A stretch of 63,263 bases of DNA, the filler included, from Folioceros fuciformis (taxonomy: Eukaryota), in NCBI GenBank assembly GCA_049999805.1. It is 6 parts of 6 records of this genome, joined end to end, with 100 filler letters (N's around TTAATTAATTAA, not from the genome) between each part and the next. Parts side by side here need not be neighbours in the genome. Positions count along the whole stretch, not along the records: positions 39,851 to 54,600 come from JBNGIO010005926.1; 5 more parts are not named here. One strand, given 5' to 3'. The notes under the pieces are model-generated. The model saw only the letters and a list, made by a program, of their open reading frames with translations. It was not told where the DNA came from and did no database searches. Positions 1 through 63,263 of this stretch are shown here, in pieces; positions within the stretch are counted from its first letter, which is position 1, and each line of letters starts with the position of its first letter. The position numbers and the translations under genes are program-made.

Positions 1-514
1 GCACCCAAGGTCCAAGGAAATCACACCGTAGACAGCCCCCTCCTCAATGGCAGGTCTAGCCTCTTATACTACCTTGGCCCAAACCTCCATCTCTATCTAT
101 TAGGGTTAGCCTCAGTGAACCACCCAGCAATCTCTCTCTGACCTAAGCGGCCCTAATTCTGACCTAAACCTAACTCTGACCTAACCCTAACTTTGATCCA
201 AACCTAGTTCTGACTTGATAGGGGTTGTGTCCCATGGACACCACTAGGTGCCCTTACCAAAATTGACCAACCTCTCAAGACTACCAAAATGGTTAATGCC
301 TCTTAACCCTCTCCCTCCTCTCTCAAATCATTCCATCCCTTCTCTCAGATCATTCCAGCAACCCTTCAAAGACACGTCTCGCCTCACCATTAATCTAGTT
401 ACTAATCTAACCTAATCTTTTAACCATTTCACCACAGGGTTCACTTAGAGATTCCCAAAAAGAGAAATCGTACTAGTTTCCAAAGACCTATTCAGCATGT
501 GGAGTCCACAGGAG

Positions 515-650
515 GTCTTCTAGAGGGTATAAATACCCCCTTGAGCTCCTTTGCATATTGAGACTCTGTGTGAGAGTGTGACCTCTCTTTCTCCTCCTCC
601 TTGCTTCCTCCTCTCCTCCTTCACCATGTAGCTCTTGTAGCGATCCTACA
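515..650 (+). repeat. 3' part of a copia-family LTR (same family as 60726-61260 and 62576-62866)
   Basis: TAGAGGGTATAAATACCCCC TATA block, CT-rich tract and CACCATGTAGCTC...GATCCTACA end match the LTRs at 61.1-61.26 kb and 62.73-62.87 kb. The 5' boundary is not determined. Confidence 0.75.
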
Positions 651-1384
651 CACTTTCCTCAAAACATCCACAAAGCAAAGCAACAAGTTCATTTTCGCTG
701 TTTGCTTAACTTACACAAGCAACAAGCGGTGAAGGGAGCTTGCATGCCTTTCTCCATGGAGTGTCCTTTGTTCACTCAATCGCCGAAGCTTAGGCAGTTT
801 AGTGCAAATGATCTAAGCTAGCAGGTAGTGAAGCTTGCTTACATCCCTTGGAGTAGAGTGGATGACCACATTTATGGAGAAGGCTAGAGATATGTTGCAA
901 GCTTCTATCAAAAGGATTCAAAGAGTCAAAATCCCCCACCTATACCAATTGTGTGTCTCTAGAGACTTGCACGCACATACATAAGATATTTTTGGTCTTC
1001 CCCTCCACATTGTCGTTTTCTCTTCTACTATGAAGTGGTTTAACACTAATTTAATAGTACTTAGTGCAGTCCAATATACAAGATTGTTTGTGGTTTATGT
1101 TAGAGTTTTTATATCCTTTAACGAAAATATTTTTATTTTATTAATATAACGAAGTCTTCAATTTTACAGATTTGAAACGGCTGGGACCACTTTCATCACA
1201 CAGCCTTGTAAAGCTAATTCAAGTTATGAAGCATATACGAAAACCACTGATGCATCTAAAAGTGGAACAGTTGAAGTAACTCTAGGAAGAAGGCTAAGGC
1301 TTTAACTTTGCAACACTACAGGATATACTGCCCATATGCACATACATGAGTGGCTTGGTAGAATAAGGACTTGAACGCCATTGC

Positions 1385-1783
1385 CTATGCAGCAGAAGCT
1401 GTAACGATGATGGGATTGCCGACCTCGACGAAGGTAAAGTCTCCCTCGATGTAGTCGTCGGTTTGGTAGAGCAGGTAGTTGAGCTTGAACACGGGTGTGG
1501 GGAGCAAGCTGACGGACCGGAACACAACCCAGCCTACAACTGGGATCGATTCCAGCACCTCGGCAGCGAATCCACCGTTGTAGACAAGCGCTACTCTCGT
1601 CAAAGCGTTTCTAATCACAAAAGCGTTGATGAATTCAAGTGAACGAGGAGCGTATCCCTCTACTGCCTCCCATATGGTGTTCTGGATGCCCACCAAGTAG
1701 GGGTTTGCTGTCCAGCTCACGTCATCCCCGTTCGTGAACAAAAAGAGTGAACCTTGGTTCAAGATGAGCTGGAACCTGGTTCC
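1385..1783 (-). pseudogene. C-terminal half of a copia-disrupted intronless gene (unknown, probably secreted protein)
   Basis: Removing the insertion and one GTTCC TSD joins ...YLPYIVPVGT (from 6862 and above) in frame to RFQLILNQGSLFLFTNGDD...VTASAA*. Confidence 0.8.
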
Positions 1784-4700
1784 TATGACTTAGTGGGGAA
1801 GAGAAGTTCTGGTCACTGCTAAGTCACATGGTATCAAAGCAATGATTGTCCCCAATGGAGGCCTAAAATCAATCATATCAATCCTGTAGACAGGGGCTCC
1901 ACGACCTCTTAGGACAGATCCACAAACTTAAAATACAGGACACAAGCTTGCTGAAGCGACTTGTAGTTACACTTCAAGTCCCACATTTCTCTTATTAGCA
2001 TTGTAAACATGTACAGCTCAATCTGCACAAATCACAAATCACAGTGAACTGCAATCAGAGATCAGGATTTCACACAACAAATGAGGAAGCACATCCATTA
2101 CCTAGACGTCATCATCAGAGACATTATTCAATTGCTAGACCTTTAATGGCTTCCTCCCTTTTTACGATGGGATCCTCCAGCCTCTCTGCCATGCATGCAA
2201 GAAACTATTGGATAGAAAAACTTACTCACCTAAACTATGCCACATGGTCTATAAGCGTAGAATCCCTCCTTAAAAAGCCAACACTATGGCATGTAGTTGA
2301 TGGCACGAAACCTAGACCAGCCGTAGGACATGCAGGCGAATCTGCATGGATCATCAAGGATGCCTCTACCTACGCGAAACTCATCCTTCATATTGGAGAT
2401 AGAATTCTACCGACTGTCAAACGACAGCCGACTGCAAAATTGCTATGGGACAAATTAGCAGCATCCTTACAGGAGGTGAGTTTACCTTCTCAACTACTGG
2501 CTGCTCAAAAACTAGCCTCCATCAAACTCAAGGAAGGCACTTCAGTCTCTGACTTCCTGGAAACCTGGGAAAGAACATTAGATGAAGCCATCTCCACAGG
2601 ACTCAACCTAACAGAAGAACAATAGGTCATGCAACTACTCATGGCCCTTCCAAAATCATGGAGGTCATTCGTTTCTACACAAGCTAATCAGGCTAGCACA
2701 ACAGCACCTTTGACCTTACCAAATCTCTTACTCAAAATTCGCAATGAAGAAGTCTTGATTGCAGGAGAAAATTCATATTCTCCTCCTTCAGTTCTCTTTG
2801 TTGGTGGACGAAGACCTCCTAGATTCAAAACTGGCCCTAGGAACTCTGCTCCCAACCGTCCACCACCTTCAAACCCTAATCACAAGGATAAAACTTGTCA
2901 TTACTACTCCAAGAAAGGGCATATAGCCCCGGAATGCAAAAAGAGACAGTGTGACAGAGCTGCTGGAAATTATAACTCCCCTAGGAGTACTCCTAGCACA
3001 TTTGCCTTAGCTACAAGCTCCAAGAACAACTATCTTTATACAGCTGTTTCCTCCTTGGCCACGAGCTCCATACTCCCAGATCACTGGCTTCTTGACTCTG
3101 GGGCAACTAAACACATGACACCACGAAGGGACTGGTTTTCTGAATACTCTACTTTGGAAGTACCCCTGCCCGTTCTCATGGGCGACGATACTCCCCACAT
3201 GGCTGTGGGCAAGGGTACTGTTCAAATCCAAGTACAAGATTTTACTGCTCATATTAGGAATGTCCTACACGTTCCTGGGTTATCCAAAAACCTACTCTCT
3301 GTAAACCAAATTGTCAGCAATTCTAATTCCACAATTACCTTCAACCAATATGGATGTCTGATCCATACAACCACCTCTGATGGCCAAGCAAGAAGTATAC
3401 AATGTCCTCGTACAGGGGGATTATTCCCCATGGGTATTGGGGTTTCTACACCTGCCCAAACAATAAGTGTAAGCCTTACAGCCAACCTCAACCACAACTT
3501 ATCCGCTAGACTTTGGCACTTGAGGCTAGCCCACTTACACCTTCTAGGGATTAGAAGAATGCAAGCCAAAAATATGGTTGAAGGACTTCTTGAAAAATTT
3601 TCCAGTGATCTTCCCTTGTGTGAAGGTTGCTTGCTAGGCAAGCAACATACTCAACCTTACCCTAGGTTAGTCAGCACTACCACTAGTATCCTCGAACTCG
3701 TGCATGCTGACCTCTGTGGCCCTATGCAGATAGCATCCCTCACAGGGAAGCTCCACATGTTCGTCCTCTTGGACGACTTCAGCCATTACACATTTCTCTA
3801 CTTTCTCCGACACAAGTCAAAAGCATTTGCCTCCTTCAAGATCTATCAAGCACTGGTGGAGAATCAGACCGACAAGCACATCAAAGTCTTCAGAACCGAC
3901 AACGCGGGTGAACTCACATCTCCTGAGTTCGAGACCTATTTATCAGCCCATGGCATAGCACATCAAAAGATTGTGCCCTATGCTCATGCCCAATTAGGCA
4001 AGGCGGAAAGGAGAAATCGCTCGCTCATGGAAGCCACTAGGAGCTCTCTCGCCACAGATGCCTTACCTAATGTTCTATGGGCAGATGTTGCTGCAGCTGT
4101 ATGCTACGTTCAAAACCGATGTGGCACCTCCACCCTTCCAGATAAAACGCCTTACCAAATCTAGACAGGTCGGAAGCCACAGTTCAGCCACCTTCAAATT
4201 TTTGGCTGTCTGGCTTACAAACACATCCCAGCAGAAGGGCATTGCAAGTTAGATTAGCGATCTGTAAAACTTACTTTCATTGGCTATGGCGAAAGCGACG
4301 GGGTGAAGGGTACAGACTCCTTGATAGAGCCACCCGCAGGGTTACCTTAGACAGAAACGTCGTCTTTGATGAAGCCTCCCTCCTCTCCCCTTCAGGTGGC
4401 GCACCAGATTCAGAGCAACTCTCTGCCGTGAATTTTCTGCCCGCCATCGACCAGCCAAATCCAGCCTCCCCTAACCCAGCTCCGGATCCTTCTCCACATG
4501 ATGCCTTGGCACCACCCACGCCACCACTACCACCTCCAGCTACCCCTACTTCGGATGAAGACCTTGGCCCGGATTGGCCGCCGGATCCTTCGTTTGGTTC
4601 CACCCCTGCCGATTCGGTTATGACCTCCCTGTTAGCTCCTTCACAGGTGTTCCCTCCATTGCAACTCACAGGGGGGGAGAGTAGCGAGGCTGGTAGCAAC

Positions 4701-6856
4701 CCTGATGTGCAATTTTCCTCACGCCCACTTACAATAGAAGCAAACCAGGAGGATGCCCCCCTGGAGCGAAATACATCAGCTCCTATCCCTCCTGTCCGCA
4801 CTTCTTCAAGAACCACTAAGGGAATTCCCGGCACCAAATTCCATGACTTGGAATTTCCCACAACACGCGGTCTAGCAGCTCACACAGCTGACTGACCTAA
4901 CATAGTTCCAATTGATGAAGCCCTAGCTGGACTTGAAGCAGCAGCATGGAGAAAGGCCATGGATAGCGAATATCAATCCCTGATGGACAACAATACTTGG
5001 AGCCTTGTATCCTTATCCCCAGGACGCCATGCTGTGGGCAGCAAATGGGTGCTATGCAAAAAATACAATGCTGATGGCCAAGTCTCAAGACTGAAGGCTC
5101 GATTTGTTGCCCGGGGTTTCACTCAACGAGATAGAATCGATTATTATGAAGACCAGGTATACACCCCAGTTGTGAAACTGACATCTCTTCGATTCATGCT
5201 AGCCTTGGCAGCTTTGCACAACCTTCATGTTCATCAGCTGGACGTACAAACTGCATTTTTAAATGGCATACTCCGAGAAGAGATTTACATCCAGCAGCCT
5301 GATGGATACATACCACCAGGCAAAGAGCACTTGGTCTGTAAGCTTCATAAAAGCCTTTACGGCCTCAAACAATCTGGTAAGGAATGGTATGAAGAATGTT
5401 ACAAATCTCTCAAAAGGCAAGGATACACCAAGAGTAATGTGGATGCCAGTGTATTCACTAGAAACATAGGTCCCCGAATGCTGATAATGGGCATCTACGT
5501 AGACAATGTCATTATGATATCCAATGATGAGAAGTATCTAGCAGAATCCAAAGCTGAACTAATGAAGCAATTCTCCATGACGGACAATGGAATAATGCAG
5601 TTCTGCTTGGGTGTTCAAGTGAAGTACAATCCACCCCAAGCGAGCATTACACTTCATTAGGAGCATTATGTTTTGGATGTCCTTGACAAATTCAACATGT
5701 CAAACTGTAAACCTACTGACAATCCGATGCAAACAGGCCCTCGACTAAGCAAGATGATGTGTCCCCAAACTCCTACAGAAGTAGAGGAAATGAGCTCAGT
5801 CCCGTATGCAGGAGCTCTTGGCAGCCTCCAACATCTCGTACAAAACACTCGGCCGGACATAGCTCTACCAACCTCGTTGACCTCTCAATTTCTTTCTAAT
5901 GCTGGTCCACCTCACTGGATTGCCGTCAAACGTATCCTTCGATACCTGCAAGGCACCAAGAAGGGAATTAAATACCAAGGTGGCCCAGAAGCTCAAGACA
6001 AATTGATTGGCTGGAGTGATGCGGATTGGGCTGGTGATCTCGATTCTCGCAAGTCCACAAGCGGTTATGTCTTCTTACTTGCAAGAGGAGCTATTAGTTG
6101 GAAAGCTAAGAAACAAGTTATGTCTTCTTACTTGTAGGAGGAGCTATTAGTTGGAAAGCTAAGAAACAAGTTATGTCTTCTTACTTGCAGGAGGAGCTAT
6201 TAGTTGGAAAGCTAAGAAACAANNNNNNNNNNTCTTCTTACTTGCAGGAGGAGCTATTAGTTGGAAAGCTAAGAAACAAACTTCCATAGCTCTCAGCTCT
6301 GCAGAATCAGAATATATTGCAGCTGCCTCTGCTGCCAAAGAAGTCTTGTGGTTGGCCCAACTACTGAAAGATCTAGGTTACCCACATTAAGGACCCATTG
6401 AGCTGCAATGCGACAATCAAGCTACAATTGCCCTCTCAAAGGATCTCAGATTTCATGAGCGTTCCAAACACATTGAGCTCAGGTACCACTGTCTACGCTC
6501 CAAGGTTGAGAGTGGAGAGGTGCGTTTAACATATGTGCCTACAGAAGAACAAGTGACGGACATCTTCACCAAACCACTTGCGAAGATCAAACACCCTCAG
6601 TTCACTTCTGCATTAGGACTCTCAGATCAATTCCCCTATCTCGACGTTTGAGCTTAAGGGTGTGTGTGAGCAGTGATGCATTCATGTAAGCTGCAACCGA
6701 TCGAGATATGAACAATCGCAACTCATTAGCTGAACAATCGTGTCTCCTCGAGAGACTTAACCCCTCGATGCTACAAGTAGCCTCCCGTCTATACATCATA
6801 TATTCTTCCAGAAATGAAATTAGTGACCAGAACTTCTCTTCCCCACTTAAGTCACA
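1784..6856 (+). mobile_element. Ty1/copia LTR retrotransposon, decayed, with an aberrant 5' terminus
   Basis: TSD GTTCC at 1779-1783 and 6857-6861; PBS TGGTATCAAAGC 1829-1840; gag and degenerate zinc knuckle; protease LLDSGAT; integrase HADLCGP/RTDNAGE; RT LYGLKQS/YVDN; RNaseH SDADWAGD; 3' LTR ~6665-6856 ending GTCACA; several stops and frameshifts. Confidence 0.95.
6066..6280 (+). repeat. ~53-bp tandem repeat in the RNaseH region, spanning a small N gap
   Basis: About 4 copies of TTATGTCTTCTTACTTGCAGGAGGAGCTATTAGTTGGAAAGCTAAGAAACAAG; may be partly an assembly artefact. Confidence 0.8.
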
Positions 6857-6861
6857 GTTCC

Positions 6862-7215
6862 CACGGGCACGATGTAGGGGAGGTAGGTAGCACCGTTGAG
6901 CTGAGTGTTGGTCTTAGTGCTAGTCTCGACATCGGCATGGTCGCTATGGCTGCCCACAGCACCCACTTCCACGTGGCGTGCATCCACCTGGGTGAAGACG
7001 CTGGCCACGCACAGTGTCACGGCCCACAGAAGCACAGCGAGTAAGACGCGGCTGGCCACGGGGAACACTTCTCCGCACTGGATACTCGATCTCCAAGGCT
7101 GGGAAAATACTTCAGGCAGAGGGACTTGTGGCTGGAAGCGGATCCGAATTGCGCTCCAGCTTCCTTGGCTTTTATTTCTTAAGATGGGTGCATGAATCAG
7201 TACTCTGCTATCCAT
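6862..7215 (-). pseudogene. N-terminal half of the copia-disrupted gene, with a signal-peptide-like segment
   Basis: Hydrophobic stretch VASRVLLAVLLWAVTLCVASVFTQVDA starts at GTG 7059; an in-frame ATG lies at 7215; the frame continues into 1783-1385 across the TSD. Confidence 0.75.
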
Positions 7216-7399
7216 TTGATGAGTTGGCGCAATTTAAGCAGCAAACTGTTATTGGGCACGTGGAGAAGTGGCCGTAGGATCTATGGACTAGCGTATCTAC
7301 ACGGGGGTGTGACACTAGATGCATTATTTGATGCTGGACCTGGGGCGAGCGATGCCTCAGCACCGCAGGTAAGTGCCCACCTGGAAAGCAGAAGAGGAC

Positions 7400-9296
7400 T
7401 GTTGGAGTGGCGCACTCATCACATCCAAAGTTAGGGTACGTTTCGACATTTTATTAATTAGGCCTATAGATGCAGGGGCATGTTAAGTTACAGGGTCACG
7501 AAAGTTCAGTTCATATATGTCCCTGCACAGTGTCTAACTCAGCGTATATATTCAGTTCAGCGTGAACTGAACTGACCCTGTAACGTGCCCGTGAACTGAA
7601 AACTGGTACAAGAGGATCCATACATATCTTCTCTCTTGTGGCTTTGTTCAAAGCCCATATGATTCGAATGTGTATAGACTCCACACCAGTAATGGCTATG
7701 TGCTCTTGTGCCTATGCGTGGATGATTGTATCTTGGCCAGTAGCAGACAGACAGCACTAGAAAAGGTTAAAAACATCCTCAGGAACGAAAACGATATGAA
7801 GGATGTAGGGGAATTCCTCAGGAACGAAAACGATATGAAGGATGTAGGGGAATTGAAATCTGTGTTAGGAGTACAAATCGAAAGAAACTTACCACAACAT
7901 GAACTCTGCATACACCAGGAGAAATACAGAGGTGATATTCTGAAGAGAATGCACCTTGAAAATGCTCCCCCTGTTGACACACCTATGGTGACCAACCAAC
8001 CGTTGCCTGTCATGGATTGCCCACAATCTGAACAACATAAAGGCAGAAATGCAATCAATTCCATACTGTCAGGCAGTTGGCTCACTTATATACGGGGCTA
8101 ACTGGACAAGACCGGAGATACAGTACTCTGTGAGTCAGGTCAGCTAGTTCTTACAAAATCCAGGAAAAACTCATGGGGTAGCTGTGAAGCGGTTATACGG
8201 ATACCTGAAAGGCTCACGAAGAATGGGAGTTCACTATACAGGAAAAACGAAAATACCACATACCTTGATAGCGGGCAGAAACCCCGACGATCGTAGGAGC
8301 GTTGCTGCCTATGTATTTCTATTGAATGGCAGTGCAGTAAGCTGGTCAAGTAAAAAGATCACTTCCATATGCACCTCTACAGCCGAAAGTGAATACAATG
8401 CACTCTCCATGGCTGCCAAAGACCTACTTTGGGGACGTTTTTCCTTGAGAGCATAGACTGCCCACAAAGCCAACCTACACAATTATACACAGACAGTCCA
8501 GCTGCAATAGCTATGGTGGCTAATCCAAGATTTCACGGACGGACAAAACACATCGAGCTTAGTCATCACTTCATTCGTGATGTGGCGGCAAAGAATAAGG
8601 CCAAGCTGATATACATTCCAACAGATTTGAATGTAGCAGATGTTCTCCTCTGCCTAAATACCAGCACTATGAGCACGCAGAGGGCATGGGTATACTCCCG
8701 TGCTTCAATCAGAAGCCTTTGGTGCCGGCAACATCTGGCTCTGCAACTGGGTGATCCTCGTGCTCCTAATGTGCCTTGTTAGGAAGGATTGAACAGGCTA
8801 CCAGTTCGTTTCATACTCCCAACAAGAGAAAGTCCAGTACAGGCACCAGAAGATGGCCCAGATGTCGAAATAATCTTGGAGCGCCTATTAGTCCAAAGTC
8901 GCGCTTGACGTTACTGCTTGGTTCTGGATGCATCCTTCACTCTCAAATCATGCATCCCTAATTCTCCATGATGGAAATGCTTATGCGTGGTGGTTAGGCT
9001 GTGATTTCGAGCGAATGGGAGTGTTGGAGTGGCTCACTCATCACATCCAAAGTTAGGGAACGTTTCTAAATTTATTATTTAGGCCTATAAATGAAGGGGC
9101 ATGCCTTTTCATAGACATCCCATGCCTCTTCACTCTCATGACTCTTCAACCAATTTCTCTTCGCGTGAAAAGTAGACACTTCCAGATGTAATAAAGCGAT
9201 CCAGTCAAATTCATCCAGAGACTGCACACCAGCAGTCGTTTTCTGCTCTCCATGCCTGCATTCTTCTCCCTTCTCTGTATGTACAGACCTACTACA
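7400..9296 (+). mobile_element. Internally deleted Ty1/copia element (RT end and RNaseH remnant)
   Basis: TGTTGGAGTGG..CACTCATCACATCCAAAGTTAGGG at 7400 (truncated 5' LTR) and 9022 (3' LTR, ending ACTACA at 9296); purine tract before 9022; flanks AGGAC/CGGAC (4/5 TSD match); LCVDDCIL, VSWSSKK, RTKHIEL motifs. Confidence 0.85.
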
Positions 9297-9970
9297 CGGA
9301 CGGAGTGTGATGAGGGTCCGGAGAAAGGACTCCTTCCCTACTTACGGGGATCGAGGGACTGAATACGCAGTGATATCATTCAGACTGATCGTTCGGGGAA
9401 GTAACCGGAGGAGTTCTCTCAGAGCAAGTTTGTCCGAAATTTTCTTTTCAATTAGGCAATTTACAGTTCCTGCCGCACTTCGCATCACTATGGTGCAACT
9501 ATGGCCTTGCACGTCGCCAGGGTTTTTGAAGACCAAGACTGTCCAATACGCTTTCAGCCTCTTTGGACGTCCCACACTTCGCTTACATGTCTACCAAGCT
9601 GCAGCCCAGAACATCTACCTGAATTCGTGATTTTCTAACCAGAATATGCAGCGGCTATCCCCTTTGGACCAAAGTAGCGGTGCCCATACTTGCAGATGCT
9701 TCCAGAAGAGACACAAAAGTCACAGAATTCTGTACAGCAATGTCTTATTTCTCCACAGCTTATTGCGCATTAGAGTTCACCAATTGCAACCTATAGGCTA
9801 TAGACACTTCGGCTTTACGATCTGTCCACGAATTCCCTGCTTGCCCTTCTCGAAACAGGCGGGGCTCCCACACTGGGCAGCTTGCCGGAAATTGGTGCAG
9901 CATCATGTCCTCCCCGAGTTGCGGCCGTGTACTCCTGCAGGCCCCACTCCCCCTCTCTCGGCCGTTTACA

Positions 9971-10092
9971 GGGTCTTCAGTTCATTCAATGGCAGCATAA
10001 CACGTGACTCTGGATCTTTGGGCTCATTCAACTTCAGCATAACACATGACTCCGGGTCTTGGGCTCATTCAATTGCGGCACAGCACGTGACT
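9971..10092. repeat. Degenerate ~41-bp tandem repeat, about 3 copies
   Basis: The unit GGGTCTTGGGCTCATTCAA..GCAGCATAACACGTGACT recurs three times with substitutions. Confidence 0.75.
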
Positions 10093-11295
10093 TCCTAGGC
10101 GTGATAGGGTCCCATACCATCGCGAACGTACGAGTACGTACATGTGAATGTGCCTTGCGGATTGTACAGCAAAAGCGCTAATTAGCCTGGAATTACTTAT
10201 CCAGGGCCTCGACGTCACCTTCCTGTGTTCCCTATGTTTTCCTGTGTTTAAGCTGTTCGTTGCTTGTGAGCGTTCCAAGAATCCGCCGTCCCTCTCAACA
10301 TCGCAGGGTATAATGCGCAGTCTGAGTTTACACCTGGTTCTGCACCTCACAATCATATGAGATTGCCCCGTACCCCACGACACAGCTCGGATGTACCTAG
10401 ATAGGCCTATGCTGCACTCACTCAATACGTGATCACTCTGCGCATTCAGCCCCTGAATCAATCCCAGCGAGTACTGAACGGAGGTCTTGCTCCAGATCCA
10501 TCACACTCCGTCCGTGTAGTAGCAGGGGAAATTCACGGCTGGCAAGCAGAAAGCGACTGCTGGTGTGCAGTCCTCTTCTGCTTACCAGGTGGGTACCTGC
10601 GTCCCTGCGGTGCTGAGCCATCGCTCACACCCGGTCCAGCATTCAAAATGCATTCAGAGTGTCAGACCACCGTCCAGAACCGCTTCGATACAAATCCTTC
10701 GGCCGCTTCCACATGCCCGACAAACATTTGCTCCTTCAAATGCGACCACATCCAGGTTCATGCTTCCATCTTGGAGCATAAAAGCCAAGGAAGGGCGAGC
10801 ACATAATACTCCGGATCCACTTCCAGTCACAAATCCCTCTCTGAACCAGATGTCCACTGCGTCACCTGTCCGTTTCCGAACTTGTTTTCAAGCTCAACTA
10901 CCGTCACGCAGTTGGTTGCCCTTTACCCTTCCAAACCAGCACACAATATTACACCAGCCAAATGAATTTATATTTCATATTCACAGGTCTATCTTGGATA
11001 ATAATAATATCCAATGATTTTATTTTCACGAAAGTAGTAAAAACTTCTATAAAATTATTTAAATAATTACAAAGATTATGTGAAGGAAGGACTTACACCG
11101 TATGCCAGTGCTGTGTTGATGTGATTTTCAGTAAAGACCCACTTCTTTCGAGACGAGAGCAGAACCATAAATCCAGGGTTAGCTCTAATGGGGTCCACTA
11201 TTATTTGGTTTCCATGTCTTTTACAGTACATTGTTTCAATTCTATCGCTGGCTCAGACGGTTGGGTTTCATCTGGGATTTGACGGAACGAAGGCT

Positions 11296-11395
11296 ACTAC
11301 CCAGTACCCACCTACAGCGTGACCACCCAGTAGTCACCTACAGCGTGACTACCCAGTAGTCACCTACAGCGTGACTACCCAGTGGGTACCTACAG
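11296..11395. repeat. 26-bp minisatellite, about 3.5 copies
   Basis: CACCTACAGCGTGACTACCCAGTAGT repeated in tandem. Confidence 0.9.
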
Positions 11396-11709
11396 AAAAT
11401 GAACTGCCTATTACACAACGGTATAGTCACCACCGAATTTAAAGGGACGCCGGTCAGGGAGGCGAAGTTGGCAAAACGATAAAAAGTGGAAAAGTACCAG
11501 GGGTTACGGCACGCAACCAGAACCGCCCGCTCCCCCCCCCCCTTCAACCGTTCCATACATCAAGTGTTGGCGCTAGTTCAGGAAGGCCAGGCATAAGCTT
11601 ACAGTTCACTAGGGTCGTCTCGCAAACATAGCCTGGGTGGCCTCTGCTGCATATCCTTACACTCCGCCTACCGCTCAGGTTCCTCGTACTCATCCACGGA
11701 TTGAGCGAA

Positions 11710-13887
11710 CTAAGATCGCCTTTTCTTCTTCCTGTGGATACAGTACGAAAGGAAATCGGCACACTGAACCCATTAACAGCCCAGAAGCAGACGCACTCTA
11801 CGTATGTGCCTGCCGTGTTTGGACAAGGTCATCTCACTTCAAAACGCATATCCAAATGATTCGCTAACGTACCTGCTGGGAGCCCGGGCTTCCATAAGTC
11901 CGCGCCGTTGCCAGCTTTTAAACCTTTCTCGTGTAAGGGTGTAGCAGGCCTGTCATGGGATCAGAGGAAGGTTACCTCAGAAGTCAGACACCTTGTAGTT
12001 TTACACAATCGGCAAACTGGAAACCAAGCTCCTTAAAAGTCTCAGATAACCTTCAGCTTCCGCAAAGACCCTGACACCTCCTCTGTTGTAAGTACTTGTA
12101 CGGGGTCTGCCACGAACCTACATGAAACACCACCCGCCAACTTACAGTAACTGCTAAAAGGTCACAGCACCCTGACCGCAAAAACGAACAAAAACTTCGA
12201 AAGAAGTACGTACTTGTGCCTGCCCAGAGGTGGGGGACCCAGCGCTCTTCTTTCCTCCCTAGAGACAATGCGCCTTATTCTGTGCCTCTCTTTGACTTCA
12301 TCTTGGGTCTCTAACTCTTCCAGCATCTCTGGCACCCTGCAATTCGCAAGTTCACTCATTTTAAAGACACATAACAGTAATAAACAAGGCCCAGGCTTTG
12401 CCACTTGTAGTATACCTGGCTATATCTTTCCGAATTTTCTTCTGATGCTCCTTCTCTGCTTCAACCCTTAACGCTTCCCTTCTTCTCTTCTTTTTGTTCA
12501 GATCCACCCGAGTCAATTTCTTAGCCTTCACCACCCTACACAAAAGTAAACAGTTCAAGAATCCCCAAATTATATTCGAACATCAACTTTCCTTTGCAAG
12601 TGAGTTTCTTAGTCCCCCACAAGATCATCAAAACAGGTAAACTGAAACGGATGTGTGTCATTCACAACACAAATTCAGCAGCAAATCTTGGATGTAATGT
12701 AACGGATCAAATACCTAGAGCCATCTCGTGCTGCATCATCGTCTGCTTCTTCATCATCGTCATCAAGGTCTACATCAAGAAACAGTGCCTAACAGCAACC
12801 TCTGTGAATTAGATAATATGATTAAGAATGGCCTCGAGAAAGACACAAAACATGTTAGCAATCACACTATGTTCCAACAGCATCATGCTCCGATCGTTAA
12901 GCGCAAGCGATAGTGGTTATAGCCTGGTACAAGCAGTGGTCTATAGCATTAAGAAAGTGCAAGCAATACCTCCTCCTCTGACACCATAGGCCCCTCAACA
13001 ATTCGAGGTACTGCCTCTGGCTGTAGAAGCCTGTGGTAGACCTTGCGCATCTCTTGTGCAACAGCAAGCCCAAGGACCTCCTGTCAACAAAGTGCACATG
13101 ACTTGTCAATAAAGATAACTCGATGTGAACATACCATCTGCAAAATCTTGCAATGAAAACTGAGGTATCACCCCACGATACTTGGAGCTCGGAGCAAGTA
13201 CCTGATGGTCATCAAACGTGGGGTTGTAAGAACACCCAGGAGCATCTACTTCAACTGCAGGAGCGATTACCCCAGACATTCGTTTTTTCTGCTTCTTCTC
13301 TTCACTGCCCCACATGTCGAGCATAGGGTCCTGCTGTTTCTGCACAGAAAAGCCGCTAACTGTCAAACTCCACGATCAGTCCGTCTAGCAATCAGTCCCG
13401 GAGACTACTCAGCAAACAATTCACCTACCCTAGCAACAGGAATTGGCAAACTTGGGGTCGATTTCCTTGGAGGCTTGGCCTGATCCTTCTCTTTCGATTT
13501 CTTACCACTTTTCTTCGAATTATGAACAGGAGGCATCAAAGACTTTCTCTCAAGTATGCTGTCACTATGGAGCACCTTCTTGCGACATTCATGAACTTTT
13601 CTGGCCAGCGAAACATCTGCTTCAGCACGCAGTCACCACGACGAATAAGCTACCATCAATCCCGTCGTACCTCTCCAACTCTCCACGAAGAACGTACAGC
13701 CGCTTCCAACAAGACGTCAAACAAAACACGAATCCGGCATCTACAGACCTCGACTCTTGTCAGTGAAGAACAGCGGGCCCGCGGCCTCGGCCGTCCCTCC
13801 CTCTCGGTCTGCTTCAGCTCTTTCGACAAGAAAGCGATCCAGGTCTCCCTCCGTGCTCTTCTGCAGCGCCGTCTTCACCTTCCCCAT
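11710..13887 (-). CDS. NOP53: Ribosome biogenesis protein NOP53 (multi-exon)
   Basis: Exon 1 MGKVKTALQK...LFFTDKSR then GT; internal AVEVDAPGCSYNPTFDDHQ; C-terminal PPPLGRHK, EEVSGSLRKLK and RERFKSWQRRGLME match the Nop53 family. A short last exon RKKKRRS* is inferred from a CAG acceptor near 11732. Confidence 0.85.
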
Positions 13888-14314
13888 TGTTTCAGGCCGT
13901 CCCTCACGGCCTACTCAGGCACCGCAGCTATGAATACCGCGGCCCCCTCATGAGAGAGCTCAGGTGGTCTGGAGGTATATATGTAGGTCGTTCACCGGGT
14001 TTTGGTTAACTATTTCAATCGAAAACCAAATATGTAAATATATGACGGACCAGATGAGGAGTCGTCATGTAATAGTCGCGACTGATATAGATTCTTCATA
14101 TACCTACTTAACTGGGTCAGGCAAAGCTGGCAGCTACTGAGACACTTCAAAAAATCCGAGCTCTTGTATGCATGGGGCTCGGCTGTTTGACGTAGGACGT
14201 GGATTGGTGCCGAGTGTCGAGACACAGAATTGCCAACTGCACAACCAGCCGATCAGGGGGGCAGTGTACCCCTATGCCGCTGCTGCGCTGAGAGCCCCAT
14301 CCAACACTTGGGCT

Positions 14315-17300
14315 ATGGCAGGGGTGCTGCAGCTCATTGACAGCAAGGGGGTCTTCAATGGCCCGGGCCTGGACGCTTTCATCCAGGCAGTGGATCTCTC
14401 CAGCTGTGGTCTTTCCTACGCTGTTGTGTCCATTATGGGACCGCAGAGCAGTGGTAGGGCATCATTCCTGTGTTGGATTGCCTGCTTGCTGGAGTGCTGG
14501 TGCAGGCTGTCGTTGATCTGCGGAATTGTGTAGTCTGATCTAGGGCATCATTCCTGTGTTGGATTGCCTGCTTGCTGGACTGCTGGTGCAGGCTGTCGTT
14601 GATCTGCGGAATTGTGTAGTCTGATCCGGCTGGTGGCGGCGGAGCAGGAGAGTCTTGCGTGTTTGGCTGGATCCGTTTCGTGATTGGACACCCTGGTGGG
14701 CTGTCAGTCGGGCTGTCTGAAGTTTTTCCAAATTGGATGTCGTTTGTTTCTGCTGTGCAGGTAAAAGCACCCTTTTGAATCATCTGTTCAGCACTCGGTT
14801 CACGGAAATGAATGCACTTAGTGGGAGGTTTGTACTGGGCCCTGGGCATTTCTGCCTGCGGTTTTTTGTCCCTCTATCGGTCACACAGACTCGTGGACTT
14901 GCAGAAGCCAGACCACTCAGGGTGTGTGGCTTGCAAGAGCATCCGGTATTGATCCTTGCACGCTCATTATGGATTTGGAAGGCACAGATGGAACAGAGCG
15001 AGGCGAGGTATTGCTCCTGGCAGAGGTCTCCACCATCGTCGATTTTCTCGTCTTCATCTTAGCGTATTTTCAATTCTAGGGGCCTAGGAGGTACACAGCG
15101 GCCTCTGATCAAAGTTGTTAGTGGAAGGTTGAGTATGGAACAGCTGCTTGTGTTATGTGTCCTCTTGCTAGATGCACTGCGTTGATATGGTTTGACGTTG
15201 TCTCAGGATGATACTGCCTTTGAGAAGCAAAGTTCACTTTTCGCACTGGCTGTTTCGGATATTGTGCTGATTAACATGTAAGCGTTTTCCCTCTTATCTA
15301 ATTTCTAAACGTCTGAATATCCTTGAGAAATTTGTGCCATCAGGCGGAGTTCTGCATCACTTTAAGAGGCTGGGGGTCGTTGGTTGAAAATTTTGATAGG
15401 TGGTGCCACGACATTGGTCGAGAACACGCAGCGAACAAACCGTTGTTGAAGACGGTCTTCCAGGTAATGGGATCCCTGTTCATACGTTAGCACGGAGTTT
15501 TGGAATACATTTGTGGATTACTATTCTGATATTCTATGCCACAATCTAGGTCATGATGCGCCTTTTCACCCCTCGGAGGACGACCTTGCTGTTTGTGATT
15601 CGTGACAAGACCAGAGTAAGTAAGCATTGCAAGATCACATTGTGTGGAAGTGCCATGGTGTAACGTTTCCATTTCCTTATGGGGTCGCTGATCATACAGA
15701 CTCCCTTGGAGGTATTGGACAGTAGCCTTCGGAGGGAAGTCCAAAAGGTATGTGGTCCTCAGTCAGGTTGGGCTGCCAGCACACGATGTCTCCCAAGAAG
15801 TTGCCCCTCATAGCTAATCATGTTTGTTTCGTTTCTTTCGAACTTGCAGATTTGGGACAGCGTTCCTAAACCTGAGATGCACCGTGAGACCCCTTTGACT
15901 GAGTTCTTCAATGTATGCCATATTGTGTAGTTGTGTAAAGAGGTTGTACTTTTGGGGTTTTCTTCCCTTGAGGTATGTGGTTGCCTTTATACTTCCAATG
16001 CATTTCTGGTTGACCAGATTGCAGTGACAGCGCTTTCAAATTATGAGGACAAAGAAGAGCAGTTTAAGGCAGAAGTAAGTTCTGCCTATTCATGAAAACA
16101 CGTGATCTCATGTGCGAGTGACAGCTGTCTGATTAAAGTGTAATCTTCTTTTCAGGTAGCCCAGCTCCGTCAGAGATTCTTTAACTCGATAGCACCAGGG
16201 GGTCTGGCGGGCGATAGGCAGGGAGTGGTGCCTGGAACAGGTTTCTCAGTCAGTACTCAGGCTATCTGGAGAGTTGTGAAGGAGAACAAAGATCTAGACC
16301 TGCCAACACATAAGGTTAGGAGTTGTGCTTGAGTATTATCCTCACTGTTTGATGTATACCCCTTGAGACATATTCCACCCATTGAGTGCCACGGTCGCGG
16401 GTGCTTTTTGTGAAAGCATGGGGTATTCAACACACGCAATGATGTTGTGAATTGCAGGTGATGGTTGCTACTGTTCGATGTGACGCCATTGCTGCTGAGA
16501 AGATTGCAAAATTAGGTGCAGACAAGGTAGCAATCCTTGTTTCTGGAAGAATTCGTCATGTGCCTGGAGTTTCAAGGACTATGCCAAGGGAATGACCTTT
16601 GATTTTGCTGTAGGAATGGCTGGACTTGTATGAGCATTCCATGCAAGGCCCTATTTCGGGTTTTGGTGAAAAGGCTACTAAGCTTCTTGTCGACCAGATA
16701 ACAGGGTATGTATTTCTTTTGGCCTTGCAATGTAATCTGTATGATTGTAGGAAACTCTTAAGCTGGCCTCTTCTATGCAGGTATGATCAGGAAGCTGCTT
16801 ATTTCGAAGAAAGTGTAAGAGGTGCAAAGCGCGATGAGCTCTTGTCGCATATCTTAGACGTAAGCAATAACTCCTCATTTTGTAGAGTAAACAGGAGTGA
16901 ATGTACGATGTTCTGCCCTTTTATGTTTATTTTGGCCTTCATCTGAGTTGTTTGTTGGGTTGTACACACCTTTCTTCCAGATGTTCCAGCCTGCACAAAA
17001 AGCTCTTGTGGGACATCACCGGGGTAGAGCTTTTAGTAGATTTAAGCAGGACCTAGCAGCTGCAGTGGCTCAACCGGATGGGACTCAGCATTTTGCAGCG
17101 TCAGTCCGGGGATGTGCAGCTGATGCCATGACTGATTTTGAAAGAGGCTCTGCAGGTATGAGGCATGCAATATCACGGTTTGGGGCCACTTTTCTTTGTC
17201 GTGGTGCGAATTTTCTCATTTTCGTTGGCACTGGCTGCAGACGCCCTCATAAGATGTACAGGGTGGCAAAAGGTCCAAGGGAGTTTCAAGTTATCAAAAA

Positions 17301-19163
17301 TAAGGGAACAGCTGCGAGCGGATCTGGAGGGCCATGCCGCTTCAGTACGGTCGGAGAAGCTTGCAGAGCTGATTTCTGGCGCTCAGGTATGAGTTCATTG
17401 TTGCCTATATGGGCAGCAGGGACACGGATGTTGCCAGCGAGTTGGTGGGTATCAACTGTTTGCTCGGCTTGTCTTTTTTGCAGAAGCGTCTTGAGCATGT
17501 TTTAGTCATTCCAACTGCATCGCTTCTGCAAGCTGGCAGCCCAGAAGCTTGGTCTTCTATAAGGAATCTACTCGCACAACAGACGGACAATGCTGTGAGA
17601 GATTTGAGTGCCGCCCTAACTGGATTTGAGATGGACAAGGAGGAAGAATTCACGATACTTGCTGACCTGAAAGACTTTGCCACAAGTATTGTGAAGAGGA
17701 AAGCACAAGGAGAAGCAGGAAATGCACTGGCACACATGAATTACAGGTATTCTCAGAACCGAAATCGCATCATGTTATGATCATGACAGTTGAGTCAGCG
17801 ACCTTGGTCTGCTTGTGATTTCTCCATGATATGTGGGGCTTCTCGTTTGTAGGTTCAACCATATTTTCAGCCAAGATGCCGATGGTATTCCAAGGGTGTG
17901 GTCAGCTCAAGATGATGTTAAAGCAATTACCAGGGAGGCTCGTTGGGCTGTAAGTGGGCTTTTTTGATCGTATCCCCAGTTTGTCCATAAGGATCTATGC
18001 ACATTGCAATGTAGGTCTGTTATATTGATGGTGACGGCTGATGGCAACTGCCCCCCTCAGGCTTTGAAGTTGCTTTCTGTGCTGGCGGCACTCCGCTTGG
18101 AGGAGGGTGTAGATGAGGTTGAGGCTGCATTGTCCCAGCTGCTTGGTGACAGCTCAGCAGAACCGAGCGTAAGTGGCAGCAAGGCATCCCCTGATTTAGA
18201 AGTATCGGACGTCTTGTCTGCGAGCACATGGGAGGGGGTACCTGACATAACCTGTATCTGTGAATTAAAGCTGATGCTGCGTGAATGTATTTTGTTGTTT
18301 GTTCTGACTTCTGTTCAACCGTGCCTTAGATTTCTTCTGAAAGTACCCTTATCACCCCCGTTCAATGTAAAGCTCTGTGGAGGCAATTCAAAAGCGATAC
18401 TCAATATGCCATCAGTCAGGCCGTACTGGCACAGGTCGGTTAGAATGAAGTGTCCTTAAATGTTTGTGCCGGACAGTGGGTCTGTTGTTTTGGATCTCAC
18501 TTTTTATTTGTTTTAACTTCAGGAGGCGAATAAGCAGAGGAACAGGTCATCGCTCCCTCCTATGTGGGCTATCCTGGCGATGATGATTCTTGGGTTTAAT
18601 GAGTTCATGACTCTACTCAGGTAATTGCTGACTTCTTATCCATCATGAAAGGCGCTACCGTCACGAACTGTACATTATTGAGACTAAATTTCTGTTGCGC
18701 AGAAATCCCTTGTACTTGGGGATCATCTTCATTTCGTATCTCTTTGGGAAGGCTGTATGGGTTCAACTCGACATTGCCAGAGAATTTGAAGCTGGCTTGG
18801 TCCGTAAGAAAATCCATTTCCCCAGTGCTTTGTAATGTTGAAACTGAGGCCTCAAGCGCCTCAGCCTCAGTCTGGTTTCCAGGGTTCTTATGGGTCCCTC
18901 TTCATCTTTGGCAGGTTCCAGGAATCATTTCCGTGACATCAAAACTGCTGCCTACTTTAATGAAGATTCTAAAGAAGCTTGCGGAAGAAGGACAGCAAAG
19001 GGCTGGCGACACCGAAACAAACCGCGCACGGCCGGGAGGGCATTCGGCAGGCTTGTCTCCCGCGCACTCTTCCAACACAACCGTAAGTACTGTCAGCAAT
19101 GGTATCGAGCCCCCTTCGAGTGCTTTGAGACAACGGCAGCACGCGTCTGCGTTGAGTACTTGA
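14315..19163 (+). CDS. RHD3: ROOT HAIR DEFECTIVE 3 / Sey1 atlastin-like ER fusion GTPase (multi-exon)
   Basis: LQLID..., P-loop [83 protein letters not shown], transmembrane region [23 protein letters not shown] introns. Confidence 0.97.
14456..14627. repeat. Near-perfect ~85-bp tandem duplication in RHD3 intron 1
   Basis: TAGGGCATCATTCCTGTGTTGGATTGCC...GTGTAGTCTGATC occurs twice back to back (from 14456 and 14541) with about one mismatch. Confidence 0.92.
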
Positions 19164-19290
19164 TCTCTGGGTTTCGGCATGTAAACTTTTAGAGACTATC
19201 GATTTTGTGAAGAGTATGTACCATCGTGCTGCACAAAAGACGGAAATCGTCCGTCACGCCCGATTTTTTAAATTCAACGATGCAAGGAGT

Positions 19291-20888
19291 TCATTGAGCT
19301 CGGACGCCGCAAAGAGTCTTCCCATCTGCCTCCTCGATTTCCACATCACTCTCACTGTCAAAGTCGTCATCATCCCATAGCATATCAGAGGGATCGTCGT
19401 CTACCGGTCCTGAGTCACCTTCGTCCAAGCTCGAAGCTGCTACGTCGGGGGCCTTTGCTAGCTGATTCACAGACTCGTCCTCTACAGACGCCTGTGCGGC
19501 TTCGAGTGCTCCTGCCTTGGCCAGCAGCCTCCGTTCCCTCTTCAACCGTTCCTTTTCCAGTTTCTTTGCCACCCGTCCATTGTCTATCATGGTTCCCACC
19601 CATGCCTGTACTTCCAGGAAAGGATCCACCTCCACAAGCTCAGACATCTTGTAAGCGTCTCGTAAGAAGACAGTCTCAGTGGAGTTCTTCAAGGATACAT
19701 AGAAGATCTCAGGATGTTGAATGAATATGGACCTAGTTTGCTTGGTGTAACGGAAGAGCTTTCTGTAATGAGCAAGACGGTCTATGACCACCCTCTTCCG
19801 CAGTGTGAGGCTCAGCAACTCGTGCAGCACACCCACAGCGTGCCGCTCTGCCTCCACTGACCGGGGCTCCAGTTCATGCACTCGGTCGAAGTAGGGTGAG
19901 ACAGAAGGAGCCTGATGAAACTCAACAATCTCCTGCACATGCTTTTTTTTCAGATTGCTCTTGTTTCTGAAAGATGACCAGTTCACCCAATTTTCGGGCT
20001 TCTTGGTGGTGACATCCTCCCCGGATTCCACACTCTGCTTTTCAGCAACCGCCGTGGCGGCCAGCATCCTCTCGAAGGCGGACACTGCCAATTCCGGGTC
20101 CCACTCCGTGAGTTCCAATTCAGGCCCGTACGTGGACTCCACGACGCGGAAATACTCCGGATGATTCATCACCAGGTTGATCCTGAAGTCCTCCGGAAGA
20201 CCAAGATCTCTCTTAAGCTGCGCAAACACTTCCAGGGAAAGCCGCCTTCCGGGTGACATCATCAAAATCTTCCTCAACTTGTCCACCAACTGCCCCTCAT
20301 TCTCGGCCCAGAACTCCTTCTCTTTCTGCACATGTCCAAGAGCTTCGGGCGTGAAGGTGAACCACGAAACAGCTGTACCTCGGTCGTGCACCTGTCGGAG
20401 GTCAGGACCAAAATAAGCACCACTCAATCAGCATCGGCATGCATGCGCAACTCCAGCTTTACAAGGCAATGCAACCAAGCCATCCCTCCCACCTGGAACA
20501 CATCAGGGTACTTGTTCAGCCAAGCAGCCGGCCTGTTCCTGTCTCCACAGGTGCCGATAAAACGCTTGTAGCTCCCCAACCGGGCCACGGGCATCTGCAT
20601 CCCCGGCATACTGGCCAAAATGTCCTTCATGGCCATCACATATTGCACATTCTTGTCCCTCTCCACCACACTGTCCAGAGACAGGTCCTTGTGCCACTTC
20701 TCCCTGTCTGCCTTGGGCCATGTGCTGGGCCCATGCAGATTGGGCCTCTTCTTCGACCTCCTCTTGGCAAAACCTCGCACCTGGAGGACCGCACAACGTC
20801 CTCCGTTTTCAGCGAAAGCCACGCATTTCTGAAGGGCGTCACGGCCCGCTTCCCTCACCGACTGCAGCAGCAACGCCCGCGCGATCAT
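19291..20888 (-). CDS. PORR (plant organelle RNA recognition) domain protein, 2 exons (20888-20493, 20391-19291)
   Basis: KDLSLDSVVERDK, WLNKYPDVFQ, KLRKILMMS, RDLGLPEDF, LELTEWDPELAVS, SPY, AERHAVGVLHELLSLT, HPEIFYVSLK, TVFLRDAY; transit-peptide-like N-terminus; acidic tail; GT-AG intron 20492-20392. Confidence 0.92.
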
Positions 20889-21364
20889 GGACGCCTGTAA
20901 GCATAAACCCTGAACCTCTTAGGCGTCAAACCGCATAACATGCACCTTTTCTCTGTTTGAGACGATCCAGTGCAGTGAACTTACGTCACTCCCCGTGTTT
21001 GGTGCTATGTTTTGTATGTGCAAAGACAAATTGCAGGTAAGAATGCCTTTACATGCCTACATGTACATACTGTACATACCATACCATACAAGGAGCACGA
21101 TCCAGATACATGTGTACATAAGCACACCGGCCGAGAGGGTTTGCAGGATGGTCGATACAGGAAACTGCCAGCCTCGTCTCGATCGGCCGCGATTGGTCTA
21201 TTTGAAAGAAAGAACGGAAGGAAGGAAGGCTGAGGATGATCGATTCGTGATTTTGCTCACGGGTCTGGCCCAGCGCCTGTAAGAATCGGGCCACTTCGTA
21301 ATTACAGCTTCCACAGAACCGAGACGCTTATCAGGCGGGGCCAGACTCCTGTGAATCAAGCTAC

Positions 21365-24300
21365 ATGGCGCAGCTTCCCAGCTTGGACAATGCACCCATC
21401 AACTTCGCTTCGCTGCGGTGAGCATCTTGGCTGCATACTGGTGGGATTTGACGACTCGCTGTACACCCGTTTTGAGCGATTGGAGCGTGCACGGGATGTT
21501 GCAGGGAACAAGCGCAGAAGGACCTCGTGGACATCCTGGATTCAGTGGGTGCTTCTCCAGCTACATCTCCGCTCTAGCTGGTGGTTGAGCTTGGGTTGTA
21601 GAGCGTGTCCAGGACCTTCTGTGATGTGGGCTTGCGCTGAATTGTGCCAGGTGCGCGGGAAGAAAGTTTTGGTGCTGGACCAGAAGCTGAGCGGGTCTCT
21701 GGCTCTCGTTGCGCAGATTTCGCTCTTGAAGGTGGGGGTTGTGACGGATTTATTCAGCTTTGGTTATCCCGTGGTTGCCTGCTCACCCGTCTCCCGGGGC
21801 TCGGATCGTCTTTTGCAGGAGCACGGAGTGGAGAATTTGTATCATCTCACAGAAAAGCCAGTCCAGACAGAATGCAAGAATGTGGTGTATCTCGTCCGAC
21901 CTCGGATGAAACTCATGAAGTTTATAGCTGCGCATATCCAGGATGACCATCAGCAGGCGTTACAGAGGCAGTATTCTCTGATTTTCTTGCCCCGCCGGAC
22001 GATCGTGTGTGAGAAGGTGACTTGCCTTGCTTCTGGAAGTGGTTATTGGATACTGTCACCACACGTAGGTGGATCACAACATGGTTGGAGATTTATGCAG
22101 ATATTAGAGGACCAAGGCGTGCATGGCGCTGTCACTATTGGAGAATTCCCTTTGTACATGATACCCTTTGATGATGATGTTTTGTCCCTGGAGCTTGATC
22201 AGACTGCCAGAGTAAGTCCATCGTTAGGCTCCAACATGATCCTGAAGGTACCAGGAGGCTGAAAGATACTACGGGCCTCACGTTTCTTTGCGGTGACAGG
22301 AAACTCAGGTGGAAGGGGATACGAGTGCTCTCTGGCATGTCGCTCGTGCTATTAACAAACTTCAGGTGAGATGAGTCATCTGTGTCATCTTGAACGTTGG
22401 TTGCACTGGTTAGGGTTATGGTAGACGTCTTCCTGCTGCCCTTGGATCCCAATGCAGATGCTTCAGAGTTTGTGATCTTTGACCTTGAAGGAAATCCGGT
22501 GTACAAAAGTGAGATACAGTGCACATCACAACGAGTGGTCAATGTCAAGCATCACAGACCGTGTGTTAGGTGTGTTATATCAGGTTCCTTATGTTTTTGT
22601 TGTGCAGTCGAACTTTGGAGCAATCCCGAATATACGGGGGAAGGGAAGTGCAGCAGCTCAGGTTGCTAGCATACTCAACCGAATGCAGCGGGAGCAACCT
22701 GTGTCCTCTCAGACTGTAAGAGACTAAGCATCTTGTTGTTTGTTGCAACAACCATCGAGAATAGAGAATCTCAGCATTGTGGTTGCGATTTTTCTCTATT
22801 TTGTGATGTGAATTGTTGCTGTTTCTGTGTACGTAGGCAGGCCCACCTGAAATAGATACATTAATCCTTTTGGATCGACAGGTCAGGGCACCAAAACCTG
22901 TCAGCCATGGAATCATTGAGCTGTATGAGTTTTTGTGTTAGATTAGAGACGTCAGTTCCTGATGTAATTGCATTCTGTGTACGCTTTCTGGTTCTTTCAT
23001 GCAGGTTGACATGGTGACGCCTATGTGTTTACAGCTTACGTATGAAGGTCTCATTGATGAGGTATCGGTTCCCTGATGAGATGATTGTCGAAAGATGTCA
23101 CTCACGTCCTGAGAAGGTTTCAATCCCTTGAGCTTGTAAATGTGCACATGTCTAATACTGTAGCCTGTGTGCAGTTCTTGGGCATCAACAATGGAGCTGT
23201 GGAGGTTGAATCATCTATCGTTGGAGGTAAAGAGGGTACTAAGAAGGTGAAAGTGCCTCTGAACTCCAAGTAAGAACCAGCTTGTTGATGGTGGTGCATT
23301 GAGTCCTTCCATATTGTGTGGAGCCGTGGAACAGGTCTCATATTGGTGTTTTGGATTTTGCAGTGACAAAATGTTCAGAGAGCTGCGAGATCTTAATTTC
23401 AGTGTTGTTGGCCAGGTACGTTTGCTGGTGAATGATGCCCTTGACATTGCCCGCTCCTGTGCGTCTGCAGAATGTGGAGGATGTCCTCTTGATATGAGAT
23501 TTGTTAAGAAAGCTATTTGATTGTGCAAGGTTATAGGTTTTGCGGCAAAAAGTCACCATGATTCAGAATGACTACACAGGCATGCAACAGGTAATTGTTT
23601 CCTCTGGCAGTCTGTGTTGCATGGCCGGCGAATGGTAAAAGCAGTGTCTAGCTGTTGGACCCGTGTGCTTAGGATTCCTGATGGTTCAGTTACTGATTGA
23701 TTCCTTGATGCAGAGTGGTCAAAATCAATCGGTGTCAGAACTCAAGGACTTCGTCAAAAAGCTGAATTACCTTCCAGAGCTGACAGTGAGTTCCTGTAGT
23801 CAATTAGATTTGTGCAAAATTTCCTTCATGCAACGTTGTGGTCACCTTGTGGGATTGATTTTTCTGGTGTAGAAACACACAGGCATTGCCCAGCATCTGT
23901 CGACCAGTACAAGCAAGCAAAAGTTTTTAGGGCAGCTCAACATAGAGCAAACCATGGTGGAAGGTCAAAACTACGACAGGTATTGAGTCCTTCTATCTTT
24001 GACAATGGCTTTGTAGAACAGATTTGCCGTCTACATTACGAGGTTAGACTTCATCTAGAGGCGCATTGACATCCAGGACCTCCCGGGAGGTGTTTGTGTT
24101 TTCATTAGTGCGTTTGAGTACGTGGAGGAGCAGATTTTTAAGCAGGAGCCAGTTATCAGGGTGCTCCGGTTGCTGGTGTTGTTATCTTTGACCCACAGTG
24201 GTATACCAAAAAAGCACTTCGACTACATAAGGTATCCTGTGATTCGACTGTTGTTCTTATTGACCTGTTGTTGAGCATTTATAGATCCATAGAGCTTGGG

Positions 24301-25366
24301 TCAGCTGCAGTCGCTTGAGTGTGGGGGACTTCCTGCAGACGTGAGTTTCTTCACAGCTATGGCTTTGAGCATTTCTTAACTCTAGGGAGCCTGGAGAAAG
24401 CTGGTCTGTTCAAAAGACAGGTGAGGGACTAATGCTCTGTTTGTCATAGTCTTTTGGTGCTTTCGTGTGCCGAATGTGAATGCGGTTTTCTATCCAGGAT
24501 CCCAAGAACAACTGGCAACTTATCAGAAGAGCACTGAGGCTAGCAGTAGAAGATGGTGACGATGCCAAGTGGGTCTCTCACGCTGCCCTGCTTTGTTTCA
24601 GCCATCTCGTCCCAGAAGGCTAATATCTATTTTATTGTTATGGTAGTCCGACAGACATCTCATACGTCTTCTCTGGTTATGCTCCTTTGAGCATCAGGCT
24701 GGTCCAACAAGCTCTGAAAGGAGGCTGGTACGTATCTGCACTCCACGTAGGCTCTTGCTCGGGCTCACACATCTCCTAGCTCCATAACTGACCCAGACTT
24801 TCAGGCAACCAATTGCAGACACTCTGCGGTTGATTCCAGGTCCGAGCTTCGAGCACAGACAGGTATTGCAAGGGAGCTGTCCGACTTCACTTGCCCTCGT
24901 AACCTCTCTTCTAACAACCACTACCATCTTACAGGGAGGATCTGGAAACGGTTACGCCGAGAGCTCCTCCTCCTTGGAAACGTCATCTCAGGACAGGTGG
25001 CTCCTGGAAACCCTTTGAGAATAGCCCCCATCGTCTGCTTGATCCCAGTTAATATTTGAGCTGACGGAAACTGCATATGACAGTGGAGCTGCAAACACCG
25101 GCAGGCGGCTGTTAGTCCTTGTGGTCTTCATCGGCGGAGTGACGTTCGCTGAAATATCAGCCCTCCGCTTCCTGAGTGCCCAGGTACGAAGTAATTCCAA
25201 ACTCTGACTGATGGATCCTGATTCTGCATTTCGGGACTCTAATCCTCCCCGTCGTTTGTTTCTGCTCGAAATGCAGGAAGGCATGAAGTACGACCTCATT
25301 GTGGCAACGACAAAGCTCACGAACGGATCTAACCTAATTCAGTCATTTGTGGAGGACTTCGTGTGA
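21365..25366 (+). CDS. VPS33: Vacuolar protein sorting 33, Sec1/Munc18 family (multi-exon)
   Basis: [119 protein letters not shown] at 25364-25366. Confidence 0.96.
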
Positions 25367-26180
25367 CTGAACAGCACACCCTTGGAACGTTTCGGACGGC
25401 AGGTGTGGAATGTGGATGTTGTCGCTCTCATGCGCTCATCAGTTTTATCACTAACCACGTGAAAGAGACAATCGAGACTCGACTTCGATTGCAATGAAAG
25501 TTTTGTTACATGTTATATAATATTTTATGTGTATCCATATTGGTATATATGTGTGCGGGTTTTGTCGGGCTGACACGATTGGATGTGTATTTTTGTCCCC
25601 GAGTCCTTTATTGAGGAGTAGAGCAGTAAGATCCGAGCGGTTTTTGGTAGTCTAACTGCCTTCCGACTCGAGCGCTTTGGGAAACCTCGACACCTTCAAA
25701 CCGCCCTGTCTTGCAATCCTGCCCTGTCTCTACTCCACTGGACGTCGACTCCATCTCTCGCTCCGCCCGCGCTCTCCACCTGCACTGCCATTTTTGTGGA
25801 AACGCATTTCTCTCGTGGGGTACCAAACTTCCCACTGTCTCCGCCCCTCGCCCAGGCAAGGTACGATACCAGAATTGGGAGCTGGGACCGAACACGGGGT
25901 TACGCGGAGAGCAGGAGCTCTCATTCCGTGCATGCTGGGCCTGGGGCGTCTGGCTCTCATCGGTCGGTGGCAGGACGCAGGGCGCAGGGCGCAAGGACCA
26001 TGAAGCTTTCTGTCGTGGTGATGCATCACATGAAAATTTACAGCCGTTGCGAATCGTATGGGACTTGTGGGAACTTCTTGCAGACATGGAAATGCGAGGA
26101 CGGAAAGTGTGCTAGAAATTGAGCTTTCCAGGATGGGATAGTGCCCGGGACGGAACCAATTCTCGCCGGGGCTGGGGCAA

Positions 26181-29100
26181 ATGAAAGAAAGGATGACGAG
26201 AAAGCTTACACCCCGCTCACGGAGCCGGATGTCGAGGTCCATGTCGTTCACTGCAAAGGCGCAGTGGAAATTCAGCAATTTTCTTGCTGCCGGAGGGTTT
26301 CTGCTCCTGGCGTGTGTTCTGTTTCTTCAGGTGAGGCTCTCGGGTGTGGGAGGGTTTGTAGAGGACGCGGCGGAGACGCAGGAGGCAGGGTTCCTGAACA
26401 GGGATGTGCACCAAGAGCACGCTGATTTTCGGAAAAAATTCTTTGGGAAGTTGATGAGTGCGGGGAGGGGAGCGGCGGAAGGGTTGGTTCAGGAGGAGCA
26501 ATTTGGAAAGAGCAGGCACCGCATTGAAGACGCTCTCGATGCGATCGATGAACTGGAGAGGGAGGTGGCGGAGGTGAGCCTGCATCCTGCCAATCACGCG
26601 GCGCTGTTGAGGAGGAGCAGCGATGGGGAGAGGCTGAATGTGGGTGCTGGACGCCTGAGCATTGATGATGCGAAGCTCGAGGAGTTGGAGGCGGAGTTGG
26701 ATATGGAAAACGATGAGCTGGAGGAATTCGAGAGCTTTGGTGGTAACTTTTTGAATGAGTTGGATGAACCTAAAGATGACAAAGCGGAGGACATGGATGA
26801 CTCTGATTTTGGTGATGAGCACGAGGAAACGGCAGCGGGAGTTATGGATAAGTCGGAAGAGAGCTCTGTTGAGGTACGGGCTAAACCTAGTAGGCAAGGA
26901 GGGGATGGGGATGGACAGCATGCGGAGGTTTTGAAGGAGGCCAGGGAGATGGAGGAAAGGGAGCGGGGGGATGATGATGATGCCGTAAGGTCTGAGAAAG
27001 GAGTCAAGAGGCTGACTAGATCGGAGCAGATCAGGACGGTGCCTAGATCAGACCGGTCTGAGGTTCGCAGGCTTGGCACTCTGAGAGACACTGTGTTTGA
27101 TTCTCTCAGCAAGGATGGTTCATCCACTGGCAACAAGGAGAAGATGCAATTTGTTTGGGACCATGTGTTGGGATTCAGGAAGAAGCCATTGACTGACGCT
27201 GATGGCTCACTTCCTGGCTCTGATCAGAGCTTGGTAAAGACAAGTGGCAAGGACATCTTTAGCACCGATGATGTGCCGATTGATGAGGATGTGATGACCA
27301 AGGTGGAGGAGTTGGTAGACATCGAAGATGCATTACTGCTTAGAAATCAAAAGCTTTTCAAGAGTCCAAAGTCCTCGGGCAAGAAGAACTTTGAAGCAAA
27401 AGAGGGCGCAACCCAGGGGAGAGTGGACCTTTTAAATCCTGTTAATAACCCTCTTCTTACAGATCCAGATTCTTTGGACACAGGAGGCCTTACCAAGAGT
27501 GACAGAGCCATACTTAAGCTGCTGAGAGGCCAACCCTCGGAATTTTCAAAGTTTGAGCAGCAGGCTAATGCTGGATCTCCTGTGAAACCTGTCAATGACG
27601 AGGAGCCTTTAGTAAAAGGCAGTCAGGAGTCACTGCCGCAAAGAAGCTTGGCAGAGACACTAGAGTCAAGGGGCGGCGCAGAGCAGATACGAGTTGGTAG
27701 AACAGTGACGCTAGAATCTGGTGCTTCTGGAAACTCTCGAGAAGATGGTAGTGGACTAGGTATTTCAGCTGATGTTATGCATCAGCCCAGGCAGTTGAAG
27801 GTCTCGCTGGAGAGAAAACAGGAAAGGGTAGCCAAAACTGGCAGGTCCTTGCTTTTGGGCAAATCAAAGGCTGTGAACGGAAGGATGTCAAAAGCTTCCG
27901 CCGGCAAAATTATCCATAACTCAGGATCTGCAAGAACACCCCTGCGAGTGCCCCCAAGGTCTCAGCACTCGCTTAGAGGGAATCGTTCACAGATGCTGCA
28001 TACAGTGACTGCTGTCACCAAGAGATGGGGTAGCTTTCCAGGAATTGATCCGTTTCTGCCCTTTTCGTCTTTCATGGACACCTTTCTGGGAGACAGGGCC
28101 TGCACTATCAATGTCTTCATGGTGTGGAACACACCCCCATGGTCATACACCGTTAGATATCAGCGTGGGCTGGAGAGTCTTCTCCATTTTCATCCCCAGG
28201 CATGTGTTGTGGTGTTCTCAGAAACTATGGACTCCGATTCATTTCAAGGATTTGTCCAAGAAGGGTAACGTCCTCATGCCTCGCTGGAACCCTTTCTTAA
28301 GTTGGATGTGATTCTCGAGAGCACCACTGAAGGAACAAGACTTGAATGCAGGTACAGAGTTGCATTGGTGAACCCAAATTTGGAGGAGCTTCTTCAAGGC
28401 ACATCGAGTGATGTCTTTGCATCCTTATGGCAGCGGTGGCGGAAGATAGGCCTCTATCACATCCACTCGAGTGAACTGCTGAGACTTGCTGCCTTGTACA
28501 AGTAAGTTCAGTCCACTGAAAATCGTTTAGCTGACAATGATCAGCAAATCTTATGAGGTTCACTATGGGTTTAACATGTGACTTGTGTACAGGTATGGAG
28601 GCATATATCTCGATGCCGACGTTTTAGTCCTGAAGCCTCTAACGAATCTGGTGAACACCATAGGAGCAGATTCGTTGAAAAATGGTGACCGAAGGCTAAA
28701 TGGGGCTGTTATGGTCTTCCAGAAAGCTAGGTAGCGGACGCTTGCTGGTAGCTTAAATGTGGATCTCTGTTGCTTCAAGCTTTCACGGCACTGAGGATGT
28801 CTTGTGTATCATTTCTTGCCAGCCCTTTTCTGAGAGAGTGCCTACACGAGTTCACAGCAACTTACAAGGACAACGAGTTAGGATGGAACGGTGGCGGGTT
28901 ACTGATGAGAGTCACGGCAAGACACAATCGCAGTGCACTTGAAATTCGGGATCCTTCGGATTTCTATCCCCTTGGACCAGACAGCATCCAGACGTAAGTT
29001 GTGTGAAAGCTCTGCTCGCAGCTTGCTTCCCTGTTGAATGTCAATGAGGTTAACCCCCAGGTCCGCTGACGCTCTGGAACGCCTGGTTGCTGTGGAGCAG

Positions 29101-29287
29101 ATACTTTGTTGCGCCCCAGAGCATTCTGGAACAAGAAGAGCACAACGAGTTGCTGGCAAAAATTTTGAAGGAGTCTTATACACTGCACTTTTGGAACGGT
29201 GTGACTGCTAGAACCATACCAGAAAGCGGAAGCCTGATCTCGAGTGTCTTGGACCAGTACTGCCTGCGCTGCAATGAGGTTGTTTGA
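26181..29287 (+). CDS. Alpha-1,4-glycosyltransferase family (GT32, DXD motif) type II membrane protein, 5 exons
   Basis: N-terminal TM (FLAAGGFLLLACVLFLQV), long acidic stem, VFMVWNTPPWSYTVRYQRGLESLL, HSSELLRLAALYK|YGGIYLDADV, LNGAVMVF, WNGGGLL, LHFWN. Exons approx. 26181-28264, 28352-28502, 28593-28729, 28823-28993, 29101-29287. Confidence 0.92.
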
Positions 29288-29562
29288 CGAGTAGAGCAGA
29301 GCGTTATGAGACAGACGTACGACCCTCACTTCCCTCTCCTGTAAGCTGTGTCTGCCGACTGCCAACAGCTGAGTGGATTTTGTGTCACTGTGTACAGTCA
29401 TAGAGAGAACAGGGACGCCCATTGTCTCCACCTTCAAGGGGCGACCGCCATTTGTACGTTAGTTGAAGGGCTGATTCTTTAGCCGTCTCAAAAAGGACTC
29501 CGCGGCTTTGTTTGTGCAATCTGTGCACCCACTTAGCGACTAGGTTTCTGGAATCGTGAGTC

Positions 29563-30865
29563 ATGTATCACGCATCGCGGAATGTCGCGAGCATGGCTGC
29601 GGCGCTGTTAACGCATCTCCTCAGAGACCTCAGAGCAGGCGGCTCGCGTGTACGGTTGTATCACAGGTCCAAGGATACGGGGTGGCTGCAATCGGGAAAG
29701 GAGCGATGGCACAAGGACTTCCCCTTGGACGCTGTGCTGGAGCGGGACAAGAAGGTGTTGCAAGTGAGCACCTTGAAGGACATTTTGGCGAAAGAGCCAG
29801 GCATGCGCATGACTCTCACACGGCTAGGGAGGCACAAGCAGACACTGGGAGTGACCCGGAGAGTGGAATCTTGGCTGGAGAATTTCCCCGCTATCTTCCA
29901 GGTGTGTATGACGAAGAGAGCGTGTCTGTGCATCTCTGAACAGTGCGAACGTTGTAATGCCAATGTATGCCCTGCCATGGCAGATCCACAACGTCGGAAC
30001 CCCGGCAGCTTGGTTCACCTTCACTTCTGAAGCAGCCCGGCATGTGGCAAAGGAAAAGCAATTCCTACAGGACAACCATGGCCCCGCTGTGGAGCGCCTC
30101 AGGAGGTTGCTGATGATGGCTCCAAATCGCCGCATCCCGCTCTCTCTCCTCACGAACGTGAGGACAGACCTAGGCCTACCGGAGGACCTGGCCCCCCGGC
30201 ACCCGGACGTGTTCCGTGTGGCGGAAGAGCAGCTGGAGCTGGCGCAGTGGGACAGCGCCATGGCGGTGTCGCTCATGGAGATGGTGGCTCAGCCGGAGAG
30301 CGACGAGGTCAAGCTCCGGCACTGGAGCAACGTCACATACGACAGGCATGGGTACCTCAAGCTGAAACACGTAGAGGAGCAGCGTCACGAGTCTGGCGCC
30401 GGCACCAGGCTTCCGCAGCTCATTTTCTCCAAGAAACGCGACCTGAAGCGAAGCCGCGTCGAGGAGGTGCTCATGTTTCAGCAGGCCCCGCCAGCGTCTC
30501 CCTACTCCCAAACCCCGCCCGATCTCCATCCCGGCTCCCAGCTGGCGGAGAAGCATGCCGTGGCCGTGATCCACGAGCTCATCAGCCTCACGCTCCTGAA
30601 GCGCGCGTCGCTGGATTCATTCCTCACCCCCTTCGCCTTCCTCCTCCGCACCTCCAAGCCCCTCGTCACACTCCTCCTGCACCATCCCGAACATTTCTAC
30701 GTCTCCTTGAAGGGAGAACGGCAGACGGTGTTCTTACGGGACGCGTACAAAGGCTCATGCCTTATTGTAGACGACCCGCTCGTGGCTTTGCAGCGCTCCT
30801 GGATTGTACCCTTGCTCTCCAAATGTGGCATCCTTGGACCTAGTGGATCGGTGCTCTCATCTTAA
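29563..30865 (+). CDS. PORR domain protein paralog 2, 2 exons (intron 29902-29983)
   Basis: RWHKDFPLDAVLERDK, WLENFPAIFQ|IHNVG, RLRRLLMMA, DLGLPED, LELAQWD, SPY, AEKHAVAVIHELISLT, HPEHFYVSLKG, TVFLRDAY. Start at ATG 29563 or 29593. Confidence 0.9.
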
Positions 30866-31288
30866 TAATAACATACATATGCACAGAGCGACGTCCATTA
30901 GTACTTTGTTCGCATGTTTTGGTTCCATCTCATTTCCACGGCAAGCGGTGATATGGTAATTCATATTCTGATTCATGGCTCCTTAAACGGTCTTCTATCC
31001 ATCCTCATACCCTTTGGGCTCTTGCACCCATGATGAAAAAACTGGTGAAAAGGGGAGACGTGGGATGCAAGGCGTGTGGCATTTTATATGCGAGGTGCAT
31101 AGTTAGAAGGACCTTAAGGACCTGCATCGTAGAGGTTCATCTATGTTTTGAGCCAAGCAATTCTAAGGGCTGTTTTCCATGGAGCCCGTAAAATACGGGC
31201 TGCATGGAACAAGTTGCGAAACTCCGCTAGGTTTGTTGGCTTTCCATGGGCATATGACTTTCTCAACTTTCCGTTTTTCACGCAAATG

Positions 31289-31388
31289 NNNNNNNNNNNN
31301 NNNNNNNNNNNNNNNNNNNNNNNNNNNNNNNNTTAATTAATTAANNNNNNNNNNNNNNNNNNNNNNNNNNNNNNNNNNNNNNNNNNNN
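31289..31388. other. Artificial contig-joining spacer (N44-TTAATTAATTAA-N44); linker also at 37830, 39795, 54645, 58023
   Basis: The same 12-mer, with stop codons in all six frames, sits in the centre of each 100-nt gap. Confidence 0.95.
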
Positions 31389-34300
31389 ACCTAAATACGG
31401 TTGTAACCGTCACATGTCAGGTGACACACAAAACGTGTGTTACCCCATAATGCAATTCATTCGATCCTATCTTTTTGCATGGTTTCAGAGCTCACGTTCA
31501 CGGTGCTGACCTGCTGGCTGGCCTACCGGCTGACGCGCCGCGTGCACAAGATCTGTATTTTTTCGTGGAGTATGGAGATGTGTTCTTGATCGTTGGTAAG
31601 GTGGCGCGCTAGCAGCGATCTGGGAAATGCTTAGTGCATACAGCTTTCCCAGGTGTTAGGATCGATAGGAGCAATTCTTGGAGCAATGTAGTGCAGCCTC
31701 TGGTGCATCATGCCTGGTTTGCGAAAAAGAGAGCGCCTGGCCAAACGTGCGCTGAGGCTTGCCAGTATCACAGAGTTTGAGCGCCGGTGTGAGAGGAACT
31801 ACCAAGAGAGCCTGGCACCTGGAAATAGGTGGCAACAAGCCTGGATAAGAATCTGAATCATCTTAGAACTAATGGCAACAAATGTGGTTCAGGGTTTCGA
31901 AGCCAATGATGGGTATGACTGGAGCAAGATAGATATTTCTGACCTGGTCCAATAGCAGACATGTCTTCCAGGTCAACCTTTGTCATAAATCTGCCTGCGA
32001 CACCAGATAGTGTCCACACATTAGTCTTCAATTCGTTGAGTGAACTGCTTAAGGAACAACCATTCATACCCTGTGTCCATTACATAGAAACCTTCACTTG
32101 TCATGTAGTACACAAACTGCATTCTGAGTTCTGTTTTGCCCAACAAGAAAGTATTCAAATGTCTTTAGAGGTAAAGTGTCAACGAAATTCACCTTCCTCC
32201 TGCAAGGCTACTTTTCATTCTCTCGACTGAGAGTCATGGCTGGGCAACAGCCACAAACCCCTCTTGCCTTGGCGAAGGAAGATAAGTTTGATGGGGAAAA
32301 TTTTAACCTCTAGAAGTTCCATATGGAAGAATTGCTGAAGTCGAGAAATTTGTGGGAATACGTAGGTGCAGCTGCTGTGAAACTTGAACCACCAAACACT
32401 GCACCATCGGATGAGATTGCAGCATGGCAGACTGCAAATCAACAAGCAAGGAGTTCATTAACTATGAGTGTCAAGAGCTCTCATATGGCCACACTCATGG
32501 GCTCTTTTACATCAGCAGCAGCTCTCTGGCAACAATTACTTGAAGTATATGATGCTTCAGACTTGATGCTAAAGACTCACACGCTCAAGTCTTTTGTATG
32601 CCAGAAGATGTCAGAAACTGACAGAGTTGTTGAGTTTGTCCTCACCTGGAGAAGTTGGCAAACAAAACTCCTGGCACTCGGCTTGAAACTCGATGAAGAA
32701 ATAATGGCTGTCATTCTCCTTTCACAGCTGCCAGAAAGCTGGACCAATGTAGTCCAATCCCTGCAGAATGTAGCATAGATCACGGTAAACCGTGTCATCT
32801 CAACTATGCTTACTGAGGAAAATCGCCGAACTATGGCATCGTCCTCAACAGCTGCAGGAGATAAGGCCTTGTTCATTAATAAACCTGGACGAGGCAGAGG
32901 CAGAGGCATGCCTTTTGTCAGAGGAAGAGGCCGAGGACGTGGTATCTCATTCAGACCACAGCCCTTTAATGCTGGAAAGAGCAAGCCGCCATGCGGCTAT
33001 TGCGGAATTCCCAATCACACCTGGGAAGTCTGTAGAAAAAGACTGGCTAATCAGTCAGGAGGCAGCCACACTAGTGGTAATTTGGCAGTTACCATGAAGA
33101 AATATACTAAGGCTTTTGCAGCCACAGTAGAAGAGGCTGAAAATGTACCACATCAAGCAACCAGTATCTCAACATTGGTGGTTACCTGTTACGCATCCCA
33201 GGTTGACCAGGTGTGGTACATAGATTCAGGTTCGTCTCAGCACATGACGCCAAATCATGCCTACTTCACAAATCTTGAACCAATAAATGCTGAGAGGTTT
33301 GTTTGCCTGGGGGACAACACTAAGCACAAAATCGAAGGTCAAGGAACAATCCAGCTTGACCTCGAGCCTGATCAGCACCTAGAAATCCCAGAGGTGCTCT
33401 ACGTACCAGGATTAGCTAAAAACCTGGTATCTGTACGAAAGATAGACCAGTCAGGCTGCTACATCTGCTTCGGCGGAGGCAAGTGCATAGTGGAGACTCC
33501 GGAAGGGAAGCTCATGGCTACTGGAGGACTCAAAGCTGATGATTTATATCATCTGAACATCAAGCATGTTCAAGCCAATGCAGCTGTGCACCCTGCACAC
33601 ATGGCAAAGCCATCTTTAACATACCTATGGCATTTGAGACTTGGCCATCTGAACTTCCAAAAGCTAGTACGCATGTATAAAAATCAGCTGGTCAAGGGAC
33701 TAAAGTTAGATACCTTATCTGACTTTGGTATATGCAATGCATGCGTTGTTGGGAAGCACCACCGAGCACCCTTTCCGTAAGAACCAGCTGAGAGAGCTAC
33801 AAAATTGCTTGGGTAAGTGCACAGCGATGTATGTGGACCACTACCTGTGTCAATAGGAGGAAAGACCTATTTTTTGTCATTCATTGATGACTATTCGAGG
33901 TTCACTATGATCTATCTCCTCAAACGCAAGTCTGAAACTTTGTCCTGCTTCATGGAGTACAAGGCATGGGCAGAAAACAAAACTGAGCACAGACTCAAGG
34001 CATTGCGTTCTGACAATGGAGGAGAGTATGTATCTGCTGAGTTTCAGGCGTTTACCTCTGCAAATAGCATATCGAGGCAGCTGACAAATGCACGTACTCC
34101 ACAACAAAATGGTGTCTCCGAGAATAAGAACAAATCCCTGGAGACAGCAGCTTCTAGCATGCTAACGTATGCTAATGTTCCGAAGTGCTACTGGGCAGAA
34201 GCAGTAGCATATGCCACATTCATACAAAATCGGATAGAGCATGAAGCTGTCCAAGACAAGACCCCCTACGAGCTTTGGACTGGAGAAAAGCCTGATGTTT

Positions 34301-37182
34301 CTCACATGAGGGTCTTCGGATCACCTGTTTATGTGCATGTTCACAAAGATCTTAGGCAGAAATTTGATCCTAAGTCAACATCCTGCATCTTTCTGGGTTT
34401 TTCAGATGGTATCAAAGGATACAAAGTTATTGACAAGCGTACCAGGAGGGTGACACATTCTCGGGATGTCATTTTTGTTGAAGGAGTGGAATCACTTGAT
34501 TCAGTGGGAGCTGCCTCCCAGGATACACCTGAAACATCAGATGATGAAGGGCAAGAATCAGTGCCCTCAAATCCAATAGCTGTTGTACCTCAAGTTACTG
34601 TACCACCAGCTAATCCTCAAGTTGGTGTACAAGGGCAGCAAGTTCCAGCTACGCCAATCAGTCAACCTCCAAATAGACCCACTAGTAGTGCTGAAACGGC
34701 ACCTATTGTATTTGGAGATTTTGACATAGAGGGAGTAGTGTCTCCTGGAGACTTGTTTTCTACACCCTCACATTATCAGCATACACAGACATCTGGAGTT
34801 GTGCAACGCAAAAAGAAGGTTGTCTCTGTACCTGTACAGCCAAGTCAAAAACCTGTTAGGTCAACTGCTGGGAAAATTGACCTATACAAAGCTCATGATT
34901 GGCGGCATGGCAAGGACCCAAAGCATTCAAAGTCAAATCTAACTTACTGTTTAGCTGCTGCAATTGAGCACTTCGAGCCACAAACCTATGAGGAGGCATT
35001 GGCCTGTCCTGATGCTGAACATTGGAGGAAGGCAATTGCCTCCGAGCTGAATTCATTGAAGGAGAATGAAACTTGGGAACTCACTCAGCTGCCACCTGGA
35101 AGGAAGCTCATTGGCAGTAAATGGGTGTTTAAGGTTAAATTGAAAGCTGATGGTAGCATAGAACGTTATAAAGGAAGAGTAGTGGCAAAGGGCTACTCAC
35201 AAGTTGCAGGAGTCGACTATACGGACACCTTCAGTCCTGTAGTAAAGATGAGCACTCTCAGATTATTTATGGCCCTGTTAGCAGTCCACAATTATGAGCT
35301 TGAACAGCTCGATGTTACCACGACGTTTCTGTACGGACATCTGAATGAAGAGATCTATATGGAGCCACCTGCTGGATTATTACCTTCTGACACTAAACAG
35401 CAGACTGTATGCAAGCTCAAAAGGACCTTATATGGACTTAAGCAAAGTCCTCGTGCATGGTTTGCACGTATACATAGCTTCCTAGTTTCTCATAACTACC
35501 TGCCTATTCATGCAGACGATAACGTTTATGTAAAGAAGGGCGAGGGCAAGAATTTCTTGGCGCTCGCAATATATGTTGATGACATACTTATTATGTCCAA
35601 TAGCCTGAATATGATTGGAGAGCTGAAGGAGCAACTCAAGTCTGCATTCAAGATGACAGACTCAGGTGCATTAACATTATGCCTAGGGATGCAAATTCAA
35701 AGAGACAGAGAAAGAAGGAGTATTTTTATGCACCAGGCTAAATATATCAGGCAGATCCTAGCACGTTTCCAGATGCAAAATTGCAAACCTGTTTCAACTC
35801 CTCTTGAACAAAACGTAAAATATAGTGCACAATAAGGAGAGGCAGAGCTTACTGCAGAAGAAGTAAGACTGATGGCAGAATTTCCATATACCTCTCTGAG
35901 TGGAAGCGTGATGTATTTGATGCTGGGCACAAGACCAGATCTTGCGTATGCTGTGGGAATTCTGTCCCAGTTTTTGTCAAACCCTGCCATGGCTCACTGG
36001 TTAGCAATGAGGAGGTTGTTCAGGTATATAAAAGCTACAGAAGACTGGGGCCTCCTCTACAGTGGAGATGCAGATGATCCACTTACTCTCAAAGCATTCA
36101 GCGATGCCGACTGGGCAGGAGACCAGGATTCACGCCGCAGCATCTCAAGCTATGTATTCACTTTGGCAGGGAGTGCAATCTCCTGGAGCAGCAAGCGACA
36201 ATCAACTGTTGCATTGTCATCAACAGAGTCAGAATACAAATCACTGACTGAAGCATGTAAAGAGGCCATTTGGGCAGTGGGAGCACTTACAGATCTTGGT
36301 TCCCTTCAACCACTGCCGCTAAGATTGATGTGTGACAATCAAAGCGCCATAGCATTATCAGAAAATCCTAGATTCCATGCACGCACGAAGCATCTCGGCG
36401 TGCAGCATCACTTCATCAGGGAGCAGGTTGCAAGTGGACTCATCCAAGTAGTGAACTGCCCCACAGGGCTCATGACAGCAGATGTCCTGACCAAGGCGCT
36501 AGGCAAGACGAAGCACAGCCAGCATGCTCATGGAATGGGACTGCGCTCCGGGTCAGGCAGGCCAATCTGGCTGCCCGATCCAGCTGAATCCAGCAGGAGC
36601 CATCAGGCTCATTTCGAAGATGCAGAAGAGATCTGAGTGCGCAACAGCAGCGCGCATCCAGCGTCAGGGCAGCTAGCAGCTGAGAGCCGCAGTGGCGGCG
36701 AGCTGCAATCCAGCAGCTGCGATCCAGCAGCTGCAAGTAACAAGCATCCCCAGCAGAGGGTGTCGGCGGCGCAAGTGTGCGCGCATCACTAGCAGCTGGC
36801 GATCTCGCACGGATCAGGCTCTCACGGCAGCGGACCGGCCACGAAGAAGGTGAAGTCCAAACATTTTTTGGATAGCGCTTCTTCGGCGGCAAAGTTTCTT
36901 TTGAAGTTTCAATTCTAGTTGAAGTTTCTTAGGGCAGTCAATAGAATTAGAATTAAATGGTTGCTAAAACTATGCGACTATAAATAACCTAACTCCTGAG
37001 TGGGAGTGAAACTATATATATATTAATTATGTCCAGTCCTTAGGTTAATTAGCGAACTAGACGGTTACCTAAATACGGTTGTAACCGTCACATGTTACCT
37101 CGGTTGTAACCGTCACATGTCAGGTGACACACAAAACGTGTGTTACCCCATAATGCAATTCATCCGATCCTATCTTTTTGCA
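31389..37182 (+). mobile_element. Ty1/copia LTR retrotransposon, nearly full length, with nonsense mutations
   Basis: 5' LTR remnant 31389-31479 matches the 3' LTR 37007-37182 (TG...CA); PBS TGGTTTCAGAGC 31480-31491; PPT GAGTGGGAG; gag ATG 32236; knuckle CGYCGIPNHTWEVC; protease YIDSGSS; integrase HSDVCGP/RSDNGGEY; RT YVDD; RNaseH SDADWAGD. Confidence 0.96.
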
Positions 37183-37785
37183 ATTGGTAGCAGTCCCCAA
37201 TCCATGTCGAAAGTGAAAGGTTTCCTAATTGCTGAATTCTCCATGACGGACTTGGGTTAGTTGACCTTCTTCTTAAGGATTCAGATCATCCAAAACCTGT
37301 CTAGACACTCGATTTTCATACATCAAGGTCAATTTGTACATCGAGTCCTAGTTAGGTTTAGGCTACAAGACGCAAAACCAGCTGTAACTCCAATGGCAGT
37401 TGGTGACAAGCTCACCTTGGCACAATGCCCAACAACTGAACAAGAACGGATGGAAATGGAGAAGGTACCTTATAGGTCAACAGTGGGAGCATGCATTTAT
37501 TTCAGGAATTGGACAAGGCCTGACCTGGCACATTCAGTTGGGGTCACATCCCAGTTCCTGTGAAATTACGGCACAGCGCACTGGGATGTAGTACAAAGGA
37601 TCCTCCATTACCTTGGAGGATCACCTAACCTTGGCCTGCTATACACAAAGAGACCAGAAAACCTACTTCTTAGCTGCTTCTGTGATGCAGATTGGGCCTC
37701 TGATTCCGACAGTAGGAAGTCTATCTCTGCACACTGCCTGCTGTTAGGAAAGGATGAATGGAACTCAACTGTAATAACATGGCAT
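37183..37785 (+). mobile_element. Copia RT C-terminus/RNaseH fragment (host of the preceding element)
   Basis: EFSMTDLG, TRPDLAHSVG and CDADWASD begin immediately after the 3' LTR. Confidence 0.85.
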
Positions 37786-37885
37786 NNNNNNNNNNNNNNN
37801 NNNNNNNNNNNNNNNNNNNNNNNNNNNNNTTAATTAATTAANNNNNNNNNNNNNNNNNNNNNNNNNNNNNNNNNNNNNNNNNNNN

Positions 37886-39750
37886 CATCATATGCTCAGG
37901 CTAATCTCTGGCATGCGAGATTGGGCCATGTCAATAAGTTTAAGCTTAACGTCATGGCCAACTCAGATCTGTATAGGGAAAAGTTACCTTCTTGTTTCAA
38001 GCTCTTGGAGTCTTGCAGCTCTTGCATTCTTTCTAAGCAGAAAGAGCTGGCATTCAAGAACAGAGCTCCTAACCATGCTAAGGCTCTGCTTGAACTCATA
38101 CACGCTGATATCGCTGGAAAAATTCAGGTCAAATCATTAGGAGGTGTAGAATACTACCTAACCTTGACATATGATTTTTCACGATACACGTGGACTTTTC
38201 CTATCAGACACAAAAGTGATGTGTATGATCAGATTGCTTCCTGGATCCCTATGGTGCTTCAGATTGCTTCTTGGATCCCTATGGTGCAACGCCAAACAGG
38301 CTGTCTGGTGAAGTGCTTCAGGACTGATAACGGCGGGGAATTCACAGGCCAAAGGTTTGATGACCTCTTCCAGCAGTTTGGAATCATTCGCCAACTCTCT
38401 GTGCCCTATACCCAGCAGCAAAACGGGGTTGCTGAGAGGAAAAACTTATGGGAATGACCAGGTGCATGCTATCATACGTAGGGCTGCACAAGAGCTACTG
38501 GGCAGAGGCTGTTGTTACAGCAACTTACTTGCTAAACAGAGTTGTTACTTCAGCCCTGCCAGGCAAAATGCCATACGAAGCTTTCTGGGGAAGGAAGCCA
38601 AGCTTGCAGCATCTCAAGGTCTTTGGGTCACCAGCGTTTGCTTTCATATTTGAGGCAAAGCGCAAGAAATTAGATGATAGGGCTAAACAGCTGGTCTTTG
38701 TAGGCTACTCTGAGGAATCTAAGGCATATAAACTGTTTGATCCTGTCACATCCAAAATTACCTTGTCAAGGAGTGCGACGTTCAAGGAGCTTGTCTTCTC
38801 ATAGACTGATGGTGATACAATCAGCTCAAGTCATGCTTCCCGTATAGATTCCTTACTGGATGAGCAGTCTGTTGCAGTTCCTGTGCACTATCCACAGTCT
38901 GATGGAGAGTCACCAGATGCTGCTGATCTAACAGCTGTGGATGAACTAATTAATCCACCTGTTCCAGCTGTTCAGCCTTGTCCTCAGAATCCTGCCATGC
39001 ACACAGCCAATGATCAGATCCCTGCAGTTGCAGATCCTGCTGGTCAAGAGGACATTGACGATGAACACATTTCAGATGCTGCTCACTCTGAATCAGATGT
39101 GGATGCAGATTCGGAAAGCGTTGCAAGTCGCAGTGATGATGGCTCCCTTGGTTCAGCCGACTCTTTCGTGAATGCAGATTCATCGAATGGAGAAGGAGTA
39201 CCTCCTGCTGCTGCAGTGGGGGATACCTCTCCTAGGTACCCTGCTCGTGAGCGCAGGCCACGATCTGAGTGGCAGGAACCTCCATACCAGGCCATTGATT
39301 TTCGAAGGCCGTCTGCTCATGTTTCTGATGTACATGTGCCTGAGATTCGACCTGATCCTCAGAGTTACAAGGAAGCCCTAGAGGGGCCTGATGGCAAGCA
39401 TTGGAGAATCTCCATTAGTGACGAGTATAATTCCTTGGTGAAGAATCACACATGGGAACTTGCAGATCTGCCGCCTGGAAGGAAACCTATCACATGTAAG
39501 TGGGTTTTTAAAACCGAGCTCAAGGCAGATGGGTCAATTGCCCGGTATAAATCACGTCTAGTAGCTCGTGGGTTTTCGCAGATACCTGGAATTGACTATG
39601 GAGACACATTTTCTCCCGTCGTTAAGCCACCCTCTGTCCGGATTCTGCTGGCAATGGCTGCTAAATTTGACCTTGAACTCCACCAGATGGATGTATGCAC
39701 GGCCTTCCTTCATGGCGAACTCGAGGAGGTCTTGTACATGGTTCAACCTG
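37886..39750 (+). mobile_element. Copia integrase and RT N-terminal fragment
   Basis: WHARLGH, LELIHADIAG, RTDNGGEF, NGVAERKN, KLDDRA, KWVFK, YKSRLVARGFSQ, MDVCTAFLHG; bounded by linker gaps. Confidence 0.92.
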
Positions 39751-39850
39751 NNNNNNNNNNNNNNNNNNNNNNNNNNNNNNNNNNNNNNNNNNNNTTAATT
39801 AATTAANNNNNNNNNNNNNNNNNNNNNNNNNNNNNNNNNNNNNNNNNNNN

Positions 39851-40704
39851 TCTCTTCGTGAGCTCTTGGAGGTCCTCTCTTCGTGAGCTCTTGGAGGTCC
39901 TCTCTTCGTGAGCTCTTGGAGGTCCTCTCTTCATGAGCTCTTGTGGTCTGTCCCTGCTTGGTTTAGGACCTGCAACGTGTTGCCGGCTGTACAGTGTCTG
40001 GTAGGATCGTGGGCAGCGTGTTGCCGGCTGTATAGTGTCTAGTAGGATCGCGGGCAGCGTGTTGCCGGTTGTATAGTGTCTGGTAGGATCACAAGGTGTA
40101 ATGACCAGGGTGTAGGGGCTTGCCCCTAGCTCTTGATTGTAAAGGATGTGTCTTTCTCTCGACCTGTCCACTCTTGCTTCTTGCTTGGACAAGTGTGCTG
40201 TAGGTTGGCCATGTCTCATGCCATCTGGTAAGGTCGTGGGAGGAAGATATCCAAGAGGGGAGTGTGTTCCCTTCTTTCTTTTCTTTGGGGTTAGTCTATT
40301 GACTCTTGCCGGGTAGGAGGAGTCAGGAGGGAAGTGTAGAAGGTAGTGGTGTCATTGTTAGTTGCTGGTGTTGGTGCTGGAGTGAGAGAGTGAGTGAAGT
40401 GAGTGAGGGAAGTCGCAGATCTAAGAGGTTAGGGTTGTTGTAGTGACTAGAGTGAGTTTGTGGGCACCGAGAGAGGTGCAGCCGACCGCCGAACAGTGAG
40501 GCCTGTCCTACGCTTGATCGGAGCTGGAGGAGAGCCCTCGAATCCATCATCGAGTCGATCAAGTCCGACCCTCTATCCACAGCAGCAAGGAACCCCATCG
40601 CTCCTTCGTGGGAACGAAACCCAATGTCTCAACGACAGTGGGATAAGTGTGGCCGCTAAAGGTTGAACCTGTTGGCAAACAGTGCCCGGGGTTTTTCCAC
40701 CACA
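39851..40704. repeat. Long LTR-like repeat (partial); reverse complement of ~49273-50125
   Basis: Ends CCGGGGTTTTTCCACCACA, inverted relative to TGTGGAGGCAAAACCCCGGG at 49273; contains 25-bp and ~41-bp internal tandem repeats. Confidence 0.88.
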
Positions 40705-43700
40705 GAAACCCTCAGCCAATGTTGTTTAGAATAGGATAGCAAATATATGTGTTAAGTAAACCAATGCTAGGATAAATGAACCTAGCTTAGCTAGATATTT
40801 CGCAAACTAGCTTAGAAATAGCTAGATGTTTCTAGGCAAGTTGAGTTGGAACACATGTTGGATATTTCCCAACTTGTTGTTGGTGTAACCCTACTGCCAA
40901 ACGTGGGAAAACAATAGAACTTAGGGTACACTAGCAAGGCATCATGGAAGGAGCAGCGCTCGGAGGGCGTGAAGGGCATGAAGCCAACTTAGCTGGACGC
41001 TGGATCGTGAAGATGGCTGGCGCTAGGCAAAAGGGGCAGCTAGGGCAAAAGTCGATAGTTGTTGAAGTTGCGCCGTGTAGCGCTATAACTTGGGGAAGGC
41101 AGCTCAAACCATGTTTTTGTGTTCTCTGGAATTGGGAGCTAGGATGAAGAACGTTTTTAGTGCCTTTGATTCTAGTGTTGTAGTTCATAGTGTAACTTAT
41201 TGACTCACCAAGCTGCGTGTGTCACGCAGCTCCTTTCAAACCTAGATTGCTGCAAGTCTTTGCTGCAATCTCTTCAATTCAACAACTATTTCAATATGGG
41301 ACAGGCATGCAAGATGTGGGAGTGAATGAGCTGGGTGGAGGCAGATGCACAACTACAACAAGGCAGCATCACCCACGCGCCCTAATCGTGCTAGCAGCAG
41401 CAGCAGCAGTTCATCTGCAGCAAGCTTTCCCAACCTTCCAGAGTTCATAGCGTCATTTACAGAGGTTGGTTGCTTTCAATTCACATACTTGATTGTTTGC
41501 CTCACTGAGACAAATCCATTGGTGTGATTTTTGTTCAATTTAGAGTGAAATCCAGGGATTGAATGCCTTGGAGGAGTTGGTCACTTAGGGTTTCAGTTGG
41601 GGAATGTTGGCTATTTGCAGCCAACACTCCTCTTGTTGCAGCATAGGGGCCAGGGCTCTTGTGAACAATGACATCTTAGGTCTTTCATTACATGTAGCTT
41701 AGCTTTTAGACCAGCTCCCTACAAGTCCTTTTTTGCAGCTGTGACTTTGGCATATCACAGTTCTGGACTAGTCTGGTTTTCTAGCTTTAGCAGCAAGCCT
41801 GACTGCAGTACTGGCTTGCCTTCTTTTCCTCTTCCAACCTAGCTAGCTGACTTGTTGTTTGTTGTGCATGTTCCTGGGGGAATGCAACCTAAGGAGCATG
41901 GGACTAGTTCTCGTTACAGACTGAGATCCCTTGACATCCCTGGACAAAGCACCCCACCTAGACGTGCATACACACAACGGAGGAGGGCAGCCAAGAGGCA
42001 GGAGCAAGCTCAAGAGTTTTTGGAAGTCAGGTTCGACCCCGACACTCCACCTTCAACAACAAGGCCAACAACCAGTTGGTCCACATTTACACGTTTCCTT
42101 ATCTCTGAGCCTTCAACTTTGGAGGGAGAGCATGCTCCATTTCAGGGCCAGCTACCTGAGGAGGAGACGTAGGGAGAGTTCTTTCTAAAGTAGTCCTTGG
42201 GCCATACACCCTTGGAGCAGCCCCACTTGCCAGCCTTCAGTTCACTTAGGCCTTAGATTTCCTCATCCAGGACAGCCATACATCATCTAGTCACGTGTTG
42301 AGTATTCTGAAGAATCAGACGACATGGAGGGAGGAGCACCTTACAGGCATGAGAGATTTTGAGGGAGGCCAAGTACACAGCTCCTATGGGACTTCAGGTT
42401 ATTTGTCAATGGCATGATCAGTCGGGTCAAGTTTAAACATGGTGCTGCGTACAGCCACCTCTACATGTTTGAACAATTGGCTGGGCATCTAGTAGACGAG
42501 GCCCTGGACTTGTATGAGGTGCACCAAGCTGAACTCACAGGAATGGTGGCTACACCTAACCCCTTATTCCAAAATGCCTTGCAGCTAGCTTACAATGCTA
42601 AGCTAGCTAATGCAATTAATGCTCACCAAGCTGCTATTGCTGCTAGGAGCATTGCAGCCCATAGTGCAACCACCAATAGTAGTAAGCCTAACAACAGCAG
42701 AAATGGCTGCAGCTACTGCAGGTGTGGATGCTGACATCCTCACACCCAAGCATGCCAACCCAATGGAAGACTTTTTGGGGATTTTGGAAAAGACTTTCCC
42801 CTCAAGACACCCGAGAAGATTGCAGAGTTGGCAAATTTTGCGCGCAAGAAAGGTGAAACTATTCAAATGACCTTTCGTCGATTACAGAAATTGTGAGAGG
42901 GTACAAGAATGCTGACAGACCAAGAGGCAACACAGAAACTCCTCACAGCGCTAGAAGGTGATCCACTTTTCCACTTTTAGCTCGTCACATCCCTTGTGGA
43001 TAAGTATGGAGATAATTATACTTTGGAGCAGGTGGTTGAGGAGGTTGAGAAGAAGGAGATTGCATTCTCAACATATGCCTCAAGGCATTCCAAGGCCTTC
43101 ACGCATTATCAAAGCATGTTCTCTAATAAGAACATAGCTGCTGGGAGTGTAGGTGCTGGGGCATCCAATTCTACTCAAGCCAAGCCAGCCAAAGCAGGAG
43201 CTGCAGCAACCGTGGAGGCTTTGTGCAAAGTGTGGCAGTCCGGAGCACATGGCTCCGGCCTACAAGTGCCCTCCCGAAGGACTGCTTTGTTCTCTTTGCC
43301 ACAAGCTTGGACATCTTGTGACTGTATGCTTCCAAAAGCATATGGAGCGAAGGCAACAGTGAGGGGGCACCACAAATGTCGCAGGGACAGCTCCCAATTC
43401 CACTGATTCAAGCCCCTTGGCTACAGGCAATTCAAGAGTCTCACGCAGCAAACAGCAGCGAGAGAAGGCCAAGGCCAAGGTGGCTACTAATGCAAACAAG
43501 CTCACTTCACTAGAAGCAACTGTGGTTGCTCTTGCCAAACAGGTGGGGGCACTTTCAGCTAGCATCTCTAGCAGCATAGTTGCTTCCAAGCCAGCTGGGA
43601 TAGCCACACTGGTGGCATCACCAATAGAGGATGATGAGGACTATGGCTACCGCATGAGGCCTGTACAGTAGATGTGGCAGCATCAGTGTCATAGCCAAGT

Positions 43701-44341
43701 TCCCCCCTGCCTTCTACATTGGTAGGACAAGACCTTCGATGGTTGACCATGGCTGCAGCAACTGGATCTAATGGACCTGTCACACGACAGCATGGGGCAA
43801 GGGCTGCCATGCCTCAGTCTTTCACCCCCCTTCCTCCAGGAGCATCCATCCCGGTGCGGGGACAAGATCACTTGGATGATGGACAACTAAATATGGCTGG
43901 TCCAGGATTATAGGACAGGTCACCTACGCATACAGTGGGTGCCTGACCTATTCAGGCTGGGGGTCGATGTCATCTCTTGCCACAGGTCATGAGCACTGAG
44001 CAATTGGCCAAGCGCTTGGCAAATGTGCTGTTGTTTTCAGTTCAAGACATGGGCATCAATCCTGGGCAGTTGAGCCAGACCTTGAGGAGTGGAGAATCAA
44101 CAGCATTTGTCACAATGACTACTGGAACAACTGATACTGAATGGGCTGCAGGTTTGCCAACAACCTCAGCCACAGACATGTCATTTTTAGCAGTGGACAT
44201 GGCTCCACAGTGGGACATGGGATCTATGCTAGGAGTATACACCTCTCAACGTGCCACGTCCATGCCAAGTTGCCCTCGTGTGCAGCTCACCAACCGCATG
44301 AAGGTGCGTGTCGGCAATACCATGGTGGATAATTGAGAGGG

Positions 44342-44710
44342 CATGTCACTGTCAACGGATATGCACCAAAGATGGTCCTGTTGGATACTAGAGCGCAGCC
44401 CGTCATCGTCGGCAAGACCCTTGCTGCAAGCCTGCGATTGGGTGGAGATGCTCTCAAAGCATCACCATGGAACATTAGGACATCATCTGGGTAAATTGAG
44501 CGTGTCTGTGGAGAGACTGTACAGCCAGTTACCATTACGTTGAAGCCTGGCACAGCCTCCTCCATGACGCTTGCCTTGCGTTGTCTAGTGACCACGGCCA
44601 CAAATTATGATGTGCTGCTTGGGCAAGAGTTCCTCTTCCCTCTAGGCATAGGCATGGACAACTGGTCCGAGCTCGCCTACTATAGGCCTGATTGGAGGAA
44701 TGGAGGTCAG
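44342..44710 (+). pseudogene. Retropepsin aspartic protease domain of the DNMT-gypsy element
   Basis: VTVNGYAPKMVLLDTRAQPVIVGKTLA (DTG to DTR by GGA>AGA) and NYDVLLGQEFLFPLG; same reading frame as the downstream DNMT. Confidence 0.82.
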
Positions 44711-45082
44711 CAGGTGGCCTACTTGCCTCTTGATCTCCATGGAGCCAGTGAGGTGGACACTGCAACCTTGATTGCTCCACTGGTGCTTACATGCACCTTG
44801 ATTCTTGACACCAGGTAGGTGGACACTTGGCTGGATACCAATCTTGATGACGAGGATGGAATGATGAACCAGCCAAAACAGTCATTAGCAGCAACCTCGT
44901 GCTTAAGGGATGTGTTGTTGAAAAATGACACGGGTGACCCATCTGCAAACATCTTGCATGTGGCCACCCCACATGTGCAATTGACCCTTCAAAGGATGCA
45001 GCCACCTCCTGCACCATATGAGCGACCAACACTCGGTGATGTGAATCGGTTCATCATAGCATGGACACCCTCTGCACCTGGC

Positions 45083-46040
45083 TTGACAGTTCTGGAGCTG
45101 TTTGGGGGCCTATGCATTTGATTGGAAGCCATGCTGCAGAATGGGCTGGTTGTGGCCCACTACATTTATTGTGACAAGTGTCCCATAGCTAGGAAGCTAG
45201 TTGCTTTTCGAATTTAGGGACTACAATCCCAATTTCCAGCACAGCTGCCACTCATTGCCATGGCTACCATGTTTGCAACCCTTCCACAGGACGTCAAGTA
45301 CATCCAGGTTGGGCACATTCAGCGCCTACCACCCATAGACATCGTAGTGGTTGGTTGGGAATGCCAAGGGTTTTCCTTAGCTGGAGCTGGAGAAGGTTTG
45401 CAAGATACGCGCTCTGCTCTTTTCTGGGATCTGCGACGCATCTTGGTGTGGATTCAGGCCCGCAACCCTACCTGTGCTTACATTTTGGAGAACACTCCAG
45501 CCCAGCTGGATTCTCGACTACAGGTTCGACAGGACATGGCTGTGATCTAGCAACATGTGGGGGTTCCTTTGTTACTTGATGGTGTACAAGTGGGCAGTTA
45601 CGCACATCGCTTGTGTAATTTTTTGACCAACCTTGCACCCCAACCCTTGCTAGAATTGGTGTTGGCTGGTACCACTCGGGACCCATCCTTGAGCTTGGTC
45701 ACAGTCCTGGACAGTAATCACCAGCCTCGGCCTGTACGTGCTATAGAGGGGAAGCCCTAGTACAACACCAACGTCCTAGGACAGCCACGTAGTACCCTTC
45801 CTATGCCGGTGAGCTATCCCAGCTCTCATGCATATAGAGGGCAGGGAGCTGGCATGATGTTGAACACTGACACATAGTAGTGGGAAGAACCCAATGTGGA
45901 GGAACGAGAGTGAGTGATGGGTTTTCACACCCAATTTAGCACCACAAGTCACAGTTTAGCAGCGGTGCTTAGCCTTGGGCCGTGCTATGGATCTTCACGC
46001 AGTGACATGGCTGGTCAACATCTACCTGGCCTTTCAACTC
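45083..46040 (+). pseudogene. Cytosine-5 DNA methyltransferase domain (DNMT3-like) within the retrotransposon pol
   Basis: Ordered motifs: I LTVLELFGG; II YIYCD; III QDVK; IV IDIVVVGWECQGFSLAG; V GLQDTRSALFWD; VI YILENT; VIII SYAHRLCNFLTNL; IX WEEPNVEERE*VMGF; X LGRAMDLHAVTWL (after a frameshift). In-frame stops are present. Confidence 0.9.
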
Positions 46041-49000
46041 ATGTCTCGTACAGGTCCTCGCCATGTCCCCCATTTCTCCCACACTTGTGCTGCAGATGCC
46101 GTTCATCTCCCATTCCCTGGTTACACTACATGNNNNNNNNNNNNNNNNNNNNNNNNNNNNNNNNNNNNNNNNNNNNNNNNNNNNNNNNNNNNNNNNNNNN
46201 NNNNNNNNNNNNNNNNNNNNNNNNNNNNNNNNAGGGGGGTCTGTGCATGGACTGCTGGAGCTGAGCATAAGCCACGTCCTTCTGTTGAGAACTTTCTTTG
46301 GACAATGGGACCCAAGCTCACAAGCAAGCAGCAAGCTTAGGTTCGCAGTCTGTTGCTGAAATACATGGATTGTTTTGCCTTCTCCATGAAGGAATTGAAA
46401 CGTTGCAATGTGAATGTCTTCTACATCAAGTTGACCAGTGATGAGCCCATTTATAGGCAGCATTATAGGCTCAGCCAAATGGAGTGGGAGATGGTGGATG
46501 CATGATGCCAGGAGTTGCTGGAGGCTGGGCTCATCCGTCCCTCAAGCTCAGATTATGCCGCAGCAACAGTCATGCCTCCGAAGTAGGATAGCAACAGGAT
46601 GTGGACAGAGAAGCAAATGTGTGGGGACTATCGTCCCATCAACGTTGTGATTGCCCAAGACCGATATCCCATGCCAACTCTTGAGGAAATCTTCAACAGC
46701 ATCGGCAATTCTATGTTTTTCTTCATATTGGATCTCCGGCAAGGATTCAACCAAGTTGCGGTGGTAGAGGAGGACATCAAGAAGACAGCCTTTCATGGCT
46801 CTCGGCAGCTATGGGAATGGCTTGTGATGTCCTTTGCCTTTAAAAATGCACCGATGACGTTTCAGCAGGTGATGGACATGGTCTTAGCAAGATCTGCACA
46901 CATGATATGTTACATTGATGACGTGTTGGCGCACAGCCTGGACTTTGAGAGTCACTTGGAGCACCTTGAGGATCTATTCATTCAGCTGCGCAAGGCAAAC
47001 TTGACTTGCCATCTTGCTAAGTGCGAATTTGGCATGGATACTTTGGCTTATTTGGGACATCGAATTGTGCCAAAGAGGGTTATGCCACATTCAGCCAAGG
47101 TGCACGCCATCCTACAAGTGAAGGAGCCAACCAATGTTTCAGCATTGAGGGCTTTCTTGAGCTTATGCAACTATTACAGGGTATACATCCAAAGTTTCAA
47201 CCGAATTGCAAAGCCACTGAATGATATGCTGCGCAAGGATGTGCATTGGAGTTGGACAGCTGCTGCATAGGAGGCCTTTGACATGCTTAAGGCTCAGCTA
47301 ACCGCGGCCCCTGTGATGGCCAGACCTGATTTTTCCAAGGCCTTTTTGGTGCATACACATTGGAGTGTGCTGGGTTTTGGGGTTGTCCTCGCACAGCTAG
47401 ATGAAGAGGGACACGAGCGCGTTACAGCTTATGCATCTTGCAGCAATAACCATGCGGAGGCCAATTACAACAGTTACCATGGGGAATGCTTAGCGACTGT
47501 GTGGGCTGATTGCCATTTCCGCCCATAACTGTTTGGGAAGCCCTTTACATTGGTGACAAATCATTAGCCTCTCAAGTGGTTGATGACAAACACCAAGCTC
47601 AGTGGTAAGCTGGCAGGATGGGTTATGATCTTGCAAGATTATGAGTTCAATGTGGTGCACAGGCTCGACGTGAAACACTAGAATGCCGACACCTTGTCCA
47701 GGAATCCTAGTGACAATCATGTTGATGCAACCGCAGCCCAACATGATTTGGATAGTGATGAGGCAGAGGGTCTTGATGAGGCAGCCCTGGTGGCCATGAT
47801 ATGCTTGGGACAGCTGGAGGTTAATGCAAGTACTACCAGGCCCAAGGACATCTGGGAGGATGTTGAGACTTTGCAATTTGTGCAAACTGGACAGCTGGAC
47901 ACGTCACTAAAGCCAGCAATCCAGGAGCGGATTCGTCAATGTGCTGAGCTGTACTACTAGCGAGACAACTACTTGCTGCGAAGGTTGGGTAACGGAGTGG
48001 AACGTCTTGTGCCTCCACCAACTGAGAGGGAGCAGTTGATTTGTCAAGTCAATGACGACATTGGTCACTTTGGTGTCAAAAGGACCTACAGCCTCTTGGT
48101 TCCATATTTTCATTGGTACGGGATGCATGCCCAGGTGAAGCAACAAGTGGCTCGTTGTGTGGAGTGTGATAGAGTTAAGACCACCTTCAACATTTAGAAT
48201 CCACAACTACAGCCTTTGCCCATCATGGGTTCTGTTCTTTCGGTGGTCTTGTGACCTGCTTGGGGAACTCCCTTGTACACCAAGGGGCAATGTCTACGTG
48301 CTTGTTATGATGGAGCATTTCAGCAAGTGGATCGATGTGGTGGCCCTTCCTGATAAGACATCCACAAGCACAGCGCAAGCTTTCCTTCAGAATGTGCTGG
48401 CACGCTTTGGAAGTTGTGCTGAGTGCTTGACAAATCAAGGCTCTGAATTCCGAGGAGAATTCCAAGATCTGCTAGATGCAGCATTGATTGACCATTGCAG
48501 GACTAGCCGAGACCACCCCCAAGCCGATGGTCTCGCAGAGTGTATGGTGCAAACAATCAAGAAGGGGCTGAGGAAACTGTGCTTACGGATGCCCAAGACA
48601 GAGTGGGATTTGGCCCTACCATACATTGGCATGGGGTACAGGCTCAACAAACATGCCTCCTTAGCTCACTTCAGTCCCTACTTTTTGCTGTTTGGGAGGG
48701 ATCCCATACCGCCCAGTGCTATTGCCAAGCAAATGGCAGAAGTTTTGGATCTGGATGATCCTGCTGCTTGGGCACGTGCTATTGGTGAGAGGGCTGCATT
48801 GTTCAGGCAAGTGATGCCCATGGCAATGGCCAATCTCCGCATTGCACAGCACCAGGACACATTGCAGTATGCATACACTCGGAGTGGTAGTTTCAGACCC
48901 AAACTGAAGAAATTTCAAGAGGGTGATTTCGTATACTTGCAACGGCAAACAGGGTACACTTTAGACACTGTTAGCAGCCGTCATGTGCTGTGAGTCAGGG

Positions 49001-49146
49001 AGGTTCGACCAAATGGGGTCTTGCTACTGCAAGAGTCATATGAGCGCACCATCACAGACCACATGAAGAATTGCGCGCCCTGCCACCTTCCTAACCTAGA
49101 CCCAACCATTGTCACCGCCGATTGGATTCCTCCTCAAGATTACCCA

Positions 49147-49275
49147 TGCCACGTATGCCAGAGGATTGACGACATTGAGTTGATGCTACTTTGTGACCAC
49201 TGCAACGGTGGTTACCATTTGTTCTGTCTCAATCCACCTCTCTCAAAAGTTCTTGAGCAGCTTTGGTACTACTGT
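49147..49275 (+). pseudogene. PHD finger at the integrase C-terminus, truncated by an LTR-like insertion
   Basis: CHVCQRIDDIELMLLCDHCNGGYHLFCLNPPLSKVLEQLWYY fits the C4HC3 PHD pattern; the last Cys pair is cut where the repeat starts at 49273. Confidence 0.9.
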
Positions 49276-50420
49276 GGAGGCAAAACCCCGGGCACTGATT
49301 GCCAATGGGTTCCACCTTTAGTGGCCACACTTATCCCACTGTCGTTGAGACATTGGGTTTCGTTCCCACGAAGGAGCGATGGGGTTCCTTGCTGCTGTGG
49401 ATGGAGGGTCGAACTTGATCAACTCGACGATGGATTTGAGGGCTCCCCTCTAGCTCCGATCAGGCGTAGGACATGCCTCGCTGTCCGGTGGTCAGCTGCA
49501 CCTCTCTCGGTGCCCACAAACTCACTCCAGTCACTACAACGACTCTAACCTCTCAGATCTGCGACTTCCTTCACTCACTTCACTCACTCTCTCGCTCCAG
49601 CACCAACACCAACAACTACCAGCAACCAGCAACGACACCACTACCTTCTACACTTCCCTACGGACTCCTCCTACCCGGCAAGAGTCACTAGACTAACCCC
49701 AAACAAAAGGAAGAAGGGAACACACTCCCCTCTTGGGTATCTCCTCCCCACAACCTTACCAGACGCCATGAGACATGGCCGGCCTACAGCACTTGACCAA
49801 GCAAGGAACAAGAGTGGACAGGTTGAGAGAAAGACACACCCTTTACAATCAAGAGCTAGGGGCAAGCCCCTACACCCTGGTCATTACACCTTGTGATCCT
49901 ACCAGACACTATACAACCGGCAACACGCTGCCCGCGGTCCTACCAGACACTGTACAGCCAGCAACACGCTGCCTGCGATCCTACCAGACACTATACAGCC
50001 GGCAACACACGGCTTGCGATCCTACCAGACGTTGCACAGCCAGCAACACACTGCAGGTCCTAAACCAAGCAGGGACAGACCACAAGAGCTCAGGAAGAGA
50101 GGACCTCCAAGAGCTCACAAAGAGATAGACTGACTCCCAAAGTGAATGACTCCCTCCTCCTATAGGCTCACCTGATCTTATAGGAGCCTCTCTCTCTCTC
50201 TCTGACTTCACCTCTCTCTAACTTGAGAAATATTATTTTAATAGCCTAGCCGGCTGTCACCAGCCACTTATTTAGACTTCTAGCACAACCTACCACCAAT
50301 GAGCTCCTGGCCCTACCACCACAAGGATCTACCACCTCTTAGACTATCCTGAGACTTCAAAGGATGTATGATCTTCAAAGGTCTGCGGACGCCGCCTCTT
50401 CCTTGCTGGATGGTCGCCCG
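49273..50420. repeat. Long LTR-like repeat inserted into the PHD finger
   Basis: Starts TGTGG; homologous to 39851-40704 (inverted); ~41-bp tandem units at ~49895-50060; right boundary approximate. Confidence 0.8.
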
Positions 50421-53400
50421 CTAAGTCTTCCCCTGCAACTGTTCACCCTTGGTGGTTGAGCTAGCCTCTAGGGGAGGAGCATGAGCAATGGTAAAGATAG
50501 AGAAGAGGTGGGAAGGAGTGGGATAAGCAGCCGGAACCTGGCCTGAAAACGGTAGCTTATTCAGCGGGATTAGCTCCCAGCCGAAATGGTTCCTCGGCCA
50601 TGAAAGACTGACCCTAGGGTGCTGGGGAAGGCCCTGAACTAGGAGGAAGTCTTGAGGAATATCGTGGGGCACCACGTATTCAAAATCAACATGTTCAACA
50701 TCACCTTGTTCCATACAGGGGTCCTCATATACTACCTCGTGGTCTATTTCCATGTCCCCCTCTCGAGCAGGAACAGAGGACTCAGGAGGGGGCTGCACTT
50801 GGGGAGCAGAACTAACAACTGGCGGCACCAAAATTGCTTGAGGGATAGGAGCCATAGGAGGAGGAGGAACACCACTAGTCAGAAAAGTAAAGGGCTGAAC
50901 AAAGGGATCAATAGAAGTATCACTAGAAGAGCGAGGAGTGCTCGAGCCAAAGGAAGCACCATCTTGCACGTCAAGAGGAGGCTCAAATGATGTCGCAAGA
51001 GCAAGCACTATCTTAGCTTCATCAAAGGTGACAATGCGGGCGTAGATAGGAATCCGAGAGTCCAAGTCCACAAGCTTGTAGGCTTTGCGGTCATCGCCAT
51101 AACCGACAAACACCAACTTGCGAGCACGAGCATCAAGCTTGTCGCGAAGCTGTGATGGGACAAGAGCATAGGTAGGGCAACCAAAAACACGAAGATGTGA
51201 AATTAAAGGCTTGCTCCCATGCTAACACTCATATGGAGTACGGCCAGAAACCGACTTGGTGAGGACTTTGTTCTTAATGTACACTGCAGTAGACATAGCC
51301 TCAGCCCAAAAGGACTTGGGTAGCTGGGACTGTGCCAGCATGGCACGAGCCATGGACATCAAATGGCCATAGGCCTTCTCAGCAACGCCGTTCTGCTCAG
51401 AAGTCTAGGGCACTGTAAACTGATGCAAGACACCACGCTGCTTGCAGAAGTTGCGAAACTCATGGTTGTTGAGTTCTCCCACATTGTCGGAGCGAATACA
51501 CCGAAGTGTACGGCCAGTTTGTAACTCAGCCATAGTAACAAAGGGTGAGAACACATTAAACGAGTCACTCTTAAGACGGATAGGAAACGCAAACGTATAT
51601 CGACTGAAGTCATCCACAATAGTCATAAAGTGATCCGCCTAAAGACGAGATAGGGAGAGGACCACATAAATCTACATGGACCAAATCAAGAGGTGCCAAA
51701 GACCAACGAGCAGGAAGAGTAGGATAAGGGGAACTTCGCTGTTTAGCAAGGACACAAGCTTCGTAGAGAGGCTTTGTTGACGGAAGCTTAGGAAGTTTGT
51801 CCTGGAACAAGTCTTGCTGGGAGTTGGCAAGCAATCGAGCAGGGTTGAGGTGCGCGAGCCGGCAATGCCACAAGAGAGCTGCACCTAGATGCGAGCTCCT
51901 ATGCGGCTAGTCTCCGTGAGAGGAAACCACCATAGAGGCAGCCGCTAAAAGCACGGGCTTGCTTGAAAAGACATATAAATCATGACAAGGATGACCTTTA
52001 GCAACAATAACTCGTGGGTTAGAAGTCCGAGATAACAGACAGCCTCCAGGGCCAAAGTTGAGGCGAAAGGATTCGTCCCGCATAGATGTCTAACAGAGAT
52101 AAGATACTTGGCCATGTGGGAAACATGTAGCACATTAGTAAGAAATAGCAAGGAACCATCATCCAAAGTGAAGGTGATGGAACCATGTCCTGCAATAGAA
52201 AGACCAGAGTCATCCCCAAGCAGTACGGAACGCTGAGTATTAGCAGACGCTGCATACGTAGCGAACATCGACTTGTGGCTATAGATATGCGCTGACGCAG
52301 CTGAATCTATCAGCCAGGAACTCTTGTACTCAAAGGTCACAAGACAAACAGTGAGAGAAACGCCAGGGTTAGAATGGTTCTTGGCCTTAGTCGAAACCAC
52401 CACGGTATTTGCCGTGCGAGGTTTGCGCTTGGCCTCACCAGCTTGCTTCTTCCTGCAATCCCTTTCCCAATGACCTGGGGACTGGCACCAGTTGCACGTA
52501 CCTTGCCACCTTGGTGTCTTCGACAAAGAGGGTGCTGAGGAAGCAGGCTTAGAAGTACCTGTGGAGTTATTCCTTCAATTGTTATTATTATAAGAATTCT
52601 TACGCTGCGATTGCCGTCCTTTGGAGCCAAACATGACCCTCTCTCCTCCATGTTTGGAAATCCTGATATTGAACCTGGCAGACTCCTCTTGAGGGAGTGC
52701 TCCAGCGATCTCGGACACGGTGATGTTGGGAACCATACCCAACTGCACAACCTGATGTGCATTTCTCACCGTTTGGTTTTGAGAGGAGACAAATGTCTGG
52801 TAGCTAGCCAGGAGGCTAGCCAATAACTGAACAGCAACTTCAAATTCGGTGATGGTTGTCCCAAGAGCAGCAAGCTGGGCTTGCAAATATCAAAACTTGC
52901 TAACGTGCTAAGCAACGATGTCATTGGGGCCCATGCGCAAAGAATAGAATTCCAGGCGTACCGTGACCAGCGTCATCACGTTCGCGGACTGATAGATGTC
53001 AGTGATTTGCTTCCAAGCTTCAACATATGTGGACGCACCATTAGTGTGATGTAAGGTAACCTTGTCGAGGCCAAAGATCAACATCTGCATAGCCTATCAA
53101 TCTTGATGAACCCAAGCATCAATGGCAGCCGGATTAGCGGAGGGCTTGGGAATGGTTCCCTCCACAATGGGGAGAAGATCTCGAGTGTTGAGCATAGTCT
53201 TCATGAGCTTTGACCACACCTCAAACTTCGTACCATTAAATCTATCCTTTTCCTTGAAGACATGTCTGTATTGATATTAACGATGTTGAAGTAAGGTTGA
53301 AGTGGGGGGATACCAACTGGGGGTGGAGGTGGTGGGTTGCCTGCTGGGCCATCAAAAGGTGGTGGGTTGATGGTTTGCCCACCTAGAGGTGGTGTGGGTG

Positions 53401-53470
53401 GTGACGGGGGTCTTGATCCTAGCCTTGGAGACCCAAAAAGCCCCGACCCAGAGGTAGAAGCGCTTGACAT
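50421..53470 (-). mobile_element. Ty1/copia gag-protease-integrase fragment, decayed and 3' truncated
   Basis: CNWCQSPGHWERDC knuckle, WLIDSAAS, WHCRLAH, DLVHVDLCGP, VDDFSRY, RSDNVGE, VFVGYG; no RT. Confidence 0.92.
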
Positions 53471-53840
53471 CTATTGTGGATTTTAAACCACAGCGTAAGC
53501 CGATGATACGTTATGATACAACGCCGAGAGTATGAGTGAAAGAAGAATCACAAGAGATTATGTAATAAAAGTATTACCCTTCGTCTTTTAGAATCCACCC
53601 ACCACAATTATTTCCTCCCTGTGGTGAGGAATGTGCAGCTGACTCTTCATTAAGCAAAAACAGCCTTTGCTCAAGCTTTCAAAAATTAAAAAAAATCAGA
53701 ACACTGTTTGCCAAGTTCAGGCCTTCCTCCTCGCAAATCCTGGGCCTGCTGTGGCTTCCACGGCCTGGTTGCCTCCAGTAGTTGCTGCTCCTCCTGAGTC
53801 TCTCTCCCTCTCGCCCCTCTCACGCGCTCTTGTGCCTGTG

Positions 53841-54600
53841 GTCATATGAGCGCACCATCACAGACCACATGAAGAATTGCGCGCCCTGCCACCTTCCTAA
53901 CCTAGACCCAACCATTGTCACCGCCGATTGGATTCCTCCTCAAGATTACCCATGCCACGTATGCCAGAGGATTGACGACATTGAGTTGATGCTACTTTGT
54001 GACCACTGCAACGGTGGTTACCATTTGTTCTGTCTCAATCCACCTCTCTCAAAAGTTCTTGAGCAGCTTTGGTACTACTGTGGAGGCAAAACCCCGGGCA
54101 CTGATTGCCAATGGGTTCCACCTTTAGTGGCCACACTTATCCCACTGTCGTTGAGACATTGGGTTTCGTTCCCACGAAGGAGCGATGGGGTTCCTTGCTG
54201 CTGTGGATGGAGGGTCGAACTTGATCAACTCGACGATGGATTTGAGGGCTCCCCTCTAGCTCCGATCAGGCGTAGGACATGCCTCGCTGTCCGGTGGTCA
54301 GCTGCACCTCTCTCGGTGCCCACAAACTCACTCCAGTCACTACAACGACTCTAACCTCTCAGATCTGCGACTTCCTTCACTCACTTCACTCACTCTCTCG
54401 CTCCAGCACCAACACCAACAACTACCAGCAACCAGCAACGACACCACTACCTTCTACACTTCCCTACGGACTCCTCCTACCCGGCAAGAGTCACTAGACT
54501 AACCCCAAACAAAAGGAAGAAGGGAACACACTCCCCTCTTGGGTATCTCCTCCCCACAACCTTACCAGACGCCATGAGACATGGCCGGCCTACAGCACTT
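53841..54600 (+). repeat. Second copy of 49035-49794 (PHD plus LTR junction)
   Basis: 760-bp block with no differences seen by eye; identical translations; ends at a linker gap. Confidence 0.92.
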
Positions 54601-54700
54601 NNNNNNNNNNNNNNNNNNNNNNNNNNNNNNNNNNNNNNNNNNNNTTAATTAATTAANNNNNNNNNNNNNNNNNNNNNNNNNNNNNNNNNNNNNNNNNNNN

Positions 54701-57700
54701 GAGACAGTCACCTTGGTGAGTATCGTCCCCAACAGCCCATTGGTTTTCTCCGTCAGCCCATTGGCCTTGGGGTTGTATGGAGTCGTCTTCCGATGTCGAA
54801 TGTTGAAGTAGCGGGTGAGCGATGCTATAACCGTGTTCAGAAAATGGGTTCCGCGGTCGCTCACCAGCTCCAACGGACACCCATACCTAGTGATGATGTT
54901 TTCGAATAGGAATTTGGCCACGGTTGATGCATCATCCTTGCGGGTCGCCTCTGCTTCCACCATCTTCGTGCAATAGTCGGTGGCAACCAAGATATACTGT
55001 TTGCGTGTCTGCTGCGTTGGAGGTCGGATGGGTCCGACGAAGTCTATTCCCCATTTTTCGAAGGGTGCCAGGGGCAGAATATAGGTTAGGGGCCACTGCG
55101 TGCCTAGGGTCGGTCTCCCAACCCGCTGGCAAGCGTCACAACGCTTGATGTACTCCCAGACGTCTCTATGCAGGGTCGTCCACCAAAATCCCGTATCCAA
55201 GATCTTCTTGGCAGTCACCTGGACTGAGTAGTGACCGCCCGCCTCTTCAGCATGTAAGGCCTCGACTACCAATATGGCCTCCGCCGGCTCCAAACACCTG
55301 CGAATTTTTCCATCGGGGCCCATCTTGTACAATATCTCATGCTTCAGGCAATAGGGTCCTACCTTATGTAGAAAAACGGCTCGCCCTTCCCTGCTCAGGT
55401 CAGCGGGAATGACCCCATGGGCCAGGAATTGACGAACTTCCTGATAGGTGGGTGGCCCGGTGCCCGAACGACCAATTCGTTCCCCCCGGGTGCGTCGTTG
55501 TGTACGGGTGGATCCGCGGCTTCTTCCCTGGCGTGGATGGGAGGTCGGGGGATCTCTAATCACGGCGGCTTGCGCCCCCCCTTGAGGCGGTGATTCTCCG
55601 CAAGCCTCAACGTTGGGTACTTCTGTCGAACTCCCTCGAGGACCCACCTGAGTAGGTTTGTTCTCGTCGTTGATCACTGCCACTAGTTCTTCGTCGGGGA
55701 AACGGTCATCCGTCTCTCGCACCCTTCCGCTCGTCTTAAGCCTTGAAAGGAAGTCCGCATTGACATGTTTCTTCCCCGCTCGAGTTTCCACTTCGAAGTC
55801 GTATTCTTGGAGGAGTAGGATCCACCTGGCGATTCTTCCCGAAAGGTCCGGCTTGTTGACCAAGTGAAAAGTGATCCACATGGAACACTGCCTTGCACGC
55901 CAACAGGTAATGTCGGAATTTCTTGCAGGCATAGATGATGCCTAACGCTTCTCGTTCAGTCGTTGAATAATTCCGCTCTGCATTAGTCAGTTGCCTGCTA
56001 GCGTAAAAGATGGGATGGTCACGACTCTGGGCGTCCCGCTGGCTGAGGATAGCGCCGATGGCGTAAGCGGACACATCCACGTCCACGTGGAACGTCTTCT
56101 CCCAGTTCGGAGGTTGTAACGTTGGTGCCCGAACTAGGCCTGCCTTCAATTGTTGGAATGCTGCCTGTCTCTCAGCGGTCCACTCGAAAGGGACGTCTTT
56201 CTTGGTGAGCTGGGTAAGAGGAGCAGCCTTCTTGGCAAAGTTGCCGATGAAGCGGCGGTAATATCCTACCAAACCGACAAAGGCGCTGACGAAGGGGTAA
56301 CCCTACACTTGGTCAACTAACTAGCCGAGTTAGNNNNNNNNNNCTCTCTCGCCCTCCGGCTCTCACCTCCCGCTACATGCGAACTTAACAGGCGCGTACC
56401 TGTCTCACGTTTTGCGGGGCGTCCATCTCAGCGATTACTTTGACCTTCTCGTGGTCCACCTGTAGTCCCCGTGCTGACACTCGATGAGCCAGTAGGATGC
56501 CTTCCGTCATCCCGAAGTAGCACTTGCCGGGGTGGAGCTTGAGATTGGTTTCCCGGCACCTCCGCAGACACTTCCGTAGGTGATCCAAGTGCAGTTCTCG
56601 CTTCCCAAATACGCAAAAGTCGTCTAAGAAGACTTCCATGATCTTTCGGAGTAAGTCCTTGAAAATGGTATTCACCACTCTCTGAAAGGTCGCGGGGGCA
56701 TTGCAGAGACCAAAAGGAAGCTTAGAGTACGCAAAGGTTCCCCAATCCGTCGTGAAGGTGGTCTTCTCCTGATCTTCTTTTCGCAAAGAAATCTGATTGT
56801 AACCAGAATACCCATCCAGGAAGCTGTACATCTCGTGGCCCGCTACGGTATCCAGCACGCTGTCCAAGAAGGGCAAAGGGTGGTGATCCTTCTTGGTGAC
56901 CTCATTCAGTTTACGGAAGTCCTGGCAGACCCTGACCTTCCCCGGCTGTTTCTTGGGTACTACCACAATGGGAGCCACCCAATCACTGGTGTGGACGGGG
57001 TAGATTACTCCCGCCTCTAGATACTGGTCCAATTGTTCTTTCACCACCATCGAATACTTGGGATTCAACCGATATTGTCTCACCCTCACTGGAGTGCTTC
57101 CTTCCTTCAGGTCGATACGATGAATTCCCAACTCTTCTGGTATTCCAGTCATATCGGTTACTTTGAACGCGAATACATCAATGTATTCATGTAGGAGGGC
57201 CTTCATCTCCTCTCGCTCCTCGGGTCGCAAGTGTTTGGACACTTTGACACTCTTACCAGGCTCAAGTTCCATTTCTTCCACCGCATCGGGGTCGACATAG
57301 ACCCCCTCGGGGCTGCTGCCTACACTCGTCCCGGATCCCCATTCGGGAAAATCCTGATTAAAAGTTCGCCCCTTCCAAAAAACCGAGCCTTCCTCCATCC
57401 TATCTTCCACGATCGCATCCACCCGATAACATCGCGGGTCGTCATCGTGCCCCTCCTCCGCGTAGAGTCCTTGATACGTCCCCGAGGAGCTGTCGCCTGT
57501 TCCTCCGGACGTGTAACCTGCTGTGGGCGGTTCAGTCTCCCCTCCGTAGGGCGCTCTGCTCCAGGAGACAAAAGCGGTCCCCTTGACCCCTGCTTGTCGA
57601 GTTGTAAAGGTGACGCCTCGCCTCCCGAAATCGAAGACACAAGCGGTGCCGTACAGCCATGGCCTTCCCAGGAGGACCTTATACCCCAAATCAGACATAG

Positions 57701-57978
57701 GGCGCATAACGATGTAAGTCAGATAGAAGGTGACTCCTCCGATCACTGTGGGCAAATCCCGAAGTACTCCCAAGGGTTTCCTCTTGGTTTGATCAGCCAT
57801 GCGTAGATAAACTCGGGCTGGTGTGAACTCCGTAAGACCTAGACGATGCGCTGTTTCTTCAGTCATCAAGTTGACCCCAGACCCGGTATCCAATGGTACC
57901 TCCGCGATTAGGCAGCCTGCCACCTCAATCTCGATTTCAGGCGCTCCGCGATCCACCAACTCCACCAGATTGACTTCC
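54701..57978 (-). mobile_element. Ty3/gypsy pol fragment (PR-RT-RH-INT), non-chromovirus (Athila/Tat-like) RT signature
   Basis: LDTGSGVN, VRVCQDFRKLN, SFLDGYSGYNQI, PFGLCNAPATFQR, FLDDF, NYSTTEREALG, GGHYS..CDACQR, WGIDFVGP, SDRGTHF; long open frames. Confidence 0.94.
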
Positions 57979-58078
57979 NNNNNNNNNNNNNNNNNNNNNN
58001 NNNNNNNNNNNNNNNNNNNNNNTTAATTAATTAANNNNNNNNNNNNNNNNNNNNNNNNNNNNNNNNNNNNNNNNNNNN

Positions 58079-58189
58079 TTAACTAGACACTAATCTTAGA
58101 CTAAACACATTAGTCTAAGCACATTAACTAGACACTAATCTTAGACTAAACACATTAGCCTAAGCACATTGGGCTTTAATAACTCTACA
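58079..58189 (-). repeat. 5' end of a copia-family LTR (family of 60726 and 62576) in reverse orientation
   Basis: The reverse complement begins TGTAGAGTTATTAAAGCCCAATGTG and carries the same TTAGACTAA/TTAGTCTAA repeats. Confidence 0.88.
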
Positions 58190-58440
58190 GAAGTTGTGTG
58201 ACCTTTATGAGAAGCAAAGTGCGGCTTCTCAAGTGTACTGGTTGAAACAGCTGGTGGACTTGAAGATAAAGGAAGGAACGAGGATGTCCGATCATCTGAA
58301 TGTGTTCAATACTATTTTCAGCCAGCTCTCATCTCAAGGTATCTCGTTCCCAGATTCCGTGAGAGCTATGTTTCTGTTGGTCACATTACCAGAGAGCTGG
58401 GACACCTTTCGTACACCTCTGAGTAATTCCGCTACTAGCT
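58190..58440 (+). mobile_element. Copia gag fragment
   Basis: KLCDLYEKQSAASQVYWLKQLVDLKIKEG..SDHLNVFN..LLVTLPESWDTF is typical of copia gag. Confidence 0.85.
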
Positions 58441-58683
58441 CTGAGTAATTCCCCTGCTGACCAGCTAGTTACCTTTGACCTGAATTAGTAGTATTTAATA
58501 ATTACGAACGGGTGTGCCTCTTCGGAAGAGACACCCAGTGACACTATTTAAGACACACATTGTATACACCTTTTAGAGACTAACACGAAATATCTCTCTG
58601 AGCATTGCATCTTGATCATGCTAGACTAGATGCAATCCTAATCATGCTAGATTCGATGCAATCCTACTGCTAGGATTTTAACA

Positions 58684-58695
58684 TGGTATCAGAGC
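58684..58695 (+). other. tRNA-iMet primer-binding site after an LTR end
   Basis: TTTTAACA followed by TGGTATCAGAGC; the upstream LTR start is not determined. Confidence 0.85.
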
Positions 58696-58852
58696 AAGGA
58701 CTTCTTTTATAATTGTCTTGCATTATGGTTGGGCATCTATTGTCAAGTAGTGTACGACCTCTTAGCGACCCCCTCCATAGATTTGTAGAAGACAACATGG
58801 ACCCAATCCATCAGTAGAGAGCAAATCCAAATTGATGGATGAAAAAAGGGAG

Positions 58853-58950
58853 AAAAAAAAGATGAGTGCACCAAAACAGGTCTCCCATCCGAGTGCTAAT
58901 TCGACCCCAGGATGCTTAGCTCTGAAGTTTTGAAAGGGCACGGGCTACCC
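58853..58950 (-). pseudogene. Diverged 5S rRNA-derived segment with Pol III A/C boxes and an oligo-T tract
   Basis: The minus strand reads CCCTTTCAAAACTTCAGAGCTAAGCATCCTGGGGTCGAATTAGCACTCGGATGGGAGACC...TTTTTTTT, colinear with the 5S core CCCATCAGAACTCCGCAGTTAAGCGTGCTTGGGCGAGAGTAGTACTAGGATGGGTGACC (recalled consensus). Confidence 0.7.
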
Positions 58951-60038
58951 TCTCTACTCTCCTTGAGGACGATTTTAAGGTGTATATTTTTTGTACATAT
59001 CAATCGTTGGGAGCGTAAATGAAACCAGGGAGGATCTTTGGGAACACCGATCGGAGGCGCCGATGCCCCGCTCACAGCGATTTCAAGCCAGGGCTAGTCG
59101 CGCCTACAGGACGCCCTTCCTCTGCCAAGAATTAGGCGCCTCAACTCACGAGAAATTGCTGATTGGAGCCTGATTGGGGAAGAGGGGGATTGGAGCTCGG
59201 TTGATCATAGTATCTCTAAACTGGCTCAATTTCCCCCAATCTGTAGGAGTGTAGGGGGAAAAGGTATTGCCACAGAGGATCTGCCCCCTATTACTCAACT
59301 TCTGCCAAATGGTGCCAGAATCGAACAAACTCCGTCGAGAATTGAGGCGGATCTAAGGGGGTGTGGAAGATTTCAGGATGAGAAGCAATTCTAGGCTGAT
59401 CCTGACCTGAAATACACCAAATTCAGACACAGGGCTTTGCAAGAGGAGGCGCCCCAGCTCATTGATCTACCGCCCGTAGCCGATTGCACTTGTTGCAGGT
59501 GCTGGAGGCAATCGCAACAAGGCGCAAGGTGGTGCGAGGTGCAAGGCAACAAGGCGCTCTTGCCTCGCTGCCTCCCTGGTTCACCCGCAGGCGAAACGTT
59601 ATCCAACTTAAGTTGGATAAGAATTCAGGTAAGGGGGGGCAACGAAACGGAGTGTCTCGTTTCACGGAACGGCACACCCATTGAACGGAACGGTGCGCCC
59701 GTTCCGAATGGGTGCCACCCCGTTACTCTCCATCGGGTTTAATATGTTTTTTTTCTTTGACAGTTTTTTTTTTTTGCCAATATCTGAAAAAAAAAAGGAA
59801 GAGGAAGACACTGAACGTGAAGCACGCCCATACCCCAAGAGGAATTAAAAGAAAGCAAGAGAGGGATAATTATTTTCTTTGAGGATCTTTTGTCGGCACT
59901 TGTGGAGGAGGGACGCTTCGTTTTTTCGTTCCCGTGATGAGGACTCAACTTGATGTCCTATGACCACAACTCACGAAGATGTGGTGAATTAGGTTATACA
60001 ACCCTTCAACTCGCTTTCGCTTGATGCTACTGGCTACC

Positions 60039-60470
60039 ATGGCCAGTACTCCCTCCACCGGCTTGATTCCCGTCTTCACCGACCACATTAAAGAGAAAGA
60101 CCGATTCAACGGCCAACACTACCCTGTGTGGCGCATTCAGATGAAGTCAATCCTTATTGGCCGAGGCATTCAGAAGATCGTCGACGGCACGCTTTCAAAG
60201 CCCGACCCTTCTGCCACTCCACCCCCGCGAGTCGCCGTCGTTGAGAGATGGGACTATTTGAATGGCATAGCTATGGCACTCCTGATTAGCGGCTTGGATT
60301 CAAGTCTTGTGCCTAGTGTTGAATTTCTCTCAGATGCATCTGCCATCTGGGACCAGTTGTCTAATACCAACAATGTTAACAATGTTCTAACCTTGTATAG
60401 TATAAGGCAGGAATTCAACTCCTTAAGGATGAAGGAGACATATACGATCTCTGCTCACACCTTGAAGTTT
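60039..60470 (+). mobile_element. Copia gag N-terminal fragment
   Basis: KEKDRFNGQHYPVWRIQMKSILIGRGIQKIVDG...ASAIWDQL...FNSLRMKE; joins abruptly to integrase sequence at ~60470. Confidence 0.85.
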
Positions 60471-62866
60471 AGAATAGGACCATCCAGGAGAGGATGCGTA
60501 GTTTGTTGTCAAACTCTGGATTGCCTAACGGATTTTGGGCAGAAGCAATGGTTAATGCAATGCATCTTATTAATAGATCTCCTAATAGGGCTGTGGATGA
60601 GTAGGTTCCAACGGAGATGTGGTCTGGTAAGAAGCCGTCTTACAAACTTATATGAGTGTTTGGCTGCAACGCATACTACCATGTTCCGAAGGAGTTTTGA
60701 GACAAGTTGGACACCAAGTCAAGAATGTAGGGTTATTAAAGCCCAATGTGGTTAGACTAATGTGATTAGTCTAATTAGACTAATGTGATTAGTCTAATNN
60801 NNNNNNNNNNNNNNNNNNNNNNNNNNNNNNNNNNNNNNNNNNNNNNNNNNNNNNNNNNNNNNNNNNNNNNNNNNNNNNNNNNNNNNNNNNNNNNNNNNGA
60901 TTAGTCTAAGATTAGTGTCTAATTAGACTAATGTGATTAGTCTAAGATTAGTGTCTAATTAGACTAATGTGATTAGTCTAAGATTAGTGTCTAATTAGAC
61001 TAATGTGATTAGTCTAAGATTAGTGTCTAATTAAGTATCATTAGTTTAGATTAGCTTAAGCTAATCTTTAAGAAGCCTCCTACATAGCTTCCTATGAGCT
61101 TCATGTGAAGCTTCCTTGGGAGCTTTTCTAGAGGGTATAAATACCCTCTTGAGCCCCCTTTGCAATAGAGCTGAGAGAGACACTGTGAGACCTCTCTTTC
61201 TCCTCTCCTCCTCTCTTCTTCTCTTCTCTCCTTCACCATGCTCCTCTATCGACCCTTTCAAAGAAAATGTATTTTTCTTGACTACGGTGAATCTGGTGAG
61301 ATGGGATATGGTCTATGGATCCAGAGGCCAAGAGGGTAATTCGCAGCAATGTTGTGTTCTTCAATGAGACCAAGATGCACAAGAAGCCTACTCCAACTGT
61401 GGAGGTGCGTCGGGTGGTCTTCCAAGAAGATGGACTTGACCGTCCCGCGCAGGTTGAACGTCGTGATGTGCAGGAACAAGTTCCTCCACTTGTAGAAGAG
61501 GAGAGAGTGCAACCACCTCCGGTCAAGGCGCCAATGCCAAGAGCCTTTATGGTTTGAAGCAGGCACTCAGGGAGTGGTATTTCAAGTTCCACACATTTAT
61601 GCTTTCTCCAGGCTACAAGCGTAGCGAGGAGGACCATTGCCTCTATACAAAGCAAGCTAAGGATGGAAGCTTGCTCATTCTGGTCCTCTATGTGGATGAT
61701 ATGCTAATTAAGGGTTTAGGGACTAGCAATGATGAGATTTCAGCGTTGAAGTCAAAGTTGAATGCCCGCTTTGACATGATAGACTCGGGAGAGGCAAGCC
61801 ATATACTTGGCATGCGTATTTGTTGAGACAGACAGAAGCATTTGCTTTACTTGTCTCAGACTGAATACATTTTCAAGGTGCTTCAACGTTTCAATGTGGA
61901 GAAGGGGAAGGTATTGAGTACTCTGTTGCCTCCATATGTGAAACTTTCAAGCAAGGATTGCCCAAGCTCTGCGGAGGACAAAGTTGAAATGCAGAAGGTT
62001 CCATACTCATTAGCTGTAGGGAGTTTGATGTATGCAATGATTGCTACACGTCCTGACATTGCTTTTGTAGTAAGAGTGGTTAGCAGGTTTATGTCAAACC
62101 CTAGCAGGAAGCATTGGGAGGCAGTGAAAGGAGTTATGAGGTACTTGAATGGTATGAAAGCTTTGTGCTTATGTTTTGGTAGTGAAGATGCATCTTTCGT
62201 GGGATATATGGATGTTGATTATGCAGGGGATATGGACAAAAGGAAGTCCACATCGGGTTATGTCTTCATGTGCACCGGAGGGGCAGTCTCATGGCGATCT
62301 CGTTTGCAATCATGCATAACGCTATCTATCACAAAGGCCGAGTATGATGCAGCGACTGAGGCTTGCAAGGAAGCCATGTGGCTTGCTCGTTTAGCGGGAG
62401 ATTTGGGGATCAAGGTTGAGCTACCAGTGTTGCATTGTGATAGCTAGAGTGCTATCCAGTTGGCGAAGAATCCAATGTTTCATGCGCTTCGGAGCAATTC
62501 ACATAAGCTCAAACACTCATAGGCATGAGGTAGACCACTCTCCTATGAAGGTAAATTGGCCTTTACGTGGGACGTTGTAGGGTTAATAAAGCCCAATGTT
62601 CTTAGACTAATGTGTTTGGTCTAAGATTAGTGTGTAGTTAAGTACCATTAGTTTAGATTAGCTTAAGCTAATCTGTAGGAAGCTTCTTGCGCAGCTTCAT
62701 GTGCACTTCTTGTGAAGCTTCCTAGGGAGCTCTTCTAGAGGGTATAAATACCCCCTTAAGCTTCCTTGCTATTGAGACTCATTGTGAGAGTGTGACCTCT
62801 CTTTCTCCTCTCCTCCTTGCCTCCTCTTCTCCTCCTTCACCATGTAGCTCCTGAAGCGATCCTTCA
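60471..62866 (+). mobile_element. Copia 3' half (INT end, internally deleted RT, RNaseH, 3' LTR 62576-62866)
   Basis: FWAEAMVNAMHLINRSP, DKLDTKSR|KCIFLDYG, SLYGLKQ, LYVDDML, TRPDIAF, DVDYAGD; LTR TGTAGG...CCTTCA. Confidence 0.9.
60726..61260 (+). mobile_element. Solo LTR with an expanded palindromic tandem repeat
   Basis: TGTAGG...CTTTCA flanked by TSD AAGAA (60721-60725, 61261-61265); removing it restores the integrase frame; contains an N gap. Confidence 0.88.
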
Positions 62867-63263
62867 GAGAAGAGTGTAGAATATGGTGGTTCATTTCTTT
62901 GTGTAGCCCCTTCTTATAGGAGAGATCGACACATGATCCCTCTCCTACATGTAGGTGGTGGGCTACCCTTCTCTCACACTAGCTCTCTTCTCGCCACCAA
63001 CTTTAATTGCGCACACCTACCAAGAGGGCTTAACCTACCAATAATTGCTAGAGCACTGTGTGGCGTTGAAGATTAGGACTGTCGGCGCTGCCATAGAAGA
63101 TTCGTTGACCCTTTCTCCAAAAAGGTGTGGCTAGGACTGCTCCTAGAGGGAGGCAGAGTTCGAAGGTTGAGTTACTGGGCCCCCCTCCTTTATTGGGATC
63201 CGTCTTCTCTTGGATGCATGAGCTTCCACTGTACCTTCCTCTGTGTGGATCTCTTGGGACATC

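Follow-up and report, generated by a model that had tools for sequence, protein, structure and literature searches.

Positions 42345–50125 of the window, the 63,263-nt stretch of Folioceros fuciformis DNA analysed here, very probably hold a dead, heavily mutated Ty3/gypsy-type retrotransposon of the streptophyte Gypsy-DNMT3 kind, in which a cytosine methylase is a constant component of the family polyprotein. The pol domains run in the order protease (PR), DNMT3-like C5 methyltransferase (DNMT), reverse transcriptase (RT), RNase H (RH), H2C2/DDE integrase (IN) and PHD finger (Table 1). Both the PR-RT-RH-IN order and the H2C2/DDE integrase are those of Ty3/gypsy elements. The DNMT is additional to this plan and sits between PR and RT. 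The Gypsy-DNMT3 kind is already known, and the window copy is a new, dead member that adds no mechanism. Together with its relatives, it indicates that streptophyte Gypsy-DNMT3 elements are not restricted to one alga. Few retrotransposons encode the very enzyme by which they are normally silenced.

Table 1. Features of the element and its surroundings within scaffold positions 39851–54600 of the window
Feature	Coordinates	Strand	Basis
Inverted copy of 3′ repeat arm	39876–40705	-	Self-blastn against 50125–49272, 88.3%, 858 columns
gag, two CCHC-type zinc knuckles, stops and frameshifts	42345–43554	+	tblastn against P0003
Retropepsin-type aspartic protease, catalytic motif altered in window copy	44345–44635	+	Pfam just sub-threshold; P0003 alignment
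DNMT3-like C5 cytosine methyltransferase domain	45047–46040	+	PF00145; L066 alignment; family profile against PDB
100-N scaffold gap, in variable DNMT-RT linker	46133–46232	.	Flanks align to P0004
Reverse transcriptase, YIDD motif present	46617–47066	+	PF00078 (RVT_1), about 78–79.1 bits; 49% to P0004
Ty3/gypsy-type RNase H	47271–47525	+	PF17919 (RT_RNaseH_2), 80–82 bits; PF17917, 50–54 bits
Integrase, H2C2 zinc-binding domain and DDE core	48012–48519	+	PF17921, 56.3 bits; PF00665 (rve), 48.9 bits
PHD finger, integrase C-terminus	49147–49275	+	PF00628, 36.0 bits against cut-off 24
3′ repeat arm, begins within last pol codons	49272–50125	+	Self-comparison

Pfam was run on the translation of the window copy with X at stop codons. 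Residues 9–247 of P0003 align by tblastn to 42345–43076 (32%, E 7e-33) and residues 290–410 to 43222–43554, and the gag zinc knuckles are read within an ORF at 43153–43362; Pfam finds no family in gag (P0002) or in three frames of 40706–42362, between the inverted arm and gag. The protease falls narrowly under the Pfam cut-offs (PF13975, 26.0 bits against 28.2; PF13650, 23.7 against 24.3). With the sequence downstream, it aligns to P0003 in a single tblastn segment (44345–45859, 41% identity, E 3e-116). The best database matches of the integrase reach 71% (P0078) and 70% (P0082, from the liverwort Calypogeia fissa, the closest named match), in line with a host that is most likely a bryophyte. 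The family profile matches the Ty3 Gag-Pol chain 7q5b_A at 81.9 bits. A preliminary description of this DNA had placed a Gypsy element at 42323–49272, coordinates that fit the internal region, with gag matched from 42345 and the 3′ repeat arm beginning at 49272. Its Gypsy assignment stands for the pol domains, which are of Ty3/gypsy type; it needs amending for the termini, which lack a direct LTR pair, and for the C-terminal PHD finger, previously overlooked.

Like chromoviruses, the element has a gypsy integrase that ends in a histone-reader-type domain. Chromoviruses carry a chromodomain at this position, whereas the window element has a PHD finger (PF00628, 36 bits), and a chromovirus identity was rejected on these grounds. 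A DIRS identity was likewise rejected: an rve integrase is present, and neither the window copy nor its near-intact relative L066 matches PF00589 (tyrosine recombinase).

The window element departs from the canonical LTR structure. Within scaffold 39851–54600, the coding region is not enclosed by a direct LTR pair; only the inverted arm lies upstream, and the window copy contains no B-A-B or direct 5′ repeat, even with 7-base words. The 3′ repeat arm holds three 41-nt tandem units (49892–50054). The inverted arm is 1.6 kb 5′ of gag; its outer end is truncated at the scaffold spacer (39751–39850), and the sequence beside its inner edge is unlike the PHD end. This arm may be part of the element or of a neighbouring, oppositely oriented copy. 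Among the relatives, a downstream B-A-B was found in 22 of 80 loci, 13 of which also have a direct upstream A; many of the others are short-flanked. Such A-coding-B-A-B repeats have been described for DIRS-type elements and for KnitGypsy-Dnmt3 of Klebsormidium nitens (PMC5890265, legends of Figs 1e and 4c). Of the gap-free PR-DNMT-RT copies with paired LTRs that had been proposed as a search target, L066 supplies the gap-free order, and some relatives show A-coding-B-A-B repeats in place of paired LTRs.

Frame 2 of 44333–46132 leads from the retropepsin through a linker into the methyltransferase motifs with nine in-frame stops. The PR-DNMT frame extends over 44333–45990, interrupted by these point stops and one frameshift. 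Motifs I (ELFGG), IV (GWECQGFS), VI (ENT), VIII (GSYAHRL..) and IX (ERE.VMGF) follow in canonical order; motif X (LGRAMD) is read in frame 0, 3′ of the frameshift, which falls between 45945 and 45991. The full ordered set of C5-MTase motifs that had been reported in the retropepsin frame was recovered, with motif X shifted out of that frame. PF00145 matches the window copy at about 45314–45514 (34.5 bits, E 2e-8, cut-off 22), the profile check that the preliminary description had proposed. The domain itself contains seven of the in-frame stops and the frameshift. It aligns to that of L066 over 315 columns with only two gaps (44% identity, E 3e-96), and each of its stops stands opposite a sense residue in L066. 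The same alignment confirms the earlier claim that the domain is intronless. Pfam identifies no PWWP or ADD domain in the window copy or L066. The window copy retains the motif IV Cys, the motif VI E-N and the motif VIII A-H-R, with substitutions at other motif VIII positions, and six further stops occur in 45945–47564. With its stops, its frameshift, its altered protease motif and these motif VIII substitutions, the copy is dead, as had been proposed, and it is incapable of any step of the mechanism considered below.

The methylase domain is DNMT3-like as predicted both by profile and by fold. A family profile was used for the PDB search because the decayed single sequence gave weak matches only (M.HhaI, 26 bits over 50 residues; DNMT3A, 19.8 bits). 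This profile, A1, scores highest with DNMT3A (90.9 bits, E 4.5e-25), DNMT3C (89.0) and DNMT3B (86.4) and lower with the plant DRMs (NtDRM, 54.4 bits; DRM2, 46.8). The likeness of motifs VIII, IX and X to DNMT3, noted earlier by eye, is visible when the profile is aligned with DNMT3A chain 2qrv_A. An AlphaFold model of the L066 domain (pLDDT 93.3) has only DNMT3A, 3B or 3C among the Foldseek matches listed to rank 50; the best is 6f57_D (E 5.2e-20, TM 0.71/0.82). Structural alignments of the model to DNMT3A/B have ∼20–22% identity, and it can be superposed on DNMT3A/B structures with bound DNA. The catalytic Cys, the motif VI E-N and the motif VIII A-H-R are invariant in 14 of 14 sequences, both domain orders included, while motif IV has Glu instead of the near-universal Pro in seven of the eight family sequences read.

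Host DNMT3 (animal DNMT3A/B/C and moss PpDNMT3b) and plant DRM are thus the closest solved relatives by profile and fold. The element domain has the motif order of DNMT3, without the rearrangement seen in DRM. Unlike host DNMT3, it lacks PWWP and ADD, is embedded in a retroelement polyprotein and mostly carries the Glu-for-Pro change in motif IV. A host DNMT3 gene or pseudogene was rejected as the identity of the window domain, which is in frame inside pol, intronless and without PWWP or ADD. At the level of sequence, the element methylase appears to be DNMT3-derived and not a host DNMT3 gene.

L066 contains the whole architecture free of gaps: positions 8165–14179 form a single frame of 2005 codons with four stops, in the order PR-DNMT-RT-RH-IN-PHD (PF00145, 36 bits; RVT_1, 101.7; RNase H, 119.5; Integrase_H2C2, 52.4; rve, 45.9; PHD, 37.6). 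Its PHD finger occupies the same position in pol, and the PHD end of the window copy is very similar. The contigs of two DNA runs extend the family within this organism. From run X1, 250 contigs, and from X2, 234, match the element stretch at 90–100% likeness, with coverage of all 30 bins for X1 and 29 of 30 for X2, DNMT bins included, and up to nine contigs differ at one site. Gypsy-DNMT3 elements thus form a multi-copy family in this organism. The mapped contigs are only 50–250 bases long because the family is repeated. No RNA dataset was listed as containing the stretch; a possible RNA run contributed only two contigs, on a 41-base piece of the RT, and says nothing about expression.

Beyond this organism, 53 related database proteins were found at E ≤ 1e-3. 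By local mapping, 45 have the order RT-RH-DNMT-IN, six have PR/gag-DNMT or DNMT-RT, and two have DNMT only. Database proteins from Marchantia polymorpha, a liverwort, and from the alga Closterium have the PR-DNMT-RT order; in the Marchantia protein P0011, PF00145 at residues 460–529 is followed by RVT_1 at 833–919. In metagenome data, 586 of 600 candidate related stretches were confirmed. Among the relatives, 252 cluster representatives reach E ≤ 1e-30. The PHD stretch is C-terminal in most long polyproteins (local phmmer mapping). Most relatives are decayed: 11 of the 18 loci examined have no plus-strand ORF of ≥300 aa. The kind is thus multi-copy here, present in Marchantia and Closterium proteins and abundant in eukaryotic contigs, and it has a large chlorophyte sister group. 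The polyproteins of that group (Haematococcus lacustris, Chlamydomonas eustigma and others) have a homologous DNMT (31–42% identity, E down to 8e-56) and share the family motifs, the integrase type and the C-terminal PHD finger with the window element. They carry the methylase between RNase H and integrase, whereas here it lies between protease and RT, and many have an additional C-terminal extension without a Pfam match.

Two explanations would deprive the window locus of a genuine PR-DNMT-RT element. An assembly artefact, in which a DNMT-bearing contig was scaffolded to an unrelated gypsy RT, could be suspected because the DNMT-RT junction is the 100-N gap itself. No contig among those listed from four runs bridges 46133–46232, although loose contig ends reach 63–78 bases into the gap from the left, and the scaffold end is a 760-nt, 100% duplicate of 49035–49794, a sign that repeats troubled the assembler. 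The gap flanks nevertheless align in one segment to neighbouring parts of P0004, a single uninterrupted relative protein (residues about 322–329 and 392–411), at compatible spacing. P0121 matches P0004 in one segment that is collinear across the gap (49% identity, 559 columns), and the RT, integrase and PHD finger 3′ of the gap are typical of the family (49% to P0004; PHD end like that of L066). These alignments leave an artefact very unlikely and indicate that the gap does not create the PR-DNMT-RT architecture by a mis-join of unrelated sequences; scaffolding could have joined two different copies of one family. A one-off capture, in which a host DNMT3 pseudogene or gene fragment was inserted into a single gypsy copy, is more improbable still. 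It draws on the general possibility of nested insertions in a repeat-rich window, and it is at odds with a domain that sits in the protease frame, aligns to L066 almost without gaps, is intronless and lacks PWWP and ADD, with the many diverged contigs over the DNMT part in both DNA runs, and with the same order in six database proteins and the metagenome family. The earlier proposal that the DNMT was part of the polyprotein between protease and RT is accordingly upheld: it is in frame here and gap-free in L066. Its recurrence in contigs, database proteins and metagenome stretches contradicts the refuting condition that had been set, a lack of the DNMT in other family copies.

Among described elements, the closest counterpart is KnitGypsy-Dnmt3, the 'streptophyte Gypsy-DNMT3' of de Mendoza et al. 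2018 (PMC5890265). There too, the pol ORF of an element with gypsy domains encloses a DNMT3-type domain that is intronless and not rearranged, and its A-coding-B-A-B repeats also occur in some close relatives of the window element. In the phylogeny of that paper, the K. nitens element DNMTs are placed within the DNMT3 clade; the word PHD is absent from its text. The window element differs in its host, F. fuciformis, in being a dead copy and in having an inverted arm only, without the A-B-A-B pattern. The window family very probably belongs to the streptophyte Gypsy-DNMT3 kind, its kinship to KnitGypsy-Dnmt3 being judged by shared anatomy. DNMT-bearing retrotransposons have been reported from dinoflagellates and Klebsormidium (PMC5890265), in agreement with the prior art named in the preliminary description. 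SymbioDIRS-Dnmt3 of Symbiodinium also has a DNMT3-type domain in pol and A-coding-B-A-B repeats, and occurs in two variants with differing domain order (PMC5890265); it is a tyrosine-recombinase (DIRS) element, whereas the integrase of the window element is of the rve/DDE type and includes an H2C2 finger. The EpiLTRs, or DAM-LTR, are LTR-type elements with DNA methyltransferase domains, as here; their DNMTs are sister to DNMT4 in the authors' tree and stated to be distinct from Gypsy-DNMT3 (bioRxiv 10.64898/2026.05.21.726589). One database match, P0052, combines PF00145, RVT_1 and Dam; the window element has no Dam domain.

How active copies might use the methylase can be outlined as follows. 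It would be produced within Gag-Pol and would share the particle or pre-integration complex with RT and integrase. The PHD finger may act as a tether that directs integration to nucleosomes with a particular state of the H3 tail. We conjecture that the DNMT3-type domain might then carry out de novo methylation of the new cDNA or of the DNA around the integration site, a step that we regard as possible, if somewhat doubtful. By this route the element itself would determine that its new copy lies in silent, methylated chromatin. It is also conceivable, and in our judgement unlikely, that the methylase is real and family-wide and has another role: acting on RNA, binding DNA or chromatin, or interfering with host silencing, either as a decoy or by competing with host DNMT3. 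De Mendoza et al. 2018 call the role unclear and raise RNA methylation for LINE-type elements (PMC5890265), and the Glu-for-Pro change in motif IV points the same way. Set against such roles are the invariant catalytic residues in 14 divergent sequences, as a working C5-MTase would keep, and the superposition of the L066 model on DNA-bound structures.

At close to even odds, and hence tentatively, we suggest that Gypsy-DNMT3 elements, instead of having been acquired in the Klebsormidium lineage, form an ancient green-plant clade of PHD-integrase Ty3/gypsy elements, whose DNMT3-type methylase would predate the chlorophyte/streptophyte split. The domain would have moved once within pol (PR-DNMT-RT in streptophytes, RT-RH-DNMT-IN in chlorophytes), DIRS-like A-coding-B-A-B termini would have been kept despite the DDE integrase, and the clade would have lasted into land plants, in liverworts and possibly mosses, where host DNMT3 has survived as well. 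If this holds, the PHD finger and DNMT3 domain would mirror, on an element, the way in which host DNMT3 combines a reader with a writer. Our literature search, whose scope stopped short of supplements and some papers, found nothing on land-plant Gypsy-DNMT3 elements or on a PHD-integrase link. Bryophytes retain host DNMT3 and are transformable, and a land-plant family would therefore be a tractable system for element-borne DNMT3 function. On another piece of the window lie two PORR-domain ORFs, with a PORR ORF that is assigned to Streptophyta in the Atlas and is 33–40% identical to named angiosperm proteins.

The element carries a C5 DNA methyltransferase (DNMT) in frame with the retropepsin of a Gypsy retrotransposon, as the preliminary description had proposed. 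Conceptual translation gives a single frame (44333-46132) that runs from a retropepsin-like stretch through a linker into the C5-methyltransferase motifs, all present and in order, with motif X displaced into a different frame by a frameshift between 45945 and 45991. We scanned the window frames against Pfam after reading them through with X at every stop. The suggested test of the stop-corrected methylase translation against PF00145 returned a match of 34.5 bits (E 2e-8, cut-off 22), and the same scan identified the reverse transcriptase (RT; RVT_1, 78 bits), RNase H (RT_RNaseH_2, 82 bits), the integrase zinc finger (Integrase_H2C2, 56 bits), the integrase core (rve, 49 bits) and, at the extreme end of pol, a PHD finger (PF00628, 36 bits). 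The protease falls slightly below the cut-offs of both PF13975 (26.0 bits, cut-off 28.2) and PF13650 (23.7 bits, cut-off 24.3). It aligns with the protease of P0003, a related gag-PR-DNMT protein, in a single tblastn segment (44345-45859, 41% identity, E 3e-116). The gag region is identifiable only through P0003 and two CCHC knuckles. Because the reading frame, the Pfam matches, the P0003 alignment and the gag knuckles agree, the observation stands at the coordinates given; the PHD finger had been missed, and the earlier interpretation is otherwise supported with the corrections described here.

The window copy is dead. Its protease-methylase part contains nine stops and the frameshift, and six further stops lie in 45945-47564; gag is frameshifted, the protease has an altered catalytic motif and methylase motif VIII carries substitutions. 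Alignment of the methylase with that of L066, a gap-free relative locus, spans 315 columns with just two gaps, and all stops face sense residues in L066. The methylase has therefore decayed by point changes, in keeping with the point stops noted earlier.

The methylase is of the DNMT3 type. The window domain alone gave only weak matches to PDB, and a family profile of 14 sequences matched DNMT3A (90.9 bits, E 4.5e-25), DNMT3C (89.0 bits) and DNMT3B (86.4 bits), followed by tobacco DRM (54.4 bits) and DRM2 (46.8 bits). The alignment of the profile with DNMT3A takes in motifs I, IV-VIII and IX-X, in the canonical order, and the likeness of motifs VIII, IX and X to DNMT3 that had been read from the window sequence is seen there as well. 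Modelled with AlphaFold from 20 sequences, the L066 domain has a mean pLDDT of 93.3 and a pTM of 0.91, and the Foldseek matches listed for the model to rank 50 are DNMT3A, 3B or 3C catalytic domains only, led by 6f57_D (E 5.2e-20, TM 0.71/0.82). Across the 14-sequence alignment, which includes both of the domain orders described below, there is no variation in the catalytic Cys, in E-N of motif VI or in A-H-R of motif VIII. Motif IV reads E-C in seven of eight family sequences, the Marchantia protein having P-C; to our knowledge this motif is nearly always Pro-Cys in C5 methyltransferases.

The order protease-DNMT-RT is a property of the family, since a DNMT-RT-RNase H protein of L066 (P0004, 820 aa) is collinear with the window across the 100-N run in the DNMT-RT linker and L066 itself is gap-free. 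Each scaffold spacer in the window is a 12-base stop word for all frames, flanked on both sides by 44 N; the spacers join separate scaffolds, so features that face each other across one do not adjoin in the genome. Runs of 100 N and of 10 N, that in the linker among them, are gaps within scaffolds. Window 45945-47564 aligns with P0004 in a single segment (49% identity, 559 columns), and both flanks of the N run match it (at about 322-329 and 392-411) with consistent spacing. In L066, the locus that codes for P0004, 8165-14179 forms a single frame of 2005 codons with only four stops, on unbroken sequence, and encodes protease, methylase (PF00145, 36 bits), RT (RVT_1), RNase H, the zinc-finger and core domains of integrase, and a PHD finger. 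Within it, 9920-12463 is an open frame of 847 codons that spans DNMT, RT and RNase H. Among the matches listed from contigs of four public runs (pieces of 50-250 bases), none bridges the gap in the window, into which loose contig ends reach 63-78 bases from the left side. The window copy's own DNMT-RT junction is formally unproven; in the least favourable case, the scaffold links two copies of one family.

A one-off capture of the methylase was among the alternatives raised beforehand, and it is contradicted by the presence of the domain in other family copies. In two DNA runs labelled with one and the same organism, 250 and 234 short contigs match 44300-47600 at 90-100% likeness, filling all 30 bins in the first run and 29 of the 30 in the second, those of the methylase included. 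Up to nine different contigs occur per site and their differences are largely transitions, as is typical of a diverged family with many copies. A protein search with the methylase region gave 53 matches among longer proteins (E <= 1e-3), which local domain mapping divides into three groups. Six have gag or protease before DNMT, or DNMT before RT, among them one Closterium protein and MARPO_0091s0058 of Marchantia polymorpha (by Pfam, PF00145 at 460-529, then RVT_1 at 833-919). Forty-five have the order RT-RNase H-DNMT-integrase, with members in Haematococcus lacustris and Chlamydomonas eustigma, and the remaining two show DNMT alone. In metagenome contigs, P0004 has at least 586 related stretches (586 confirmed among the 600 matches listed), the best 80 of which served as our set of relative loci. 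When 1.84 billion cluster representatives were screened in full with the L066 domain in HMMER, 757 matched at E <= 1e-10, 252 of them at E <= 1e-30; the top 150 include many long proteins (1000-3400 aa) in which the domain is internal.

Several family members have features of their own. The 45 polyproteins of the order RT-RNase H-DNMT-integrase, which fall within P0005-P0051 (e.g., P0013, P0016 and P0040) and include chlorophyte members, have a homologous DNMT after RNase H and before integrase, rather than after the protease and ahead of RT, and also carry the PHD-integrase of the window family. In P0013 and P0028, some 350 C-terminal residues beyond the PHD finger have no Pfam family; by eye, they recall a class I SAM-dependent methyltransferase, with a glycine-rich loop (G-T-G) and the motif S-P-W-F, and may form a second, unrecognised methyltransferase-like module. 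P0052 combines PF00145, RVT_1 and the Dam adenine methylase family PF05869 in a single protein, recalling the dual-methylase elements described in bioRxiv 10.64898/2026.05.21.726589. In the clusters of P0078 and P0087, the contigs that bear the gag-PR-DNMT proteins P0003 and P0020 measure 8407 and 10080 bases, and the RT-RH-IN-PHD proteins P0289 and P0302 lie on contigs of equal size, which suggests complete elements annotated as two genes.

The window copy lacks paired long terminal repeats (LTRs): repeat searches found no direct LTR pair around it. Instead, the repeat 3′ of pol (the arm) recurs in inverted orientation 1.6 kb upstream of gag, where it is truncated by the scaffold start and the sequence bordering it on the inner side does not resemble the PHD end; the two arms diverge by 12%. 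The termini of L066 are regular and differ from these. Repeat A (5558-5849) recurs at 14406-14697 (91.8%) and repeat B (14229-14404) at 14698-14873 (95.5%), giving A-coding-B-A-B, an arrangement typical of DIRS elements according to de Mendoza et al. 2018 (PMC5890265). Downstream B-A-B occurs in 22 of the 80 relative loci, many of the others having too little flank; 13 of these 22 also have A upstream in direct orientation, and inverted A lies upstream in 4 of the 80. The inverted arm of the window copy may come from a neighbouring copy or from rearrangement, or may mark a family difference. A 760-nt segment that includes the PHD end is repeated identically at the scaffold end; this is probably an assembly duplicate, but could be a very recent duplication.

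Feature coordinates in the window
Feature	Position	Strand	Detail
gag	42345-43554	+	
Motif IV of methylase	about 45353-45367	+	
N run	46133-46232		100 N; piece 39851-54600
Integrase ORF, intact	48139-48993	+	
3′ arm	49272-50125		about 850 nt; begins within final pol codons
Inverted arm copy	39876-40705		88.3% identity to 3′ arm, 858 columns
Tandem 25-nt units	39851-39968		left arm; 3-4 copies
Tandem 41-nt units	49892-50054; 39972-40094		3 copies per arm
760-nt duplicate	49035-49794; 53841-54600		PHD end and first 523 nt of arm; 100%
PORR-domain ORF (PF11955)	19291-20427	-	intronless; 252 bits; separate piece
PORR-domain ORF (PF11955)	29912-30865	+	intronless; 192 bits; separate piece
Sec1-family fragment	21240-22262		same piece as PORR ORFs
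Open frame	26142-28268	+	708 codons; without Pfam family
copia-type fragments	2626-5660; 32779-35835; 38805-39806; 59988-60755		
copia-type fragment	50421-52574	-	directly follows 3′ arm
Ordinary gypsy element	54649-58022	-	separate scaffold
Its protease-RT read-through	56385-58022		protease residues 41-121, RT 355-505
Its integrase ORF	54649-55941		separate ORF
Scaffold spacers	31289-31388; 37786-37885; 39751-39850; 54601-54700; 57979-58078		

In intact relatives the methylase is translated within pol, and its catalytic residues are conserved. It would travel alongside RT and integrase, and integration may be guided by the PHD finger via a histone H3 tail state. The solved PHD fingers closest to the family profile in PDB are those of CHD4, BAZ2A/B, KDM5, ATXR5 and PHF21A, several of which bind H3 unmethylated at K4; we take this likeness as a lead only. 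The new copy or its surroundings might be methylated by the DNMT3-type domain, a reading that we put forward tentatively, as somewhat doubtful. It is unlikely, though worth weighing, that the domain instead has another role, acting on RNA, in binding only or by interference with host silencing.

The window element is a dead addition to the already known Gypsy-DNMT3 kind. PMC5890265 describes SymbioLINE-Dnmt, SymbioDIRS-Dnmt3 and the Klebsormidium nitens element KnitGypsy-Dnmt3, and later texts (bioRxiv 10.64898/2026.05.21.726589, PMC12344493) refer to "streptophytes (Gypsy-DNMT3)". A full-text literature search, with supplements and many journals outside its scope, found no account of Gypsy-DNMT3 in land plants, of a PHD-integrase link or of a chlorophyte RT-RH-DNMT-IN form; none of the three appears in passages of PMC6453930, PMC9033089 and bioRxiv 10.1101/2021.11.30.470311. 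The copy is of value because it brings a known kind into what is probably a land plant and leads to a far larger family, with two architectures, spread over the green plants.

The intact integrase ORF is closest to an unnamed protein (71% identity) and to a protein of Calypogeia fissa, a leafy liverwort (70%); the next matches, from Sphagnum, Closterium and Tetrabaena, share about 48-50%. The host genes seen in the window are the two PORR ORFs and the Sec1 fragment only; the PORR ORF shares just 33-40% identity with named angiosperm proteins, and its nearest Atlas clusters are from Streptophyta. Together these matches point to a bryophyte host, probably a liverwort. The copia fragments contain RVT_2, Pol_BBD, gag_pre-integrs and SH3_retrovirus domains. 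In contrast to the DNMT-bearing family, the ordinary gypsy element gave no methylase match between its protease and RT, which are joined in one read-through.
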